A DNA stretch of 64,000 nt from Amoebophrya sp. A120 (taxonomy: Eukaryota > Protista > Dinoflagellata), in NCBI GenBank assembly GCA_905178155.1, contig CAJINV010000003.1:11458733-11522732 (forward strand). The letters run 5' to 3'. The notes beneath the pieces were generated by a model. The model made no database searches and was not told the origin of the DNA. It saw only the letters and a list, made by a program, of their open reading frames with translations. A program made the position numbers and the translations under genes. Positions 1-64,000 of the stretch are shown here, one piece after another. The first letter of the stretch is position 1. Every line of letters begins with the position of its first letter.

Positions 1-129
1 GCGCACATGTTGCCGATGCAAGAAAAAGAAACATTTGCCATGCAGTCCTTTATGCCGAAAAAAGCCCGTTGCTCTTGGTCTTGCACTTGCTGCTGGCTGT
101 CCAGCATGACAAATTTTCTGGGAGAACTT

Positions 130-3100
130 TCACTTTGTCATGCTAGTGGTCCGCATAATTTTCACGTCCTCCATTTCGCATGGTAGATAGTTGCCTCTCT
201 TGCAGCGGATCAGCGCTACAGAGCAGCTTTTTCTTGTGACGCCAAAAAATAAAAAACAGCAAGAGCAATCATCTTCTTTTCTGCTACTAAAGAAGCAGAT
301 GCACTTTTCTGTAGAATACGTGTCCGCCTTCAGAAAGCAGCGGAGGCCGGTCGCCGTCTGCGGGTACAGAAGAAGTTTCCGGACCAGCTCCTCGTCTCGG
401 TCCAGAATTTCCTGGGCCATCGCGCTGTCGTCCGCGATGTCCACCCACTTCTGGTCAAACTGCTGGCCGTGTAGCTGCTCGGGGTTGTGGATCTTTCCAA
501 TCTGGCGCATCCGGTCATACAGCCTCGTCGTGTAGTTTAGGTCCCGCGCCTCCTTCCCCTTCAGGCTCGCGTAGTACCTCCGCGGGTCCCAAACCTGCTC
601 GGGCTTGGAAAGTCGAGCGTTTTTGGTGACCACCACCACGAACCCCATGCAGGAATAGTAGGCGTGACAGTAGAAGTCGCACTGCGCGACGGAGTGCACG
701 TGCACGTAGTGGCGGCTGCTGTAAACGAACTTGGACTCCGTCTGGTACATGGTAGCGAGCGCCGTGTCCTCTGTGATAATGTCCCGCAGGTGGACGCCCA
801 ATTTGTAGGTCAGAAACTCGGGCGGGTTCGGCGGGCCTTGGGCCTGGAGCTGCTCCTCCAGCCGCTCCAGTGTGGCGGCGTGCAGGGGCAGCCACTTGCG
901 AAACTCCTTGTGCCACGTGCCCGTTATCAGTCCGCGGTCCCACACGCGCAGCGGGTCGGTATCGAGCTTCCCGTCCGGGAGCAAAACCCCCAGCCCGGCA
1001 GCCCGAAACACGCGCTTCAACTCCGCGACGGTTTGCTGCAGTTTGCGTTCGTCGGTCAGCTGCAGCCGCTCCTCCTCGAAGGCGGGCCAGCGCTGCGGCA
1101 GGCCGACGCGTCGCAACATGGTGCGAAACTGAAACAGGTCGAACATAAAGGTCGAGTTGGTAATCGTGCGTCCTTCGGGGTAGAACACGTCCGGCTCGTA
1201 AATGGATTGCCGGAACCAGGGAGGCAAGATGGCCCCCTGGTGGCTGTGATGGCAGTCCAGCAAGTGTTGCTGCAGGTGGCCGGGCGAGGCAAGTTGCTGC
1301 GTCGTCATATTCACCGGCGCGGGAGTGTAGTCGGTGGCCATGACATCCGAGCCAAACGCTACATCGGCCAGCTTGGCGAGGTTCTTCTGGTGCGAGTCTG
1401 TCGTCCCAGCCTCGCCACCAGCGCTGTCGCTGTCCTGCCGATCCGGAGCTGCAGCCGAACGCATCACAAAGCCGAGGCGACAGTGGTGCGACAAATAACT
1501 GGTCACGTGCTGCGACCCCAGCGTGGTTTCCCACCACTTCGCGAACTTGCTCACCATGCCCCGCAAAATGAACTGGGCCACGTTCGTGCCCCATTTGAAC
1601 AGCAAAACGGCGTCTCCGCCATGTTTCAGCAGTGTGTCTTCGAGTAGAGGCAAAAAGTCCGAATCCTTGTAACGCTCGTCGTTCCACAAGTCGCGGAAAA
1701 ACAAAAAACGGTCTCGATCTACGTCTTCGCGAAACTTTGCGACAAAAAACTCGGAAGCAGCAGCGGCGGAGGAGCTGCTCCCATGATGCTGATTCGTCCC
1801 CACCATAGGATCGCTCTCTCGACGTGCTGCAGCTGCGGCTTTTTTACTGCTGGCTTCTAATACACCGGTCCTTGTGTCTTTATCTTTCTTTTCTGTTTCT
1901 TGCATCACAACTTGATGGGCGTGGACCTCTACCTCTTGTTCTGCTTTATTTGATGCGGAGGACGGCGCCGAGAGCATGTTTGCTGATGTTGACGAAGCGG
2001 ATTCATCATGACCTTCGCGCGCCGTCGTGCTGGAGGTAGTAGACCACCAGGAGCTGAACGCGCCGAGAAGACCACCGCTGTTGCCCTTACTTGGCGGCGC
2101 TTGCAGAAGAACTCCTGCTTCATCCCCTTCTCCAGCTGCGTCGGTGGACAACGAGGATGAATCGTGGCCTTGCGACACGGGGGCTGGTATTATGGATCCC
2201 GCTTCTGTGGGCCCTTGTTCACGACCTTGGGTGCCAGTCGTGTCCGCTCGCTTACTCACCTCGTCCAGAACGGCCTGCAACAGCCACGCATCTGGCTCGT
2301 TCAAATAGTCTATCTCCGTTTGCGAATGCGAAAGCGCAGCGTATCCATGGTGAGCTCCGACAAAATCATCTGGCGGTAGAACCGCGGCACGCCGAGGATC
2401 GCCAGAATTGCCGTCGGTTCTATCCCCCTCTCCGAGCTGTGGTGTCGAGCTGTGTCGTCCGCTGGCCGACGCTGTGCTTGTTTTCTCCACCTCGTCTTTC
2501 TTTTGCTTCTCGAAGCCGCCCCGGATCCCCCTGTCGTGAATTTTGTCGAGATGCAGCCATCTTTTTGCCTCAATCGGGGTGGTGCTGAGCGACACTCTTG
2601 GTTCCAGCTTCTCCTCGCGCAGAACTCGAGTGCGCGGAAAGAAAAAAGTATCGGGCCGCACCTTCATCACAAATTGATAAAAATTGTGAAAAAACTTGTC
2701 GAAGCTTCGAAGATGGGAAGGAGGTCTACTGGTGCTGTTTCCGGCGTCATACATGCGATCATCAGACGAGGTGCCATTCGTGCCTGCATTTCCGTCTATC
2801 TTTTTTTCCTGTCCATGTCTTGTTGCGGCGGTTGATGGATCTCCACTAGCTACCGAGTGGTCGCTCCTGTGTTCAAAGGGCGTCGTGCTGGCATCAACAA
2901 GAGCTTCTGTTCTCTTCCTCTGCTCCGCAAACTTTTTCTTGATGTGGTCTGCGCTAAAGTCCCAGCATCGCTTCCAGGAGTTCTGCTGGTAGTGGAAGCG
3001 GTAACCAACCTCGTCGAACATGGCCTGGCACTTCTCTGCGCTTAAGTAGCGATCCGGGCGACTCTTGCACATCCTTTGTTCGTCATGGGGGTAGGGGGTT

Positions 3101-3627
3101 TCCTCGTACAGATCGAGGTTGGTGATCGTTACTCGACCTGGTCGTCTGCTCTTTACGCCTCGCCTGTCGTAGTATGCTGCCCGAGCTGCAGCTGCTTGCT
3201 GCGACCAGCGATCACTATGGGGAGTAGGACCGCTTTCCTCATCTGCTGGAGGAGAGTGGTGAAAAAACTCGTTTACCATCTCTAAAATGTTCAAAAACGG
3301 GGCCAGCGTTTCCATGGCGGAATCTTCACTTACAGTCCTCAGCTTTTCCTTCGAAGTAGCTGCAGGAGTTTCAATGTTATCACTATCTCCAGTCGCAGGA
3401 GTACTGGAGGTGTTCAGCATCTTGGCGGTCTTGCTGTTGTCCGCCTGGTTCTGGTCACTTCGTTCGTACTCGGCGTGCCGCCCAAACTGCTTACCGAGCG
3501 GAATGTGGATGCTCAGGTCCAGGTCCACCCCATCCAACAGGTTTGGCAGCAGAATTTCGGACACAAAACTCTGCCATGTGTACTGGAGTGTGCGCAGAAT
3601 GCCAACGTAACAAAAAAGAACGCGCAT
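130..3627 (-). CDS. Large unknown protein with a glycosyltransferase-like N-terminal motif pair and a C-terminal PAN/apple-like Cys cluster
   Basis: 1165-aa ORF. Motifs RVLFCYVGILRT and FYQFVMKVRPD, plus HSVAQCDFYCHAYYSCMGFV. The 3' end probably continues through an intron. Confidence 0.5.
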   Translation of the reverse strand: MRVLFCYVGILRTLQYTWQSFVSEILLPNLLDGVDLDLSIHIPLGKQFGRHAEYERSDQNQADNSKTAKMLNTSSTPATGDSDNIETPAATSKEKLRTVSEDSAMETLAPFLNILEMVNEFFHHSPPADEESGPTPHSDRWSQQAAAARAAYYDRRGVKSRRPGRVTITNLDLYEETPYPHDEQRMCKSRPDRYLSAEKCQAMFDEVGYRFHYQQNSWKRCWDFSADHIKKKFAEQRKRTEALVDASTTPFEHRSDHSVASGDPSTAATRHGQEKKIDGNAGTNGTSSDDRMYDAGNSTSRPPSHLRSFDKFFHNFYQFVMKVRPDTFFFPRTRVLREEKLEPRVSLSTTPIEAKRWLHLDKIHDRGIRGGFEKQKKDEVEKTSTASASGRHSSTPQLGEGDRTDGNSGDPRRAAVLPPDDFVGAHHGYAALSHSQTEIDYLNEPDAWLLQAVLDEVSKRADTTGTQGREQGPTEAGSIIPAPVSQGHDSSSLSTDAAGEGDEAGVLLQAPPSKGNSGGLLGAFSSWWSTTSSTTAREGHDESASSTSANMLSAPSSASNKAEQEVEVHAHQVVMQETEKKDKDTRTGVLEASSKKAAAAARRESDPMVGTNQHHGSSSSAAAASEFFVAKFREDVDRDRFLFFRDLWNDERYKDSDFLPLLEDTLLKHGGDAVLLFKWGTNVAQFILRGMVSKFAKWWETTLGSQHVTSYLSHHCRLGFVMRSAAAPDRQDSDSAGGEAGTTDSHQKNLAKLADVAFGSDVMATDYTPAPVNMTTQQLASPGHLQQHLLDCHHSHQGAILPPWFRQSIYEPDVFYPEGRTITNSTFMFDLFQFRTMLRRVGLPQRWPAFEEERLQLTDERKLQQTVAELKRVFRAAGLGVLLPDGKLDTDPLRVWDRGLITGTWHKEFRKWLPLHAATLERLEEQLQAQGPPNPPEFLTYKLGVHLRDIITEDTALATMYQTESKFVYSSRHYVHVHSVAQCDFYCHAYYSCMGFVVVVTKNARLSKPEQVWDPRRYYASLKGKEARDLNYTTRLYDRMRQIGKIHNPEQLHGQQFDQKWVDIADDSAMAQEILDRDEELVRKLLLYPQTATGLRCFLKADTYSTEKCICFFSSRKEDDCSCCFLFFGVTRKSCSVALIRCKRGNYLPCEMEDVKIMRTTSMTK

Positions 3628-4221
3628 CTATTTGTTTAGTCCTGTGTCTACTACTTACTTTCGATTTAGACACACTTCGAGGGAGTTCCAAGTTCGACTG
3701 TGTTAAAAATACACACGCGACGCTGTTGTTCGAGCCAAAATTATGGCTGCGGAATTTATTATGCAACACGATATATAAAAACGATATGGAAGCGGATCTC
3801 AAGGCTTCAGAAGGACCATTGCCAGCCTTGCAAGGGGCTTCTGTCCGATCATCATACTCGCCCTTCTTCGTTCCGAACGGTACATATTCGTGGCGGCAAG
3901 GGCAACTCGCAGCGTAGTTATGAAACATCACAGTGCGCAACGATCGAAGTGTGCAACAAGCATGCGGCCGCTAGAACTCAGCGGCACAGCAACCCTTTTC
4001 ACCTCAATTCGTAAACTCGGAGAGGGAAATGCCCGCCCCTTTCCGAAATTCGAGTTTCGGAGAGCGCTCCTGGCTATGTGGGTGGGAAAATCGATTCCAA
4101 TACAGGTAGATTTTTGCTTCTGTTTTGTGGGAATTGTAATTGTTCCCGGTGGACAGGAACGGTTCATAATAAGGATAGGAGCTAAAAAAAATTGAGTCTT
4201 CGTTGAAAGCGGCAAGTCCTG

Positions 4222-7200
4222 TCAACAGTACTTGCGGTAGAGCCTCCGATGCTCCTGCTCCTTGTTATCAGGGATAAAATAGAAAATTGGTGGCATTTCG
4301 TCATCGAAATACGCTCGCTTTACAAAAATGAAGCCGAACCCCAGCCGAAGCAGGTGCTCAAACTGATTGCAGTAGAGCACCACAGCGAGAAAAATCATGC
4401 CACAGCTCAGCCCGGAGAAAAGGATCAGGGAGATGAGTTTGTCGTCGAAAAACATCCAGTATCGAGTTTTTTCCATGAACGAAGCAATGTTCTCTACGTT
4501 TTGCGAAAACTTGTGCAAGCCAAACACAATTTCCCGCATTTTCACGAAGATGCTTGACGTTTCTTCGTCGGCCGCTGCCAGTTGCTGCACTTTGGAGGTG
4601 GCGGCTTTAGGTGGGCCCGCTTTGTTCAAACTGCCGGGGCGCCGCCTCACCTTCGTGCGCTGCTGTCTCTCACGACCGATGCAGCCTGCTCCCGCCGCGC
4701 TGGACTCGATGTCGCCATCGGCCGAATATTCTTGCAGTTCCAGCTCCTGCTGTTCCTGCTCCTATCAGCTGAAAATAAATCTGTCTGGTGTTCTGAGCGT
4801 AGATTGCGCGTTTTTGTCATTCCAAACTGGATCAGATTTTGAACAGCCCTCTTGAATGATGCCTGTCCCCCACAAGAAACGCCCTACCTGTACAGCAGAA
4901 AATAGAAACCTTTTGGCGGTCAACCATGCAACACAAGTCTTTGGTTTGCGTACTCCAGGATCTGCATCGCAAGTTTGCATGCTTCCATCCAGAGCAGGAG
5001 CAGGACCCAGACATATTATACTTGCATTCGATATCTCCAAATCCGCTACAACTCTGGCCACTAGCTCCTGCTCGTGCAGATAAACCTTCGCCCGCTGCTG
5101 CCGGCCGTTTTTGTAGCCCTCGCGCAGGCAGGCGGCGAGGAAGACAAGCGGAAAAGACCAACTCGGGAACGCAAAGGTGACGTAGGCCCCCACAAGGTTC
5201 CCAAAACTGCTCTGCGGCAGGCTCGGCCAATCCGCGACCACTTGGCCGATGCGCTCGAAGCCCACCACGATGCGTTTGCCCGAAGCTTCAATATCGTACT
5301 TCTGCCTATCGAGCACGTTCTTCTGCCGTGGCGGTTTTTCCCGCGAATGCTGCGTCGTTCCAGCACTAGCACCAGCAGCACCCGTCGCAGCCTCGTGGAG
5401 CTTCAAAAACGCCGTCCACTGTGGTAGAAATACTCGATATTCGAACCTCAATTTCTGCAGGTGATCCCCAAAAGCCAGGAGGCGCTGCTCGTCCCCGGTG
5501 ATGGAAGGCACGTGCTTCAACGTCGTTGTGCCTGCAGTGCGGGGCGACGTGCGTGGTCCTTTTCCTTTTGGTCCCACAGCAACCTCCACCGTGGGGCTCA
5601 TCACGACAGGCTGCTCGAGTGGTGATTGGAAGAAAAGCTGCTGCTGCTCTGTCGCCGATGCGATTTTTGCTGGCGGGAACAAACTCCGCACTAGCGCTGG
5701 CAAGTGCTGGTCCAGGGCGCTGGTCACAAGACTACTAGTTTCCTCCACGGCCTGGGATTGGCTTGCTCCACCGGTCGGATCTTCCGAGCCGAAACTAGTT
5801 TTTTGTTCAGTCGAAATTGCTTTTGCCGTTGCGTTCTTCCTGTTGCTGGTTCCGGCTGTTTCGCTCCTCGATTTTGCCGCTGCTTCATTTTCTTTTTTCT
5901 TTCCTTCTCTCGTCGACGAATTTTTTATTCGTCGTCTCAAGCCGTCGAAAAAAGAATTCGAGTGCTCATTGTGGACGACTTCAGCTCTTCCGGCACAACC
6001 GGATGTGGTTTCCGTACTTCCGACGTAGTTGCTGGAGGTGATAAATTGGTTCCTTTGCGATTGCGTAGAACGCTCGTTGCTGGCAACCTTCAACAAATTG
6101 AGGAGCAAATCCTGGTGAATGCGGAAAGTTGCCTCCTCGCCTCGGCGACACAGCACGCGGTTCCTTGCTCCGTCTACTTCGCCCACGGTGTCCCCGTCTG
6201 GATCGGCGAAAACCCCACCCAGCCGGGTCGTGTCCACTCCGTGCAAAAGTCCTCGACGGCTTGGCTGACAGGCTGACGCTGCTTGTGCTTGCACCGCCTC
6301 CTGTCGCGGCCCAGTTTCGTCGTCTGTTCTGGCACCCTGCTTCGGCGAGGGTCCTCGGCTGCTTTCCAGCAACTCCGACGTCTTGCTTAATGAGTGGCCA
6401 CTGAAGATGTAGTTGTTTCCTGCAGGATACAGAAACTCTTCCTCCCCGGCCACCAAAGAACTCGCTCCACCCTTGTTCGTCCCGAAGGGCTGGCTCATCT
6501 GCCGGCAGTCGCGAAAGGTCGTGCTCGTCCCTGCCGGCAGTCGCAGCGCCGCAATATCGTCTTCTCGGGACTGCGACCGCTGGAGCACCTGCAGGCTTTC
6601 CCGCCGCACGTCGTGTTCTCGGCGTGTTACCAAATCTTCCGTCGTGTGGCTGCCGCTAGTAGAAAACTGCCGCTCGACAGACTCCACTGCGCGCAAACCA
6701 AGGAAGGAATGGCTCTCGTCGAGGCTGTGTTGCAGATTCGACGATGAACTCTGTGCGATCACAACCTGCGTGCTCGGAAATCGTAACGTTGCCAACCCGT
6801 GGGCGGACGGCGTTCGATCACGCACCGCTCCCTGGTTCATCTCTCGCTCCTGATCGACAGTGGTGCGCAGTTTGAACTGTTTCTTCTTTTTTGCGTCCTC
6901 TGCTGGAGTCTTGTCATCTGTCCACCTGTCCTCCCCATCCGGCTGCGGGTAATTTGGCGCTTCTTCACTACCTTCTCCCACCTCCTCCGTGGCCACTTCT
7001 TCTTGTGCAACTAGCCTCTGACTGCCTGCGTTCTGCGCGAGTTTTTGCTTCAGCATCTCGCCGGCGCCCTTGAAAAACTCATTGGTTGTAAGCTTCAAAT
7101 TCTCCAGGAGATTTTTGTTTAATATCTTCCGCGGCCCGTCCTCAACACCATCCGGCGTTGTACTTCTAGGCGAAAGAGGGCCGGGCAATTCTTGTTGTCC

Positions 7201-10200
7201 TGGTAGGGGAGCACTGATGTTACTATCCTCGTCCACCTCCTCGAGCTCGTAGCCAGCCAGGCTGGACTTGGAACCCACGCTATCCGGCCAAACTTGATCC
7301 CGAAACTGGTCTAAGGCGGTGTTGGAGATCTCGCGGCTCAGCTGCAAGGCCGACGGCTTGCTTGCCAGATCCTGTAGGTTTTCTCCGACGGTGTGGAAAT
7401 GTGCGTGCTCGTACAGTGCCTTCGTAGACTGCAAGTCGAGCAGCCGCTCCGAGTGGTGCAGCTCCTCCTGTATACTATCCTCGTCAACATCTTCACAACT
7501 TGCTTTCTTGCCATGATCTACTTCCCGGGCAGAAGTGCTGTTCTGTCTTCTTTTCTGATCCTCATCACGCTGTTCTCCTGCATAATTCTTCTTGATCGGC
7601 TCTCCTTTGGGCACAACGGCCGAGGACAACGACGCACTTTCAATCTTCGACCCGCCTACTTTCGAGCTCGACAATAGTGCTCTGCTCTCTTCGCTTTCCA
7701 CATCTACTTCCACCAGAAACTTGTTCTTATCGTCAGCCTCTTTGTCATTTACGCCCTCGCGGCCGCCCAAGTTTGCCAAGTGGTCGCGCTCCTGCGCCTC
7801 ACGAGCAGCCGGGTCCGTAGTTAATACCGGCTGCGCCATTAACGAGTCGTCGTTGTTTGCGCTTGTTCCGGATGGAAAAAATCCCCGCATTTTTGTTCCA
7901 CCGTCCGGATGAACTTCGGCACCGGCAGTGAAGACCGCTTCAGGCGAAATAAGAGCGGGCGCATCGCTCGCCTTTGTTGAGGAGTTCTTGTGCAGCAGCT
8001 TCGGAGCCACCAACTCCGCTACGGCTTCCACGGCGTCTAGGACGTCGCTTCCCTGCTGCATGTACATCTTTCCGGTCGTCGCTATCTGCAGGGGGCTGCA
8101 CCGCAGCGACACCGTGAAATCCACTACGAGGTGGCCAAGCACCGTTGTCACCGCAGGTTCGGCCGCGGGTTTCGCAGCGGACCTACCAAACAGGGTTTCC
8201 AAAAAGTTGGCAGGCTTCATTCGCGGCGCGTTCATCTTGTTCCCTCCGGAGGATGATTCGTAGTCTGCTGGCTGCACAACTGCTCCTGTTGCGGATCGTT
8301 GCTCGACCTCTCCTTCCGGCGGATCATCCATTTTTGCAGCGCGACGTCCAGTCATCACTCTGGGACTTCTCCTCCCACTGCGTCCATCTATGGTCGTGCC
8401 ACCCTCGTTCCCCGGACCTATCGCCGGCGCCCCTGGAGGCCCACCCCTTCGAGAACCCTGGGGCATTTCCCTTTCCGCGCGCGACGAGACGACGGCCCGC
8501 AGCTTTTTGCGTGCGTCCCGGCTGAGATCCTGCTCCCGCACCGGTACGAGCTTCGAGGGAAACCGCGCGTCCTCGATTTTCAGCAGGGACGCCGGCAGGA
8601 TGCGGAAGATTTTGTCCTCCACAAAGAAATCCCGCCGAAAAAAAGTATGCTGCACGATGTGCCGCGTCTTCTGATACACGACGCTCTCTCGGAAGGAGTA
8701 CAGCTTTCGCGCATAGTAGCAACCCCGCGCATAGCAGTAGACGCAGAAAAAGTACCACGCCCACAGCTTGCAGTACAATAGCACTCGGCGGAAAAGACGC
8801 AACTGCCTTCCGAACTTCTCCAAGAATGCGGGGGAGCACAACCACTTTAATATTTTTCGTATAGTAGTTTCCGCAGCAACCGACGTCGGTCGTTCTACTG
8901 CGGCAGTAGGAACAAGCGAGGTGAGGCTCTGGTCTGCTCCTGAGACGGCCCGCCCAGGGCTGCCTGTTGTACTTTGTCTTTCCGGGAACTCCACCTCGTC
9001 GTCGAGAAAGAAATGAAACCCCTTGCGCGCCGAAGAAGCTGCAACAACAGCCTCTACTCCTGTGCTCACGGGGCGGGCGGCGCTTCTTTCTATCAGCTCC
9101 TGCGGGGGTTCCAGTCCGGTCAGAAAGTCGCGCCAACGCAGCGGGGGCAGGGCATTCCCTCGCGCATCCATCTTGACGCGGGCAGAAGCAGCTCCCGACG
9201 AGGAAACCAACTTGGGTTTCGCCTTCTCTACTACAGACGAAGCCGGCTCCTTCTCACCTGAAAACATATCTGACTCGACGGGCGGGAAGTGCTGGCGGTG
9301 CTGAACCAAACCTTCCGAACCGTCCCGCTTTATTTCCTCGTTCTGGTCCTCGGAAGCCAGTTCGCGATCCGCAGCGCCGGAGCTGGTGGCACTACTTGAA
9401 GTAGAGCTGCTAGTACTCGTCGTATCCAAGAGTTCATAGTCGGAGAAGAGCTCGGAAAGCGGAATGACACAGTAACCGATAACGGCGGCTTCCTCGAAGC
9501 CAGCGCGCCACCGCTTACACACACCATCGTAGAGCTTAAACACAATGTCCGTCGTGAAAAGATTGAGGTTCTGGGGCAGGAGGAGCCACGCTTCCAAGTC
9601 CGGATCCGCTTGCCGGACCGGCTTCGTGCTGTTACTCGCTTCGTGGCCCCCATGGATGCGGACCGACACCAGCTCCGTCTCCTCGTGCCATAGGTATGCA
9701 CTGCCGAACATTGATGAGTCTAGATCTGGAGTGAAGCTGCAACTTGTCATACTGAGTCTCGGTCACAGAAATGAAATTGTATCTGTGCCGCAGCAGGAAC
9801 AGCGCCAAAAAAGTTGCCACTATGTAGGTATGCTTCATCTGCGCGCAACATTGCAACATTGCAGACCATCTGCGTCGTGGTCCACAGGATGCATGGCAAA
9901 CGCGCGCATTCTTCCAGACCCACCAGACACATTTGCAATTGATAACAGGCTGACGTCGCTGACAAGCTCGGAAAACTGCAGCCCCTGCACCGTAGCGCCG
10001 TCCTTTAACTTCACCCGGAGTACCCCAAAGCGATTCTTCAGCAGATTGGCCTTGGCCCCCTCCGGGCCGAGCCTAGAAAGCGCCGCAAAACTACTCCGTT
10101 CATTGTCGGAGGAATCTTCGGAAGCGAAGCCGGGCGGTAAGGAGGACGCATCGTGCTTCATGTGGCTTTCGCCCTGCGTGGTGCCCGGTCCTCTCAAGTG

Positions 10201-10536
10201 CGGCCCGGGGAAGCGGCTGGCACCCCGGTCCTGCTCGTGGCTTGTACCTCCGACGGAGGCATTGTAGTAGTGCTGCCCACCAGCAGTGCCACCTTCCCTT
10301 CCTTGTCTCGAGCTGCTGCTGCTGCTGCTCGTGCGCGACGGCGAGTCTTCAAACAGAGCCTCGAGAATCTTCTGCTTCATGTTCTCCTCCGTTTTCTTCA
10401 GGTCCTCCAGCGGTTTATCCACCATTTTCTGCTTCACTTGCCGAAAATCGGCAAGCATTTTGTTCACAAAGAGATCCATCTTGATCAGACTTGTCTGAGC
10501 CGTCTGACAAACGATGATAATAGATGTGATGAACAA
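4222..10536 (-). CDS. C2-domain membrane protein with MCTP/PRT_C-like C-terminus (multi-exon, joins approximate)
   Basis: Collinear ORFs 9835-10536, 4765-9750 and 4222-4650. C2-like strands GVLRVKLKD and DIVFKLYDG...VIGYCVIPLSEL. C-terminal QNVENIASFMEK..W.FFDD followed by a hydrophobic hairpin resembles PRT_C. Confidence 0.45.
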
Positions 10537-11434
10537 TTACTCTTTTAGTACATGGACTACCTCCAGGAAGGCCAACCGGTGTTTGCGGGATGAATCATGC
10601 GTCTGTGAAGATGTGATGCGAATTTATTGTCATCTTCGGCTTCTATATGAACGACCGAACCCGCAGTCGTACTCCCCTTCCAAAAGTGGCCAGAGGAGTG
10701 TCCCATCACGTCCACTTCACCCTCCGATTGCAATCAAGAAAGCAGCTGCGTCATGTTGCAGTTCCTGTGCTATCTATGAAATGCGACTACGCTGCCGATG
10801 TCACCAGGGCCTACCTACTTAACCGGGGGTACTGAAACCTTCGTGAGTTGTGTACTGGGAGACCTCCTTCTTGAGTTGTGTAATGGGGTTCCGATTCTTT
10901 TTCTACTTGCGGGCGTCTTTCAATAAGAAAAAAAATACGTCGTGCAGCACTACACTCCAAAAAAACGTCGTGGTATCTCGCGCAAAGTTTTGCAAGCAAG
11001 AACGGATGAAGAAAGATCCAGTAGCCAGCTACAGCAAGAACGAAGTAGTTTTTCCTGCAAGATCAAAAAAATCACAAGACATGCGATCTGAGAAAAAGAA
11101 AAAATACCATTTGCTTTTTTCCTAGGTAGAAACAATCACGAGATATCTCCGATCAGGAATAAATCTGATCCTTCTCCTTGGTTTGATGGTCCCTCGTCCT
11201 CGTTGATAGAAGCTCTGAGGGCTCGACAAAGCTTTGCCTTTGACTTTTTTCTTTTTGGTGCCTCAAAAAACAAGGACCGGCTTCTCAGAGCCCACGGCGT
11301 GGAGCCAACTGGGTTGTCCATGTCCCACCGACAGTTGCATTCTGTGAAAGCAAAACAGGACTACACTTCCAATTAAGCGTACCGAAGAACGAGGATGCCA
11401 ATAGCAGCGCCCGTCGCCTAGCTCGACGTATAAT

Positions 11435-13996
11435 CTAGTCGCAAAGAAATAATTGCGACAGCTGACTTTGCATCACTTCTTGCGACATCTTCTGCGTAAG
11501 TATTTTTCCATTATCTACTGTAGCTGGTGCTGCAGCAGTAGACACTGCAACAAAACCCTGCGAATTTTCTGTGTGGAGCAAGCCAGCCAGAGTGATGTTG
11601 CCGCGGTAAATTGACATACTGTCTGTTGCCTGCGTGATGTTAGAGCTTCCTCACTGTACCCATCAGCAGACCCATCTATATTCACTTGTGATGCACACAA
11701 TCTCAAGCTTTTGACTCTTGTAAGTTCTCGCGCCACGGATCGCGCATTCCCGGTGCCCAGGGACTTATCATTGCAAACTGCTGCTTCGCCCAATCAAATT
11801 TGTGACGGCGGTGTATAAAGTACTGAGCACGTACGTCACAGCAGGCAAAGGACAAAGGCAACACAGCCTTCCGAAACTGCTACTTTCTAGCACAACATAC
11901 AATGCACTCAGTGATTGAGGAGCGCACTGCGCCGCTAGCAGGACCCAAGAGCGAGCCACGAAATTGCATCATTACCATCTTCCACAAGCGACACCAGTAC
12001 TTGGTGTGGCGATCCAAGAAATCATAGAGAACACTACTCACCGCCGCCACCTCTACTGCATGCATCGATCTACTGTTTGTAGTACCAGTATATTCGTCCA
12101 AATGCGTTTGGGTGAAGAAAAGAACTTTTCTTCGGATAGGGTCGGGCTTCGATGCGGCGATTCCTAGTAAAGGCACATGCATCGCCTCGCGCACAGGTAC
12201 ACTCCACGCGTCTCCCCCGCTGGCGGCCGGCGGCGCAGCAAAAGTCATAGGCAAGCGGCCCGACTCTTCGTAGCTGGCGCGACCAAAAGGGTTCTGACCG
12301 CGGCCATCTGTCCGGCGAGAGATCGAATCATCGAAGGCACCACCGTTCGCCCCAACGATGCCTTTTCCGTCTAGCGTCCGCGAGGCGCCTTCTCCAAGGT
12401 TGGTGATGGTGGCAGCTTCTCCAGCTGACATTGCTCGCCTCCGCCGGCGCCGAATCTCGGGGCTCAGATTCGCGGAGGAATGGCACTGAAGTTGCCACGC
12501 ATCAGTGCGGAAAGATGAAGAGCCGCTATCTTCAAATACCCCGCGCAAAAACGTACCCACCCCATACTCAAGATGGACGAGATGAATCTGCTTCTGCTAC
12601 ACAAACCAAGCAAAATTGGGAGTCTGGCACGCACCTACTTTGTCAGCGCGACCGCATGAGTAGAGACCTATTGATTCGCTTATCCTGATGAAAAAATCGA
12701 AGAACTTCTTCCCAAACTCCACGACAGGAAACATCGCGCATGGGAACCGCCACATCATAAAATGTCCACCGCATTATATTTGCCCGATTCGCAGGGCACG
12801 TCTGTGGGATGGGTAGTAAACTAAGTACGTTTTTGGTCAGGATATCAAGGACGCGAGGGCTCATTTTTTCCTGCAAATCCTGTGTGGCAGTGTGCGGAAG
12901 TGACGACCTCGGCTCCCGGTCTCGTGCTCTTGCAAGACAGTCCACCTTATCCACTGCAAATATGTCCGAGCCTGGTGCTGAATTATAGTAGTAAAACTTG
13001 CCATGCTTGGCTTGCAGTCCTGCAAAATCTGTCGTGTCGATGAGCAACAAAAACGCAGCTTGTAATTCCAGTTTCATCGCGTGCTAGGCTTCACAAAGCG
13101 CTATAGAAACTTGTCCCATGCTTGGCTGCAGCACTCGCAGCTGATTTTCCACCTGTCATCATTCATCAACCGTTATGTCGCATTATCGGTTCCTAGACCT
13201 CCCAGACCAGCGACATATTTTGCAATGGATACTCGTTCCGCTGGAGCTGCTGGCGGACTTTGTGTGCCAACTGAGTGACTCCCTCCGACACGATGCCACT
13301 CCCCGCATCTCCGATGCCGAAATTTGTCGGCGAGAAGGACTCCACAGCTGTCGTCCCGAATCCCTGCACAAACGGCAGACGAGCACCATGGCGGTTCTTG
13401 CTGTCGGTTCCCGTAGAACCAGAGTGACGGCCCAACGCCGCATCCAAGTTGTGCACAGCATGCGGAGAGATGCTGGATGGCGGAGGTGGATGCTGGTAGA
13501 ATTGCGGGTGCAGTGCGACCCCAGGTGCCAGCTGCGGAGAAAAACCAGCACTAGCAGGGTCGTACATCAAATTTTGTCCGCTCCGCACCGGCGCTGAGTG
13601 ATGTAAGAAGTTGGACATCACAAATAGACCGCTTGCACCCGCCGTACTACCTGGTGGACCTGGTACGTAGGCTGCTGCTCTTCCATGATGCGCGAGGGTC
13701 TCAGTGCTGAAGAGCTGCGTGGGTCCTCCTCCCACGGGCATGGGTCCTCCCAGTGGAAAAGAACGACCCGGAGGAACAGTGGCGGGGTCTGGCACAAAGT
13801 AGAAGTTTGTACCAAAACCGCAACTGCCGCTGGGAAGATGTTGCGGAGCACGCGACTGCACCGGACCTGCCCCGGGAAACGTTGCTGGTCGAGACGAGGC
13901 ACTACCGGTGTAATCTACCTGGTGTTGATGATCTTGATCATTTTCTCCGCTATGATTTGCCATATCATTTTTGAAAACTCCATTTTCAGTAGGCAA
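11435..13996 (-). CDS. Unknown multi-exon protein(s)
   Basis: Chain of minus-strand ORFs 13193-13996, 12643-13077, 11880-12560 and smaller ones. No family recognised and joins not resolved. Confidence 0.3.
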
Positions 13997-14697
13997 CTGC
14001 GTCGTGTTGTACTTCTGCTTGCCCCCGTCGACACTGCTATCTCCTACGAGATGTGGGGCCGGCGTGGTCGGCTTTTTTCTGGTGTCCTCAGTCTTGTTGT
14101 CTCGCTTCTTGAGCTTCTTGGCTTTGCTTGTCTTCTTTCCATGCTGTTCCGCGAACTGTTGGTCCGGCGCAGACTCCGCTTCAGAGAAGTCTGGGAACCA
14201 GTTCGCGGTCGTCTGTCCTTCGGAAAAATCTGCGAAAAAATCTTCAGCTGGCGATTCCTTTTCGTTGTGATCCTCGGCAAAAAAATCCTCTACCTCGGCG
14301 TCGACATCCCCTTGGGGCGCGGCGCGGACGGGTCCCCTAAATCCTCAGCAAAAACGCCCACACTCAAAGGCCACGATGGCAGGCTTAAAGATGTTGCACA
14401 AGCCTACAAGATTGCTCGCTGTTGCACATAATAAGTAACTTCTGGTCTCGGTTGTAGTCGTGCCCAGCTGGTGCAGTCGCATCTTCACAAACCGAATTTC
14501 TATATGCTGATTCGAAAATACTTATTGACAATGTCCTCAGAAGATAGCATCCGAGAGGAGCGCTCCTCTTGGAGCTGCGAAACAGCATCGTCATCATGAA
14601 GTGGGCACTCACACCAGCGCCAGAGGCGCAGAATGACCGCCCCGGAGGGCGCGCCCGAGAAACAGTTTTGGCTTGGTCATGAAAATTTGCATGACAA

Positions 14698-17600
14698 CTA
14701 ATTTATGGGGTGAGCAGGGCGATTTTCCTCAAGATACTCTACCTCCGTTCTCTTCTTCCCTTGTACTACGATCGGCAAACCAATCTTCTTCCTCCTCAGA
14801 TTCGCGAGGCCCCCATGCGGCACCAAAAAACTCTGGCTCCTCGGGCACCGCAGATGCGGCCTGGCGGATCTCAGCGTCATTCTTTCCCGTTGTGCCCCCA
14901 CTTCTTCTTGTTGCCTCTCTGACAGAGTCGCGCAACCTTTGTTCACCATCTTGTTCCGGGGTAAGTAGATTTGATGCGTTTTGGGCTGCATGGCCATCTT
15001 TCGACTTTTCGGACAAGAGCGCCTCCTCGTGGAGGTAGGTAGTACCCGCTTGCCTACCCCCGGCGGCGTCCTCGGCAAACGTGACGCGCTCGCCGCGACG
15101 GCGCGCCCGCCAGTCGTTCCGCCTCCGTGCGTCGTCTTGCTGTGCCGCTGTGTGGTCCACACCAGCCTCGGCGACATTTATCCGCTGCGCGGTCTGCTTT
15201 TTCGCCGAAGTTAGGCCGCTTCCTTGTTCCACTGCTGCTCCTGCAGTCGTATCTCGCGGGGCCGCAGTGTCGCGCGTGCCCGTCGAAAGATCTTGACCGC
15301 GGCGATCCGCAGAAGTAGTTCGTTGCAGAACACAAGCAGGCACCCTGGCGCCGTAAAGCTTGGCCTCGCGCTGTAGGCGGAGTACGGTCGTTGCGGGAAG
15401 CGAAATATCCTGTGTAAAAGCGGGGCCCACGCTCCATATTTGTCACGCAGCACATCTAAGCATGTCTGAGATGTTACTCATGCGCGCTGCGGCTGCCCTA
15501 TGAGAGGCATAATTTTCCGCGTTTTTTTAATAGAATTCGTCGGGCTATAATCAGGATGCGATATTCCACTTGCGACGCAACGGCACTACTTAGCGAGCCC
15601 AAGAAACTTGTGATGCAGAACAACTACCAAACCTTGTTGATTCATGTACTTTCCATCTTGACTATGAGAGGGTGGGAACGTGCTTGCTGAGGGTACGGAA
15701 ACTATCCCAGAGAAAAACAAAAAACTGGCAGGAACCCCCCCCATATCATCTGATGTAATGCAAAAACAAAGAAATAGGCACAAAGAGAACCTCTCATGAG
15801 CACCAGGTCATAGCATGGCGTTTCGACGGCTATGCAAAACTTTAACTTTTTGTGTAAAATATCTTTGAGTTGTAAATAAGTATCCCTGCGAGCTTTCTTT
15901 CCCTGGGATAAAAGCGCGGTGCGTTCCGCCTCCGGAACATGATCTTGGAACTGCTCACGCGTTATCACAAAGAAAAGCTCATTCACATCCTCCTAGTACC
16001 AGAATGCGAAGAAGATTGCGTCACCAAAATGGCGCCAGCACAAACAACTATGGAGACGGCTCTTGTCATACAAAGCACAACGTGTATTATTAATGCGCGA
16101 AACCCAACATCACAAACCCAACATCACCAGAAGGGTGCTGGACGAAAAGAAGCTGCCGCGCTTGTCTTTCATTTTGTGATGCTCAAAAAACGAGTTCTTT
16201 TCCCAACATACATGGAGGTACATGGGAGGTGCTGCGTCCTTTTCTCTAGAATAGGCACCCCCGTCTGCAAGAAGTTCAAGAAGGCCGCGGTGCCGACCCG
16301 TTCCCGTGGGTCAACGGCAAACAGAGCGTGCACGGCGACTTCCAGTGGGTCGGAAACTTCCCCGCTCGGCGTGCGGTACTATCCTGTGCAAAAGTATCGT
16401 AGTCGTACTAATTGCAATCATGCATGTTTCTTAGCAAAATCAGCATTACAAATTCCATTTTTCCTTCTGGAAAAATTTGTAATGCGAGTTATACTAGTAC
16501 GATAGTTTTGCAATGCATAGGTACTTGGCGCCCACAATAGCGAGTGAGCTCTGGTCCTGGAACGGGTGAAACCCAAAGCACAGCATAAACAGAACGCAGC
16601 CCAGATCCCACAGATCCACCTGCGTGGAGATGGGCCAGCCCCGGTGTAGATCGATCAACTCCGGTGGCTATCAAATGCAAAAATGTCTGGGTCTGGAAGA
16701 GTGCGCGATTTGTCATGCAGCTTTTCCATGACCCATGAGGTCTGGAATGCAGGACCTAGCATGACAGATTCCGCGCGATCTCTCTCATGCCTATCCTGCA
16801 TGAGACACTCCCTCGCGACTTGGTCAAAACTGGACGACTTTTGGTAATCTATCACGCAACACAGATTTTTGCATGCTTCAGATTTAGCATGACAAGTTGC
16901 ATTCTCCCAGACCCAAACATTTTTACATTTGATAGTGGCCGGTAGCTCAGCGTGGTCGTGCGAGCGATTTCGTCTTCGAGCTGAGCCAGCCGCTGCTTGC
17001 TCAGCGTGGTACCCGGATCCGCGATTTCTTCGTCTGACCAAGAGCCGAAGTCGCAGAGTTTCAGCACCATTGTATCAAGAGCAAAATAAATCCCCCCAGA
17101 CTCAAAAGCGTGCCTGCTCAGGTGCGTCGCTGACTTCGCGTCGGCAAATGCCTTCGTTTTGCATCATGGGAACGCGGATACTTTACTCGTTCGCTTTGCG
17201 GTCTTTCTCCTTTTCGCAATGCTCAGCGATGGCAAGACCAAAATAGAAGATACAGTCCTGCTGCATACCTCTGAGGGCCTACTAGAGTCATATATCTATA
17301 TGCCTGCAATCCCCTCTTCCAGCAAAAGATTTTCCAGTCGCAAATCCAGCATCAGAGGACCGACACCTAGCTTTGAGTATGCAGGAACGAGACGTGGGAT
17401 TTTACAATGCAATACACGCCCCCAAAAAATGTGTATCACGATGAGGACAGACCCTCCTTTACAGTCGTCTCGCAGCACCGGCTTTCTTGCTAGAACAAAA
17501 TCTACTCCGAATTGCAAAACAGAAACGCCAGGGCGCTGTGTCGCACTCCAGTCTCGGCAATTTGTGTTTGCACTCCAGTCTCGGCAGTAAGTAGCTCCCA

Positions 17601-19289
17601 CAGAAGACTACCACTGTCCGTCGCATCCATCACAAACTACAATCCACTTGATACCCGTCAAGCAAAACTCTTCATTGTGTCTACGAATAAATACCGCAGG
17701 ATTGCTGGCTTTTGAGTTGTATGGGTGGGGCATCTTCATCGTTTGATAACGCCGCTTGGGTGGCTGCTGAGGGTGCAGCCGAGGCCACAAGCACATTCTC
17801 GATTTTCAAATCGCGATGCTGGATTTTCAAACTATGCAAGTGCGATTGTCCTAAGGAAATTTGTCCCCATCCCACATTTCGCCGCGCACTCCGGATGTTT
17901 CCCCTGCACAGCCGCAAGAACATTAGAGGCGTTTTCTAGCAGTCGCGCTTTGGAATTTGCCACGCTAAACCGACCGAAGCCACAAACTCAAACGCGCTTT
18001 GCAGGTCCTGTCATGCTATCATCATGAAAACAAAGGGAACAAAGGCATTCGATGACAAACAACGACTTCCACACTGCGAGCCCAGACTTGTCGTGCGCAG
18101 CTACAACGACCAAGGCTTTTTCTTTGTGGTGTGTACCGCTCTCCACAGATCTTTTCTCATTTCTTCAGATCTTTTCCCTGGGGAGTGCCCGTCGTAATTA
18201 TGGGGCAAAGACGTGTTGCGAGAGATACGGATAGGGCCCGGGTCAGCTGCAAGGCACAGCCCCACACGTGCGGCTCGGTCATGCGGCCTCGCGGGTACTT
18301 TTCCAGCAAACCAAGCAAGTGCCCATCACTGCAAATTCCACGGAAAAGCACAGTCACGCCGCCTTCGAAAATATCTGCGCTGAAGCTCTCTGAATACGAG
18401 CGGCTTCTGTCTGTTCCGCAGCGCAGATCTTCCTCTTATTGGAGTTTCTCGGCTTCTTTTACGACGCTACGTTCATCTCCATTTTGCGTGTACGACCCGC
18501 GGCCCTTTCGCGCATGATATATCGCTAATTTTTTGTGCCGCAAAACTACCAAACCAAGCGCATGCGCTTGAAAGAACGAGAAGAAGACCTCTCAAGATTT
18601 CCTCCGGCATGGACCTACTTTTCTTTTGGATACTGCAAAACTCCAGCAAAAAGCATGCGTTTCCAGTCGTCGACCCTATCGAATGAAAATATGCCTGGGT
18701 CTTCTGAATGTGTCTGTCGTCCGCGACGTGAATATGCCTGGGTCACGTCACGTGTCTGTCGTCCCGCGACGTGATAGGTCTCGGATTGGTCGCGGACCGC
18801 TCTGCCACTGCAGGTTTTGACAAGGTCTCTCAACATCCCATAGCTCTCACGACAAAGTCCGAGTCCCTCTTTCGGTGAAAATAAATGGGTGGCCGAGTTC
18901 TGCTGCCTATGCATGGCCAGGCAAAATGTACAGAACAAGCTTGTGCATTTCAGAGCCGAGGCATATTTGCAGACGATACGCTCCCGTGCGAAGCCAAAAA
19001 AGCGAACAAAATTCTGCATCACCTCCGAGCCCGTCCCCGGCGGAATACTAGGTGCTCCACGTGTGCTTCTGTTCGCTGCTGCCTCAAGTGCCAGAAGCTT
19101 TTCCGTGAAAAACTGGTGCTCCTTTGCGACGACAGATTTCTGCTCTTCGGTCTCGCAGGCCATCTCCTTGAGCGCGAACTGCTCGCGCGTGCCGCTGTCT
19201 TGCACCACGTGCACAAACGCGAAGCCGCCTTCGGAGAGTTTTCGGACGCGGCTCAGCCGCCGGTGCCCGATTACCAGCACGGAGGACAT
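14698..19289 (-). CDS. NAK-family (AAK1/GAK/Ark1-like) Ser/Thr protein kinase, multi-exon; 3' end uncertain
   Basis: LSEGGFAFV...FALK (ORF 18615-19298), HRDLKIENVL (~17800), LKLCDFGS (~17050). After introner removal: TTLSYRPPELIDL...DLWDLGCVLFMLCFGFHPF...AIVGAKY...DPRER. Confidence 0.85.
15406..15558. mobile_element. Degenerate introner-like element
   Basis: Left end TATCCTGTGTAAAAG resembles family B; weak inverted partner ...ATAATCAGGATG; near-TSD CGAAA/CGATA. Frame restoration not demonstrated. Confidence 0.4.
15703..15910. mobile_element. Degenerate introner-like element
   Basis: TIR TATCCCAGAGAAA / TTTCCCTGGGATA; degenerate TSD GAAAC/AAAGC. Confidence 0.5.
16380..16519. mobile_element. 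Introner family B (140 bp) in the kinase
   Basis: TIR TATCCTGTGCAAAAGTATCGTA / TACGATAGTTTTGCAATGCATA; TSD GGTAC; removal gives AIVGAKY-RTPSG. Homologous, in inverted orientation, to 25190-25339. Confidence 0.9.
16669..16934. mobile_element. Introner family A (266 bp) in the kinase activation segment
   Basis: TIR TATCAAATGCAAAAATGTCTGGGTCTGG / CCAGACCCAAACATTTTTACATTTGATA; TSD GTGGC; removal restores YRPPE. Confidence 0.95.
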
Positions 19290-21678
19290 CGCTTGCAAGT
19301 AGACGCAAAAGTAAACGATATTCTAGGGCCACTTAATTGATCTTCCCTCGACCCAATTGCATTCCTCTGCGGCAGAAACACCGAACCTCGCTTGTACTTC
19401 TTGGCATGCCGCCAGAGATGAAGCCACCCGCGAACATACTCTAGCCCATTATGCGCACTCAGTCCCAACTGAGCCTCGCGGTGCCGTGACATCTTGTTTA
19501 CTTTCGCTCGCATACCTTCACGTCGCACCAGGCCGGTCTATGAACACAGAAACAACCAGTCCAGTTGTACGAGAACCTTTTTCTCGTGCAATGTCTTGTA
19601 CCATTTTCGCACAATTATAGCTCTATTCGGATTCGATGGATTACTCCGTGCCATGGTACTGACACCAGTGCGTCTGCACCAAATAGCAAAGTTTCTTTCA
19701 AGTGACTTTCTAAAGAAAAGCAGCGTCCGCTCCTCGCAAAGGGTAAAAAGCGAGCTCGCACAGGAGAGCAGTGCGAGGGGAGCCTATGCCTTTTTTTGAG
19801 TACCAGAACCAGTCCCTCGGAGCAGTGCTTTAGAAGAAAATGAAAATAATATGCAGCAAATATCATTCACACAACATTTTATAGGCTGAATCAATACAAG
19901 AAGGTGTCCACCATCTCCAACGGTCTCTGAATAAGCTTCATGTTTGGAAACACAAACATATTCGGATAAGCACAAGATAGCGTGGAAGTATACAGATCTC
20001 ACAGCCATTCCGGTGCTGCCCCTTACCGCTATTATGTCGGATTTCGGAGATGTCAACACTGCTACAGACTCGTTTGACTATGGAGGCGTTAGGTTGGAAA
20101 TCGTACACTGTGAAATTTTTATTTTGAGCTGCATAAAATGCGAGGCACCCAAGGCCTGTGTCACAATACAGGCGTGACAGATCAACAAGCTGCAAATCCG
20201 TCTAGGGCTTAAGACGCAGTGCCAGTGAAAGTCCTTTTTGCCCCAAATTAAGTGACGCCGTGGGTTTAGGTGTCCTCAAAATTTCGCATGCAAAATTGAT
20301 AGACTCGTGGTTCGCGGACTGATTTCACTTTTTTGCCCGACGAAGTATTTTCATTTTGAAAATTTCCAACCTGACGCTTCCATAAAAATCACAGTAGCGA
20401 TCATACATTCGGAAGGTGGCTATGGCAGCAAAAAACAAAACACCCAAAAGAAACAGAGAGCTTAAGTACGTCGTAGCTCGTACCGACAAATAATATCAAT
20501 ATAGAAAGTTCTATATCCCGCGCAATAAATCCTAAAAATGTCTGCGGTGGCTGCCCCGGGACTTGGCCGCACGGAAGAAAGCCGGGGGAGTACTAGACGA
20601 GTTTCACACTTCTCCGGATTAAGAAAGGGCATCAGGTAGATCGCACTTGCAGTCGCGACCATGATAATGTCCGCCACGCACGCGCGACCAAGCACAGGCA
20701 GTCTGGAGCGGTACCCAGCGGGTCTGCGCCGTGCAGAAGTTCAAGGGTACAGAGCTTCATCAACGTGAAGAGGTAGTATTAGTAGGCGCGGAGCAACAAT
20801 TTGCGCACTGATTTGATTTTTTTGTTGCAACCATAAAAAGAGTTTTCTCCTGCAAGAACATGTCGTACCAGGCTAGGACGGCAAAGCGTTGTATGTCTTT
20901 GCTCACATGCGGTAGGTATCAAAGTTCTAATCACGATGGTGCCACAGCTCAGAAGTAAAACATGCATCTTTGCGTGAAGGCTGCAAAAGCTTACCCATAC
21001 GACGCAACTATACTCATACGACGGAGTTAATTTACCTGGGCAGATATTAATATTTTCGTCGAAGTTACAAAATATCCGCCGTCTTCGTCGAAATTCTCGT
21101 GTGTTCGTCGTACCGTCGTACCGGCCTGACACCTGACAGTACTGGCCGAGAGTCGCTTCGCGCTTCTGATTCTGCATTGTGTTCTTGTTGGACCTTTTAA
21201 AAACAAAAAGCATCGCTCTTATTGTTAGAATTTTTCTGAGCACATCGATAAACGGAGAGCGGTCGAGTTCGCACCATCGTTTCATTCAAAATAGTTCAGA
21301 GCTTCTTACTGATTCATATCGGTAGATCGGTCAGGTTTCAGATTAAGTTGATTCGTTCTCTTTGGTGAACGGGATGGCAAAGACGACGAGACGACTAAGC
21401 TAAACGGTTAGGATCGTTACTGTGCTGAAGAGCAAGATCGATGGGACCACGTGGAGGAGCTGGAACACGCATGAAATGCTGTGTGCATAAAGCTCTAGTC
21501 AACACTTATATCGAGACATCATGCTCTTCCATCATTATACACCCATGCAGTCTGTGCATTTCTTGCGTTCACATACAATACATCAGTATGTGGATGGCCG
21601 AAGGGTTCGCTATATTCTCAAATAACCACACTCACACAGGAGAAGGTGTTCCTATCATCATCTGAAAGACCCACCATC

Positions 21679-24600
21679 TCAACTGACGTCCATCGGCGCG
21701 GGCCCATTGCCCATGACCGCCGAAGAGCTTGCAGCGCCGGCCCCGCCTCCGCTCACGCTGACCGACTGTCGGTTCGCGGTTTGCGTCGCCTGTAAAAACG
21801 CGGCTTCTCTTATCAAAAGGAAAAATCCCCCGTCCCCATATCGAAGAGGAAATCTGTGATGCTGGATCTGCGTACACAAATCAGCTTGGTCTTGCAGTAG
21901 AGAACTGCACGCAGATCGCAGGCCTAGGTAGGAGCCTTTTGGTGCAGGCGCCTAGCAACATGGTAGGCGGCCGCCCTGTAGAAGTCCTTACAGCGTTACA
22001 AATCGCCTGCATAACGCAGCGGAGAGCCTGCGCTTGGCTTCCTGCAAGACAGGCACGATTTGTGGTCTCAAATCTGCATCGCAAATTTTCAGACGGATGC
22101 GTTTTCAGTTTCACTATGGAGCGGGGGGATTTTCCCTTGCCATATCCCTTCTCGCGCCCTGGTTCTGCACTTCTATTCTCCGGGCCTTCTGCCTTGCCTG
22201 TAATCTTGCGATGTACTCTCTCTGCGTTTCTTCTTTCGTCGGCGTTTTCAAAACCTGCTTGATGGTTTCCTCGTCCAGCTTTTTCCTCTTCGCATTCTTC
22301 GGTGAATTATGCATTGCAAATATGTCTGGGTTTGGATGGATGCGAACTTGTGCTGCGCATTTCACAACGCCCACAAATCTTCTCATGCATTTGCATAGAC
22401 AGCAAACGATGGCCATTTCCTGTCCCCCCTAATGGGGGGATCTGTCATGCGGATTCGGCATTGCGAAAGCTTGTCGAAATCTATGATGCTAGGGCTTCCA
22501 TGATAGACCTTCTGTGTCATGCAAAAACAGCATGACAGACAAACTCGCGCACTCATCCAGACCCAGACATATTTGCATTTGATATGAATCCTCGGAGTCC
22601 GAATCCGGAACGTCTTCCTTTTTGATTTCCTGTTTTCGCCTTTTCGCCGCCAGGTTTTTTCTTCTCGTGACGTCTTCGCGGGACAACGCTTTGCCTTTCT
22701 TATTCGTTTTGGAGAGCCTCTGCTCCTCTTCCCGCAGGATTTTGTCTTTCGCGTCGAGTTCGGAAAGCGTTTTCACCAGGTCGTCCAGGTCTCGGGTCCA
22801 GATCTCTTCCGGCGCGGTCTTTTCGAGCGTGTTCACCTCGCGCTCTTTCTCTTCGAACTGCCCGCCTGTTGTGTTGGGAAATTAAGATGATGTACAGTAA
22901 CGAAGACTCTATATTCAAAATGAAAATTTAAACTGAGATACAAACTGCATGAAAAAAAATTCTGCATCTTCCCGCTTAACTCAAATACATGATGAAGATC
23001 ATATACATGCTTAACCACGACAAACAAGCCAAGCGCACACATCCACGGAGGTGGAGCCAAGCAAAGTTACTATGTATTAGTATTAGCGACCAAAATCTCA
23101 ACATCAAATAAATTCTTCAATACGCAGTTCCGCCGCCTTTTCCTGCGTAAGGCTCCAGAGCGTCATGCTGAGCAGGTACTCGTACCCCTGCCCGTGACCT
23201 CCGCCAGCAGCCGCACCAGCCGCCTGCCCCTCGTTCTCCTGCTCTTCTAACTGTTCCGCAACTCCGTGCGACGTGAATTCGTCGAAGTATTTTGCGTTGA
23301 TCGCCCGTTTGGTCAAAAAGCCCTTCTCGTGTAATTCCGCGAGAAGTTTATCCTTCTTTTTCTTCGCGACGATCAGGCTTCCCTCGATGACCATCTCGAT
23401 AAACCGCACTTTCTGTCGCAAAATCTCGCACTCGCGCCGTAATTTCACCAGCAAGTTCTTCTTCCTCTTGTGGTAATACTCCAATCGCACGGGGCAAAAC
23501 GCCTTCACGATGTCCAACGCCTCCTCGTACCGTTTGATATTCCCCTCGGGCGACCACAGCACCAGATTCTGGCAGGAAAGGCTGGTGGTTAACCGGAAGT
23601 AGTTCATCAATCCCTTGTCCTGCGCCTTTTCCAGTTGCGCTTCGTTCAATGTGATGACGAAGTGCACGGTCGATTCTGTGTGGTACTCCCGGAAGTCTTG
23701 GATCAGCGCCTTGCTCGCGTCGTCCTGCGCCGCCGGGAGCATCTTTTGCAGTTGCTCCTTGTAATCCTGCGTCCATTTTTTGATCGGCAGTTCCTTAATC
23801 GTCACCGTGTTCCCGCTGACCAAAATCGTGCCCTTTACCTCGTAGGCTTTCTTCTCCTCGGACATTTGGATCTCGCCCTTGAAATTCCGGTACCAGGGTT
23901 CGATGTTTTTCGGGAAGGGTTTTTTTGTCAAGTAGGCTTTCACGCAGTTGATCAGATCTCTTGGATTGTAGTTCGGCACGAAGGTTGACCACCCGGTACC
24001 AATCCCCTCGGCGCCGTTGCACAAAACCATGGGGATGATCGGATAGTAGTTTTTCGGCTCAATTTTCTGCCCATCGTCGTCCTGATACTCCAACAGCGCG
24101 TCGTCGTCTGGGTGGTAGATTTTCCGCGCCACCGGGTCGAGCCTCGTGAAGATGTAACGCGCACTCGCCGCGTCCTTCCCGCCTTGCAACCGTGTACCGA
24201 ACTGACCGGAGGGGACCAGCAAATTCACGTTATTGCTCCCGACGAAGTCCTGCGCCATGTTCACGATGGTACCCTGCAGGGAGACCTCGCCGTGGTGGTA
24301 GGCCGCGTGTTCCGAAACGTAACCGGACAATTGGGCGACTTTGACGTCCTTGGTTAACTTTCGCTTGAAGCAGGAGAAGAGAACTTTGCGCTGCGAGGGC
24401 TTCAACCCGTCCATCAAGTTCGGAATCATGCGGTAGATGTCGTACTTGCAGAACAGCACGTATTCCTTGTCGATGAAGTCTTTGTAGGAAACAGACGGCT
24501 GCGTGTGGTCGACGTACTCCCCCTCGACGTGCTGCATCATCCAGTCTTTTCGATCGTCCGCGCGCTTCTTGTTGAAGGCCAGGTCCAAAGCCTCCCCCGT

Positions 24601-27348
24601 GCCCTCGGACCAGTCGAAGGTCATGCCATGGTCCTCAATGTTGCGGAAGTACTCCTTTGCCTCTTTGGACGTGGACGTACCCAGACCCTTGTAGTACCTG
24701 ATAGATGATCATGTGTGAAACAAATATGCAATGCAAATTTACAGTACACTTTGACGTAGTACACAAAGCGTCACAAACTTTATTCCGAACTTCAATCATA
24801 ACTTTAACTACGCTTGTCATGCTGAAAGAAAAAGAATAGCATGGTACACGGTAGAAAACATGCGTCATGCAGAATAAGCAACATGAGAATTATCCCAAAA
24901 ATACTTCATGTTCCATCCCTTCCCGTTGTTGTTCAGTTGCTTCCACGCTTCGTACTCCCCCACGGTGAAAAAGCTCTTTTTCACTCCGCTTTTCTCCACC
25001 TTCACAATCGGCGTGATGAACTCCCGCACGAACCCGGGCAATTTGAGCAGGTTCGGAAACCAGTGCTCCAGTAAGTTGAGAAACAAGCCCTTGATGTGCG
25101 ACCCGTCGAAATCCTGATCCGCCATGATCATGATGGAGCCGTAGCGTAACCCCTTCGTGTCCGCCCGGTCGTTGTCCCGGATGTCCAGCTATGCATTGCA
25201 AAAGTATCGTACTAGTATAAATCGCAATACAAATTTTGGCAAGAAGAAAAGTGGAATTTGTAATGCTGTTTTACCTTAGGCAGGAGATTTGTCATGCATC
25301 TTTGCAATTAGTACGACTACGATACTTTTGCACAGGATACCAGCCCGATGATCTTCATCACGTTCTGGATCTATCCTGAGTAAAAACGTACCCACGCCAG
25401 AGCTGTAATTCAGATTTGCAAAGACAGGAAGACTTGTAATGCGCATCCCCATGAGAGCCATTTTCGATCGTGTTTTGGAATTTGTGATGCTGTGAACAGG
25501 ATGAGCAGATGAATCTGTGATGCGGCTGCACTTGCTAACCTGAACTACACTGCAGAGTGCAACTTGTCATGCGTGACTCACAAAGCCCCTAGGTTTGTGT
25601 TGCAAAATCCCCATCCGGACTCCGGTGTGGGTACGTTTTCACTCAGGATAGGATCTCCTCGTTCTTCATCACCGCCTGGTGCGTCGCTTCTCGCACGTTC
25701 AACGGTTTTCCCTTCAGCGGGAAGACCCCAAACTTGTCCCGGCCCACCACCGACAACCCGGCGACCGCGAGCGCTTTCGCGGAGTCTCCCTCGGTCAGGA
25801 TGAGCGTGCAGTCTTCCGAATCCTTCCCGCCCGCGTCGTTCGCGTCCTCCAACTTCGGAATGCCGACCAGCCTTTTCACGTTCTTCGCCTTCACCTGCCG
25901 GCCCAAATCGATCTTCTCCTTTGCCTTCGCCCACTGCATGATCAAGTCGCAGACCCCGGATTTCAGCACCAGGTCGTCGAATTTCTTCGAAATTTTACAC
26001 ACAGACCCGAACTTGGACTGGTTCGTTTTCATGGTCTCCTTCGTTTGCGAGTCGAACGCCGGGTTCTCGATCAGACTGTTCACAAAGACCATCAGATGGT
26101 TCCGGATGTGCGCGGGCTTGATGTCCATCCCGGACTTATTCTCCTTGTTCACCTTCTTACTGATCGTCTCCACCAGCTGGTCGGTTACATGCGCCACGTG
26201 CGTCCCGCCCTTCAGCGTGTTGATGGAATTGACAAACGACACTTGCTGAAACTGCCCGCTGTCGGAGATCGACATAGCGATTTCCCACCGCTCCCCGCAC
26301 TTCTCGTAGATCTTCACGGTTCCGCTCTCGTCGGAGGACGCGGCGGACGCGGCGTCGGCGCCGGGCAGATACAGGTCCACGTAGTCCTTGAAGCTTTTCA
26401 CCGGTATGGGCTCGTCGTTGTAATAAACCTTCACTTTTTCGTTCGTCGTGCCCGCAATGTCGTACACGCGCCGTTCGAACAGCGCCACGATGTCCTTGTC
26501 CAGCTTCTTCATCCCGAATTTCTGCAGGTCCGGGTAGAACGTGACGATCGTGTGCGAGGTTTTGCTCGGATGGGAATCCACCCCGATTTTCTGAATGTCC
26601 GGCTTGCCCTTCGTGTGCATGTTATCCAGAAATTCCTGGTAGTACAGCTTCTTCGTCTTCCAGTCGCAACACTCGATCGTGAACTTCGTGCTGAAAATGT
26701 TCGCGAGCTTCGCGCCGTACCCGTTCCTTCCGCCGACGACTTTCTTCTCGCTGTCGTCGTAGTTGTCGGAAGTGAGCAGGTGGCCGAACACCATCTCCGG
26801 GACGTAGACCTTGTGGGTTTGGTGCATTTGGACCGGGAGCGTCGCACCGTCGTTTTTTATCCGGATCATGTTCTGCTCGACGTCGACCCAAACCCGGACT
26901 TCCGACATGGATTTGTCCCGCTGAAAGTTATCCGCGGCATTCACCAATATCTCGTCGAATATCTTGTACAGCGCGGGCACGTACGAAATTTGCTTCTGCT
27001 CGAAAATCTGTAGTTGAGGATTTTTTCTTTTATTTGTTGTTCATATCTATATCATGTCATAGATTTTAGAATGTACTTGAAGTTGAACTACAACGTCGAG
27101 CACTTAAAAAATATCACGGCGAATCAACAGGAATAGCAGCGCGAAGGGATAGAGATTGTCGTGTCTCCATCGAAATAAGGTACTATCCATACTAGTACCC
27201 CCGTCGTTTTGTTTCTGACATGGATCTTCTCACTCGTGGCTTCCGTAGACCCGACGTAACTATCCGGACGAAGGAGGATGTGCTCCAGCTGCGTTTTCTT
27301 CTGGTAGCGCTCCTCGATCGTCTTTTCATCTCGCGACTTCGGCGGCAT
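21679..27348 (-). CDS. TOP2: DNA topoisomerase II (8 exons; possible N-terminal extension to 27822)
   Basis: QLEHILLRPDSYVGS, GGRNGYGAKL, TEGDSA, PLKGK, IMADQD, YYKGLGTS, DGLKPSQRK, AYHHGE, SARYIFT. GT-AG introns at 27008-27198, 24698-24904 and 22866-23123, plus four introners. Confidence 0.97.
21811..22144. mobile_element. Introner family D (334 bp) in the TOP2 C-terminal tail
   Basis: TIR TATCAAAAGGAAAAATCCCCCG / CGGGGGGATTTTCCCTTGCCATA; TSD TCTCT/TCCCT; removal joins GARR-EAAFL. Related to 51756-52100. Confidence 0.85.
22308..22584. mobile_element. Introner family A (277 bp) in TOP2
   Basis: TIR TATGCATTGCAAATATGTCTGGG / CCCAGACATATTTGCATTTGATA; TSD TGAAT; removal gives DSEDS-PKNAK. Confidence 0.92.
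25190..25339. mobile_element. Introner family B (150 bp) in the TOP2 TOPRIM domain
   Basis: TIR TATGCATTGCAAAAGTATCGTA / TACGATACTTTTGCACAGGATA; TSD CCAGC; removal gives KIIGL-DIRD...LRYG. Confidence 0.93.
25372..25650. mobile_element. Introner family C (279 bp) in the TOP2 TOPRIM domain
   Basis: TIR TATCCTGAGTAAAAACGTACCCAC / GTGGGTACGTTTTCACTCAGGATA; TSD GGATC; removal gives KNEEI-QNVMK. Inverted homologue of 43324-43602. Confidence 0.95.
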
Positions 27349-29960
27349 CGTGGGCGTAGGGGTCGCTTTGTTCTTGGCGGATTTCTTTCTGGAAACCGCT
27401 GTCGCTGCAGTCGCGAACAGCCGGCGCTGGCTGTTCTTGAGAGGAGCTCGTACAGCTGGTAGACTGCGAACCTCTACTCGTCCTCTGGCATTCGGTCCAT
27501 TTTCTATGTTAAACTGCGCCGGTCGTTCCGGTTTCTGCGTTGTTACGTAGGAGAAGGTTCTGAAGAGTTTAGAAGAATATAGTCGTGGGTACTTAGGTTT
27601 TGATGTTGACACACCTCCTGTCACTGTGGTGTCGCAAGAAAGATAATCAGCAGAGTGGAAGTGGGGGCAGGTACTAGGTGCTCCTAGGCCGTGGGAGGTG
27701 AAGTTAATTCTACGAGCCGTAAATAGAAGTGCACGGTCACAGTTCGTGAAGTAGTTAAAGGAACTGATGTGGCGGTGGAGTCTCGTAGTTTTTTTCCACG
27801 ACCTGGTAGTAAAAGGTAGCATAGATCTTACTTAGAAGGTTCACAAGGGGACTATGTATTCATTTCACACTTGAGTAGGGGCAACAAGGCACTCATCTTC
27901 TGCCCTCCACGTCGGTAATCTTCAACTTTATCGCGTGCAGGAGCTGCATTTTTTCATCTTCTTGTACTTTTCTCTATGAGGACGGAGTTGTGAGATTCTT
28001 GTTGGATATATGGATATGAACATCTTCTACAGGAGGATTAGGAATCATCCTTCTCTTGTTCTGGACAACTTCGGTGAGCGCAAATGTTGTCTGGTTGGTG
28101 CGAGTCCCCTCCTCACCTTCAGGTCCTCGTCGTAGATAACGTGCTGAGGGTGAGCAGGCTGACATTCATTATTCTAAAGTTCAAGCTTAATGGTCAAGAA
28201 GCGCTTCTGTGAATATTCTTTCGCTTTGACGTCGTACTTGAGGCGCTACAAAGATCTTCTGCTGGAAGCACAACAGCAACAAGGCGATGCGAATAGCTAC
28301 ATGATCCAAGCTGCAGAGAGATGATCTCAACAAACAAGAAGCTCTACGACAAGAAGCTGCTGCTGCATCAAACCGAGGGACGGCACCAGAGAGGTGGAAG
28401 ACTGACGCAAGAGTACGTACATCTCGACAATGCGAAGCGTGCGAGCAGCTGCTGCGCATCGTCACGACGCAAAAGAATGAATACAGATACAGAAACCGCA
28501 AGCTTATCTTTACTTGCTCAGTCACAATCTTCAACCTGCTGATGCACGACACAGAGCCAATGCCTAGTAGAACATTTTTCTCTGGGTATTTTGCCCCCTA
28601 CGCCTCGCAGAAGCTTTTTGGTTCGGATCAATGTCCGACCACGCCAACGGGAAGCCTGCTTGTGTTTATTTTTGGTGAAGAGTACAACTTACTCAAATTC
28701 AAATTTTACACGAGCGTTGCTATTTTTTTGTCAAACGGTTTTTGGTAGAGATCAAATCGTACATAAATGCATCGCAAAAAGAAAAATCTTCATGCACTTT
28801 GTATGAGATCGAGAGGAAGTACTATGTTCTTGGTGTAAAGCTGTGCCGGCCTTGGAAGTCGAGGGCTTAGTTGTTGTGTAGTTCACGGAGAGATTAATTT
28901 ATCCAAAAAGATGGAAAAATCAAGGCACAGCTTTTCTCATCAGATTCAGAAGAACCAATCAGAAAAACATTGTCCAGCTTCGAGTCGCTTTGTCAAGGCG
29001 CGGCATCATCATAGTGATCATGCAGCGTGTTCAAAAATAATTGCAGCAGTTGTCACTTAGAGTAGAATGAGCATACCAGCGGAGGAGGAGGACCAAGGTA
29101 GAAAAATACATCTACAACGAGCCACTGACTACATTCATTCTAGTTTTGCCGCATTGTCGGCACTTTCAGCTACAGCTTTACAAAGTTTTAGAGCAATGCA
29201 TCCAGACGATTATAGTCTCCACTCAGCAAGGTCGCAGTCATGAAAATGTCTCAGAATCATACAAGTATTTAAGTATAGCAAAAAAAACATAGAAGAGGAA
29301 ATAGAGTACCGATTGCACAATACATACCCTCGGACTCTGAAAATTGCACCGTCATAGACATGAAATAGCGCTCAATGTGACGGCTTTTATCTTCAAGGAT
29401 GTCGAAAATTATAACCTGAAAGGCAACTACGTAAAATCTTACGACGTAAAATGTTAGAAAGTATCTGGATTAGAAAACTCCGCCTGTTCGAGACATTGCA
29501 TTAATGTAAAAATCATATGCGTAAGCGTAGTTAGACTAGGATAAAAGACTTGGTCTCGAATTAATCTGGAGTTACTTAACAGAGTACGTGTACGACCCGT
29601 CCGCGACCGCGTGATCGTGAAATCGTTAGTGTTTCATCATCAAAATCTATACATGTTGCTAGCATTGGTGAACTGAACATTTAGACTTTATCAGAACTAC
29701 AGACGTCGTTATTTGCACAGAATTTTCCAACAGAAAAAAAAAGTGAGAAATGTTCTGGAGTGTTAGTGTTACAATCGCAGTTTCGGGGGGAAATGGATGT
29801 CGTGGCTTCTGAGAAAAAAGAAAGAGTTGCGCTACTCTTCCATGTCCGAAGACAAACAGCTATTGCTATTGCTAAGCATATAACATCATTAGCTCAAACA
29901 ATAACAAACCACTTCACGACTTCCCTAATAATATCGCCGTCGTGATAAAAACGCACCAAA

Positions 29961-32900
29961 TCACTTCCTGCTTTGGTTCATGGACTGCATCCCGCTTTTT
30001 GGCATGCCGGACTGCATTCCAGACTCCGGAATCGCGGACATAGGCACACTGCCACCCGCCCCAAAAGACTGTCCTCCCGGAATATTAATCGGCATCTGGC
30101 TCAACTTGTCCGATCGGATATCCAACGTGTTTCCGCCGCGTGGCTGCACGACTATCGACGCGTTTTCATCGATGCCGCCCATTCCACCAGCTCCTCCTCC
30201 TTGCGGCTTCTGGATGCCAAAGTTCGAAACAAAAGCGGAACCGTTGATCGCCGCCTTTCCCTTTCCCTTCTGCCCGGGAGCGATAGATTGGATGTAGGTG
30301 TTCGGCATCGCAGCCGCATTTGGGAGCACTCCCGCGACAGATCTCGCGTCCAACGTGTTACCCCCCGCGCGGGACTGCACGACGGATGGCTCGATGACAG
30401 ACTCATTATTCGAAGAACTCACGGTGGACTGCTTTATCGACCCGGTCGCAGACCCCGGCTGCGAACCCGGACCTCCACGCTGGGACGCAGTTTTGTTGGA
30501 CAGTTTGATTGCACCTCCAACGGTCGCGGCACTGCGGGCACTACTAGAAGTACTTGCGTCAAAAGCCTGGGAATGCTGCTGCTGTTTAAGCGATTTAGCG
30601 GAATTCAACCGCTTGATGCCGCCGTAGCTGGAGATTGCACCGGCGCTGATTCTATCTTCTTCGGCACCTTTCACTTCCTCCATACCCGACATGGGCGCAA
30701 TTCCGCTGCCCATGCCGAGATTCTGTGATGCGGATCGCGGCGCACCGGTTTCTGGGTCCACGTTTTGTGAAGTAGACTGTTGGACAAAGCTGTTCGCCCC
30801 GTTCTGCTGACTGGCCATCATCGAAGCGACTTTCGAGCCGGTCTTGGATTGAATGCCGCTCTGCTGCTGCTGCGACAGAGCTCGCTTGGACTGCTGCGCC
30901 GGGCTGCCGATACCACCGGTGCCGGAACCCATAGTGGCAGAAGCACCAGCAGCATCAGCTCCGGTCGGAGACATGGACCCACCAGTACTGTCGCCCGCGT
31001 AGTAGTTGCCTGAAACAGTAGAAGCATTTTGCTGTTGCGACATCTTTTGGGCAGAAGTGGTGGCATTAAAATCATCGACAACCGAACCTGGCGCAGCGAC
31101 GCTGCCGTTCTTGACCGACCCCGGCTGAGTTGCGCTGCCTTTTCCGCTCACAATAGCATCACCTTGCCCTCCCGACATGTTACTTCTATTCCCTCTGATA
31201 CTACCCAGCAGTGTTGGGTAAAAACTGTCAGCACCGCCAGCAGCAACTACCGCGCTTTGATGTTGTTCCTTCTTATCGTACTTCGACGCCTGCTGACTGC
31301 CCGGCACCTGCGCGGAGTGGCTCATGATCACTTCCCCAGCCGATTCCAAAGCGACATTCCTCTTGGTGATCCTTTGCGTCAGATTCGGCCTCTCTTCCCG
31401 TTTGCCCTCGTCCTGGTAATCTTCACAATACGCCCGGTCCATTCGGTCCACCAGTCTTTCTGCCTGTTCCGTGTCGAAGAGTAGGAAAACTTCCTTTCCC
31501 TTCGGCAGCCGCATAGCCAAATACACCGCATTCCCGTCCGCGTCCCATTCTACCAAATGGTGTCCGCGCGCGGCGGAAAACCCGACTTTCGCGACCTCCT
31601 GCCCGTTATCAAATGCAAAAGTGTCTGGGTCTGGAAGATTCTGAGACTTGTCATGCACGTTTTGCACCTAGAAAACCAAAGCGACACAAAGACCTTTTTT
31701 TTTTTGGCTCGGACCCCCCACCCGCCTCAGCGATCTCGGATGTGAGTGTGCCCAGTCATGCGCAAAACCTGAAGAAGACATGACCAAAAAAAAACTTGGA
31801 TGCTGCGGAGTCGCATGGAAAACAGAAAACTCCGAGCGGGCAACATCGCACATGCGCGACCGGCGGAAACGAGAAGTAGGGAACAAGGGTGTCTAGTAAG
31901 GAGGAATGCAGGCCTCCCCCCCGTAGGGTTGAAACTGGTGAAAGTGGAATAGTGCGACAGGCTTAAGATACTACGCGTCCAAGTCAGTGCGAGTCGCAGC
32001 AGCGCTAGATAAAACGGTCCCGGCCCGAATCTGGCGAACCACCAGGGGCTACAGGGTAGAAGAAAAGCGGGAGTGCAGGCCCTTAAGTTAGTGCTTGACG
32101 CGGAGATAACAGCAGCCGGATAAAATGTGATCGGGGCTGGGAACCGGAGTGCAGGCCGGGGCACCAGCATACTAAGGGAGCGCGAAAAAAAGGAAGTCGA
32201 GGAGTGCAGGCCTCGAGCGAGTAAAATAGGTCCGCGGCTGTCTGTGCCTAGAGTGAGATAAATGTTAGCGACTAAGTAACTATCATGAAGCATCTATCTA
32301 CCCACCCCGATCAGTCCGCTGGCAAGACGGAAAAAAAACATCTGCCCCTGCAAGCCATGCGGGATCCGCCACCTAGCGCTACAAGGATTCCAGAAGTAAG
32401 CGAGACGACAAGAAGGAAGACCTCGAGGAACCATCCACAACCAAGAACCTTGGAAAAGTGGGCCATGATGTCTGTGATGCATGCCCTAGCATCACAGACT
32501 TTTTGAGGGCTTTGCCATACCTATTCCGCATGAAAAATGCCCTCTCCGCGTAGCCAAAATTGCATTCCCTTTGCTGGTCATGCACTACAGATTTTTTTGG
32601 AATCCAAATGCAGCATCACAAGTTCGGATTCTTCCAGACCCAGACATTTTTGCATTTGGTACCCGTAGGACTTGTCCCCCTGCGTGTTGTTAAAGAACGT
32701 GACCGAGGAAATCGACACGCAGCAGAGCAAATCTAGCTGCGCCATGTCCACCAACGGCTGCCGGACCTTCCCCTGCGACAGCTTCGCGATCACCTGCTTC
32801 GACTCTTCCGACTCCAACTCCGCGCGCGACCGCTGACGGCCGACAAACTGTCGGGTCGCGAAAGCCTTCAAACGTTGCAGCGACTTTAACAAAACCGCGG

Positions 32901-35900
32901 CGCGGGCGAGGTGGCTCGTTCCGGCGTTCTCCAACACGTGATTCAAATACAGCTCGGACATGATCATCTTCCGCCAGTCGACCGGCGACCTTCGCCCGAT
33001 CTGCTGCGCTGGGAGCAAAAACTTCAGCGTGTTTTCGTTCGCGACGAACTGCTTCGTCTGCCGCGCGCGCGTCTATCAAATGTAAAAATGTCTGGGTCTG
33101 GAAGACTGCCAGGTTTGCGTTTGTGTTGCATATTCTGCATCAGCCACGAAGCCCTGTAATGCACGGCCTAGCATCACAGATTTTTAGAAGGCTTTGTGAT
33201 GCCTATTCCGCATGAGAGATATTACCCTCTCCACGTGGCACAAACTGGCCTCGTCTTGAGCTGGTCATGCAACACAGATTTGTTTAGAATTGACCGACAG
33301 CATCACAAGTTGGATCCTTCCAAACCCAGACACTTTTACACTTGATAGCGTCAGGTAGACCGCGATCTGCGCCGCGATCCAGGCCAGTTTGTGTTCGTTT
33401 TCCGGCACGTGGTACTTATAACCTGCTCAGGTGTTACTATCTCAATAAACATTGCAATAGAATCTGGAATTTGTGTTGCAAGAAGTGCATGATCTACCCT
33501 ACTCCCACAGGATTACGCATGACAAGTTCTGGTGTCCCAATCCGCACTACAATCTGGCGAAATTTGTATTGCAGAAAGTGGAATGCTGTCCGAGTCTATC
33601 ATGTTGATCATGCAAGACAGATCTCAGATTCTATTGTAACGTTTGAGATTGTAACGTTTGAGCAGGTCATAGTACTCGAGCAAGTACTCTTGTAACGCTT
33701 GTTCCACGGTCAAACAGGTGAAGACCATGTCCACCGTGGACACCACCTCCCTGGGCTTGATGAACCTCCGCTTGAACATCAGCTCCAACTGCGGCTCTTT
33801 CTTCAGCATGGGGATTAAATTCTTGTTGTTCGACAACGGTTCCGCGTGCCCCGTGCGGAAGAGCGAGAACTCGCTCTGGTTCGTCGACAGCGAGTGCTGC
33901 GTCGCGGTCCGCAGGGCCACGTCCTGGGCGGTCATGAGATCCTTCAGGTCGTCCAGAGCGACGAGCTTCGGTTTCCGCGGTTTGCACGTGGCGTCCAGCC
34001 GGGCCGTTTGCTCCCGGATGTCAAACCCCTCCATGGACCACACCTGGACCGTCAAACCGTCGCCTGACTTATGGTGCACCTCCGTCGTGTTTCCGGCCGT
34101 CGCATCGTACTTGGTCATGCTGTCCCAGCACGCGTTCTGCACCGCCAGGAGCATCTTTCTCCCGTCCTCCGGCAAATTTTCCACCTCCGGCGTTTCCGTT
34201 TTGTCGATGCTGTTCAGGATGAAGGCCCGCACGTACTCGATGAAATTAGCCTGCGGAGGCACCTGGTTTAACAGGTGCTGCATCAACTTCCACCCGAGCA
34301 GCTTGGAGCGGAGGCCCGGGTTGTTGGTCAGTTGCTTCATGATCATGGCGTACACCTCGTTGGTCAAGAATTCGTCGTTTTTTGCCTTGTGGATAATTGT
34401 GAAGGCGAGGGGCGCGCGGCGCTTGTTATCCACCGGGTGGTCGCACATCCAGGCACACAGGTTCTTGAAGATGTTCATGGCCGCGTCGGTCAGCTGCGTG
34501 TTCGGCAGGTTGGTCAAAGACCCCGGGATCTTGTACCTGATACAGTAAAAGACGATGGCACTTTTGGTTTATAATTTGCGTAAGCAGTTATAGATTTGCT
34601 GTGGACGAAGATCATGAAAAAGTCGAAGAGCTGTTAGAAAAAAAGAAGTTTATATGCCTAGTCACAACTCATGCAATCATGAAAAGCAAAGTTGAAGCAT
34701 GAAGAAGAAGATCGTGATCGGAAGATCATGCAAATATAAATACTTGGTCCACGAGCAGGCCCCGAGGGGGTCGAGCGGGTCCACCTTCGTTCCGTCCCTC
34801 TTGTATCGGGTTTTCACGGTTGTCGTGTTGATGATCGGCGCCAGGTCCCACCTGGAAAACAGAATCTGCCCCACTTCGCGGGTCTCGTCGTCCTTGTCCT
34901 TCCCGACAAACATCGACCCGAAGGCCGCGTTCGCCGTCTTTTTCAAGGTTTTGGAGATGGAAGTGGTCTCCGTGGCCGCCACGCCGGCTTTTTCCGCCGC
35001 CGCAACGAGATTCGTGGACGCTTTGAGGAGTTTGGTCGTTTGGTTCTCCGTCAGATCCTGGTTGTGCAGCAACCTTTCCACGTTCTTCATCAGTTCCGCC
35101 CGGACGTACTCCGCGTTCATCAAGTTCGACAGCATTTCCTCCGCCGGCCGCAGATCCTTCGCGTCGATCCCGTTTTCGATTCCGTACTGGTAGATAATCT
35201 GGATGCGCGGGCCGTCGTAGACTTCCAGCGCGTCTTCCAGCTGAATCAGCGCGTCCGCGGCGTCGGTGATGGTCAGCCGCATGGATTTGCTGGGTTTCAG
35301 GCTGGCCATCTTTTCCGACACCCGCGCCGCCTTCCCCTCGTTGGTCGACTCCGCCAGGCGCTGCGACTTCTTCTTCTCGAACTCCGCCTTGATCGTGGCG
35401 ACCTTCAGGGGATCCATGCCCGACTGGGCACACACCATGGCGAGCGCGCTGTCCAGCTGTTCTTTTTCTTCCGCGGCGGTTTGCTTCGCGTTCTCCAGCT
35501 CCGCGAGCTGGTCCGAACCTTCCGGAAGGGTATTGATCACCTCGTCCAGTTGGGCCACCGTCTCTTCCTTCGCGTCGATGGCCTCGTGCAGATTCTCCAC
35601 CAAGGACATGCTCAAACTGTCCCCCGCCTGCAGCAGGCTGTTCGCACCCTCCAGCGCGGTTTGCCCGCGTTGCATGTTGCCCGCAGCCAGGTCGAGCTGC
35701 TCCTTGTTGTCCGCCATCGAGAAGCTCATCTCGCCCATGCGGTCGCCGGCCCCGGAGGAGGTCGCGAGGACCGCAGCGACAATGGCGGCGGCTTCGGCCG
35801 CGTTGGCCGCGTCGCGGGAAGAGGTGCCGTCTGGAATAATTTTGGACCGTTTGTATTTGATGAATTTCAAAATAGTATATGAATCGTCTACATGTTGCGC

Positions 35901-38900
35901 AACAACATCGAAAATCTCAGACAAAGGAATATGAGTTTAAGCTAGATCGAAGCAAGTGACAAGGACAACTTCAAATGGCAGGAGCTGCGTACGATGATAG
36001 AAGAAGCAAACTTTTATCTTTATACCGGAGGGCGGCCCAGCCTCGAATTTCGCCAAGACTTCCTTGACCGTGACGTACAGAGCGAAGCCAGTTTTGTCCA
36101 ACCAGGCTTGTTCCTGCGCCAAGCCCGCGTTTTCCACGCCCGCAACCATATCCTGGTACATGACGTGCACTTCCGCACCCGCGTCGTACGGCAGCGGCGG
36201 CAGCGCCTGCATGCCCTTCAACAGCGGCGCCTCCCTGGCCAGCGCGTCCGCCCGCTTTTCAAGCTTCTGCGAGAAGTCGTTGTCGATCTTCAAGGCCTTC
36301 AACGTGGAAACGGCGTTCTTCACGTCCATCACATCGAACGAAGTCATCAACTCATCCGCCCTCTGCATCACAGACAATTCCTTCTTCAGCGCCTCCACCG
36401 TCGGGCCAAAGTTGTCCGGCGCGACGCGGAGATCGGTGGAACGGTTCGCCACATCGAGCCAAAGCGACAACTGCGCGAGCGCCGCCACGATCCCCTCGCA
36501 GCCCCCGAGCAAGGCCATGCCGTCCTTCCCCGGCGCAGCGTACAGCGGGTAGGTGGCGAGCCACTTTTGGATCGCCTTTCTGGTTTCGCGCGCAACCTTG
36601 ACGCGCTTGCGCGCCCGGTACCCCCGGAACACCTTCTGGATGAGGATGGCCTTCGCGACCTTCGCGATCCGCGCCTGCTCGTCTAACGCCGCGTGCCCCT
36701 TCTGCTTCGCCATCACCTTCGTCTTGCCCATGTGGTACTGGCCCTTCAGGTCCGGCATGCTGAACGCACCCGGCAGGCCGTCCAGGATGATCTTCACCCC
36801 CGCCGCAGAGGTGAGACCCCCGGCGTTTTGCGCCTGCTTCTGCAGGTTCAGCGGGATGCAGACCCGGTAGCGGCGGAAGAAGTCCTCCGGCAGCGCGCGG
36901 TACGGGTAGCCGGCCTGGCGGATCCGCACCGCCTCGATCACACCGGAGTTGGTCAGCTGCTCCAGCGCCATCGGCGGGGTGAAAATCTGCGCCTTCTTCT
37001 CGCTGTTCGGCTTGATGCACCGGACGAAGTGTGGCTGGGACTGGTAGATCACCGCCATGAGGTCCCTCAGGGAGGCGCGGAACTGCTGGGACACAGTGAT
37101 TTTCTTCTGCCTCTCCTCCTCGCTCATCTTCTCGAAGATCTGCACCATCACCAGGTTGTTGCACGTCTTCAGAATATCCAGCGCTTCCGGCGGCGGCTCG
37201 TCCTTGTTCTTGATCTGCGCCCACCCCTGCACGTCGTAGGTCACCGGTCCGGCGTAGTGCTGCAGGGTGAACTGCGGCTTGTTGAAGCGGTCCAACGTCA
37301 AATATTTGTTGTCCTTCATGTTGGTCCGCAGTTGGTTCATGAACACCTCGTCCGTCGCCTTGATGTTTTTCGTGGTGCCGTCCAGGTAGAAGAAAATCGA
37401 GTTCTGCTGCCCGCCGATCGTGTCCAGAATCTCCTGGTTGTCCTCGAACTTGAAGTCGTCCGTCGGGACCCCCTCCGCCTCGTAGTCCCGCATCTCCGCC
37501 TTGAAAATGTAATCGTTGAAGTGTTGCTGCAGGTTCTCGTTCGACAGGTTGATCGTGATCTGCTCCCACGTGTTAAATTCGAAGGACTCGAACCCCGCGA
37601 TGTCCAACATGCCAATCTCCTTCGTCTTCCCACTGGTGTTCCTCGAGGTCGTCGTCGTTGTTCCCTGGATCGCGCCGTTCAAAAACGCCACCAGCCACTG
37701 GAAGATCTTATGGGTTGTAAAAGTGTCTGGGTCTGGAAACTTGTGATGCTGGGCGGCGAATCATGAAGAGGCCACAAGTGCTGGCTCAGCATGACAAGCT
37801 TTTGAGCTTCTAGGTGTTGGCTATTCTGCATGACAAACTGCGTTTCTGCATGGCAGCAAAATGGGGCTCATCTTGGGTAACGTGCATGACAGATTTAAGA
37901 GTCACGCCACACAAGCATGACAAACATGCACTCTTCCAGACCCAGACACTTTTGCACTTGATAGATCTTCGAGTAGTACAAGGTGGCGAGCGACTTGCGA
38001 CTGGACTTCGCGTCTTCCAGTTTCAAAGCCTTCATCGTGACTTCTTTGCCGATGGTGAGTTTCTTGTTGCAGATCGCGTCGATCAGCACCGTCGGGTCGC
38101 ACTCCCAGACGTCGCACACCGCTTGCAGCGTCGCCATGTTGTCGCACTTGCTCGTGTCGTTCCCGCCGTCGGCAAGGGCCACGTTCCCGAGCAGGAGCAC
38201 GCCCGCGGTGGCGCGGAGTAAGGCCGTGGAGACCTCGGACGACATGGTGGTGTCCTGGCAGGCGGCGAGCACCTCGCCCAACTCCTTTTTGTCGTCCCAG
38301 CCGTCGGCCGTGGCGGCGGAGTTCTGCAGGTGGAAGTAATCCGTGTTTTTATTACTGCTGAGTCCGTACTTCTTCGGGTCCTGGAGCATCATGTGGAAGA
38401 TGTGGAAGCTGCGTTCCGGCTGGTTCTGCGACACCGCGCGGGATTTCTCCAGCAGGTAATCGATCAACCCCGCCCCCTCGATCTCGTTCGCCATGGAAAA
38501 GTGCAGCGCCGTCCACTTCCCGAACCGGGACGAGTTGTTGTTCCTCGAGGTCTTGGCGTTCCCGAAGGCTTCGAGGAGCGGGTTGCACTGCATGATGCGA
38601 TCCTGAATCCCGGAGTTGCTGGCCGCGGACTGCGTGAAGTAGTGGAGCAAAATCTTACAGTTTTCCGTCTTCCCCGCGCCGGACTCCCCTGAAATCAAAA
38701 TCGCTTGGTCCTTGTTTTCGTACAACCCCATCATGGCGTTCTTCGAGATGCAGTACACGTGCGGGGGCATTTCCCGGGGGTCCGAGCAGTTTTCGTAGCG
38801 GGAGACAGCCTCCGCGTCGTACAGGCCGGGGATCACGGCGAAGGGGTTCACGGAAATGATCACGTCGTCCACCTTGGTGTAAATCTGGTTCTGCTTGTAG

Positions 38901-39214
38901 CGCCGCTTCACCGTTTCCAGCACGGAAGCGTGCGTCACGGTGCGAAGCGTGGTCACGTCGGGGACCGCCATCAAGTGATCCTCCTCGACTTCGGTGATCA
39001 AGTGTTTTTTGTCCTCCGGGACCTCGATCCGCTCCTTGGTTTCCGTGTCTTCGTAAACCAGAACGGTCTTTTTCCCCGACCCCTGCGTGATGCGCAAATC
39101 CCGCGCCGCGGTGAAGGCCTTGGTCTCGTGCGGGACCCACATGGACATGCCGGTCACGTCCGAGACCTGCATGTTGCGCCCGTGAGATTGCGGCATTTTC
39201 ATTTCCACGCCCAT
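29961..39214 (-). CDS. Unconventional myosin: motor, IQ, coiled coil, MyTH4, FERM-like domain and low-complexity tail
   Basis: GESGAGKTE, LEAFGNAKTSRNNNSSRFGK, LDIAGFE, PHFVRCIKPN, IQ motif IQKVFRGYRARK, MyTH4 NEVYAMIMKQLTNNP...GWKLM. GT-AG introns at 35831-36025 and 34537-34743, plus four introners. Confidence 0.93.
31607..32661. mobile_element. Introner family A expanded to 1055 bp by a nested insertion
   Basis: TIR TATCAAATGCAAAAGTGTCTGGGTCTGG / CCAGACCCAGACATTTTTGCATTTGGTA; TSD CCCGT; removal gives DKSYG-QEVAK. Confidence 0.92.
31667..32458 (-). other. Nested ~790-bp insert with four conserved-loop hairpins (candidate structured RNA or mobile element)
   Basis: Absent from the other family-A copies. 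Hairpins at 31900-31917, 32069-32082, 32144-32159 and 32197-32216 share the loop A(G/A)TGCAGG with different stems. Confidence 0.6.
33074..33347. mobile_element. Introner family A (274 bp) in myosin
   Basis: TIR TATCAAATGTAAAAATGTCTGGG / CCCAGACACTTTTACACTTGATA; TSD GCGTC; removal gives AVYLT-RARQ. Confidence 0.93.
33417..33671. mobile_element. Introner family F (255 bp) in myosin
   Basis: TIR TATAACCTGCTCA...GTTAC / GTAAC...TGAGCAGGTCATA; TSD GTACT; removal gives YLLEY-HVPENE. Confidence 0.9.
37709..37963. mobile_element. Introner family A (255 bp) in the myosin motor domain
   Basis: TIR TATGGGTTGTAAAAGTGTCTGGGTCTGG / CCAGACCCAGACACTTTTGCACTTGATA; TSD GATCT; removal restores LYYSKI-FQWLV. 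Very similar to 49432-49683. Confidence 0.95.
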
Positions 39215-40855
39215 GATGCTTGTTGTGCTCGTCCTTTCGGAGGTTTGCGTTTGGTGCAATTTTTAGGTCTCAATTTATTGTGTGAACGGTCGGAAGTTTG
39301 TCACTTCAACATGTATCTATTTGTGCACCAAAAATGTTGAGACGACCAGTATGTATTACGTATTTTAGAATTGTAACTTTAGTGACAAGAATTTTACAAC
39401 AAAATGGAGATTCGGATAAAGCAGAAAAAGAAATGAATGAATCGTACAAAATATTAGCACCTAGAGGTTCACACCAAGTACCGAGTTTGTAGCACCACTT
39501 TGTACAAACAGCGGTAGTGTGGAATCTTGAAAATTCTACAGGTCAGAACGACAACTTTCGGGTCATGAAGAATTGTGACAGTGTGTGGTAGTAAATGGGA
39601 ATTTTACAAGGTTCTGCATCAAAGACAAGTTGTATCTACTTATCCCTAAGGCCGTACCGACAGAGCGAGTGATAAATTTGACTACTAGTTAGAGTTTTAC
39701 AACTTTTAGGTAGAATGTCAAATTATCCGCACGGCATGCAAGAAGTTCTTGCATGGAAGGTGCTACAGAGGATGACAGAAACCTGATTCGATGTAGTTGC
39801 AAAAATTTGTTGATAGTTGATGTTGATGCCAGCAGTTTTATTTTCCAGAACTTTTCGCATTTTCGTGTTTGGCCTTGTTTTGGAGCATTTCAATTCCAAT
39901 CCGTCTTCGTGTAGCTAGTATTAAGCTTTCTAACTATAGAAGTTGGTGAGTAGGAGCAGTCATTCTAGTAATTTTCCAAAGTATCGGATTGAAGCAGTGG
40001 TGTTTGAGCGTGTAGAAGCAGTGGAGTGGAATTTCCTCCGTTGCATGGAAAACTTCTACTAAAAACCGAAGGCGGCGCAGAACCGTGGAAACAAACCGAC
40101 TCCAAAGCACACCCCAACGACCGTACATCGCTGGTGGTCGCTGCGATGATCTGAAAACCGAGGAAGGCAAGGAAAGCTTTTCTGATCTACACGTTGACCG
40201 AAAGTTGTTGTCTTCGTCTTGGTCTTGCTGCAGCTTCAGGAAAAGCTAAATGTGATGTGAAGACTACAAAATGGTAGACCGAACTAATTAAGCTTAGTTC
40301 AGAAAAAAGTGGACCGAGCGTCGTAGATTTCTGATCAGGCACAATTCAATTGAAGTTGCTCTTTCTCGAGCTTTCCAGCAGCTATTACCTTATTATGGAT
40401 TTTCAGATCTGCCTCTGTTTTTCTTGAGAATTGATTCTCATTCATCGCGATTGCAATTTCATCTTTCTTGGAAAAATCATTAGTGTTGGAGATGTTTCTG
40501 ATTAGACTTTCAATATTGGGCCTCCCCATGGAGAGCGAGAAACGGTGCACAGTTTTATTTTTAACTGAGTCTGAGACAAGTGAATCACTGATACTACTAC
40601 TGATTCATCTGTTCTTTCCTCCTGCTATACATAACAAACCGGACACGGTGGACGGAGGTCGTTATCCAATATAAAATCAGCCGCTATCATCACTAGACCT
40701 GTTCTGCAGGTCAACAAGTATGACATGACAGCAGCGTCACAAGAAAATAAAGTTGTTTGAAGCTCCAATGTCCTAACAACCCAATATGAAGGAACTGAAA
40801 ATGCTCAGAGCTACCATTTCCATTTGTTCTTCACACGCAGAAAAAAAAGTTTGTC

Positions 40856-42139
40856 CTAATCTACCCCAACATTTGGCGCCACCGCTTCGCCCACGCCGTC
40901 AGCTTCCTGTAGTTGTTCTACTTCCGCCGCGGCTTTGCTAACCTTTTTTTCAATGGTTTCTACCAGCTTCTTCCCCCTTTCGTCCACGCTCTGCTTATTC
41001 CGCGCCGCAATCAGTTTCGCCCGTTCGATGTCTGCCTTCGCCCAGAGGAGTAGCAACCCCGGTTCCAGCAGCCGGCTTGTCACTTCTACCTGTTCGTTCA
41101 AGGCAGCAAACACGAGCGCGTTCTCCCGGATGATAGAAACCTCATCGACTACACTAGCATAATCTGAAGATTTGGATTTCTCATGCGGCGTCGCAGGATC
41201 AGGAAGCTCTTGTTGCGCAGCTTCACCTTTTCTCGGTGGACACGAAGAAGTGGAGCCCCCAAGAACGCCTGTCGTGGTACTACTCGTTACTATTGCTGTA
41301 CTTGCGCTTCTGCTTGTTGTTTCTTGCACGAAGTTCGTTTTACTCGTTAACTGCGACAACGGCACCTCCGATAGGGCGTATTCCAGCACCTTCAAAAAAC
41401 CGTTTCGGCAGGCGAAATGCATCAGCAGGATCGGAATCCTTCGGTGATGGGTGGAAATGTAGGTTCAGTGCACGTGCCCCTGCGCTTTCTCAAAGGCCTC
41501 CTGTCGCTCACGCTCCACCCAGGCCTGGCTCATTTCCAGGATCAAGTCCTCGGGCGGGTACAGGTCGTGGGGGTGAAAATTGCCGTTTTGCCTGCAGCTG
41601 TTTTGATGATCCGAAGATGTAGTTGTAACTAGTACAGGCTCTGGCTCAGAAGCAGAGCTGGCTGACGTTGAAATTCCTTGAGGGGTTTGTCGTTGAGTTT
41701 CGGGTCGTTCTGAAGTTCTGCTGTTTGTTCTATCCCACAGCAACCGGAAAGCGTCTTCAAAACACCGGATGAAGAGCTTGTCTTTCTCCCGTCGCGGCTC
41801 CCCCTGAAGCGGAAGGAGCTCGATTTTGGGAACAAGCTCGTGCGAAAAACAGTGCCAGGAGTCCATCTTGTTGTCTTTTAGTCTTATTGATGGTGCAGCT
41901 TCGGGGTGTTGCTGGAGTTCTACTTCTTTGTGGTTATCGTTATAATTCTGAACAATCTTGCCGCTTGTCGAACTGAAAAGGGGACCGCTTGTACTTCTAG
42001 AAGCGGCACCAGGTGGCCTGCTGAACTCATTTTTCGTGCTTTGCAGTTCTACTATTAAGGGCAGAGCAGGTAGTGTCGGCTCGCTTTCATCCGTGGCGGC
42101 CTCCAATGTTAGTACCGGAGATATGGAGCGACCTATCAT
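40856..42139 (-). CDS. Probable ankyrin-like repeat protein (two ORFs, join unresolved)
   Basis: MHFACRNGFLKVLEY and NALVFAALNEQVEVTSRLL resemble ankyrin repeats. Confidence 0.45.
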
Positions 42140-42758
42140 CCTAAGTGGAAAGGGCCGTCTTCTTCGGCCTGGGGGGCGGGTGGGTAGCTATAGCTCGAAA
42201 ACGATGTCTACGAATAAATCGGTAGGTAGACTGCGTCTACCAACGACGATGAGACCTGGCTGCGATGGAATGTTTCAAATTTGCGATTACGATGAAATGC
42301 AGCGATTTTGCATCACGAAAGTAGGTCGATGAAAACGAACAGCACGTAGAAGAGCTCTCTCGTCCACCACTGCGATAATATAATCACCACGTTGACCGAC
42401 GAGTAGAAAAAGAATAGAAGATACAAGCTGATATTGATATAGTCATCCCTACCTCCATTGGGAACACACGAACACAGGGTCTAAACGTAAACGATCAAAG
42501 CAGGCACTATGCTTCTATTATTTGTTTCCGCAAGTGCAAGCAGGCCGCGTGTGGGTTCTCTTTTCTAGATTTTTGAAAAAATAATTGGTGTCGGAGGAGC
42601 AGGTCAACATGACAGATGTTCCTCATGGCCCCAGAAGTTGTTATCAGGAGTGGAAGACCCTCTTATAAAATTCGCCGCTCAACTTCGCTTTTCCTTCTTC
42701 TAGCACGATCAGAATCATGATCTCGAGAAGTTTCATCACTTTTTATTTACTTGCCGAC

Positions 42759-44129
42759 CTACAGGGGCTGACTCGGCAATCCGTCCCCGTAGGTGTAGTC
42801 TTCGTGCGTACCACTCTCCTTGATCACCATCGTCCTCACCACCCCACCGGAACTCCCGTCCCGTGTCATGGCGTGGGAAACCCACTTTTTGCACTTCGCC
42901 CTGGCCTCCTCCTCCGTCATTCCCGGTTTGTACTCCGCATCGATTAAACCCATGATGTAAGCGCTACCAGACCCGCCGACCGCGTACCCTCGTCTGAACT
43001 TCGCACCGCCCAAGGGGATCACGTACACCTGTTGATTTTCATCTTTGCATTTATCTTTATGAAAACACACTTAAACTTATAACAAGTACAAGAGATAAAA
43101 TAAATGGGAAACTACATGCAATACGAACGCGTTTCTTTGCCCTTGTACTAGCACCGCAATACAAATTTTCAAATTATTTTTACCTGTCCCCCATGCACCT
43201 TATCGTACCCTGCGACGATCAGTCCGGCCATCAGGTGATCTTTGTTGTTATAAACCAACTGCTGGAACAAAGTCGCACACGTATTCACCTTCGGAAACTT
43301 CGGATCTTTCAGTTCCATCGAGTTATCGTGAGGAAAAACATCCCCACCCCAGAGTCAGGATGGGGATTTTGCAATACAAGCCTAGAACTTTTGGGGGTCA
43401 CGCATCACAAGTTGCAGTCCGTAGTGTAGTGCAGGTTCGCAAGGCCAGCTGCATCAGAAATCCATCTGGTCATCCTGTTTACAGCATTACAAATTCCAAA
43501 ACACGACTAAAAATGCCTCTCCTGGCGATGCGCATTACAAATGTTCCTGTCATTGCAAATCTGCATGACAACCCTGCTGTGGGGACGTTTTTAATTAGGA
43601 TACGAGTGCAGGCCCAGGTAGTGCTGCACATACCCGGTCAATGCCTGTGTGTCCGCCGCGGAACCGGACCGGCACACAAAAATGCGGTCGTGGACGGGAG
43701 TGATTTTACCTGATCATGTGAGAATTTCAATATAGCATTCTTCTCATTACACTTGGAATCCATACTATGCCTGACACAAGAAATCACTGCGCATGTCGAA
43801 ATGACATGACAGAGTTTTATTGCCTCTACATCTAGTACCGTAGGTACTACAACAACTTATTTTAGAGTTCTATCATTTCAAATACGGCTGACGCGATTTG
43901 CGACGTAGTCGCCCATGGAGGTTCTGGAGTCCGCCGCCATCACGACGCCCCCGTCAAACTCGACGGCCATAATGGTGGTTCCCGTGCTGACCCCCTTCTC
44001 GGCCGACATGATGTCGTCCTCCCGGTAGGGGCAGCCGTCGCCATTCTCCGCTGGTTCGAACCTCTCGCCGGAATCGTCGGCTTGGTGCCGCTTTACCAAG
44101 TCCGAAAGAGGGTCGAAAAATTCGGGCAT
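42759..44129 (-). CDS. PSMB6: 20S proteasome subunit beta1 (PSMB6/Pre3)
   Basis: Propeptide cleavage VSTG|[50 protein letters not shown] introns at 43710-43885 and 43029-43183, plus one introner. Confidence 0.93.
43324..43602. mobile_element. Introner family C (279 bp) in proteasome beta1
   Basis: TIR TATCGTGAGGAAAAACATCCCCAC / GTGGGGACGTTTTTAATTAGGATA; TSD CGAGT; removal gives YLGLHS-MELKD. Confidence 0.93.
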
Positions 44130-45122
44130 CTTGCCGAGGAGGGAGTTGTGTCGCTTATTATTCTGGAAATGAATTCGAGTAAAGTTGTGGGTCGTTGTCG
44201 TGTACTTACTACGTGGTCCTATAGGAGCCAAAAACTATTTATCGACGTAGTCTTTTATTTTCTACGCGGAAATAAGTGGTCGTCACACGCTAAAAAATTG
44301 GAGCACATGTCAATACGGTCGTAGGAAATCAGGAAGTTTTTGGTGTGTTTATGATCGCTGGTCGTTGTCATTGGTAGGCGGAAGAAGAAATGTTGATAAA
44401 AGAGCACGTCAGATTGGAACTCGCAACAATAGATCTTTGTCTTGCTTGGTTCATGAGCCTGATATCTACATACTGCGAGAAAAGACATACTTATGTAGTT
44501 GAAGTGTGGAACAATTTCTCGCTTTTCTTTCTGCGCGAAACAAAAGCTTTCTGCAGATGACAGTACTTCTTCCACATAAATTTTCCAACCGCGATTTCTG
44601 TCTTGCGCGAATAGCAAATTGGTATGCTCTGAGCTTTTTCCGTTTTGTCTCCTTCGTAAATGTTCGCAATTCAAACTTAGCGTTCTTCGTCTTGCAGCAA
44701 GGTTCTGGCGACCACTTCTAGTACAACGGATAATTCATTCAAGCTCGAAAGAGCATTAGTGTACACAAGAGGAAGAAGTCGTGATGCAGCTTAAAAAGCA
44801 CAATCACTGACTTCTTGAGGACGAGTAGAGATCGTCAAAATACAACGGAATGGAAAGGATCGATTCGCTTGCTTCGCTTCGCAGTTTGACGCTTTAGTTC
44901 CAGCTGCGTCTTCGTGCAAGTGCAACTGATCAAAAAAATAACACTGCGGTCACAGTACATCAACTCAAGTAAAATCAAAAGAAAAATACGTATATGATAC
45001 AGGTGCAATAACATTGTCGCTTCATCGCAACTACAGAAGTACAACGAACAAAATCAATGAAAGTGCATTTCCTTTTCCTCCACAGAAACTACTCCTCCTA
45101 ACAGTTGTTCTACCACACGGTC

Positions 45123-45992
45123 TTACGCCTTCTTTTTCTTCATCGGCGTCTTGCCCCGGGGCTCGACCTTCATGGCCGTGTTGGAGTAGTTCACCCGCAC
45201 GTCGCCCTCCGGTCGATGTGTCATGGCGTTCAAGCCCCATCCAATGGTGAAGATGGCAAAGATCATCAGCTGGATGATCCTGTTTTTCAATAGATTTTTA
45301 TAGGGGGGGGAGAGGTGGTTCTCACGTCACGTCAAACCCATTCTTTGATGTATGCGTGTATCTCTATCCAAAAGAGACAAATCCGGCTGCAGGCCTAGAC
45401 AAGAAGTTGAATCAATAAACTGAAACAGCTGAAAATTATACCATGCTTGCTGGCGGATAGCGGACTTGAAGAGCGGGTAACTGGCGGCGAAGAACGCAAG
45501 CAGAAAGGCGTTCAAAAACATCTGGATCATGTCAAAGCAGTACTTCACCGCGTTGATGGGTGCGAAGGCGGAGTAGCCGGTAAACCAGAAGACGCCAATG
45601 TTCCACACGAATCCGGTCATGGCACCCGCACGGACGAGCCAGATCTGTTGATTTTTTTTTGCGTAATTTTTTCGGATATTATTTCCAACACGACATGAGC
45701 GGAGTATTGGAATTTGGATTTTCCATAAATAATCACATCACAGATAAGTCGCCGTTCGTTGTGGTGCTACACCTACATAATTCTTTTTTAGGCGCTACTT
45801 TCCACCACCAGAATCAAATTCGGCAAACAGATGTCGAAATGCCGCAATGAATACCGCCTCGTCGTAGCTCTCCATGACGCCCGGCCCGAATACCTGCACG
45901 AGGTAATCCACGGGGAAAAGCAGCATCTCCAGGTCGCACCCCACCTGGACGATGAAAGCCACCAGCTCCCACCAGTTGAGCGATCCACCCAT
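45123..45992 (-). CDS. Small multi-pass membrane protein, three exons (probable GC-AG introns)
   Basis: GC3-rich hydrophobic exons MGGSLNWWELVAF..., IWLVRAGAMTGFVW..., IIQLMIFAIFTIGWG...KKKKA*. Confidence 0.55.
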
Positions 45993-46811
45993 TAACTTGT
46001 ACATTTTTTTTTTTTTGTAAGAAAGTACGTGGAAGACGTGTTGTATCACAAAATGTAGTTGAAAGGAGTCAGACACGACAGGGAATGTGTTTTTGTTCGA
46101 TGAGGAAAAAATTTAGGATGCTTTAATTTCACTTGAAGTTTTGTTGAGTGGGGAATGCAAAAGCTTTGTTATTGTTTATACTTTAAATAATTTCACTGCA
46201 AGACATCATCGGTAAAAACAAAAAATCGAAATGCGCTAGTGCTTGTCGACGTACGTAGGATTTCGTACGTGTAAATCGCATGGACGAATGGACGAAAAGT
46301 CACTGGTAGCATGAACGAGCCACCGAAAATTCTTTGGTTTTTGTCTCCGGTTCTGGCACGGCATACCGATAGTTACATATCGTCGTTTTGATCACAAACC
46401 GAGAGGACGCAGATTCGGTTCTGCGCGACAGCAACGGCAAATAACGAGTGGCGGCTCAACTTTTACCGACAGACTAGATTTTGAAGAAGCGTTCTCTCCG
46501 TCAAACCGAATTTGATTTCTTGGGCGGACTAGGAACGACATGTGAAAATGGCCTCTACGAATTTAGATTTACGTTTTCCTTTACCGAGAGCTGACCAGCT
46601 GTTCTTTCATCTCGAGGCACATAATACAACTGGGGACGCAAGTAGAGAAACACTGACTCATGCTGCTGTCTTTCGCATTGAAGATGTTGCTTCATCTGTA
46701 TTGATGATCCGAACTTTCACTCCGTGCGGCGGCGGTTCTTGCGTGTCCGAGAGTAGGTAGACATGACTGCACTCAAAAGCCAGCCTATGCGGCCTTTTGT
46801 GGTCTTCGTTG

Positions 46812-48776
46812 TCACCTCCGATCGCCATTTCCGTCCGCTACGCAACACCTCTGATATGTGAAAACCGAGTCCCAGCACTCCGGATTTCCACTTCCCACCG
46901 GGGTGCAGCAAAAGGCGAAGTTGAAGCCGCCGTTCCAGCAGGAGGGGTCACCTCGATTATTTATCCCGTGCCCGCCCGTTGCTCCCACTACACTCTCCAA
47001 CGGAATCCATTTCTCCAGCCAGTTGTAGATTTCTTCGACCCGCCTGATCAGTTCCGGCGCTTGTCTCAAATCGTGACCGCCAAAGTGGAGAAAGGAGAAC
47101 GCCAGAAGCCACGCCACGAAGAACAGGATCGGTTGGTGGTAGTTGCGAAAAACTTCTTGGAAATCCTCGTAGTAAGTCGTTTGCCGCGTGCCGCGGCGGT
47201 GAGGCGGCTGGGGATGCTCTCGTTGCGTCTGGGACGAGGACGAGGAGGGCTGCTGCTGCTGCTGGTGATTATTACCATTATCGGGTGGGTTGGGCTGCGG
47301 TTCTTGCTGGCCCGAGGATCTCGGAGTCCTCGTGTTATGGTCAGAGTTAGAAGCAGTCGCGTTGCTCCTGCTGTTCGAAGGAGCTTGGTGACGGGTTCGC
47401 AGCTCAGGCAAATTAGAGGTCCTCTGCTCATCATCTGCAGCAGCTCCTTCTTCTTCTCCGCCGTGTAGTTCTTGATGTTCCTGCTGCGCCGCGGAGGCCC
47501 GGGCAGAAAGTGCTCCGGTAGACGAGGACGATGCAGAAGATCCAGACACAGCAGCTGCCGTTCTTGCAGAAGAATAATTTCCCGACAGCACAACTCCTCC
47601 GCTCCTCGAGGGCAACAAAACCTCCGCCGCGCTTTTCAGCAAGGTCGTTTCCCTTGCCGCCTCACGAACCACACTCCCGTTCACCATTCTGGTCTTCGCC
47701 TGCTTACAGTTCACCTCCCGGGCCCCGTCGCTCTCGATCGCGAACAGCGCTGTGATGAATGTGGTTTCTTTCCGCTGCCCCACGCCAATGCCGCACACGT
47801 TAAACTCCGCGAGGAGCATGTTGCGCAAATGCCCCGGGGAGTTTTCCCATCCCCGCACGCACCCCTCGGGCACATGCGGCAACGCGTACCCATCCAGTCG
47901 CGCCAGGTTCTCCCCGATGCCCTCGAAGTGGCCACAGCTGAAAATCCGGTGCTCCGCGTTCTCGTGCGAGAAATTCGCCGCCCCTGAGGCCACATCATCG
48001 GCGTGCTGGATCGCGCCCCTGCAGAGGTGGTAGTGGAGCGCCATCGGCTGCAGGGAGTGTTGCGCTCTCGCGTGGTTGACTTCTCTGAGTATCTCATCAA
48101 TCACGGTCGCAAGCTGTTCTTTCGACGTGTCGAGGGGGTGAGGTTGCTGGACGACTTCTTGGACGTCGAGATGTTGATCTTCAACATCTCCACGATCCTC
48201 GTCCTCTCGACTGCTTTTACTTCTCCTTATTCCCTCCTCCGTCTGCGAGTTTCGACTTTGGTCCAGCGATGTGAAAGGAATGTCCTGTGCCAAGATCAAC
48301 CGGCGCTGCCGATTGCGTTCCTGTTGCAGTTTGCGCCCGAACCGGAAGCAAAACTGCTCGAACGTGATTTTTCCGTCCCGCACGTTCATCTGCTGCAGCA
48401 TCCGCATCGCCAGCCGGTAGTTTTCGGAGCTCACGTCTGGGGGTAAAAACTCCGGTGCTGGCTGTACTGCTGAAGCACCAGCACCTCCAGCAGGTTTCGA
48501 GCTACTAGAAGACGAGGAAGGAGATGCAGACGAGTTTGCAGTCGTGTAGTACGATTCTCCTCCACCCGCAATAGAAGACGTTGACCCTGACGAGCTACCT
48601 CCACTTTTAGCCGCAAACCGGGCGAAAAGCACGCAAGCTTCCTTCACGTCGATGCTGCCACTTTTGTCCAAATCTGCGGCGTCAAACTCCCGGCGTAATT
48701 CGGCAATGACCTCCGGGTCAAACCAGGCGGAAACCTGCTGCTGCGCAGACTGGACGTTTTGCGATGAGGAGGACAT
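46812..48776 (-). CDS. EF-hand + CAP/SCP domain protein with C-terminal TM helix and Cys-rich repeat
   Basis: DLDKSGSIDVKE EF-hand; VNHARAQHSL...GENLA...GWENSPGHLRNML...GIGV CAP signature; CWNGGFNFAFCC / CWDSVFTYQRCC. Confidence 0.8.
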   Translation of the reverse strand: MSSSSQNVQSAQQQVSAWFDPEVIAELRREFDAADLDKSGSIDVKEACVLFARFAAKSGGSSSGSTSSIAGGGESYYTTANSSASPSSSSSSSKPAGGAGASAVQPAPEFLPPDVSSENYRLAMRMLQQMNVRDGKITFEQFCFRFGRKLQQERNRQRRLILAQDIPFTSLDQSRNSQTEEGIRRSKSSREDEDRGDVEDQHLDVQEVVQQPHPLDTSKEQLATVIDEILREVNHARAQHSLQPMALHYHLCRGAIQHADDVASGAANFSHENAEHRIFSCGHFEGIGENLARLDGYALPHVPEGCVRGWENSPGHLRNMLLAEFNVCGIGVGQRKETTFITALFAIESDGAREVNCKQAKTRMVNGSVVREAARETTLLKSAAEVLLPSRSGGVVLSGNYSSARTAAAVSGSSASSSSTGALSARASAAQQEHQELHGGEEEGAAADDEQRTSNLPELRTRHQAPSNSRSNATASNSDHNTRTPRSSGQQEPQPNPPDNGNNHQQQQQPSSSSSQTQREHPQPPHRRGTRQTTYYEDFQEVFRNYHQPILFFVAWLLAFSFLHFGGHDLRQAPELIRRVEEIYNWLEKWIPLESVVGATGGHGINNRGDPSCWNGGFNFAFCCTPVGSGNPECWDSVFTYQRCCVADGNGDRR

Positions 48777-49239
48777 CTTGCGGAAGAGACAGAAAATGAA
48801 TAGCTCTATCCGTTGTGACGCAAGGCTTTCGCTTTCGCTTCCCTCACAACACTCGGCATAAACGACAGGAGCAGGACGAGAACGAACCAGGTGGGAGTAT
48901 AGTAAACTTTGATGTCCATCGACACTAGATCTAGAACAGAGAATTTCTAGACATTGGACAAACACTCGAACCACTTTGACTCTTGAACATCACTTGTTTG
49001 CCCCACGGCGCAACAAAAGAAGAACCGTGTGCGAATCATAGTAGCACGCCACTGATGTCGCGATCGCGACGCCACTGTCTACCTTCCTAAAAAGTTGCGA
49101 ATATCCGTTTCCTCGTGAAGAGGAAGCTTCAGCTTGTGCTTGTTGAGCTTCTTTATCTTTTGAAAAGATTCTTTTCTTCTTCATAACAGCCACTTAATAA
49201 GCAGCACCGTTGAGAACACACCGCCCGTGCGGGACGAGT

Positions 49240-52200
49240 TGATAGCTACTTCTCCCGACGCACCACTACATCAACCCCCACCCCTCCCGTCCCTCCGGGG
49301 TTTGGCGCCAGCGGAAGTGTATGTGGGGTCGGAACCCAAATTCAAACGTCACCGCCTCGTCCAAATGCGGCACTTGAAGGTTTTTCGCGGAAAACCGGGT
49401 CGCCTCGTGTTGGTACCCAAATTCTTGGAACTATCAAATGTAAAAATGTCTGGGTCTGGGAACTTGTGATGCTGCGTAGCGTCTCATGATGAGGCTACAA
49501 ATGCTGGCTCAGCATGACAAGTTTCTGAGCTCCTAGGTGTTATCTATTCTGCATGACAAACTGCGCTTCTGCATCACAGAAAAACGCAGCTCTTGGGTAA
49601 CGTGCATGACAGATTTAAGAGTCATGCCAGACAAGCATGACAAACATGAATTCTTCCAGACCCAGACATTTTTACAGTTGATAGAAACATGTGGTACGCA
49701 AAAGGGAGCTGCCGCTTCAGGTACCAGCCCTGCGTCGCCGCCAGGTCTTCCAACCGCCACTGCTTGTACAGTTCCGTCGTCTTCAGCGTTATGTGCACCC
49801 GGGTTTGCGAGGTGATCAAGTCGGAGATGGGCACGTTTTTGGAGGACGAAGAAGGCAGAGCAGGTTGTTTGTTTGTCATCGTGCAGCACTTGGTCATCGA
49901 AGCGAAAACGTCAAACAGGGCGGCTTGGTTGCTCTGAATCGATTTGTCCTTTTGATACCAATCGAACTTCGCGAGCCTTCGTCCCGTCACCTCGTCGAAG
50001 TAAGCGCCTTGCTTCACACCCGTGTGCGGAAAATATGAGAGTTGACAACTCGAACTTCTCCCCTTAGTTCCACCCCTCATTTGACGCGCATGTCTTCTAG
50101 GAACAGAAACCATGTGAATGAAATATGCAACAAGAGGAGCTCCTTCTGCATGGCAAATCCGCGGTGGCGGGGCTGTAGTGCTGCTCAAGCACAAGCCTCA
50201 AGCTGCGCCGGGACTTGTTGTGCAGTAGTATATCGTTCTGCTAAAGACAGACAGCACACACGAAAAAATTATAGCATTTTGCATCGCAAATGAGGGACGC
50301 CGAGGGGGAGTACTAGTTGTAAGTTGTCCACTATCATAGAAAATTCCAAATCACGTAAGTGAAGGACGTGATGTTCTTCTCGAGGGCTTTCATTGTCGCA
50401 GAACGACTGGAAAAAGAGGCTCTCGTGGTGTTCAAGTTCATCCTTTTGGAAAGAGCTACTTCCACCTCACTTTGCTTGACCAGGTCCAGAGAATGTAACA
50501 TTGTCGCGTCAATTGCCCGGTCCTTCACCACGTAGCCGCCGTATTTTTCGACGATGTCCGCGCAAATTTTCGCCGACATCCGCAACGTCAAACTGTCTTC
50601 GAAATTCTGTTCTCCATCGCTGCTGCTCCCGGAGTCATCATCGACGTCCTCCTCCCCTGCTGCCTGTCCGAACGTCCGGTCCTTCCAGAACAGGTCACTT
50701 CTAGTACTACTTGAAGCTGCACCGGGCCGCTGTCCGGCGCTAGTAGCAGTGCCATTTTTGGCCGAGGAAGGCCTCGTCGCCCCGACCAGATTGGAAAACA
50801 ACATCGCCACCGCCGGACTCTGTTGCGGCGGGGGTGCGGGCTCTGCTCTTGTCTGCGGTGAGATTTTCGCTTTTTTCGCTTGCTTCAGTTTATTTTTCCG
50901 AGTCTTCTTCTCTTCCGTACGCTGGCGTTTTCTGTCCTTCGCGCCGAGCACGCAGCCCTGGTCTCCGAGTTTCTCGTAGTCTTGGGTATGGGTGTGTCAG
51001 GAGGGGGGAAATGGTATTAGTGAGAATCGATCTCGATGTGAGTACTGTGGTGCACGAAGTGCCCAGATATAGTACCCAAGCCGCGTAACATCAAATGCAT
51101 CCCCGAGTGCAAATAAGTAGCGGGGAGACACAGATACGTACTGCCTGTCAGGAAGCAGAGGCAAGCGCGCCCGCTCATACAACGCCAGGTTGGACTCACG
51201 GATGAACAAAGTGTTTGAAAATTATAGCATGAAACAAGCGCCGCCATTTTCCCGAAACAGGATGACGAAATGACTCTACGCAGCCGCGTGGAAAGATACG
51301 TGCATTGCCACGCACCACTTAGAAGAAATGTCAAGCCTTGGAAGAACCTGTACCGGCGTCAACTTCTTGTCTTCATCTGGAAACATTACTACTTCTTTAT
51401 TCTACAGCAACATTTTGATTTTCCACATTTTCCCCCTGATGAAGTTGGCCGTTCCATAGGTAAACGAGTCTGTGTACCCCGTCGCCGTTATCCCACTGCA
51501 ATTCCTCTTCCCCAAAAATCGGCAAAGGGCTCCGGCGAACGTGAAATTGGCTTCACCCACCAGGAGAATCCGGTCCCGGGCGGAGTAGGGGGGCAGCGGT
51601 CGCGGGGCCTGCCACTTCGCGGACCCCGCCGCGCTGGCGCAGTGGACCTCGTGGGCGAGCTTCTGGTTTTGGAAGGCAACCAGGTGGGCCAGGGTTGCGG
51701 AATTGGCCGCCCTCTCCCCGAGGTCGTTGCTGTACCTAGATTCGAACAGGGCGTGTATCAAAGTGAAAAAAGCCCCCTCGTCCCCATATCGAAAATAAAC
51801 GCACCACAAGCAAAATTGTTTTGCTGATTTGTGTACGCAAATGCGTTTGTATCACTATTGCATACTTGGGAAGGTGAAGCAAGAGCGAAGCGACGCACTG
51901 GGCAGGCCATCTTTGATGCGCTTTAGCCTACAGCAGCAACATCTATTATGCTGAAGAGCCAGACCTCTACTATGGACCTAAACAGGCCTAGCATGCGCTT
52001 GCGCTTCGTTTCTGCAAGACAGAGCTGATTTGTGACCACAAATCTGCATCACAGATTTCCGCTTTCTTGATATGGGGAGGGGAGATTTTTCCTCACAATA
52101 GCGTGCTTCCGCTCCTCATCATCGGGAAATACGCGGAACAGGCGGGGATGGACACGAAGGTCCTGCTGCTCGCCGGTCGACTTGGTTATGGTTTGTTCCT

Positions 52201-53008
52201 GTTCTTCATCTTCCTCCAGACCGCAGGATTCTGGTCGAAGGGAAGAACAATCTTGTTCATCATCTTCACCATCTCCATCCTCTACTTCGTTCAAGAAAAA
52301 TTCCCCCGCATTTTCACACACGTCCAGAGCCCTCGAGGAGGAGTCTTGGGTAATATGAAGATCCCTTTCGAATTTCTTCAGTTGTCCAGGTCCACGAGCA
52401 CCACGACTCCTGGAAACGTCATTCCCAGGAACTCCCATGATCGTGGTCTTTCTTTCTTCGGTCGGCGATTCCGCTGGCTCGTGTCCTTTTTCCGCAGAGA
52501 AGCCAGGGCGGGAAGCATCGAATTGATTTTGCTCATCCTCCTCGTCAATTTCTACCATGTCTTCGAAAAACGACACGGCGCTCGCGTTTTCAGCAATCGT
52601 TCTCTCCAGTTCGAGATCCAGTGCGTCCTTGGCTTCGTCGACGTGCTCGCCGTCGACGTTTTCTCTACCTTCAACAGAAGCAGAACTTGATTTATTGGAC
52701 GACCTCTGTGTCGTTCTTGTACCTTCACGCTGAAGATTGTTCTTGTCCAGCGCGAGAGCAGTGCTCTGCGGGTCCTCTTTTTCCTTGTCTACTGCTCTGG
52801 CACTTCTCTCTTCGTCTGCCAATTCTTTTAACCTCTTCTCCGCAAGAAGCTGAAGATGGCCCTTCGCGGCGTCGGTATTACTAGTTGCACTTTTCATCAT
52901 CTCATCCCTGCCCTCGTCCGCGGCAGGGAGAAAACCGGATGAAGCAGAGCCACTACCAGTCGTATCCACGGTAAATTTTCCGCACACGGACAAATCCAAA
53001 TGCTCCAC
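49240..53008 (-). CDS. DUF2431 / Bmt5-like rRNA (uridine-N3) methyltransferase-domain protein, multi-exon; ends approximate
   Basis: ILLVGEANFTFA...ITAT; VIWNF-PHTG and NQAALFDVF after introner removal; VHITLKTTELYKQWRLEDLA; F-QEFGYQH. Confidence 0.75.
49432..49683. mobile_element. Introner family A (252 bp)
   Basis: TIR TATCAAATGTAAAAATGTCTGGGTCTGG / CCAGACCCAGACATTTTTACAGTTGATA; TSD GGAAC/GAAAC. Confidence 0.93.
50034..50338. mobile_element. Introner family E (305 bp) splitting the NFPH motif
   Basis: TIR TATGAGAGTTGACAACT / AGTTGTCCACTATCATA; TSD GAAAA; removal restores WNFPHTG. Confidence 0.9.
51756..52100. mobile_element. Introner family D (345 bp)
   Basis: TIR TATCAAAGTGAAAAAAGCCCCCTCGTCCCCATATC / GATATGGGGAGGGGAGATTTTTCCTCACAATA; TSD GCGTG; removal gives EERKHA-LFESRY. 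Confidence 0.9.
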
Positions 53009-53383
53009 TCAGTTGCGCATGACAAAACTCTTCTCCAACCTGTTTCAGCATCACGAGTAGTCCAACAAGTTTCTTGACGTTGCCAAAACTTCTGTATGCA
53101 TATTCCATGGATCGGAAAAGCCCCCCCCTCTTCACCGGAAAATTTTTCTGCAAAACACTGGGAGGCGAAAACGGCAAAACTTCACATTAGCACCTACACA
53201 ATTTGGCGCTCTCTGCTTCATAAATGCCCCATACAAATGAAATGCTGCGCGGTCGACAGAGGTGAAAGGCTGCGCGGGCCATGATCTCCTACCAATACCA
53301 CTACGACTCATATACAATAACAATAATACAAAGCGGACAATTCCTGTGCCTACGCACTACATGCACACTCTTAAAAATGCCCC

Positions 53384-54609
53384 CACTTTTTGAGAAATCT
53401 CACTTTTGGGCGCCAAAAGTGAGATTCTGGAAAAAGTGAGACTTCAGTGAAATCTCACCCGTTTCCCAGTGCCGCGCTGGGAAATGGGTGAGATTTCACT
53501 GAAATCTCACTTTTTGGGAAATCTCACTTTTGGGCGCCCAGAAGTGAGACTCTGGAAAAAGTGAGATTTCACTGAAATCTCACTTTTCGAGAGATCTCAC
53601 TTTTGGGCGCCCAAAAGTGAGATTCTGGAAAAAGTGAGATTTCACTGAAATCTCACGTGTTTCCCAGTGCCGCACTGGGAAATGGGTGAGATTTCACTGA
53701 AATCTCACTTTTTGAGAAATCTCACTTTCGGGCCCAAAAGTGAGATTCTGGAAAAAGTGAGATTTCAGTGAAATCTCACTTTTTGAGAAATCTCACTTTT
53801 GGGCGCCCAAAAGTGAGACTCTGGAAAAAGTGAGATTTCACTGAAATCACACCCGTTTCCCAGTGCCGCACTGGGTAATGGGTGAGATTTCACTGAAATC
53901 TCACTTTTTGAGAAATCTCACTTTCGAGCCCAAAAGTGAGATTCTGGAAAAAGTGATACTGGGCTCCAGTGCCGCACTGGAGCCCAGTACCGCACTGGGA
54001 AATGGGTGAGATTTCACTGAAATCTCACTTTTTGAGAAATCTCACTTTTGGGCGCCCAAAAGTGAGACTCTGGAAAAAGTGAGATTTCACTGAAATCTCA
54101 CGTGTTTCCCAGTGTGGGACTGGGCTCCAGTGCCCCACTGGAGCCCAGTACCGCACTGGGAAATGGGTGAGATTTCACTGAAATCTCACTTTTTGAGAAA
54201 TCTCACCTTTGGGCGCCCAAAAGTGAGACTCTGGAAAAAGTGAGATTTCAGTGAAATCTCACCCGTTTCCCAGTACCGCACTGGGAAATGGGTGAGATTT
54301 CACTGAAATCTCACTTTTCGAGAAATCTCACTTTTGGGCGCCCAAAAGTGAGATTCTGGAAAAAGTGAGATTTCACTGAAATCTCACCCCTTTCCCAGTA
54401 CCGCACTGGGAAATGGGTGAGATTTCACTGAAGTCTCACTTTTTGAGAAATTTCACTTTTTGGCGCCCAAAAGTGAGACTCTGGAAAAAGTGAGATTTCA
54501 CTGAAATCTCACTTTTTGAGAAATCTCACTTTTGGGCGCCCAAAAGTGAGATTCTGGAAAAAGTGAGATTTCACTGAAATATCACTTCTTTGTCTTTCCC
54601 AGTACCGCA
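53384..54609. repeat. Palindrome-built tandem array (~1.2 kb)
   Basis: Reiterated AAAAGTGAGATTTCA(C/G)TGAAATCTCACTTTT, TCTCACTTTTGGGCGCCCAAAAGTGAGA and TTTCCCAGT(G/A)CCGCACTGGGAAA modules. Confidence 0.95.
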
Positions 54610-54756
54610 GTGCTGCGGCGTAGCGATTGCCCGGCGATCATGTGGAGGCGTCGGTGGACGCGCTCAGGTGCCCGGAAACGAAAATCATTCCCCAGTGAAA
54701 TCAACCAAAATTTTCCGGTGAGCTATTCTATTGGGAGGTTCCGAGCCATGGCATAT

Positions 54757-55698
54757 TCATTTTCTTATTCTTGTACGTGTACGGGGGGAATGGTCAATTT
54801 GTATGGCGTAGGAGCGCTCCTCTCCTCCCCGCCTGCCGTCATCCACGGAGCCGTCCATTTCGTTGTTGTCCAACATCGCATCCCAGTTGCGATTTACCCG
54901 GGGCAGGCAGAAGAAAGCCTCCATGTCCCGCACAAACGTAACTGCCTCTTCTTCCGTCCGCCCGATGAAGTTCTGCTCCAGTCGCAAGACCAACGGAGGC
55001 ATGTTTTTCGGCAAGTTTTGGTACGCCGCCGCGCTGTCCGCGAGGCACTCAAAGATCGCGGCGCACCCATCGGGTGTGATGAAGTTGTTCGACAAGTTGA
55101 CCTCGCGGACCAACGGGAGCGGGGACAGAGAGAACGAAGAGAAATTGGAAGAGTTGTTACCTCGACAAAGTTGCGATGCTGTCGTCGAAGCACCTCCAGA
55201 CGGATTTTTGATAGTAAGTCCGGAAGATATTGAAGATGTTTTCATGCTTGCAGTCGCACTGATCGCGGCTTGCTCCCGCAGGTAAATCCCGACGAGGTTT
55301 GCACCGAAATCGCCGATCAAGTTGTTGTTCAGCGAAAGCTTGCCGCACCGAATCAGCTTCGCCCGCTGCTTCACGCCGTGCCCGATCCCCAGCCAGCGGC
55401 AGAGCGCCTGGACCCCTTGGTCGCCGATCTGGTTGTTCTCCAAATTTAGCTCCTCACAAACCAGGATCAACGGCCCCCCGCCACGGCTTGCGGCGGCAGG
55501 ACCTTTCTTGGCGTGCTTGGTCAGCCAGTCGAGCCAAACGGGGAGGTAGGTCTGCTCCAGGGAGTCACAGGAAAGGTTGCAGTTGGGGGCGGTGATGCTG
55601 AAGTGGAAGTATTGATCTGCTTCACGGCCAGCAAATGTCGTTCTCGTCTTTGCGGTCGTGCTGCCCCCTCCTCTTGCAGACTGAACGGGCGGTTGCAC
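54757..55698 (-). CDS. Leucine-rich-repeat (RI-like) protein; probably the last exon of a longer gene
   Basis: LNLENNQIGDQGVQAL, LSLNNNLIGDFGA, VNLSNNFITPDG, LRLEQNFIG. Confidence 0.75.
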   Translation of the reverse strand: MQPPVQSARGGGSTTAKTRTTFAGREADQYFHFSITAPNCNLSCDSLEQTYLPVWLDWLTKHAKKGPAAASRGGGPLILVCEELNLENNQIGDQGVQALCRWLGIGHGVKQRAKLIRCGKLSLNNNLIGDFGANLVGIYLREQAAISATASMKTSSISSGLTIKNPSGGASTTASQLCRGNNSSNFSSFSLSPLPLVREVNLSNNFITPDGCAAIFECLADSAAAYQNLPKNMPPLVLRLEQNFIGRTEEEAVTFVRDMEAFFCLPRVNRNWDAMLDNNEMDGSVDDGRRGGEERSYAIQIDHSPRTRTRIRK

Positions 55699-56100
55699 TT
55701 TGCGAATGCAGTCGGCTGCGCGGTGGGGTACAACCAGTTTTGTCGTAATGTGTTGAGCTCCTGCTGTCGTGCACAGCTGACTTGTGAAAAGCGGCTGCTG
55801 CTGAGCAGGAGGATTTTATCCAGCTGTGTAAAAACGCATCCACATCTTCACGCCCCGAGTTGTCATGCAAGTGGGTATTCCGAATCCCCAGACATCGTTT
55901 GTCAAAATTATGGGGCTTTCATCTCACAACATGCTGGAGCAGTCATTCTATTTTCCATTCAATGCTAACGCTTCAGGAAGATGAGCGAGCGACACAAGAA
56001 ACGTAATCGTAGTACTACGGGCATGATCATGCTAGCTGATCTAGTTACGACCATGTTCTTACTTGCAGCGTGCGTATAGATGCCCCAAATCACAATCTCC

Positions 56101-57897
56101 CTATACTTCCATATGAAAATTTCCATAATGCCACCCAGCACCTGCAGATGAACTGGTCTGGAGAAAAGATGGGGAAGGAGTTTTTACACCACATACTACA
56201 GCGGACTGCTGCTTCAGCGTGTCAACAGGATTTTGCCCCGGTTGCAGTCGCGGCACCGGAGAGGGTGCGGCAGTCGCTGCCGCCAGCGGCACGAGCAACT
56301 TCGACGGCTGGTGTTGGCCCGCAGAAGATGAAGTAGCCCGTTGCTGTTTCGTCGCGATGAGGTACTGCTCGCTCGGGGCCGCGGCTGCAGACCTCGCCGA
56401 AGCAGAAGGACAGTCTTTGTTGCGGTGGTTGGTGAATAGGTTTGTCGCGCCGGCCGTTGCGGTCCTACCCCACGACGTGCCCGGGTGCATATTTACGTTG
56501 CTGGCCCCGACACCCCCTGCGGCCCTTACGTTGGGAACACCAGTGATGCCGCCATTCGCCGTCGTCGTGCTATTTTGAGAATTTTGATATCCGAAGGCGC
56601 CGCTAGGGGTTGACGTTGAAGCAGCTGCTTGAAGACTTCTTACTGCAGAAGCCCCAGCTGCTCCCCCGTAGCCGCTTGATTTCAAACGCAGGTCGTCAAA
56701 CCTGACATGTGGTTGTCCAGCTCCAGGCATACAGCGAGATGTGGCCATAGCCGACTTGCTCTTGGCCATCGTCTGGACTGAAGTAGAAGCACCGGAATTC
56801 TTCCCCAACTCATTGAACAGGAACATCCCGAGCAAAAGTTGTACTATCGCACGCTTCCTTCTTCTAAAAGTCGTATCACATGACAGAACTCTTTTCAACT
56901 GATGTAAAAGTACGTAGAATTAGAAATAGAATCATATACAAGCGACCCAACAAATTGCATTAATTGCAAATGAACTCTCGATGTACTTTTTCATCAAATC
57001 CTGGCGCGCCTGCGCCTGCGTGTGCGATAGCGATTTTACACTTTTGCACTGCATAAGACACGACCCACTTTTACTGTTTGTATTACTGCCCGACAGTATC
57101 CTGTGCGAGATGGACGCCGCGGCCTTACTCACGGGCTGCGGCGACGCTTTGGTCACGGGCCTCGAGGATGAAACGGCGCCGCCGCAAGTCCCTGCTACAC
57201 TCGCTTTCGTCGTTTGTTCGGCGCTGTTGTCCACCTCGCAGGAGCTGCTGCTCTTTTCCTTTGCATAGGTCAGCTTTTGCAGGTAATTTTGCTGCCGGGC
57301 CTTGGCCGGCGCTGCCGCTTTGGACGTAGCCACGTTGGGGGCGAGGGCTTTTGTGGAGTCGAAAATTGACACTTTCGAGGTCGTGGCCGCCGTGTCGTTC
57401 TTTCCATTTTTCTCACTAGTTTTTGCTTTTGCCGCTGCGGCTACGGCAATGCTGGCGAGGCTGTCGATCGTTGTATGTTGTGCGGAGGACGTATTGTTTT
57501 CCTTATCCTGCGCGGCCGCGTCTGTAGTTGCCAACATATCCTCGTAGTTAAAATTGTTGTACAAATCAGTCGCGTACGCGACACTGCCCATAGCACTCGC
57601 AACTTGACCGCACAGTTTGCGTGATAAACATGTTTGCGTGATAAACATTCCATTGCTTCTTACCAAGGGCTCCTTCGGCTTCGTTGACGTTGGCGCCTGG
57701 CGTGCCTGCGCGGCAGCAATGTCAGGAACCAAATGGTCGTCGGATCTCGAGCCTCCTGCTGGATCCCTGTCGTGGTAGGATGAAAAAAACCCGATATCCT
57801 CCGCCATTTTCGACGAGGACGAAGCGGGCGCAACCAGATTGGTGTTGTTCGTCCCCCCGGCTGCAGAAACCTGCCTCTCGTCGGAGGGTGTTTTCAC
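56101..57897 (-). CDS. Ala/Ser-rich low-complexity exons, possibly upstream exons of the LRR gene
   Basis: ORFs 56932-57897 and 56101-56898 are collinear with the LRR ORF. Confidence 0.4.
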
Positions 57898-60023
57898 GAT
57901 GATCTGCCCTGTTCTGCTGTCGTACCGAATGTTCTCAATCGACGCGACGGGGGTGGCGTCGAGAGTGTTATACTATCGTAAGAAAAAACTGCTTCAGTGT
58001 AAACTTGTGACGCAGAGTGAGGATGCCACACACAAGTGCTTGTCTTGCTACACACGCTTACAAGGCAATGGATCTGCAGGCAATTTTTCCCTAGGGGAAC
58101 TCGCATGGAAAACTTTTTTCGATCGGCGTGAAGACCTAAATCGTGTTGATTCAAACTTGGAAGAGCTTTTTTCGTACGATATGCCAAAGTCTTCGTCTAC
58201 TCCCGCAGGCAGCATAGGTTCGTTCGGGCTCGCGGGCGTGTAGGAGGAATTCAGACCCTCGGTTGCGGTCGGAGGCGCCGGAAAGGGAAAAGAGGTTCAA
58301 CATATACCAAGCTTGTAACAAAAGAGTTGCGAAATCAATCTATCATGAAAAGCCAAAAGCCAAGCCAAGCGCACTACTTTTCCCTACGAACCTCTGTCCT
58401 GTCGTCAGCGCGGCTCTTCGCTTTCCGATACAGACTCAGAAAGTAATACTATTGTGAAATACTAACACTAAGCGTGGACAAGAAGAGGGCATTCTTATTC
58501 TAGTAGAAAACTTAATCTATCTTGCTTCATCTTCTACCTAGCACTACAAATACAGTGATGTAGAAATATTCCGATGAGGTAATTTGTCATTGAAGATGAC
58601 GCGACTGTGCCTCTTACTTGCGTGCTCCTTTTCAGCTGGGTAAGTGGCGTAGTCATTCCTGACAGGCAAGTTACTTAGATTCGTTTTGAGAAAGCCTGCG
58701 ATCGAATTGCATGCAGCCTTGCAATTTGGACTTTCACGATGAAGAACAGAGATGAGAAACATTGTCAATGATCCGGCACTACACCTGGGTCTGAATACAC
58801 CTTCTTTCAGGATCGATCGTTAATATCTGTATCTGTGGGAAAAAGTAAAAGTCGAAAGGTTATCATGTAAAAATCGCGGCTCTGTTCTTGTACCGCAGAG
58901 AGATTTTGCTTCGTTCTCCTGCGTTGTTGCGCCTGTACTTCTCGTAGACCATAGATGCGCAGCGTCGAATGCAGATCACGACCTATAACTAGATCAGACT
59001 GTACATAGCTGCGGCACTGATGTGATCCTGAAAACAGCACTACCGCGATAAATATAGTTTCTTGGATCTAAAGGGCGCTTTTTTTCTCCTGTCTTGTGAA
59101 AGATGGCCTACTTCGTGGTCTTCGCAACAAAAGGCAAAACTCTCTACTACAGTCTTTCGCAGAAATAAGGGAGTGCGTGGGATGGGAAGATACGGCTTTG
59201 GTCAATAATGCTATGTTGGGTAAACAAATCACTGATTCAATGTTGTGGGTCATTAAAATGCTAGATATATAATGATAAAAAATTGAGAAAAAAAGGTGAT
59301 GAGAAAACGGAACCATGCGAGTATGAAATTATAAGAGAAAACATTTAAAATAGGACAAAAGTACATTCAACAGAAAAAAAAGTTCAAGTCGGGTTATCGA
59401 AAAGAAGTCGTCCAGAAACAATCTTTCGAAAACGCAGAATACGTCATGATCCAAATTTCCTGCTTATTACAAATTTGGATTTTGTGTTTTATCATGATGC
59501 TAGTGTAGAAGTACATATCATCATGATATTTTTATTTTCTCCACCAATTGACCTGTCGAATACTTTCAACAGGTCACCACACTAGCGCCGGAAGCTCCGC
59601 GCCTCGCTTCTTTGTCTTTCAGTCATGTCTGAGCAGCGGGTCCATCTCGCTTTCGGAAGGACACGTGCTGCCTTCGGAAGGACAAGTAGCCCGCCAAGTG
59701 AGCCGCGAGGCCTATGGAAGTGGAAAATGAAAAATCATTTTCTGTGCACTAGCATCCACACGACCCAGAACCCGACACAGTAGAGTCAGTAGTTTGAGTT
59801 TTATGTAGAAGTAGTAAATCCACAACCAGCAGCAGGACAGAAACTCCGCAGCAAAATGATCGGCCAATGATGTGCAGCAGAATACTGCCTACTTCGTGTC
59901 GTGGCCATTCATTCATTGCAAGCTTTGTATTTGATGAAAAGGCTTGCACGATTACACTTGCACTTCGGCTACTTACTTGCTACTGCAGAATGTACTACTC
60001 GTTTCTCTACTTGTAGATGCAGA

Positions 60024-61511
60024 TCAGTTCCACTTTGATTGATTCACTTTTCCACTGCATACAGTGCTCTTCGCCTCATGATTTGCAGCCGGTTTGATGG
60101 ATGTAGAAGTTGGTTGGCGGCCGATCAGGCTCTCGCTGGTGACATCAGCAGCACTGGGGAACGACCCCCCTGATGTACCGCCGGTGGAGGACCCGTGGTC
60201 CGCGAGAGTGCTGCAGTCGTTCTTGTCAGATGACTCTTGAACAACATCAGCATGATGATCTTCCATGTCAATTGCAATCTCCAAGCCCTCGCCCTGGTCC
60301 TCCGCTTCGTCACCGGATGAGAACAGATGCGGAACAGCTTCAAAGGGCTCCCTTTCTTCAGCATTTACAGCAGGAGCAAGATGAGGATCAGCTTGTTCGG
60401 GTGGAAACAACGAGAGATGATGATGAGCTGCCATGATCGTGTGCTTTGACCCCCGCTCCGCTTGTTCCGACAGTTCGTCTTCCGTCAAGGAGTCCGACTC
60501 GCCAGGATCTTCGACCACCAGCACCTGCTGCAAGAAGACAGCGTCAGCATTGTCGCAAGTTTCTTGCGCTTTGTTGAACTGGACAGAAGATCCACTCAGC
60601 TTGCATTTGATTCCAAGCAAAAACGACAAAGTTGTCTCCTCTACTTCGCAGTAGCGCGCATCTTCGTCCTCGTCGTCGTGTTTCGAGTAGTCGTGTTCAA
60701 GAATATTTTTACAACAATCTCGCTCACTACGCTCAGCTTTTGAAGTCAACACCTCCTTCTGCCCCCGGCCCGCAAGAGAGGTACTGTTGAACCGGCCACC
60801 GCCCCGGAAGACGCTAGAACAGCGACGAGAGATCCCCAGGTAGTATAGCCCGACCCAGAGCAGCATGGCGAACACCCCGCCCGCCATCGTACCCAGCAAA
60901 AGCGTGGTTTCGTGGGCGCGGGCAAAGTGCTGAAGTTCGTGCAGGTGCTTGAGCATGGGTGCTGTGCTTGGCCAGGTTTGCGCGCTTGGTCCGGCAGCTG
61001 TGGGAGCAGAACCGAGGAGGGCGGAAAGCCTGGCCTCTTCCTCGCCGGCGGAGCGCGTTTTTGTCGAACCCGTGATCTTCCGCGGGCTCGTAGATGCACT
61101 ACCTTGTGCAGAGGTCGTGGGTCTTTTTGTAGTCCTGCTCCTGGAGGTGCCAACATCATGTCGTGGCCCTGCTTCCTCGTCTTCTCCTCGAGCAGTATCT
61201 TTCATTTTCTTCGGCCGTGCTTCCTGCCCAACGGGCGAGAGAACATCCGAAACACCAAGCCGAGAGAACCGGAGCGGAACCCGGTCGTGGGGGTGCTCGA
61301 GCTCGTGTTCGTGACGTTCTCCTTCTACAACACTGGGAAGAGCGTCGCTGTCCACAAAATTCCGGTCCGTCGCCTTCATCTCTAGGACTTCTGCACTGTC
61401 GCCGCCCGCTGAGAGCTGCCCTCCTGTAGTACCACTGGTCAGGCTGGGATCGCCAGGATTCTCGTATGACCGTGCAAAACTGAGTCGTCCCGCCCCGCAT
61501 TTGCCATGCAA
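60024..61511 (-). CDS. Unknown single-pass membrane protein
   Basis: 495-aa ORF with TM segment LLLGTMAGGVFAMLLWVGLYYLGI. Confidence 0.5.
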   Translation of the reverse strand: MHGKCGAGRLSFARSYENPGDPSLTSGTTGGQLSAGGDSAEVLEMKATDRNFVDSDALPSVVEGERHEHELEHPHDRVPLRFSRLGVSDVLSPVGQEARPKKMKDTARGEDEEAGPRHDVGTSRSRTTKRPTTSAQGSASTSPRKITGSTKTRSAGEEEARLSALLGSAPTAAGPSAQTWPSTAPMLKHLHELQHFARAHETTLLLGTMAGGVFAMLLWVGLYYLGISRRCSSVFRGGGRFNSTSLAGRGQKEVLTSKAERSERDCCKNILEHDYSKHDDEDEDARYCEVEETTLSFLLGIKCKLSGSSVQFNKAQETCDNADAVFLQQVLVVEDPGESDSLTEDELSEQAERGSKHTIMAAHHHLSLFPPEQADPHLAPAVNAEEREPFEAVPHLFSSGDEAEDQGEGLEIAIDMEDHHADVVQESSDKNDCSTLADHGSSTGGTSGGSFPSAADVTSESLIGRQPTSTSIKPAANHEAKSTVCSGKVNQSKWN

Positions 61512-62015
61512 AAACGCAACTGCACACTTTGCCTGTGCTTAGGCTAGAACTTTTAAGAACACTACAACATTGCCTCGCACGTCGCAACACTTCAGACAAG
61601 CAAATATGAGATCCGTGTGGTGGTGGATCTGCCAGGTGTATTGGCATTTTGCGGACGACGCCACACTTAATATGATAAAACAGTGCTTCGGTTGGTGGTG
61701 CTGCCTTCTTGTTCAAACTGCGGAGCGGGAGGAAGAATTGTGCACTCTCATACCAGGCTGTGCACGTTTTTCCCTAGCGCCTCCTCGAATTCCTTCAAAA
61801 CTTGCTGCTCGGCTAAAATATGTTCCTCAACCTCGTCTCGCTTGTCAACAGCGTTTTCTTCTTGCCCGCCCCGCTCTTGAAGCAGGTGGGGGCCACCGTC
61901 CATGTTCTTCATCGGGACAAAACTTGTGATTTTATCTTTTGGGGTTCAGACGAAACGGAAAAAGCTATGAAATGAATGAAGCGTCGAAGTTTTTGTAAAC
62001 GACGGTAAAGGTGTA

Positions 62016-62530
62016 GACCAGGGCCCCAGTCGTGTCTCAGAATCTGGCGTCCCGGAATCTGGTGCGCCGGCGTCTGGATCTGGAAGAGTTGGGGCGTCGC
62101 TCTACGTACAAAAAAAGCACAGCTCGACTTTCATAGTGACAATTTGAGATGTCTCTCGTTAGCACTTTGAGCTGCATCCCTGTCCACTCAAGAAGTGCTT
62201 TTGCTGGGAAACATTTCGAATACAAACGGCGCCCGTCGGTCGTGGCGTCTGACTGTGCTTCTTTATTTTTCATTTCATGACTCGGCGGCAGCTGTCGCTA
62301 CTTGGCGTACCTCCTGGCCCGATGCTAGGACCTACATGTCATGACATGCGTACTTGGTGGCCCAGATACGCTGGTAGACAGCTCCGGTTCCGGCCGCGCC
62401 TCGCCGTGTACCAGATTCCGGGACGCCGTTCAGTCCGTAGGGGCCCCAGTCCGTAGGGGCCCTGGTCCTGGGGGCCCTGGTCCTGGGGGCCCTGGTCCTG
62501 GGGGCCCTGGTCTGAGCAGGGGCCCTGGTC
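62016..62530. mobile_element. TA-flanked MITE / fold-back element
   Basis: Perfect inverted repeat GTAGACCAGGGCCCC (62013-62027 / 62519-62533, including TA flanks); inner 18-bp IR 62046-62063 / 62410-62427; 15-bp tandem copies of the TIR at 62456-62531. Confidence 0.7.
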
Positions 62531-63004
62531 TACCCGGATACCGTAAACGACATCAAAATGACATCGGGGATGACGTCGTGAAATAAGATCGCAAGAGTGT
62601 TTATTGATGTTTAGTCGTTGTTTTCAAAATTTGCGTTTGTGTGGTGGTAGGTTTCAGGTTTCGGTTTGCTTTGACTCCGAATCCAAAATGGAAGGAAATC
62701 TTCACGTCAGGAAAGTTCGTACGCCATAATCTTTCCTGCTCATGCTTTAGATTCGCACATGGATTAATGGCTGCCTAAATGCTGTGACAGTGACACGTAT
62801 GCGCCCGAAACAAAAGAGCTAACAATTACATGCGTCTTCATCTCATGTTGACGAAACGAGGTTTTTTTGAACGACATGCTACACCGACTAATTAAACAAG
62901 CAGCTTTCTTTTCTCATTATGTCTGTGCTACGGAAAAAATGTTTCCATCAACCACGACATTGTACTTTTTCGGACGAACAAATAAATGCACACCATTCCA
63001 GGTA

Positions 63005-63066
63005 GTTGCACGACTACCGACGTCAGGTTGTACGACTACCGACGTCAGGTTGTACGACTACCGACG
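63005..63066. repeat. 22-bp tandem repeat (~2.7 copies)
   Basis: CGACTACCGACGTCAGGTTGTA repeated. Confidence 0.8.
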
Positions 63067-63755
63067 ACCAGCGGTGCACGAACAGAAAGGCAAGGTAAAG
63101 CTAATAGACCGAAGCCAAGCAAACCACTTCACGCTCAACAAATTAAGATTAACCGACGGAGACCACAAAAACCGAAAGGCGAAGACGGGATATCGATAAT
63201 CGGCCTCGTCGGGCAAACCGAAAATCATATTCATACATAGATAAAGTACGCGTACAACCAAAAGCTGCCAGCACGAGCCTGCCGAAAAGCATTTATACTA
63301 TAGGTATAGATAGCTCCACTTTTATGCTATAAAATCAATGCTTCAAACACCGAGGGTGTCACCGAGCAGAGCTCTGGAGTACAAATCAAAATGAATTTCA
63401 ATTTTTAGAAAAACAAAAAGATACAAGATAAAGACGAACAGCAAGAGAGGGGAAACCTAAATCTTCTTGACAGCTCAGCTCTACTTCTATATCTTCGACT
63501 TCGTCGGAAGAAGTTGTGGCGCTACTGTGCATATGCTTTCGCTAGCGCTACAGCTGTAGTCCGATTTACTAGGTCGCTTGTCGCAAGCAGTGTTGAAAGT
63601 AGGGCAGCGCAACAATACCCCTCGTGTCGTGGAAGAGAAACTGATAGAATTCGATTCTCGCGATCAGCAATTTCATCTCCAGGAGTGTTGATCTAGAACT
63701 AGAACAAGAGGAGAGCAGCTGCAAATCGAAACATGCGTTTCTTATTCTTTCGCAT

Positions 63756-64000
63756 TCACTTCTCGTCTCCATGCCTCCCACTCGACGGCTCCGCGGTGGA
63801 ATCTTCGGCATCCGACAAAGAAACCACCTTTACGTGTAAATGATGGTCTTTGGTCTCGTGGTTCTCCCCACAGACCCGACACTTCGGTTCGTTTAGACAC
63901 TCTCGGTAGCTATGCCCAAACTCCAAACAGCGGAAACACTGGTTCTTTTTGCTATGCAGCTTTTTCAACTTGTGATCCGCCTGTTGGATGTCGACGTCAA
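63756..64000 (-). mobile_element. Retrotransposon gag/ORF1-like zinc-knuckle C-terminus (truncated by window edge)
   Basis: CFRCLEFGHSYREC (CX2CX4HX4C) followed by CRVCGENHETKDH, the arrangement typical of non-LTR ORF1 proteins. Confidence 0.6.

What the first reader, a model, noticed from the sequence alone, without database searches (positions are those of the whole stretch)
31667..32458. Nested insert in an introner with four hairpins sharing a U1A-like loop
Seen: this family-A copy is 1055 bp against 252-277 bp for its siblings. The extra ~790 bp holds four stem-loops with a near-invariant 8-nt loop and differing but paired stems: GGAGG-AATGCAGG-CCTCC (31900), GGG-AGTGCAGG-CCC (32069), CCGG-AGTGCAGG-CCGG (32144), TCGAGG-AGTGCAGG-CCTCGA (32197). 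On the transcribed minus strand the motif reads CCUGCACUCC (one copy CCUGCAUUCC). Branch-point-like GCTAAC/ACTAAC/ACTGAC motifs, repeated TTTTATC..GCTGCTG, several T7-9 runs and an A11 tract near the 3' end also occur. Established: U1 snRNA stem-loop II, bound by U1A, has the loop AUUGCACUCC. Inference: an undescribed structured RNA or mobile element with multiple U1A/U2B''-type sites, possibly a divergent snRNA-like factor or decoy linked to non-canonical splicing.
Basis: partly seen in the sequence, partly recalled or inferred. Interest (0 to 1): 0.8.

Follow-up and report, generated by a model that had tools for sequence, protein, structure and literature searches.

The report
Hairpin cargo inside a jumping intron
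An intron-forming mobile element in a myosin gene carries extra repeated DNA, likely a pasted-in copy of an RNA, whose four hairpins are real but lack the standard U1A-binding sequence, so it is probably passenger DNA rather than the missing U1 splicing RNA.

Summary
A 1055-bp introner with terminal inverted repeats (TIRs) carries about 790 extra bases with GGCCUGCAYUCC four times (0 of 1000 shuffles reach four). The four stems differ yet pair (P about 2.5e-4). A probable RNA contig joins the myosin exons across the whole 1060-nt intron. The extra DNA is layered and repeated. A 721-nt segment ending in A10 sits between 7-nt direct repeats, and one contig shows the empty form. Diverged versions occur in the same run. 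A 94%-identical copy at another locus (L032) has 361 more bases and two 78-nt tandem repeats. The U1 reading fails its tests: no Rfam match, no ACUUAC, AUUGCAC or Sm site. All four loops lack U1A's essential A1. Hairpin 3's loop is mutated in 2 of 2 other copies, and the branch-like motifs are not conserved. Best reading (0.45): a retroposed, A-tailed copy of a multi-copy RNA that then travelled with the introner. Close rival (0.33): retained interior of a longer parent transposon. The hairpins are likely binding sites of an unknown protein. A donor that is the undetected U1-like RNA is unlikely (0.06) but not excluded.

The parts
31602..32661 (-). Whole introner removed as one 1060-nt intron; 5-nt direct repeat at the ends (cut site ambiguous by 5 nt, one register reads GT..GG)
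   Evidence: X4 contig of 7457 nt joins 31601>32662; reading frame continuous across the joint
32462..32661 (-). Left arm of the family-A introner including the TIR (32613-32661), rich in GCAT[GC]AC subterminal motifs
31607..31666 (-). Right arm of the introner including the TIR (31607-31656); end reads TAT+7 nt+AAA on the plus strand
32419..32461 (-). 43-nt remnant of a 78-nt unit that stands twice in tandem in L032; also found in short forms that lack the 721-nt segment
   Evidence: loose ends at 32417 in X1 and X5
32417..32423 (-). 7-nt direct repeat, upstream copy (AGGTCTT); likely target-site duplication
   Evidence: joint 31688>32417 with 7 letters fitting either side
31706..32416 (-). 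Body of the A-tailed segment, non-coding; 361 nt shorter at its 5' side than in L032
32197..32216 (-). Hairpin 1, 6-bp stem (5 bp in L032), loop CCUGCACU
32144..32159 (-). Hairpin 2, 4-bp stem, loop CCUGCACU; identical in L032
32069..32082 (-). Hairpin 3, 3-bp stem; the loop A at 32074 is G in L032 and U in X1 record 6
31900..31917 (-). Hairpin 4, 5-bp stem, loop CCUGCAUU; same in L032 apart from one more G in the flanking G run
31798..31862 (.). Interior block shared with the most variant contigs (three contigs with C>T at 31833 besides the exact form)
31696..31705 (-). A10 tract abutting the downstream direct repeat (A8 in L032); likely poly(A) tail
31689..31695 (-). 7-nt direct repeat, downstream copy (AGGTCTT)
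31667..31688 (-). Subterminal sequence shared with L032 and, in diverged form, with the short forms
32662..33072 (-). Upstream exon of the host myosin gene (MyTH4 at 33627-34568, motor and IQ at 35940-37760; same transcript inferred from the contig length)
29964..31601 (-). Downstream exon, low-complexity tail without Pfam hit

Best explanation
The extra DNA is repeated cargo inside a TIR introner: a 721-nt A-tailed segment between 7-nt direct repeats, likely pasted in by retroposition from a multi-copy non-coding RNA and probably copied onward with the introner. Steps: (1) shown: a short form without the segment exists at other loci. (2) Inferred: a reverse transcriptase of a non-LTR element inserted an A-tailed RNA copy of at least 1080 nt at AGGTCTT and duplicated the site. 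(3) Shown: the same arm plus interior stands at a second locus with other exon flanks (L032); inferred: the TIR arms moved the compound element. (4) Inferred: internal deletions, one at a CTT microhomology, shortened this copy. (5) Shown, if X4 is RNA: the whole 1060 nt are spliced out, so the cargo does not reach the mRNA. (6) Inferred: the four hairpins were binding sites for a single-strand-binding protein in the donor RNA, most likely in a retroelement's untranslated region. They are not standard U1A sites and at least hairpin 3 is decaying.
For: Empty form: one X1 contig skips 31689-32416 with 7 letters fitting both sides. Loose ends at 32417 in X1 and X5 read as right-arm subterminal sequence joined directly to the 78-nt-repeat remnant. 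Of 28 exact direct repeats of 7 nt or more in the element, only this one abuts an A run. Multi-copy: 16 of 25 X1 records laid on the insert are under 99% alike. Three versions overlap at 32300-32394, and record 6 differs by 32 letters and 5 gaps over 31906-32171. L032 is 94% alike over 829 nt, has a different exon flank and 361 extra bases. Two X1 contigs leave the window at 32419 with letters that match L032's extra bases. The insert has 1 GCAT[GC]AC arm motif in 792 nt against 3-7 per sibling. Non-coding: frameshifting indels against L032 and no Pfam hit at cut-off in 7 frames. Conserved loop with variable paired stems points to single-strand recognition. Non-LTR retrotransposons are reported in Amoebophrya (PMC7789003, passage).
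Against: No copy of the segment outside introner arms was seen; no genome is held. In L032 the upstream junction matches the 7-nt repeat at only 5 of 7 letters. Interior blocks, not the 3' end, collect the most variant contigs, which is not what 5'-truncated retrocopies usually give (own knowledge). A 7-nt repeat is equally a deletion microhomology. The empty-form joint rests on one contig with 21 letters on its short side. No donor RNA or reverse transcriptase was identified. No protein partner was tested.
Confidence: 0.45

Rival explanations
1. The extra DNA is the retained interior of a longer parent TIR transposon. The ~260-nt, ~330-nt, 1055-nt and >1810-nt forms are an internal-deletion series, the 7-nt repeat is a deletion microhomology, and the hairpins are cis-elements of the parent.
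For: L032 shares the arm and interior and goes on for 1811 nt without meeting a left TIR. The window's copy starts in the middle of a 78-nt repeat unit and lacks 361 nt that L032 and two X1 contigs have. A sibling arm holds a similar GGTCCTGCATTCC. Long members of short A120 TIR introner families are tabulated (PMC12130899, supplementary file 8, 21 of 58 rows seen). Ds-del and Ds2 are the model (PMC3260210, passages).
Against: The only A run of 8 or more abuts the breakpoint exactly. No transposase or other Pfam hit in the part of L032 held. PMC7789003 (section 16) reports no transposase in A120.
Confidence: 0.33
2. The donor is a long, divergent U1-like snRNA or a decoy RNA for U1A/U2B''-type RRM proteins, carried in multi-copy introners and acting in non-canonical splicing.
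For: U1 was not detected in A25 or A120, yet U1-70K, U1A, U1C and U2B are listed (PMC7789003, sections 10 and 36, Table S6 rows). Four loops share UGCAY with U1 stem-loop II and have covarying stems. A CUUAC lies about 17 nt inside the 5' end of the segment in this copy. Yeast U1 shows that U1 can lose the standard site (PMC6325900, passage).
Against: No Rfam U1/U2 match down to E 10 in the insert or L032. ACUUAC, AUUGCAC/G and RAU3-6GR occur 0 times on either strand. A1 is missing in 4 of 4 loops, and A6 of hairpin 3 is changed in 2 of 2 other copies. The single GAUCAC is changed in both other copies. The U tract before the 3' hairpin is not kept in the loose-end letters of two paralogues. 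No excess folding. Sibling copies of 252-278 nt lack the hairpins, and the 6 other 8-nt NNUGCAYN hairpins in the window have unrelated loops.
Confidence: 0.08
3. The 728-nt segment is a nested GT-AG intron (a twintron) inserted at an AG|GT site and spliced before the outer introner.
For: The skipped stretch can be read GT..AG on the minus strand ('CT..AC, cut +5'). Three RCTRAC motifs against 0.33 expected.
Against: The joined forms have flanks that differ from this locus, so they are paralogues and not its spliced product. The acceptor follows an A run, not pyrimidines. The RCTRAC motifs lie about 290-580 nt from that acceptor and are each changed in another copy.
Confidence: 0.07
4. The segment is a retrocopy of the 3' UTR of an mRNA for an RNA-binding protein, and the hairpins are autoregulatory sites, as in the U1A pre-mRNA.
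For: A tail, U-rich tracts, three TTTGTATGA repeats in L032's extra bases. U1A binds its own pre-mRNA (PMC2203988, passage).
Against: No coding sequence upstream in L032. Several diverged versions suit a repeat better than one gene.
Confidence: 0.05

Closest known systems
Amoebophrya A120 introner elements (PMC7789003; TIR-DNA introner families in PMC12130899)
   Same: Inverted repeats at both ends, TAT+7 nt+AAA terminus, 5-nt direct repeat, non-canonical splice ends, many copies, removed from the mRNA
   Different: Four times the modal length, with layered cargo (78-nt repeat remnant, A-tailed segment between 7-nt repeats, four hairpins); I found no description of such cargo in the sections and supplements read
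Maize Ds2 / Ds-l4 and Ds-del elements (PMC3260210)
   Same: Non-autonomous TIR elements with common ends and variable filler, deleted or captured interior
   Different: Here the element is an intron; no autonomous parent or transposase was found
U1 snRNA stem-loop II bound by U1A (PMC2203988)
   Same: UGCAC in a hairpin loop; UGCACUCC identical over 8 nt in three copies
   Different: CC replaces AU at loop positions 1-2; the loop is 8 nt with the final CC paired; four copies; none of the other U1 features
Retroposed A-tailed insertions by non-LTR elements (SINEs, snRNA retrocopies, processed 3' UTRs; recalled, no call)
   Same: A tract directly before a short direct repeat; empty form exists; variable 5' extent
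   Different: No tRNA head, T runs on the A-tailed strand argue against Pol III, no free-standing copy shown, interior more widely shared than the 3' end

Membership tests
Amoebophrya-type TIR introner | Terminal inverted repeats; A120-type TAT+7 nt+AAA end | tested here: met
   50-nt arms, 88%; signature at 6 of 6 ends checked; definition in PMC7789003 section 11
Amoebophrya-type TIR introner | 3-5 nt direct repeat at the exon borders | tested here: met
   5 letters fit either side of the joint
Amoebophrya-type TIR introner | Repeated, and spliced from the mRNA | tested here: met
   siblings in the window; X4 contig joins 31601>32662 (X4 being RNA is the tool's guess)
U1 snRNA | Match to a U1 covariance model | tested here: not met
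   no U1/U2 row at gathering score or at E<=10
U1 snRNA | 5' ACUUAC that pairs with the donor site (motif recalled) | tested here: not met
   0 on either strand of the insert and of L032; only CUUAC
U1 snRNA | U1A site AUUGCAC in a hairpin loop | tested here: not met
   0 matches; loops are CCUGCAY
U1 snRNA | Sm site RAU3-6GR before a 3' hairpin (motif recalled) | tested here: not met
   0 matches on either strand
U1 snRNA | U1-70K loop GAUCAC (motif recalled), conserved | tested here: not met
   one copy at 32127-32132, changed in L032 and in X1 record 6
U1 snRNA | Discrete, capped, Sm-bound abundant RNA | not testable with these tools
   only contigs were available for the matching strain
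Retroposed (TPRT-type) insertion | 3' A tail abutting a short direct repeat | tested here: met
   A10 plus 7-nt repeat; 1 of 28 repeats abuts an A run; in L032 the upstream copy matches at 5 of 7
Retroposed (TPRT-type) insertion | Empty site | tested here: met
   at paralogous loci: one contig joint and two loose ends
Retroposed (TPRT-type) insertion | Independent copies at unrelated sites with their own duplications | not testable with these tools
   no genome held
tRNA-derived SINE | tRNA-like head and no internal Pol III stop | tested here: not met
   ARAGORN 0 genes; T8, T7 and T9 runs on the A-tailed strand
Internal-deletion series of a TIR transposon | Common ends with nested interiors of different length | tested here: met
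   ~260, ~330, 1055 and >1810 nt forms
Internal-deletion series of a TIR transposon | Autonomous parent with transposase | tested here: inconclusive
   none in the 1811 nt of L032 held; its far end was not fetched
Self-cleaving ribozyme or self-splicing intron | Rfam match or catalytic core motif | tested here: not met
   crude HDV-like descriptor 0 hits (no positive control run); one hammerhead-core word match on the plus strand lacks stem II by inspection and is absent from L032

The most novel reading that the evidence does not exclude
The A-tailed segment derives from the long-sought, undetected U1-like RNA of Amoebophrya: a multi-copy, extended RNA whose four CCUGCAY hairpins bind a co-evolved U1A/U2B'' RRM, and which has been captured and spread inside the very introners whose non-canonical splicing it serves.
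Probability: 0.06. Interest if true: 0.9.

Novelty: new variant of a known kind. Interest (0 to 1): 0.3.

Why it matters
In the likely case this is a modest point. Amoebophrya-type introners tolerate and spread kilobase-scale layered cargo and still splice cleanly, and L032 leads towards a longer parent or donor for a family whose mobilising enzyme is unknown. The four hairpins with a fixed loop and covarying stems mark a real but unassigned single-strand recognition motif. If the donor were the missing U1-like RNA, it would resolve an open question in a genome where over 60% of introns are non-canonical (PMC7789003), but the features tested here speak against that.

Tried and rejected
No whole genome is held, so copies could not be counted directly, and the rest of L032's contig (about 1370 nt on the open side) was not available. 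Summed contig depth (about 30 where one version lies, up to 470 at 32424-32450) is only a hint and was not used as copy number. Expression: no RNA holder listed. Contigs of the guessed-RNA runs X4-X6 touch parts of the insert at depth 2-7 beside 420 for the spliced mRNA contig, but contigs cannot show RNA level, so this counts neither way. Raw RNA run X8 put 0 of 96 laid reads on the interior of the insert (bins 31700-32440) and 0 on the exons, so it is uninformative. X7 (marine plankton metagenome) has one 151-nt piece at depth 2. Two-motif scans: viral 0 loci; metagenome 40 loci, 1 homologous, 39 unrelated and mostly tandem repeats; prokaryote genomes 15 loci, none homologous. Other pattern scans: TIR word 38 viral loci, all alike over at most 30 nt; blocks 0 hits; hairpin-4 word 1 chance hit. 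blastn against phages: none. The 188-codon open frame (31727-32293) is broken by indels in L032 and has no Pfam hit at cut-off. Whether hairpins 2 and 4 are intact in X1/X4 paralogues cannot be read: differences near contig ends were not listed (3 of 32 for record 6). Recalled look-alikes dismissed for lack of context: metal response element TGCRCNC, Alu/7SL fragments, spliced-leader relic, telomerase template, iron-responsive element. TIR and hairpin words were not found in 13 of 14 supplementary files of PMC12130899 (cells over 400 characters are cut), nor the TIR word in the supplement text of PMC7789003, whose figures S14-S25 are images I could not see. Paper searches listed no report of an Amoebophrya U1 or of this cargo; the library lacks most subscription papers. 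The protein atlas did not answer, so the organism is inferred from the introner signature only. Three look-ups of earlier findings were empty.

Full report
Setting. The element lies in a minus-strand myosin gene (motor and IQ at 35940-37760, MyTH4 at 33627-34568). Six of six family ends checked read TAT+7 nt+AAA, the signature given for Amoebophrya A120 introners (PMC7789003, section 11). The organism is therefore inferred to be Amoebophrya or a close relative; no tool named it. A 7457-nt contig of run X4 (RNA by the tool's guess) matches both exons without a difference and joins 31601 to 32662. The whole 1060 nt are thus removed and the frame continues.

Observation. The element is 1055 bp between TIR ends against 252-278 nt for five siblings. 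GGCCTGCAYTCC occurs four times on the minus strand. None of 1000 shuffles gives four copies of any 12-mer family. The stems extend 4, 2, 1 and 3 Watson-Crick pairs beyond the shared core. This is the best of 24 flank permutations, and P=2.5e-4 for random flanks; hairpins 1 and 4 share two of those pairs, so the independent signal is somewhat smaller. The same 12-mer in 59 unrelated contexts extends by 0 in 46 and never by more than 2. Over the eight hairpins of the window and L032 (6 distinct), the first pair outside the core is AU, GC or CG and always paired; 1 of 500 shuffles reaches the covariation score (the tool warns this is not a probability, and the structure was taken from these sequences). 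A fixed loop with variable paired stems is the pattern of single-strand recognition (inference). The insert as a whole is not unusually structured (z +0.22 and +1.27; L032 windows over the shared part -0.9 to +2.2 on the minus strand). Rfam gives nothing at gathering score and only weak unrelated rows to E 10.

The insert is repeated and layered. Of 25 X1 contigs laid on 31668-32457, 16 are under 99% alike. Three versions overlap at 32300-32394, and record 6 differs by 32 letters and 5 gaps over 31906-32171. X1 may be the source of the window, so it shows paralogues, not independent support. One contig skips 31689-32416 with seven letters (AGGTCTT on the minus strand) fitting either side, and loose ends in X1 and X5 show further short forms. 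An A10 tract lies directly before the downstream copy of that repeat, the only one of 28 such repeats in the element to abut an A run. A metagenome scan gave 40 loci, one homologous. L032 is 94% alike over 829 nt, shares the right arm and has a different exon flank. It carries 361 more bases where the window joins 32420 to 32419, then two 78-nt tandem repeats of which the window keeps 43 nt, then about 550 nt that do not match the left arm. Two X1 contigs leave the window at 32419 with L032's extra letters. So the forms run about 260, about 330, 1055 and over 1810 nt. Indels against L032 break every long frame and Pfam finds nothing at cut-off.

What other copies do to the motifs. In L032 hairpins 2 and 4 are unchanged, hairpin 1 loses its outer pair, and the loop A of hairpin 3 is G. 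In X1 record 6 the same A is U, while a neighbouring change at 32083 adds a stem pair. In record 6 hairpin 3 holds 1 of the 29 listed substitutions against 2.0 expected, which shows neither conservation nor its absence. Both branch-like motifs that record 6 covers are changed, and the third is changed in L032. Contigs with diverged flanks still align over 31896-31931, a hint that hairpin 4 is better kept, but their letters there were not listed. No compensatory change between orthologous hairpins was seen.

The U1 question. It is a fair question: U1 was not detected in A25 or A120, while U1-70K, U1A, U1C and U2B are listed (PMC7789003, sections 10, 16 and 36 and Table S6 rows). But human U1A selects AUUGCAC with 87-100% conservation per site, and A1G and A6G cost 5.0 and 6.8 kcal/mol (PMC2203988, passages). 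All four loops begin CC, and A6 of hairpin 3 varies freely. ACUUAC, AUUGCAC/G and an Sm site are absent on both strands of the insert and of L032 (the ACUUAC, Sm and U1-70K motifs are recalled). The single GAUCAC is changed in both other copies. A diverged RRM could read a diverged loop, and yeast U1 lacks the standard site (PMC6325900, passage). The idea is therefore unlikely, not excluded. Expression could not be judged from contigs.

Mechanism. I commit, at 0.45, to retroposition of an A-tailed, multi-copy non-coding RNA into a ~330-nt introner subfamily, followed by copying of the compound element through its TIR arms and by internal deletion. The A tail, the flanking repeat and the empty form are seen; the enzyme, the donor and the order of events are inferred. 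The close rival (0.33) makes the same DNA the interior of a long parent transposon eroded by microhomology deletions, as in maize Ds (PMC3260210, passages); long members of short A120 families are on record (PMC12130899, passages and 21 of 58 rows of supplementary file 8). Both agree that this is passenger DNA in a spliced mobile intron (together about 0.8). In either case the hairpins are likely protein-binding sites of the donor or parent, with an unknown partner.

Verdict. Real feature, new variant of a known kind, interest 0.3. What keeps it above routine is the unexplained hairpin motif and the small chance that it leads to the missing U1-like RNA.

Noticed in passing
window 53384-54612: Palindromic satellite or foldback-like array built from a 73-nt unit with higher-order periods.
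   Followed up: no
window 16742-16754 (sibling introner 16669-16934): The sibling's left arm holds GGTCCTGCATTCC, close to hairpin 4's core, so the motif may be related to the arms' subterminal repeats.
   Followed up: partly
L032 1480-2466: Beyond the shared part: three TTTGTATGA repeats, two 78-nt tandem repeats (95% alike), and the only windows with fold z of -2 to -3 (1731-1830, 1931-2110 on the minus strand; 2171-2310 on the plus strand); no left TIR reached.
   Followed up: partly
window 16380-16520 / 25189-25339, 25372-25650 / 43324-43602, 21818-21925 / 51984-52093: Further repeat families, 77-82% alike between copies, probably other introners.
   Followed up: no
window 33412-33675: A second TIR pair (264 nt span) about 60 nt from the family-A copy at 33074-33350, leaving a very short stretch of myosin coding sequence between two introners.
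   Followed up: no
window 62440-62530: 15-nt GC-rich tandem repeat, about five copies.
   Followed up: no
window 31603-31640: Raw RNA run X8 holds the family-A TIR at 90-95% identity with other flanks but not the myosin exons, so a different strain may share this introner family.
   Followed up: no
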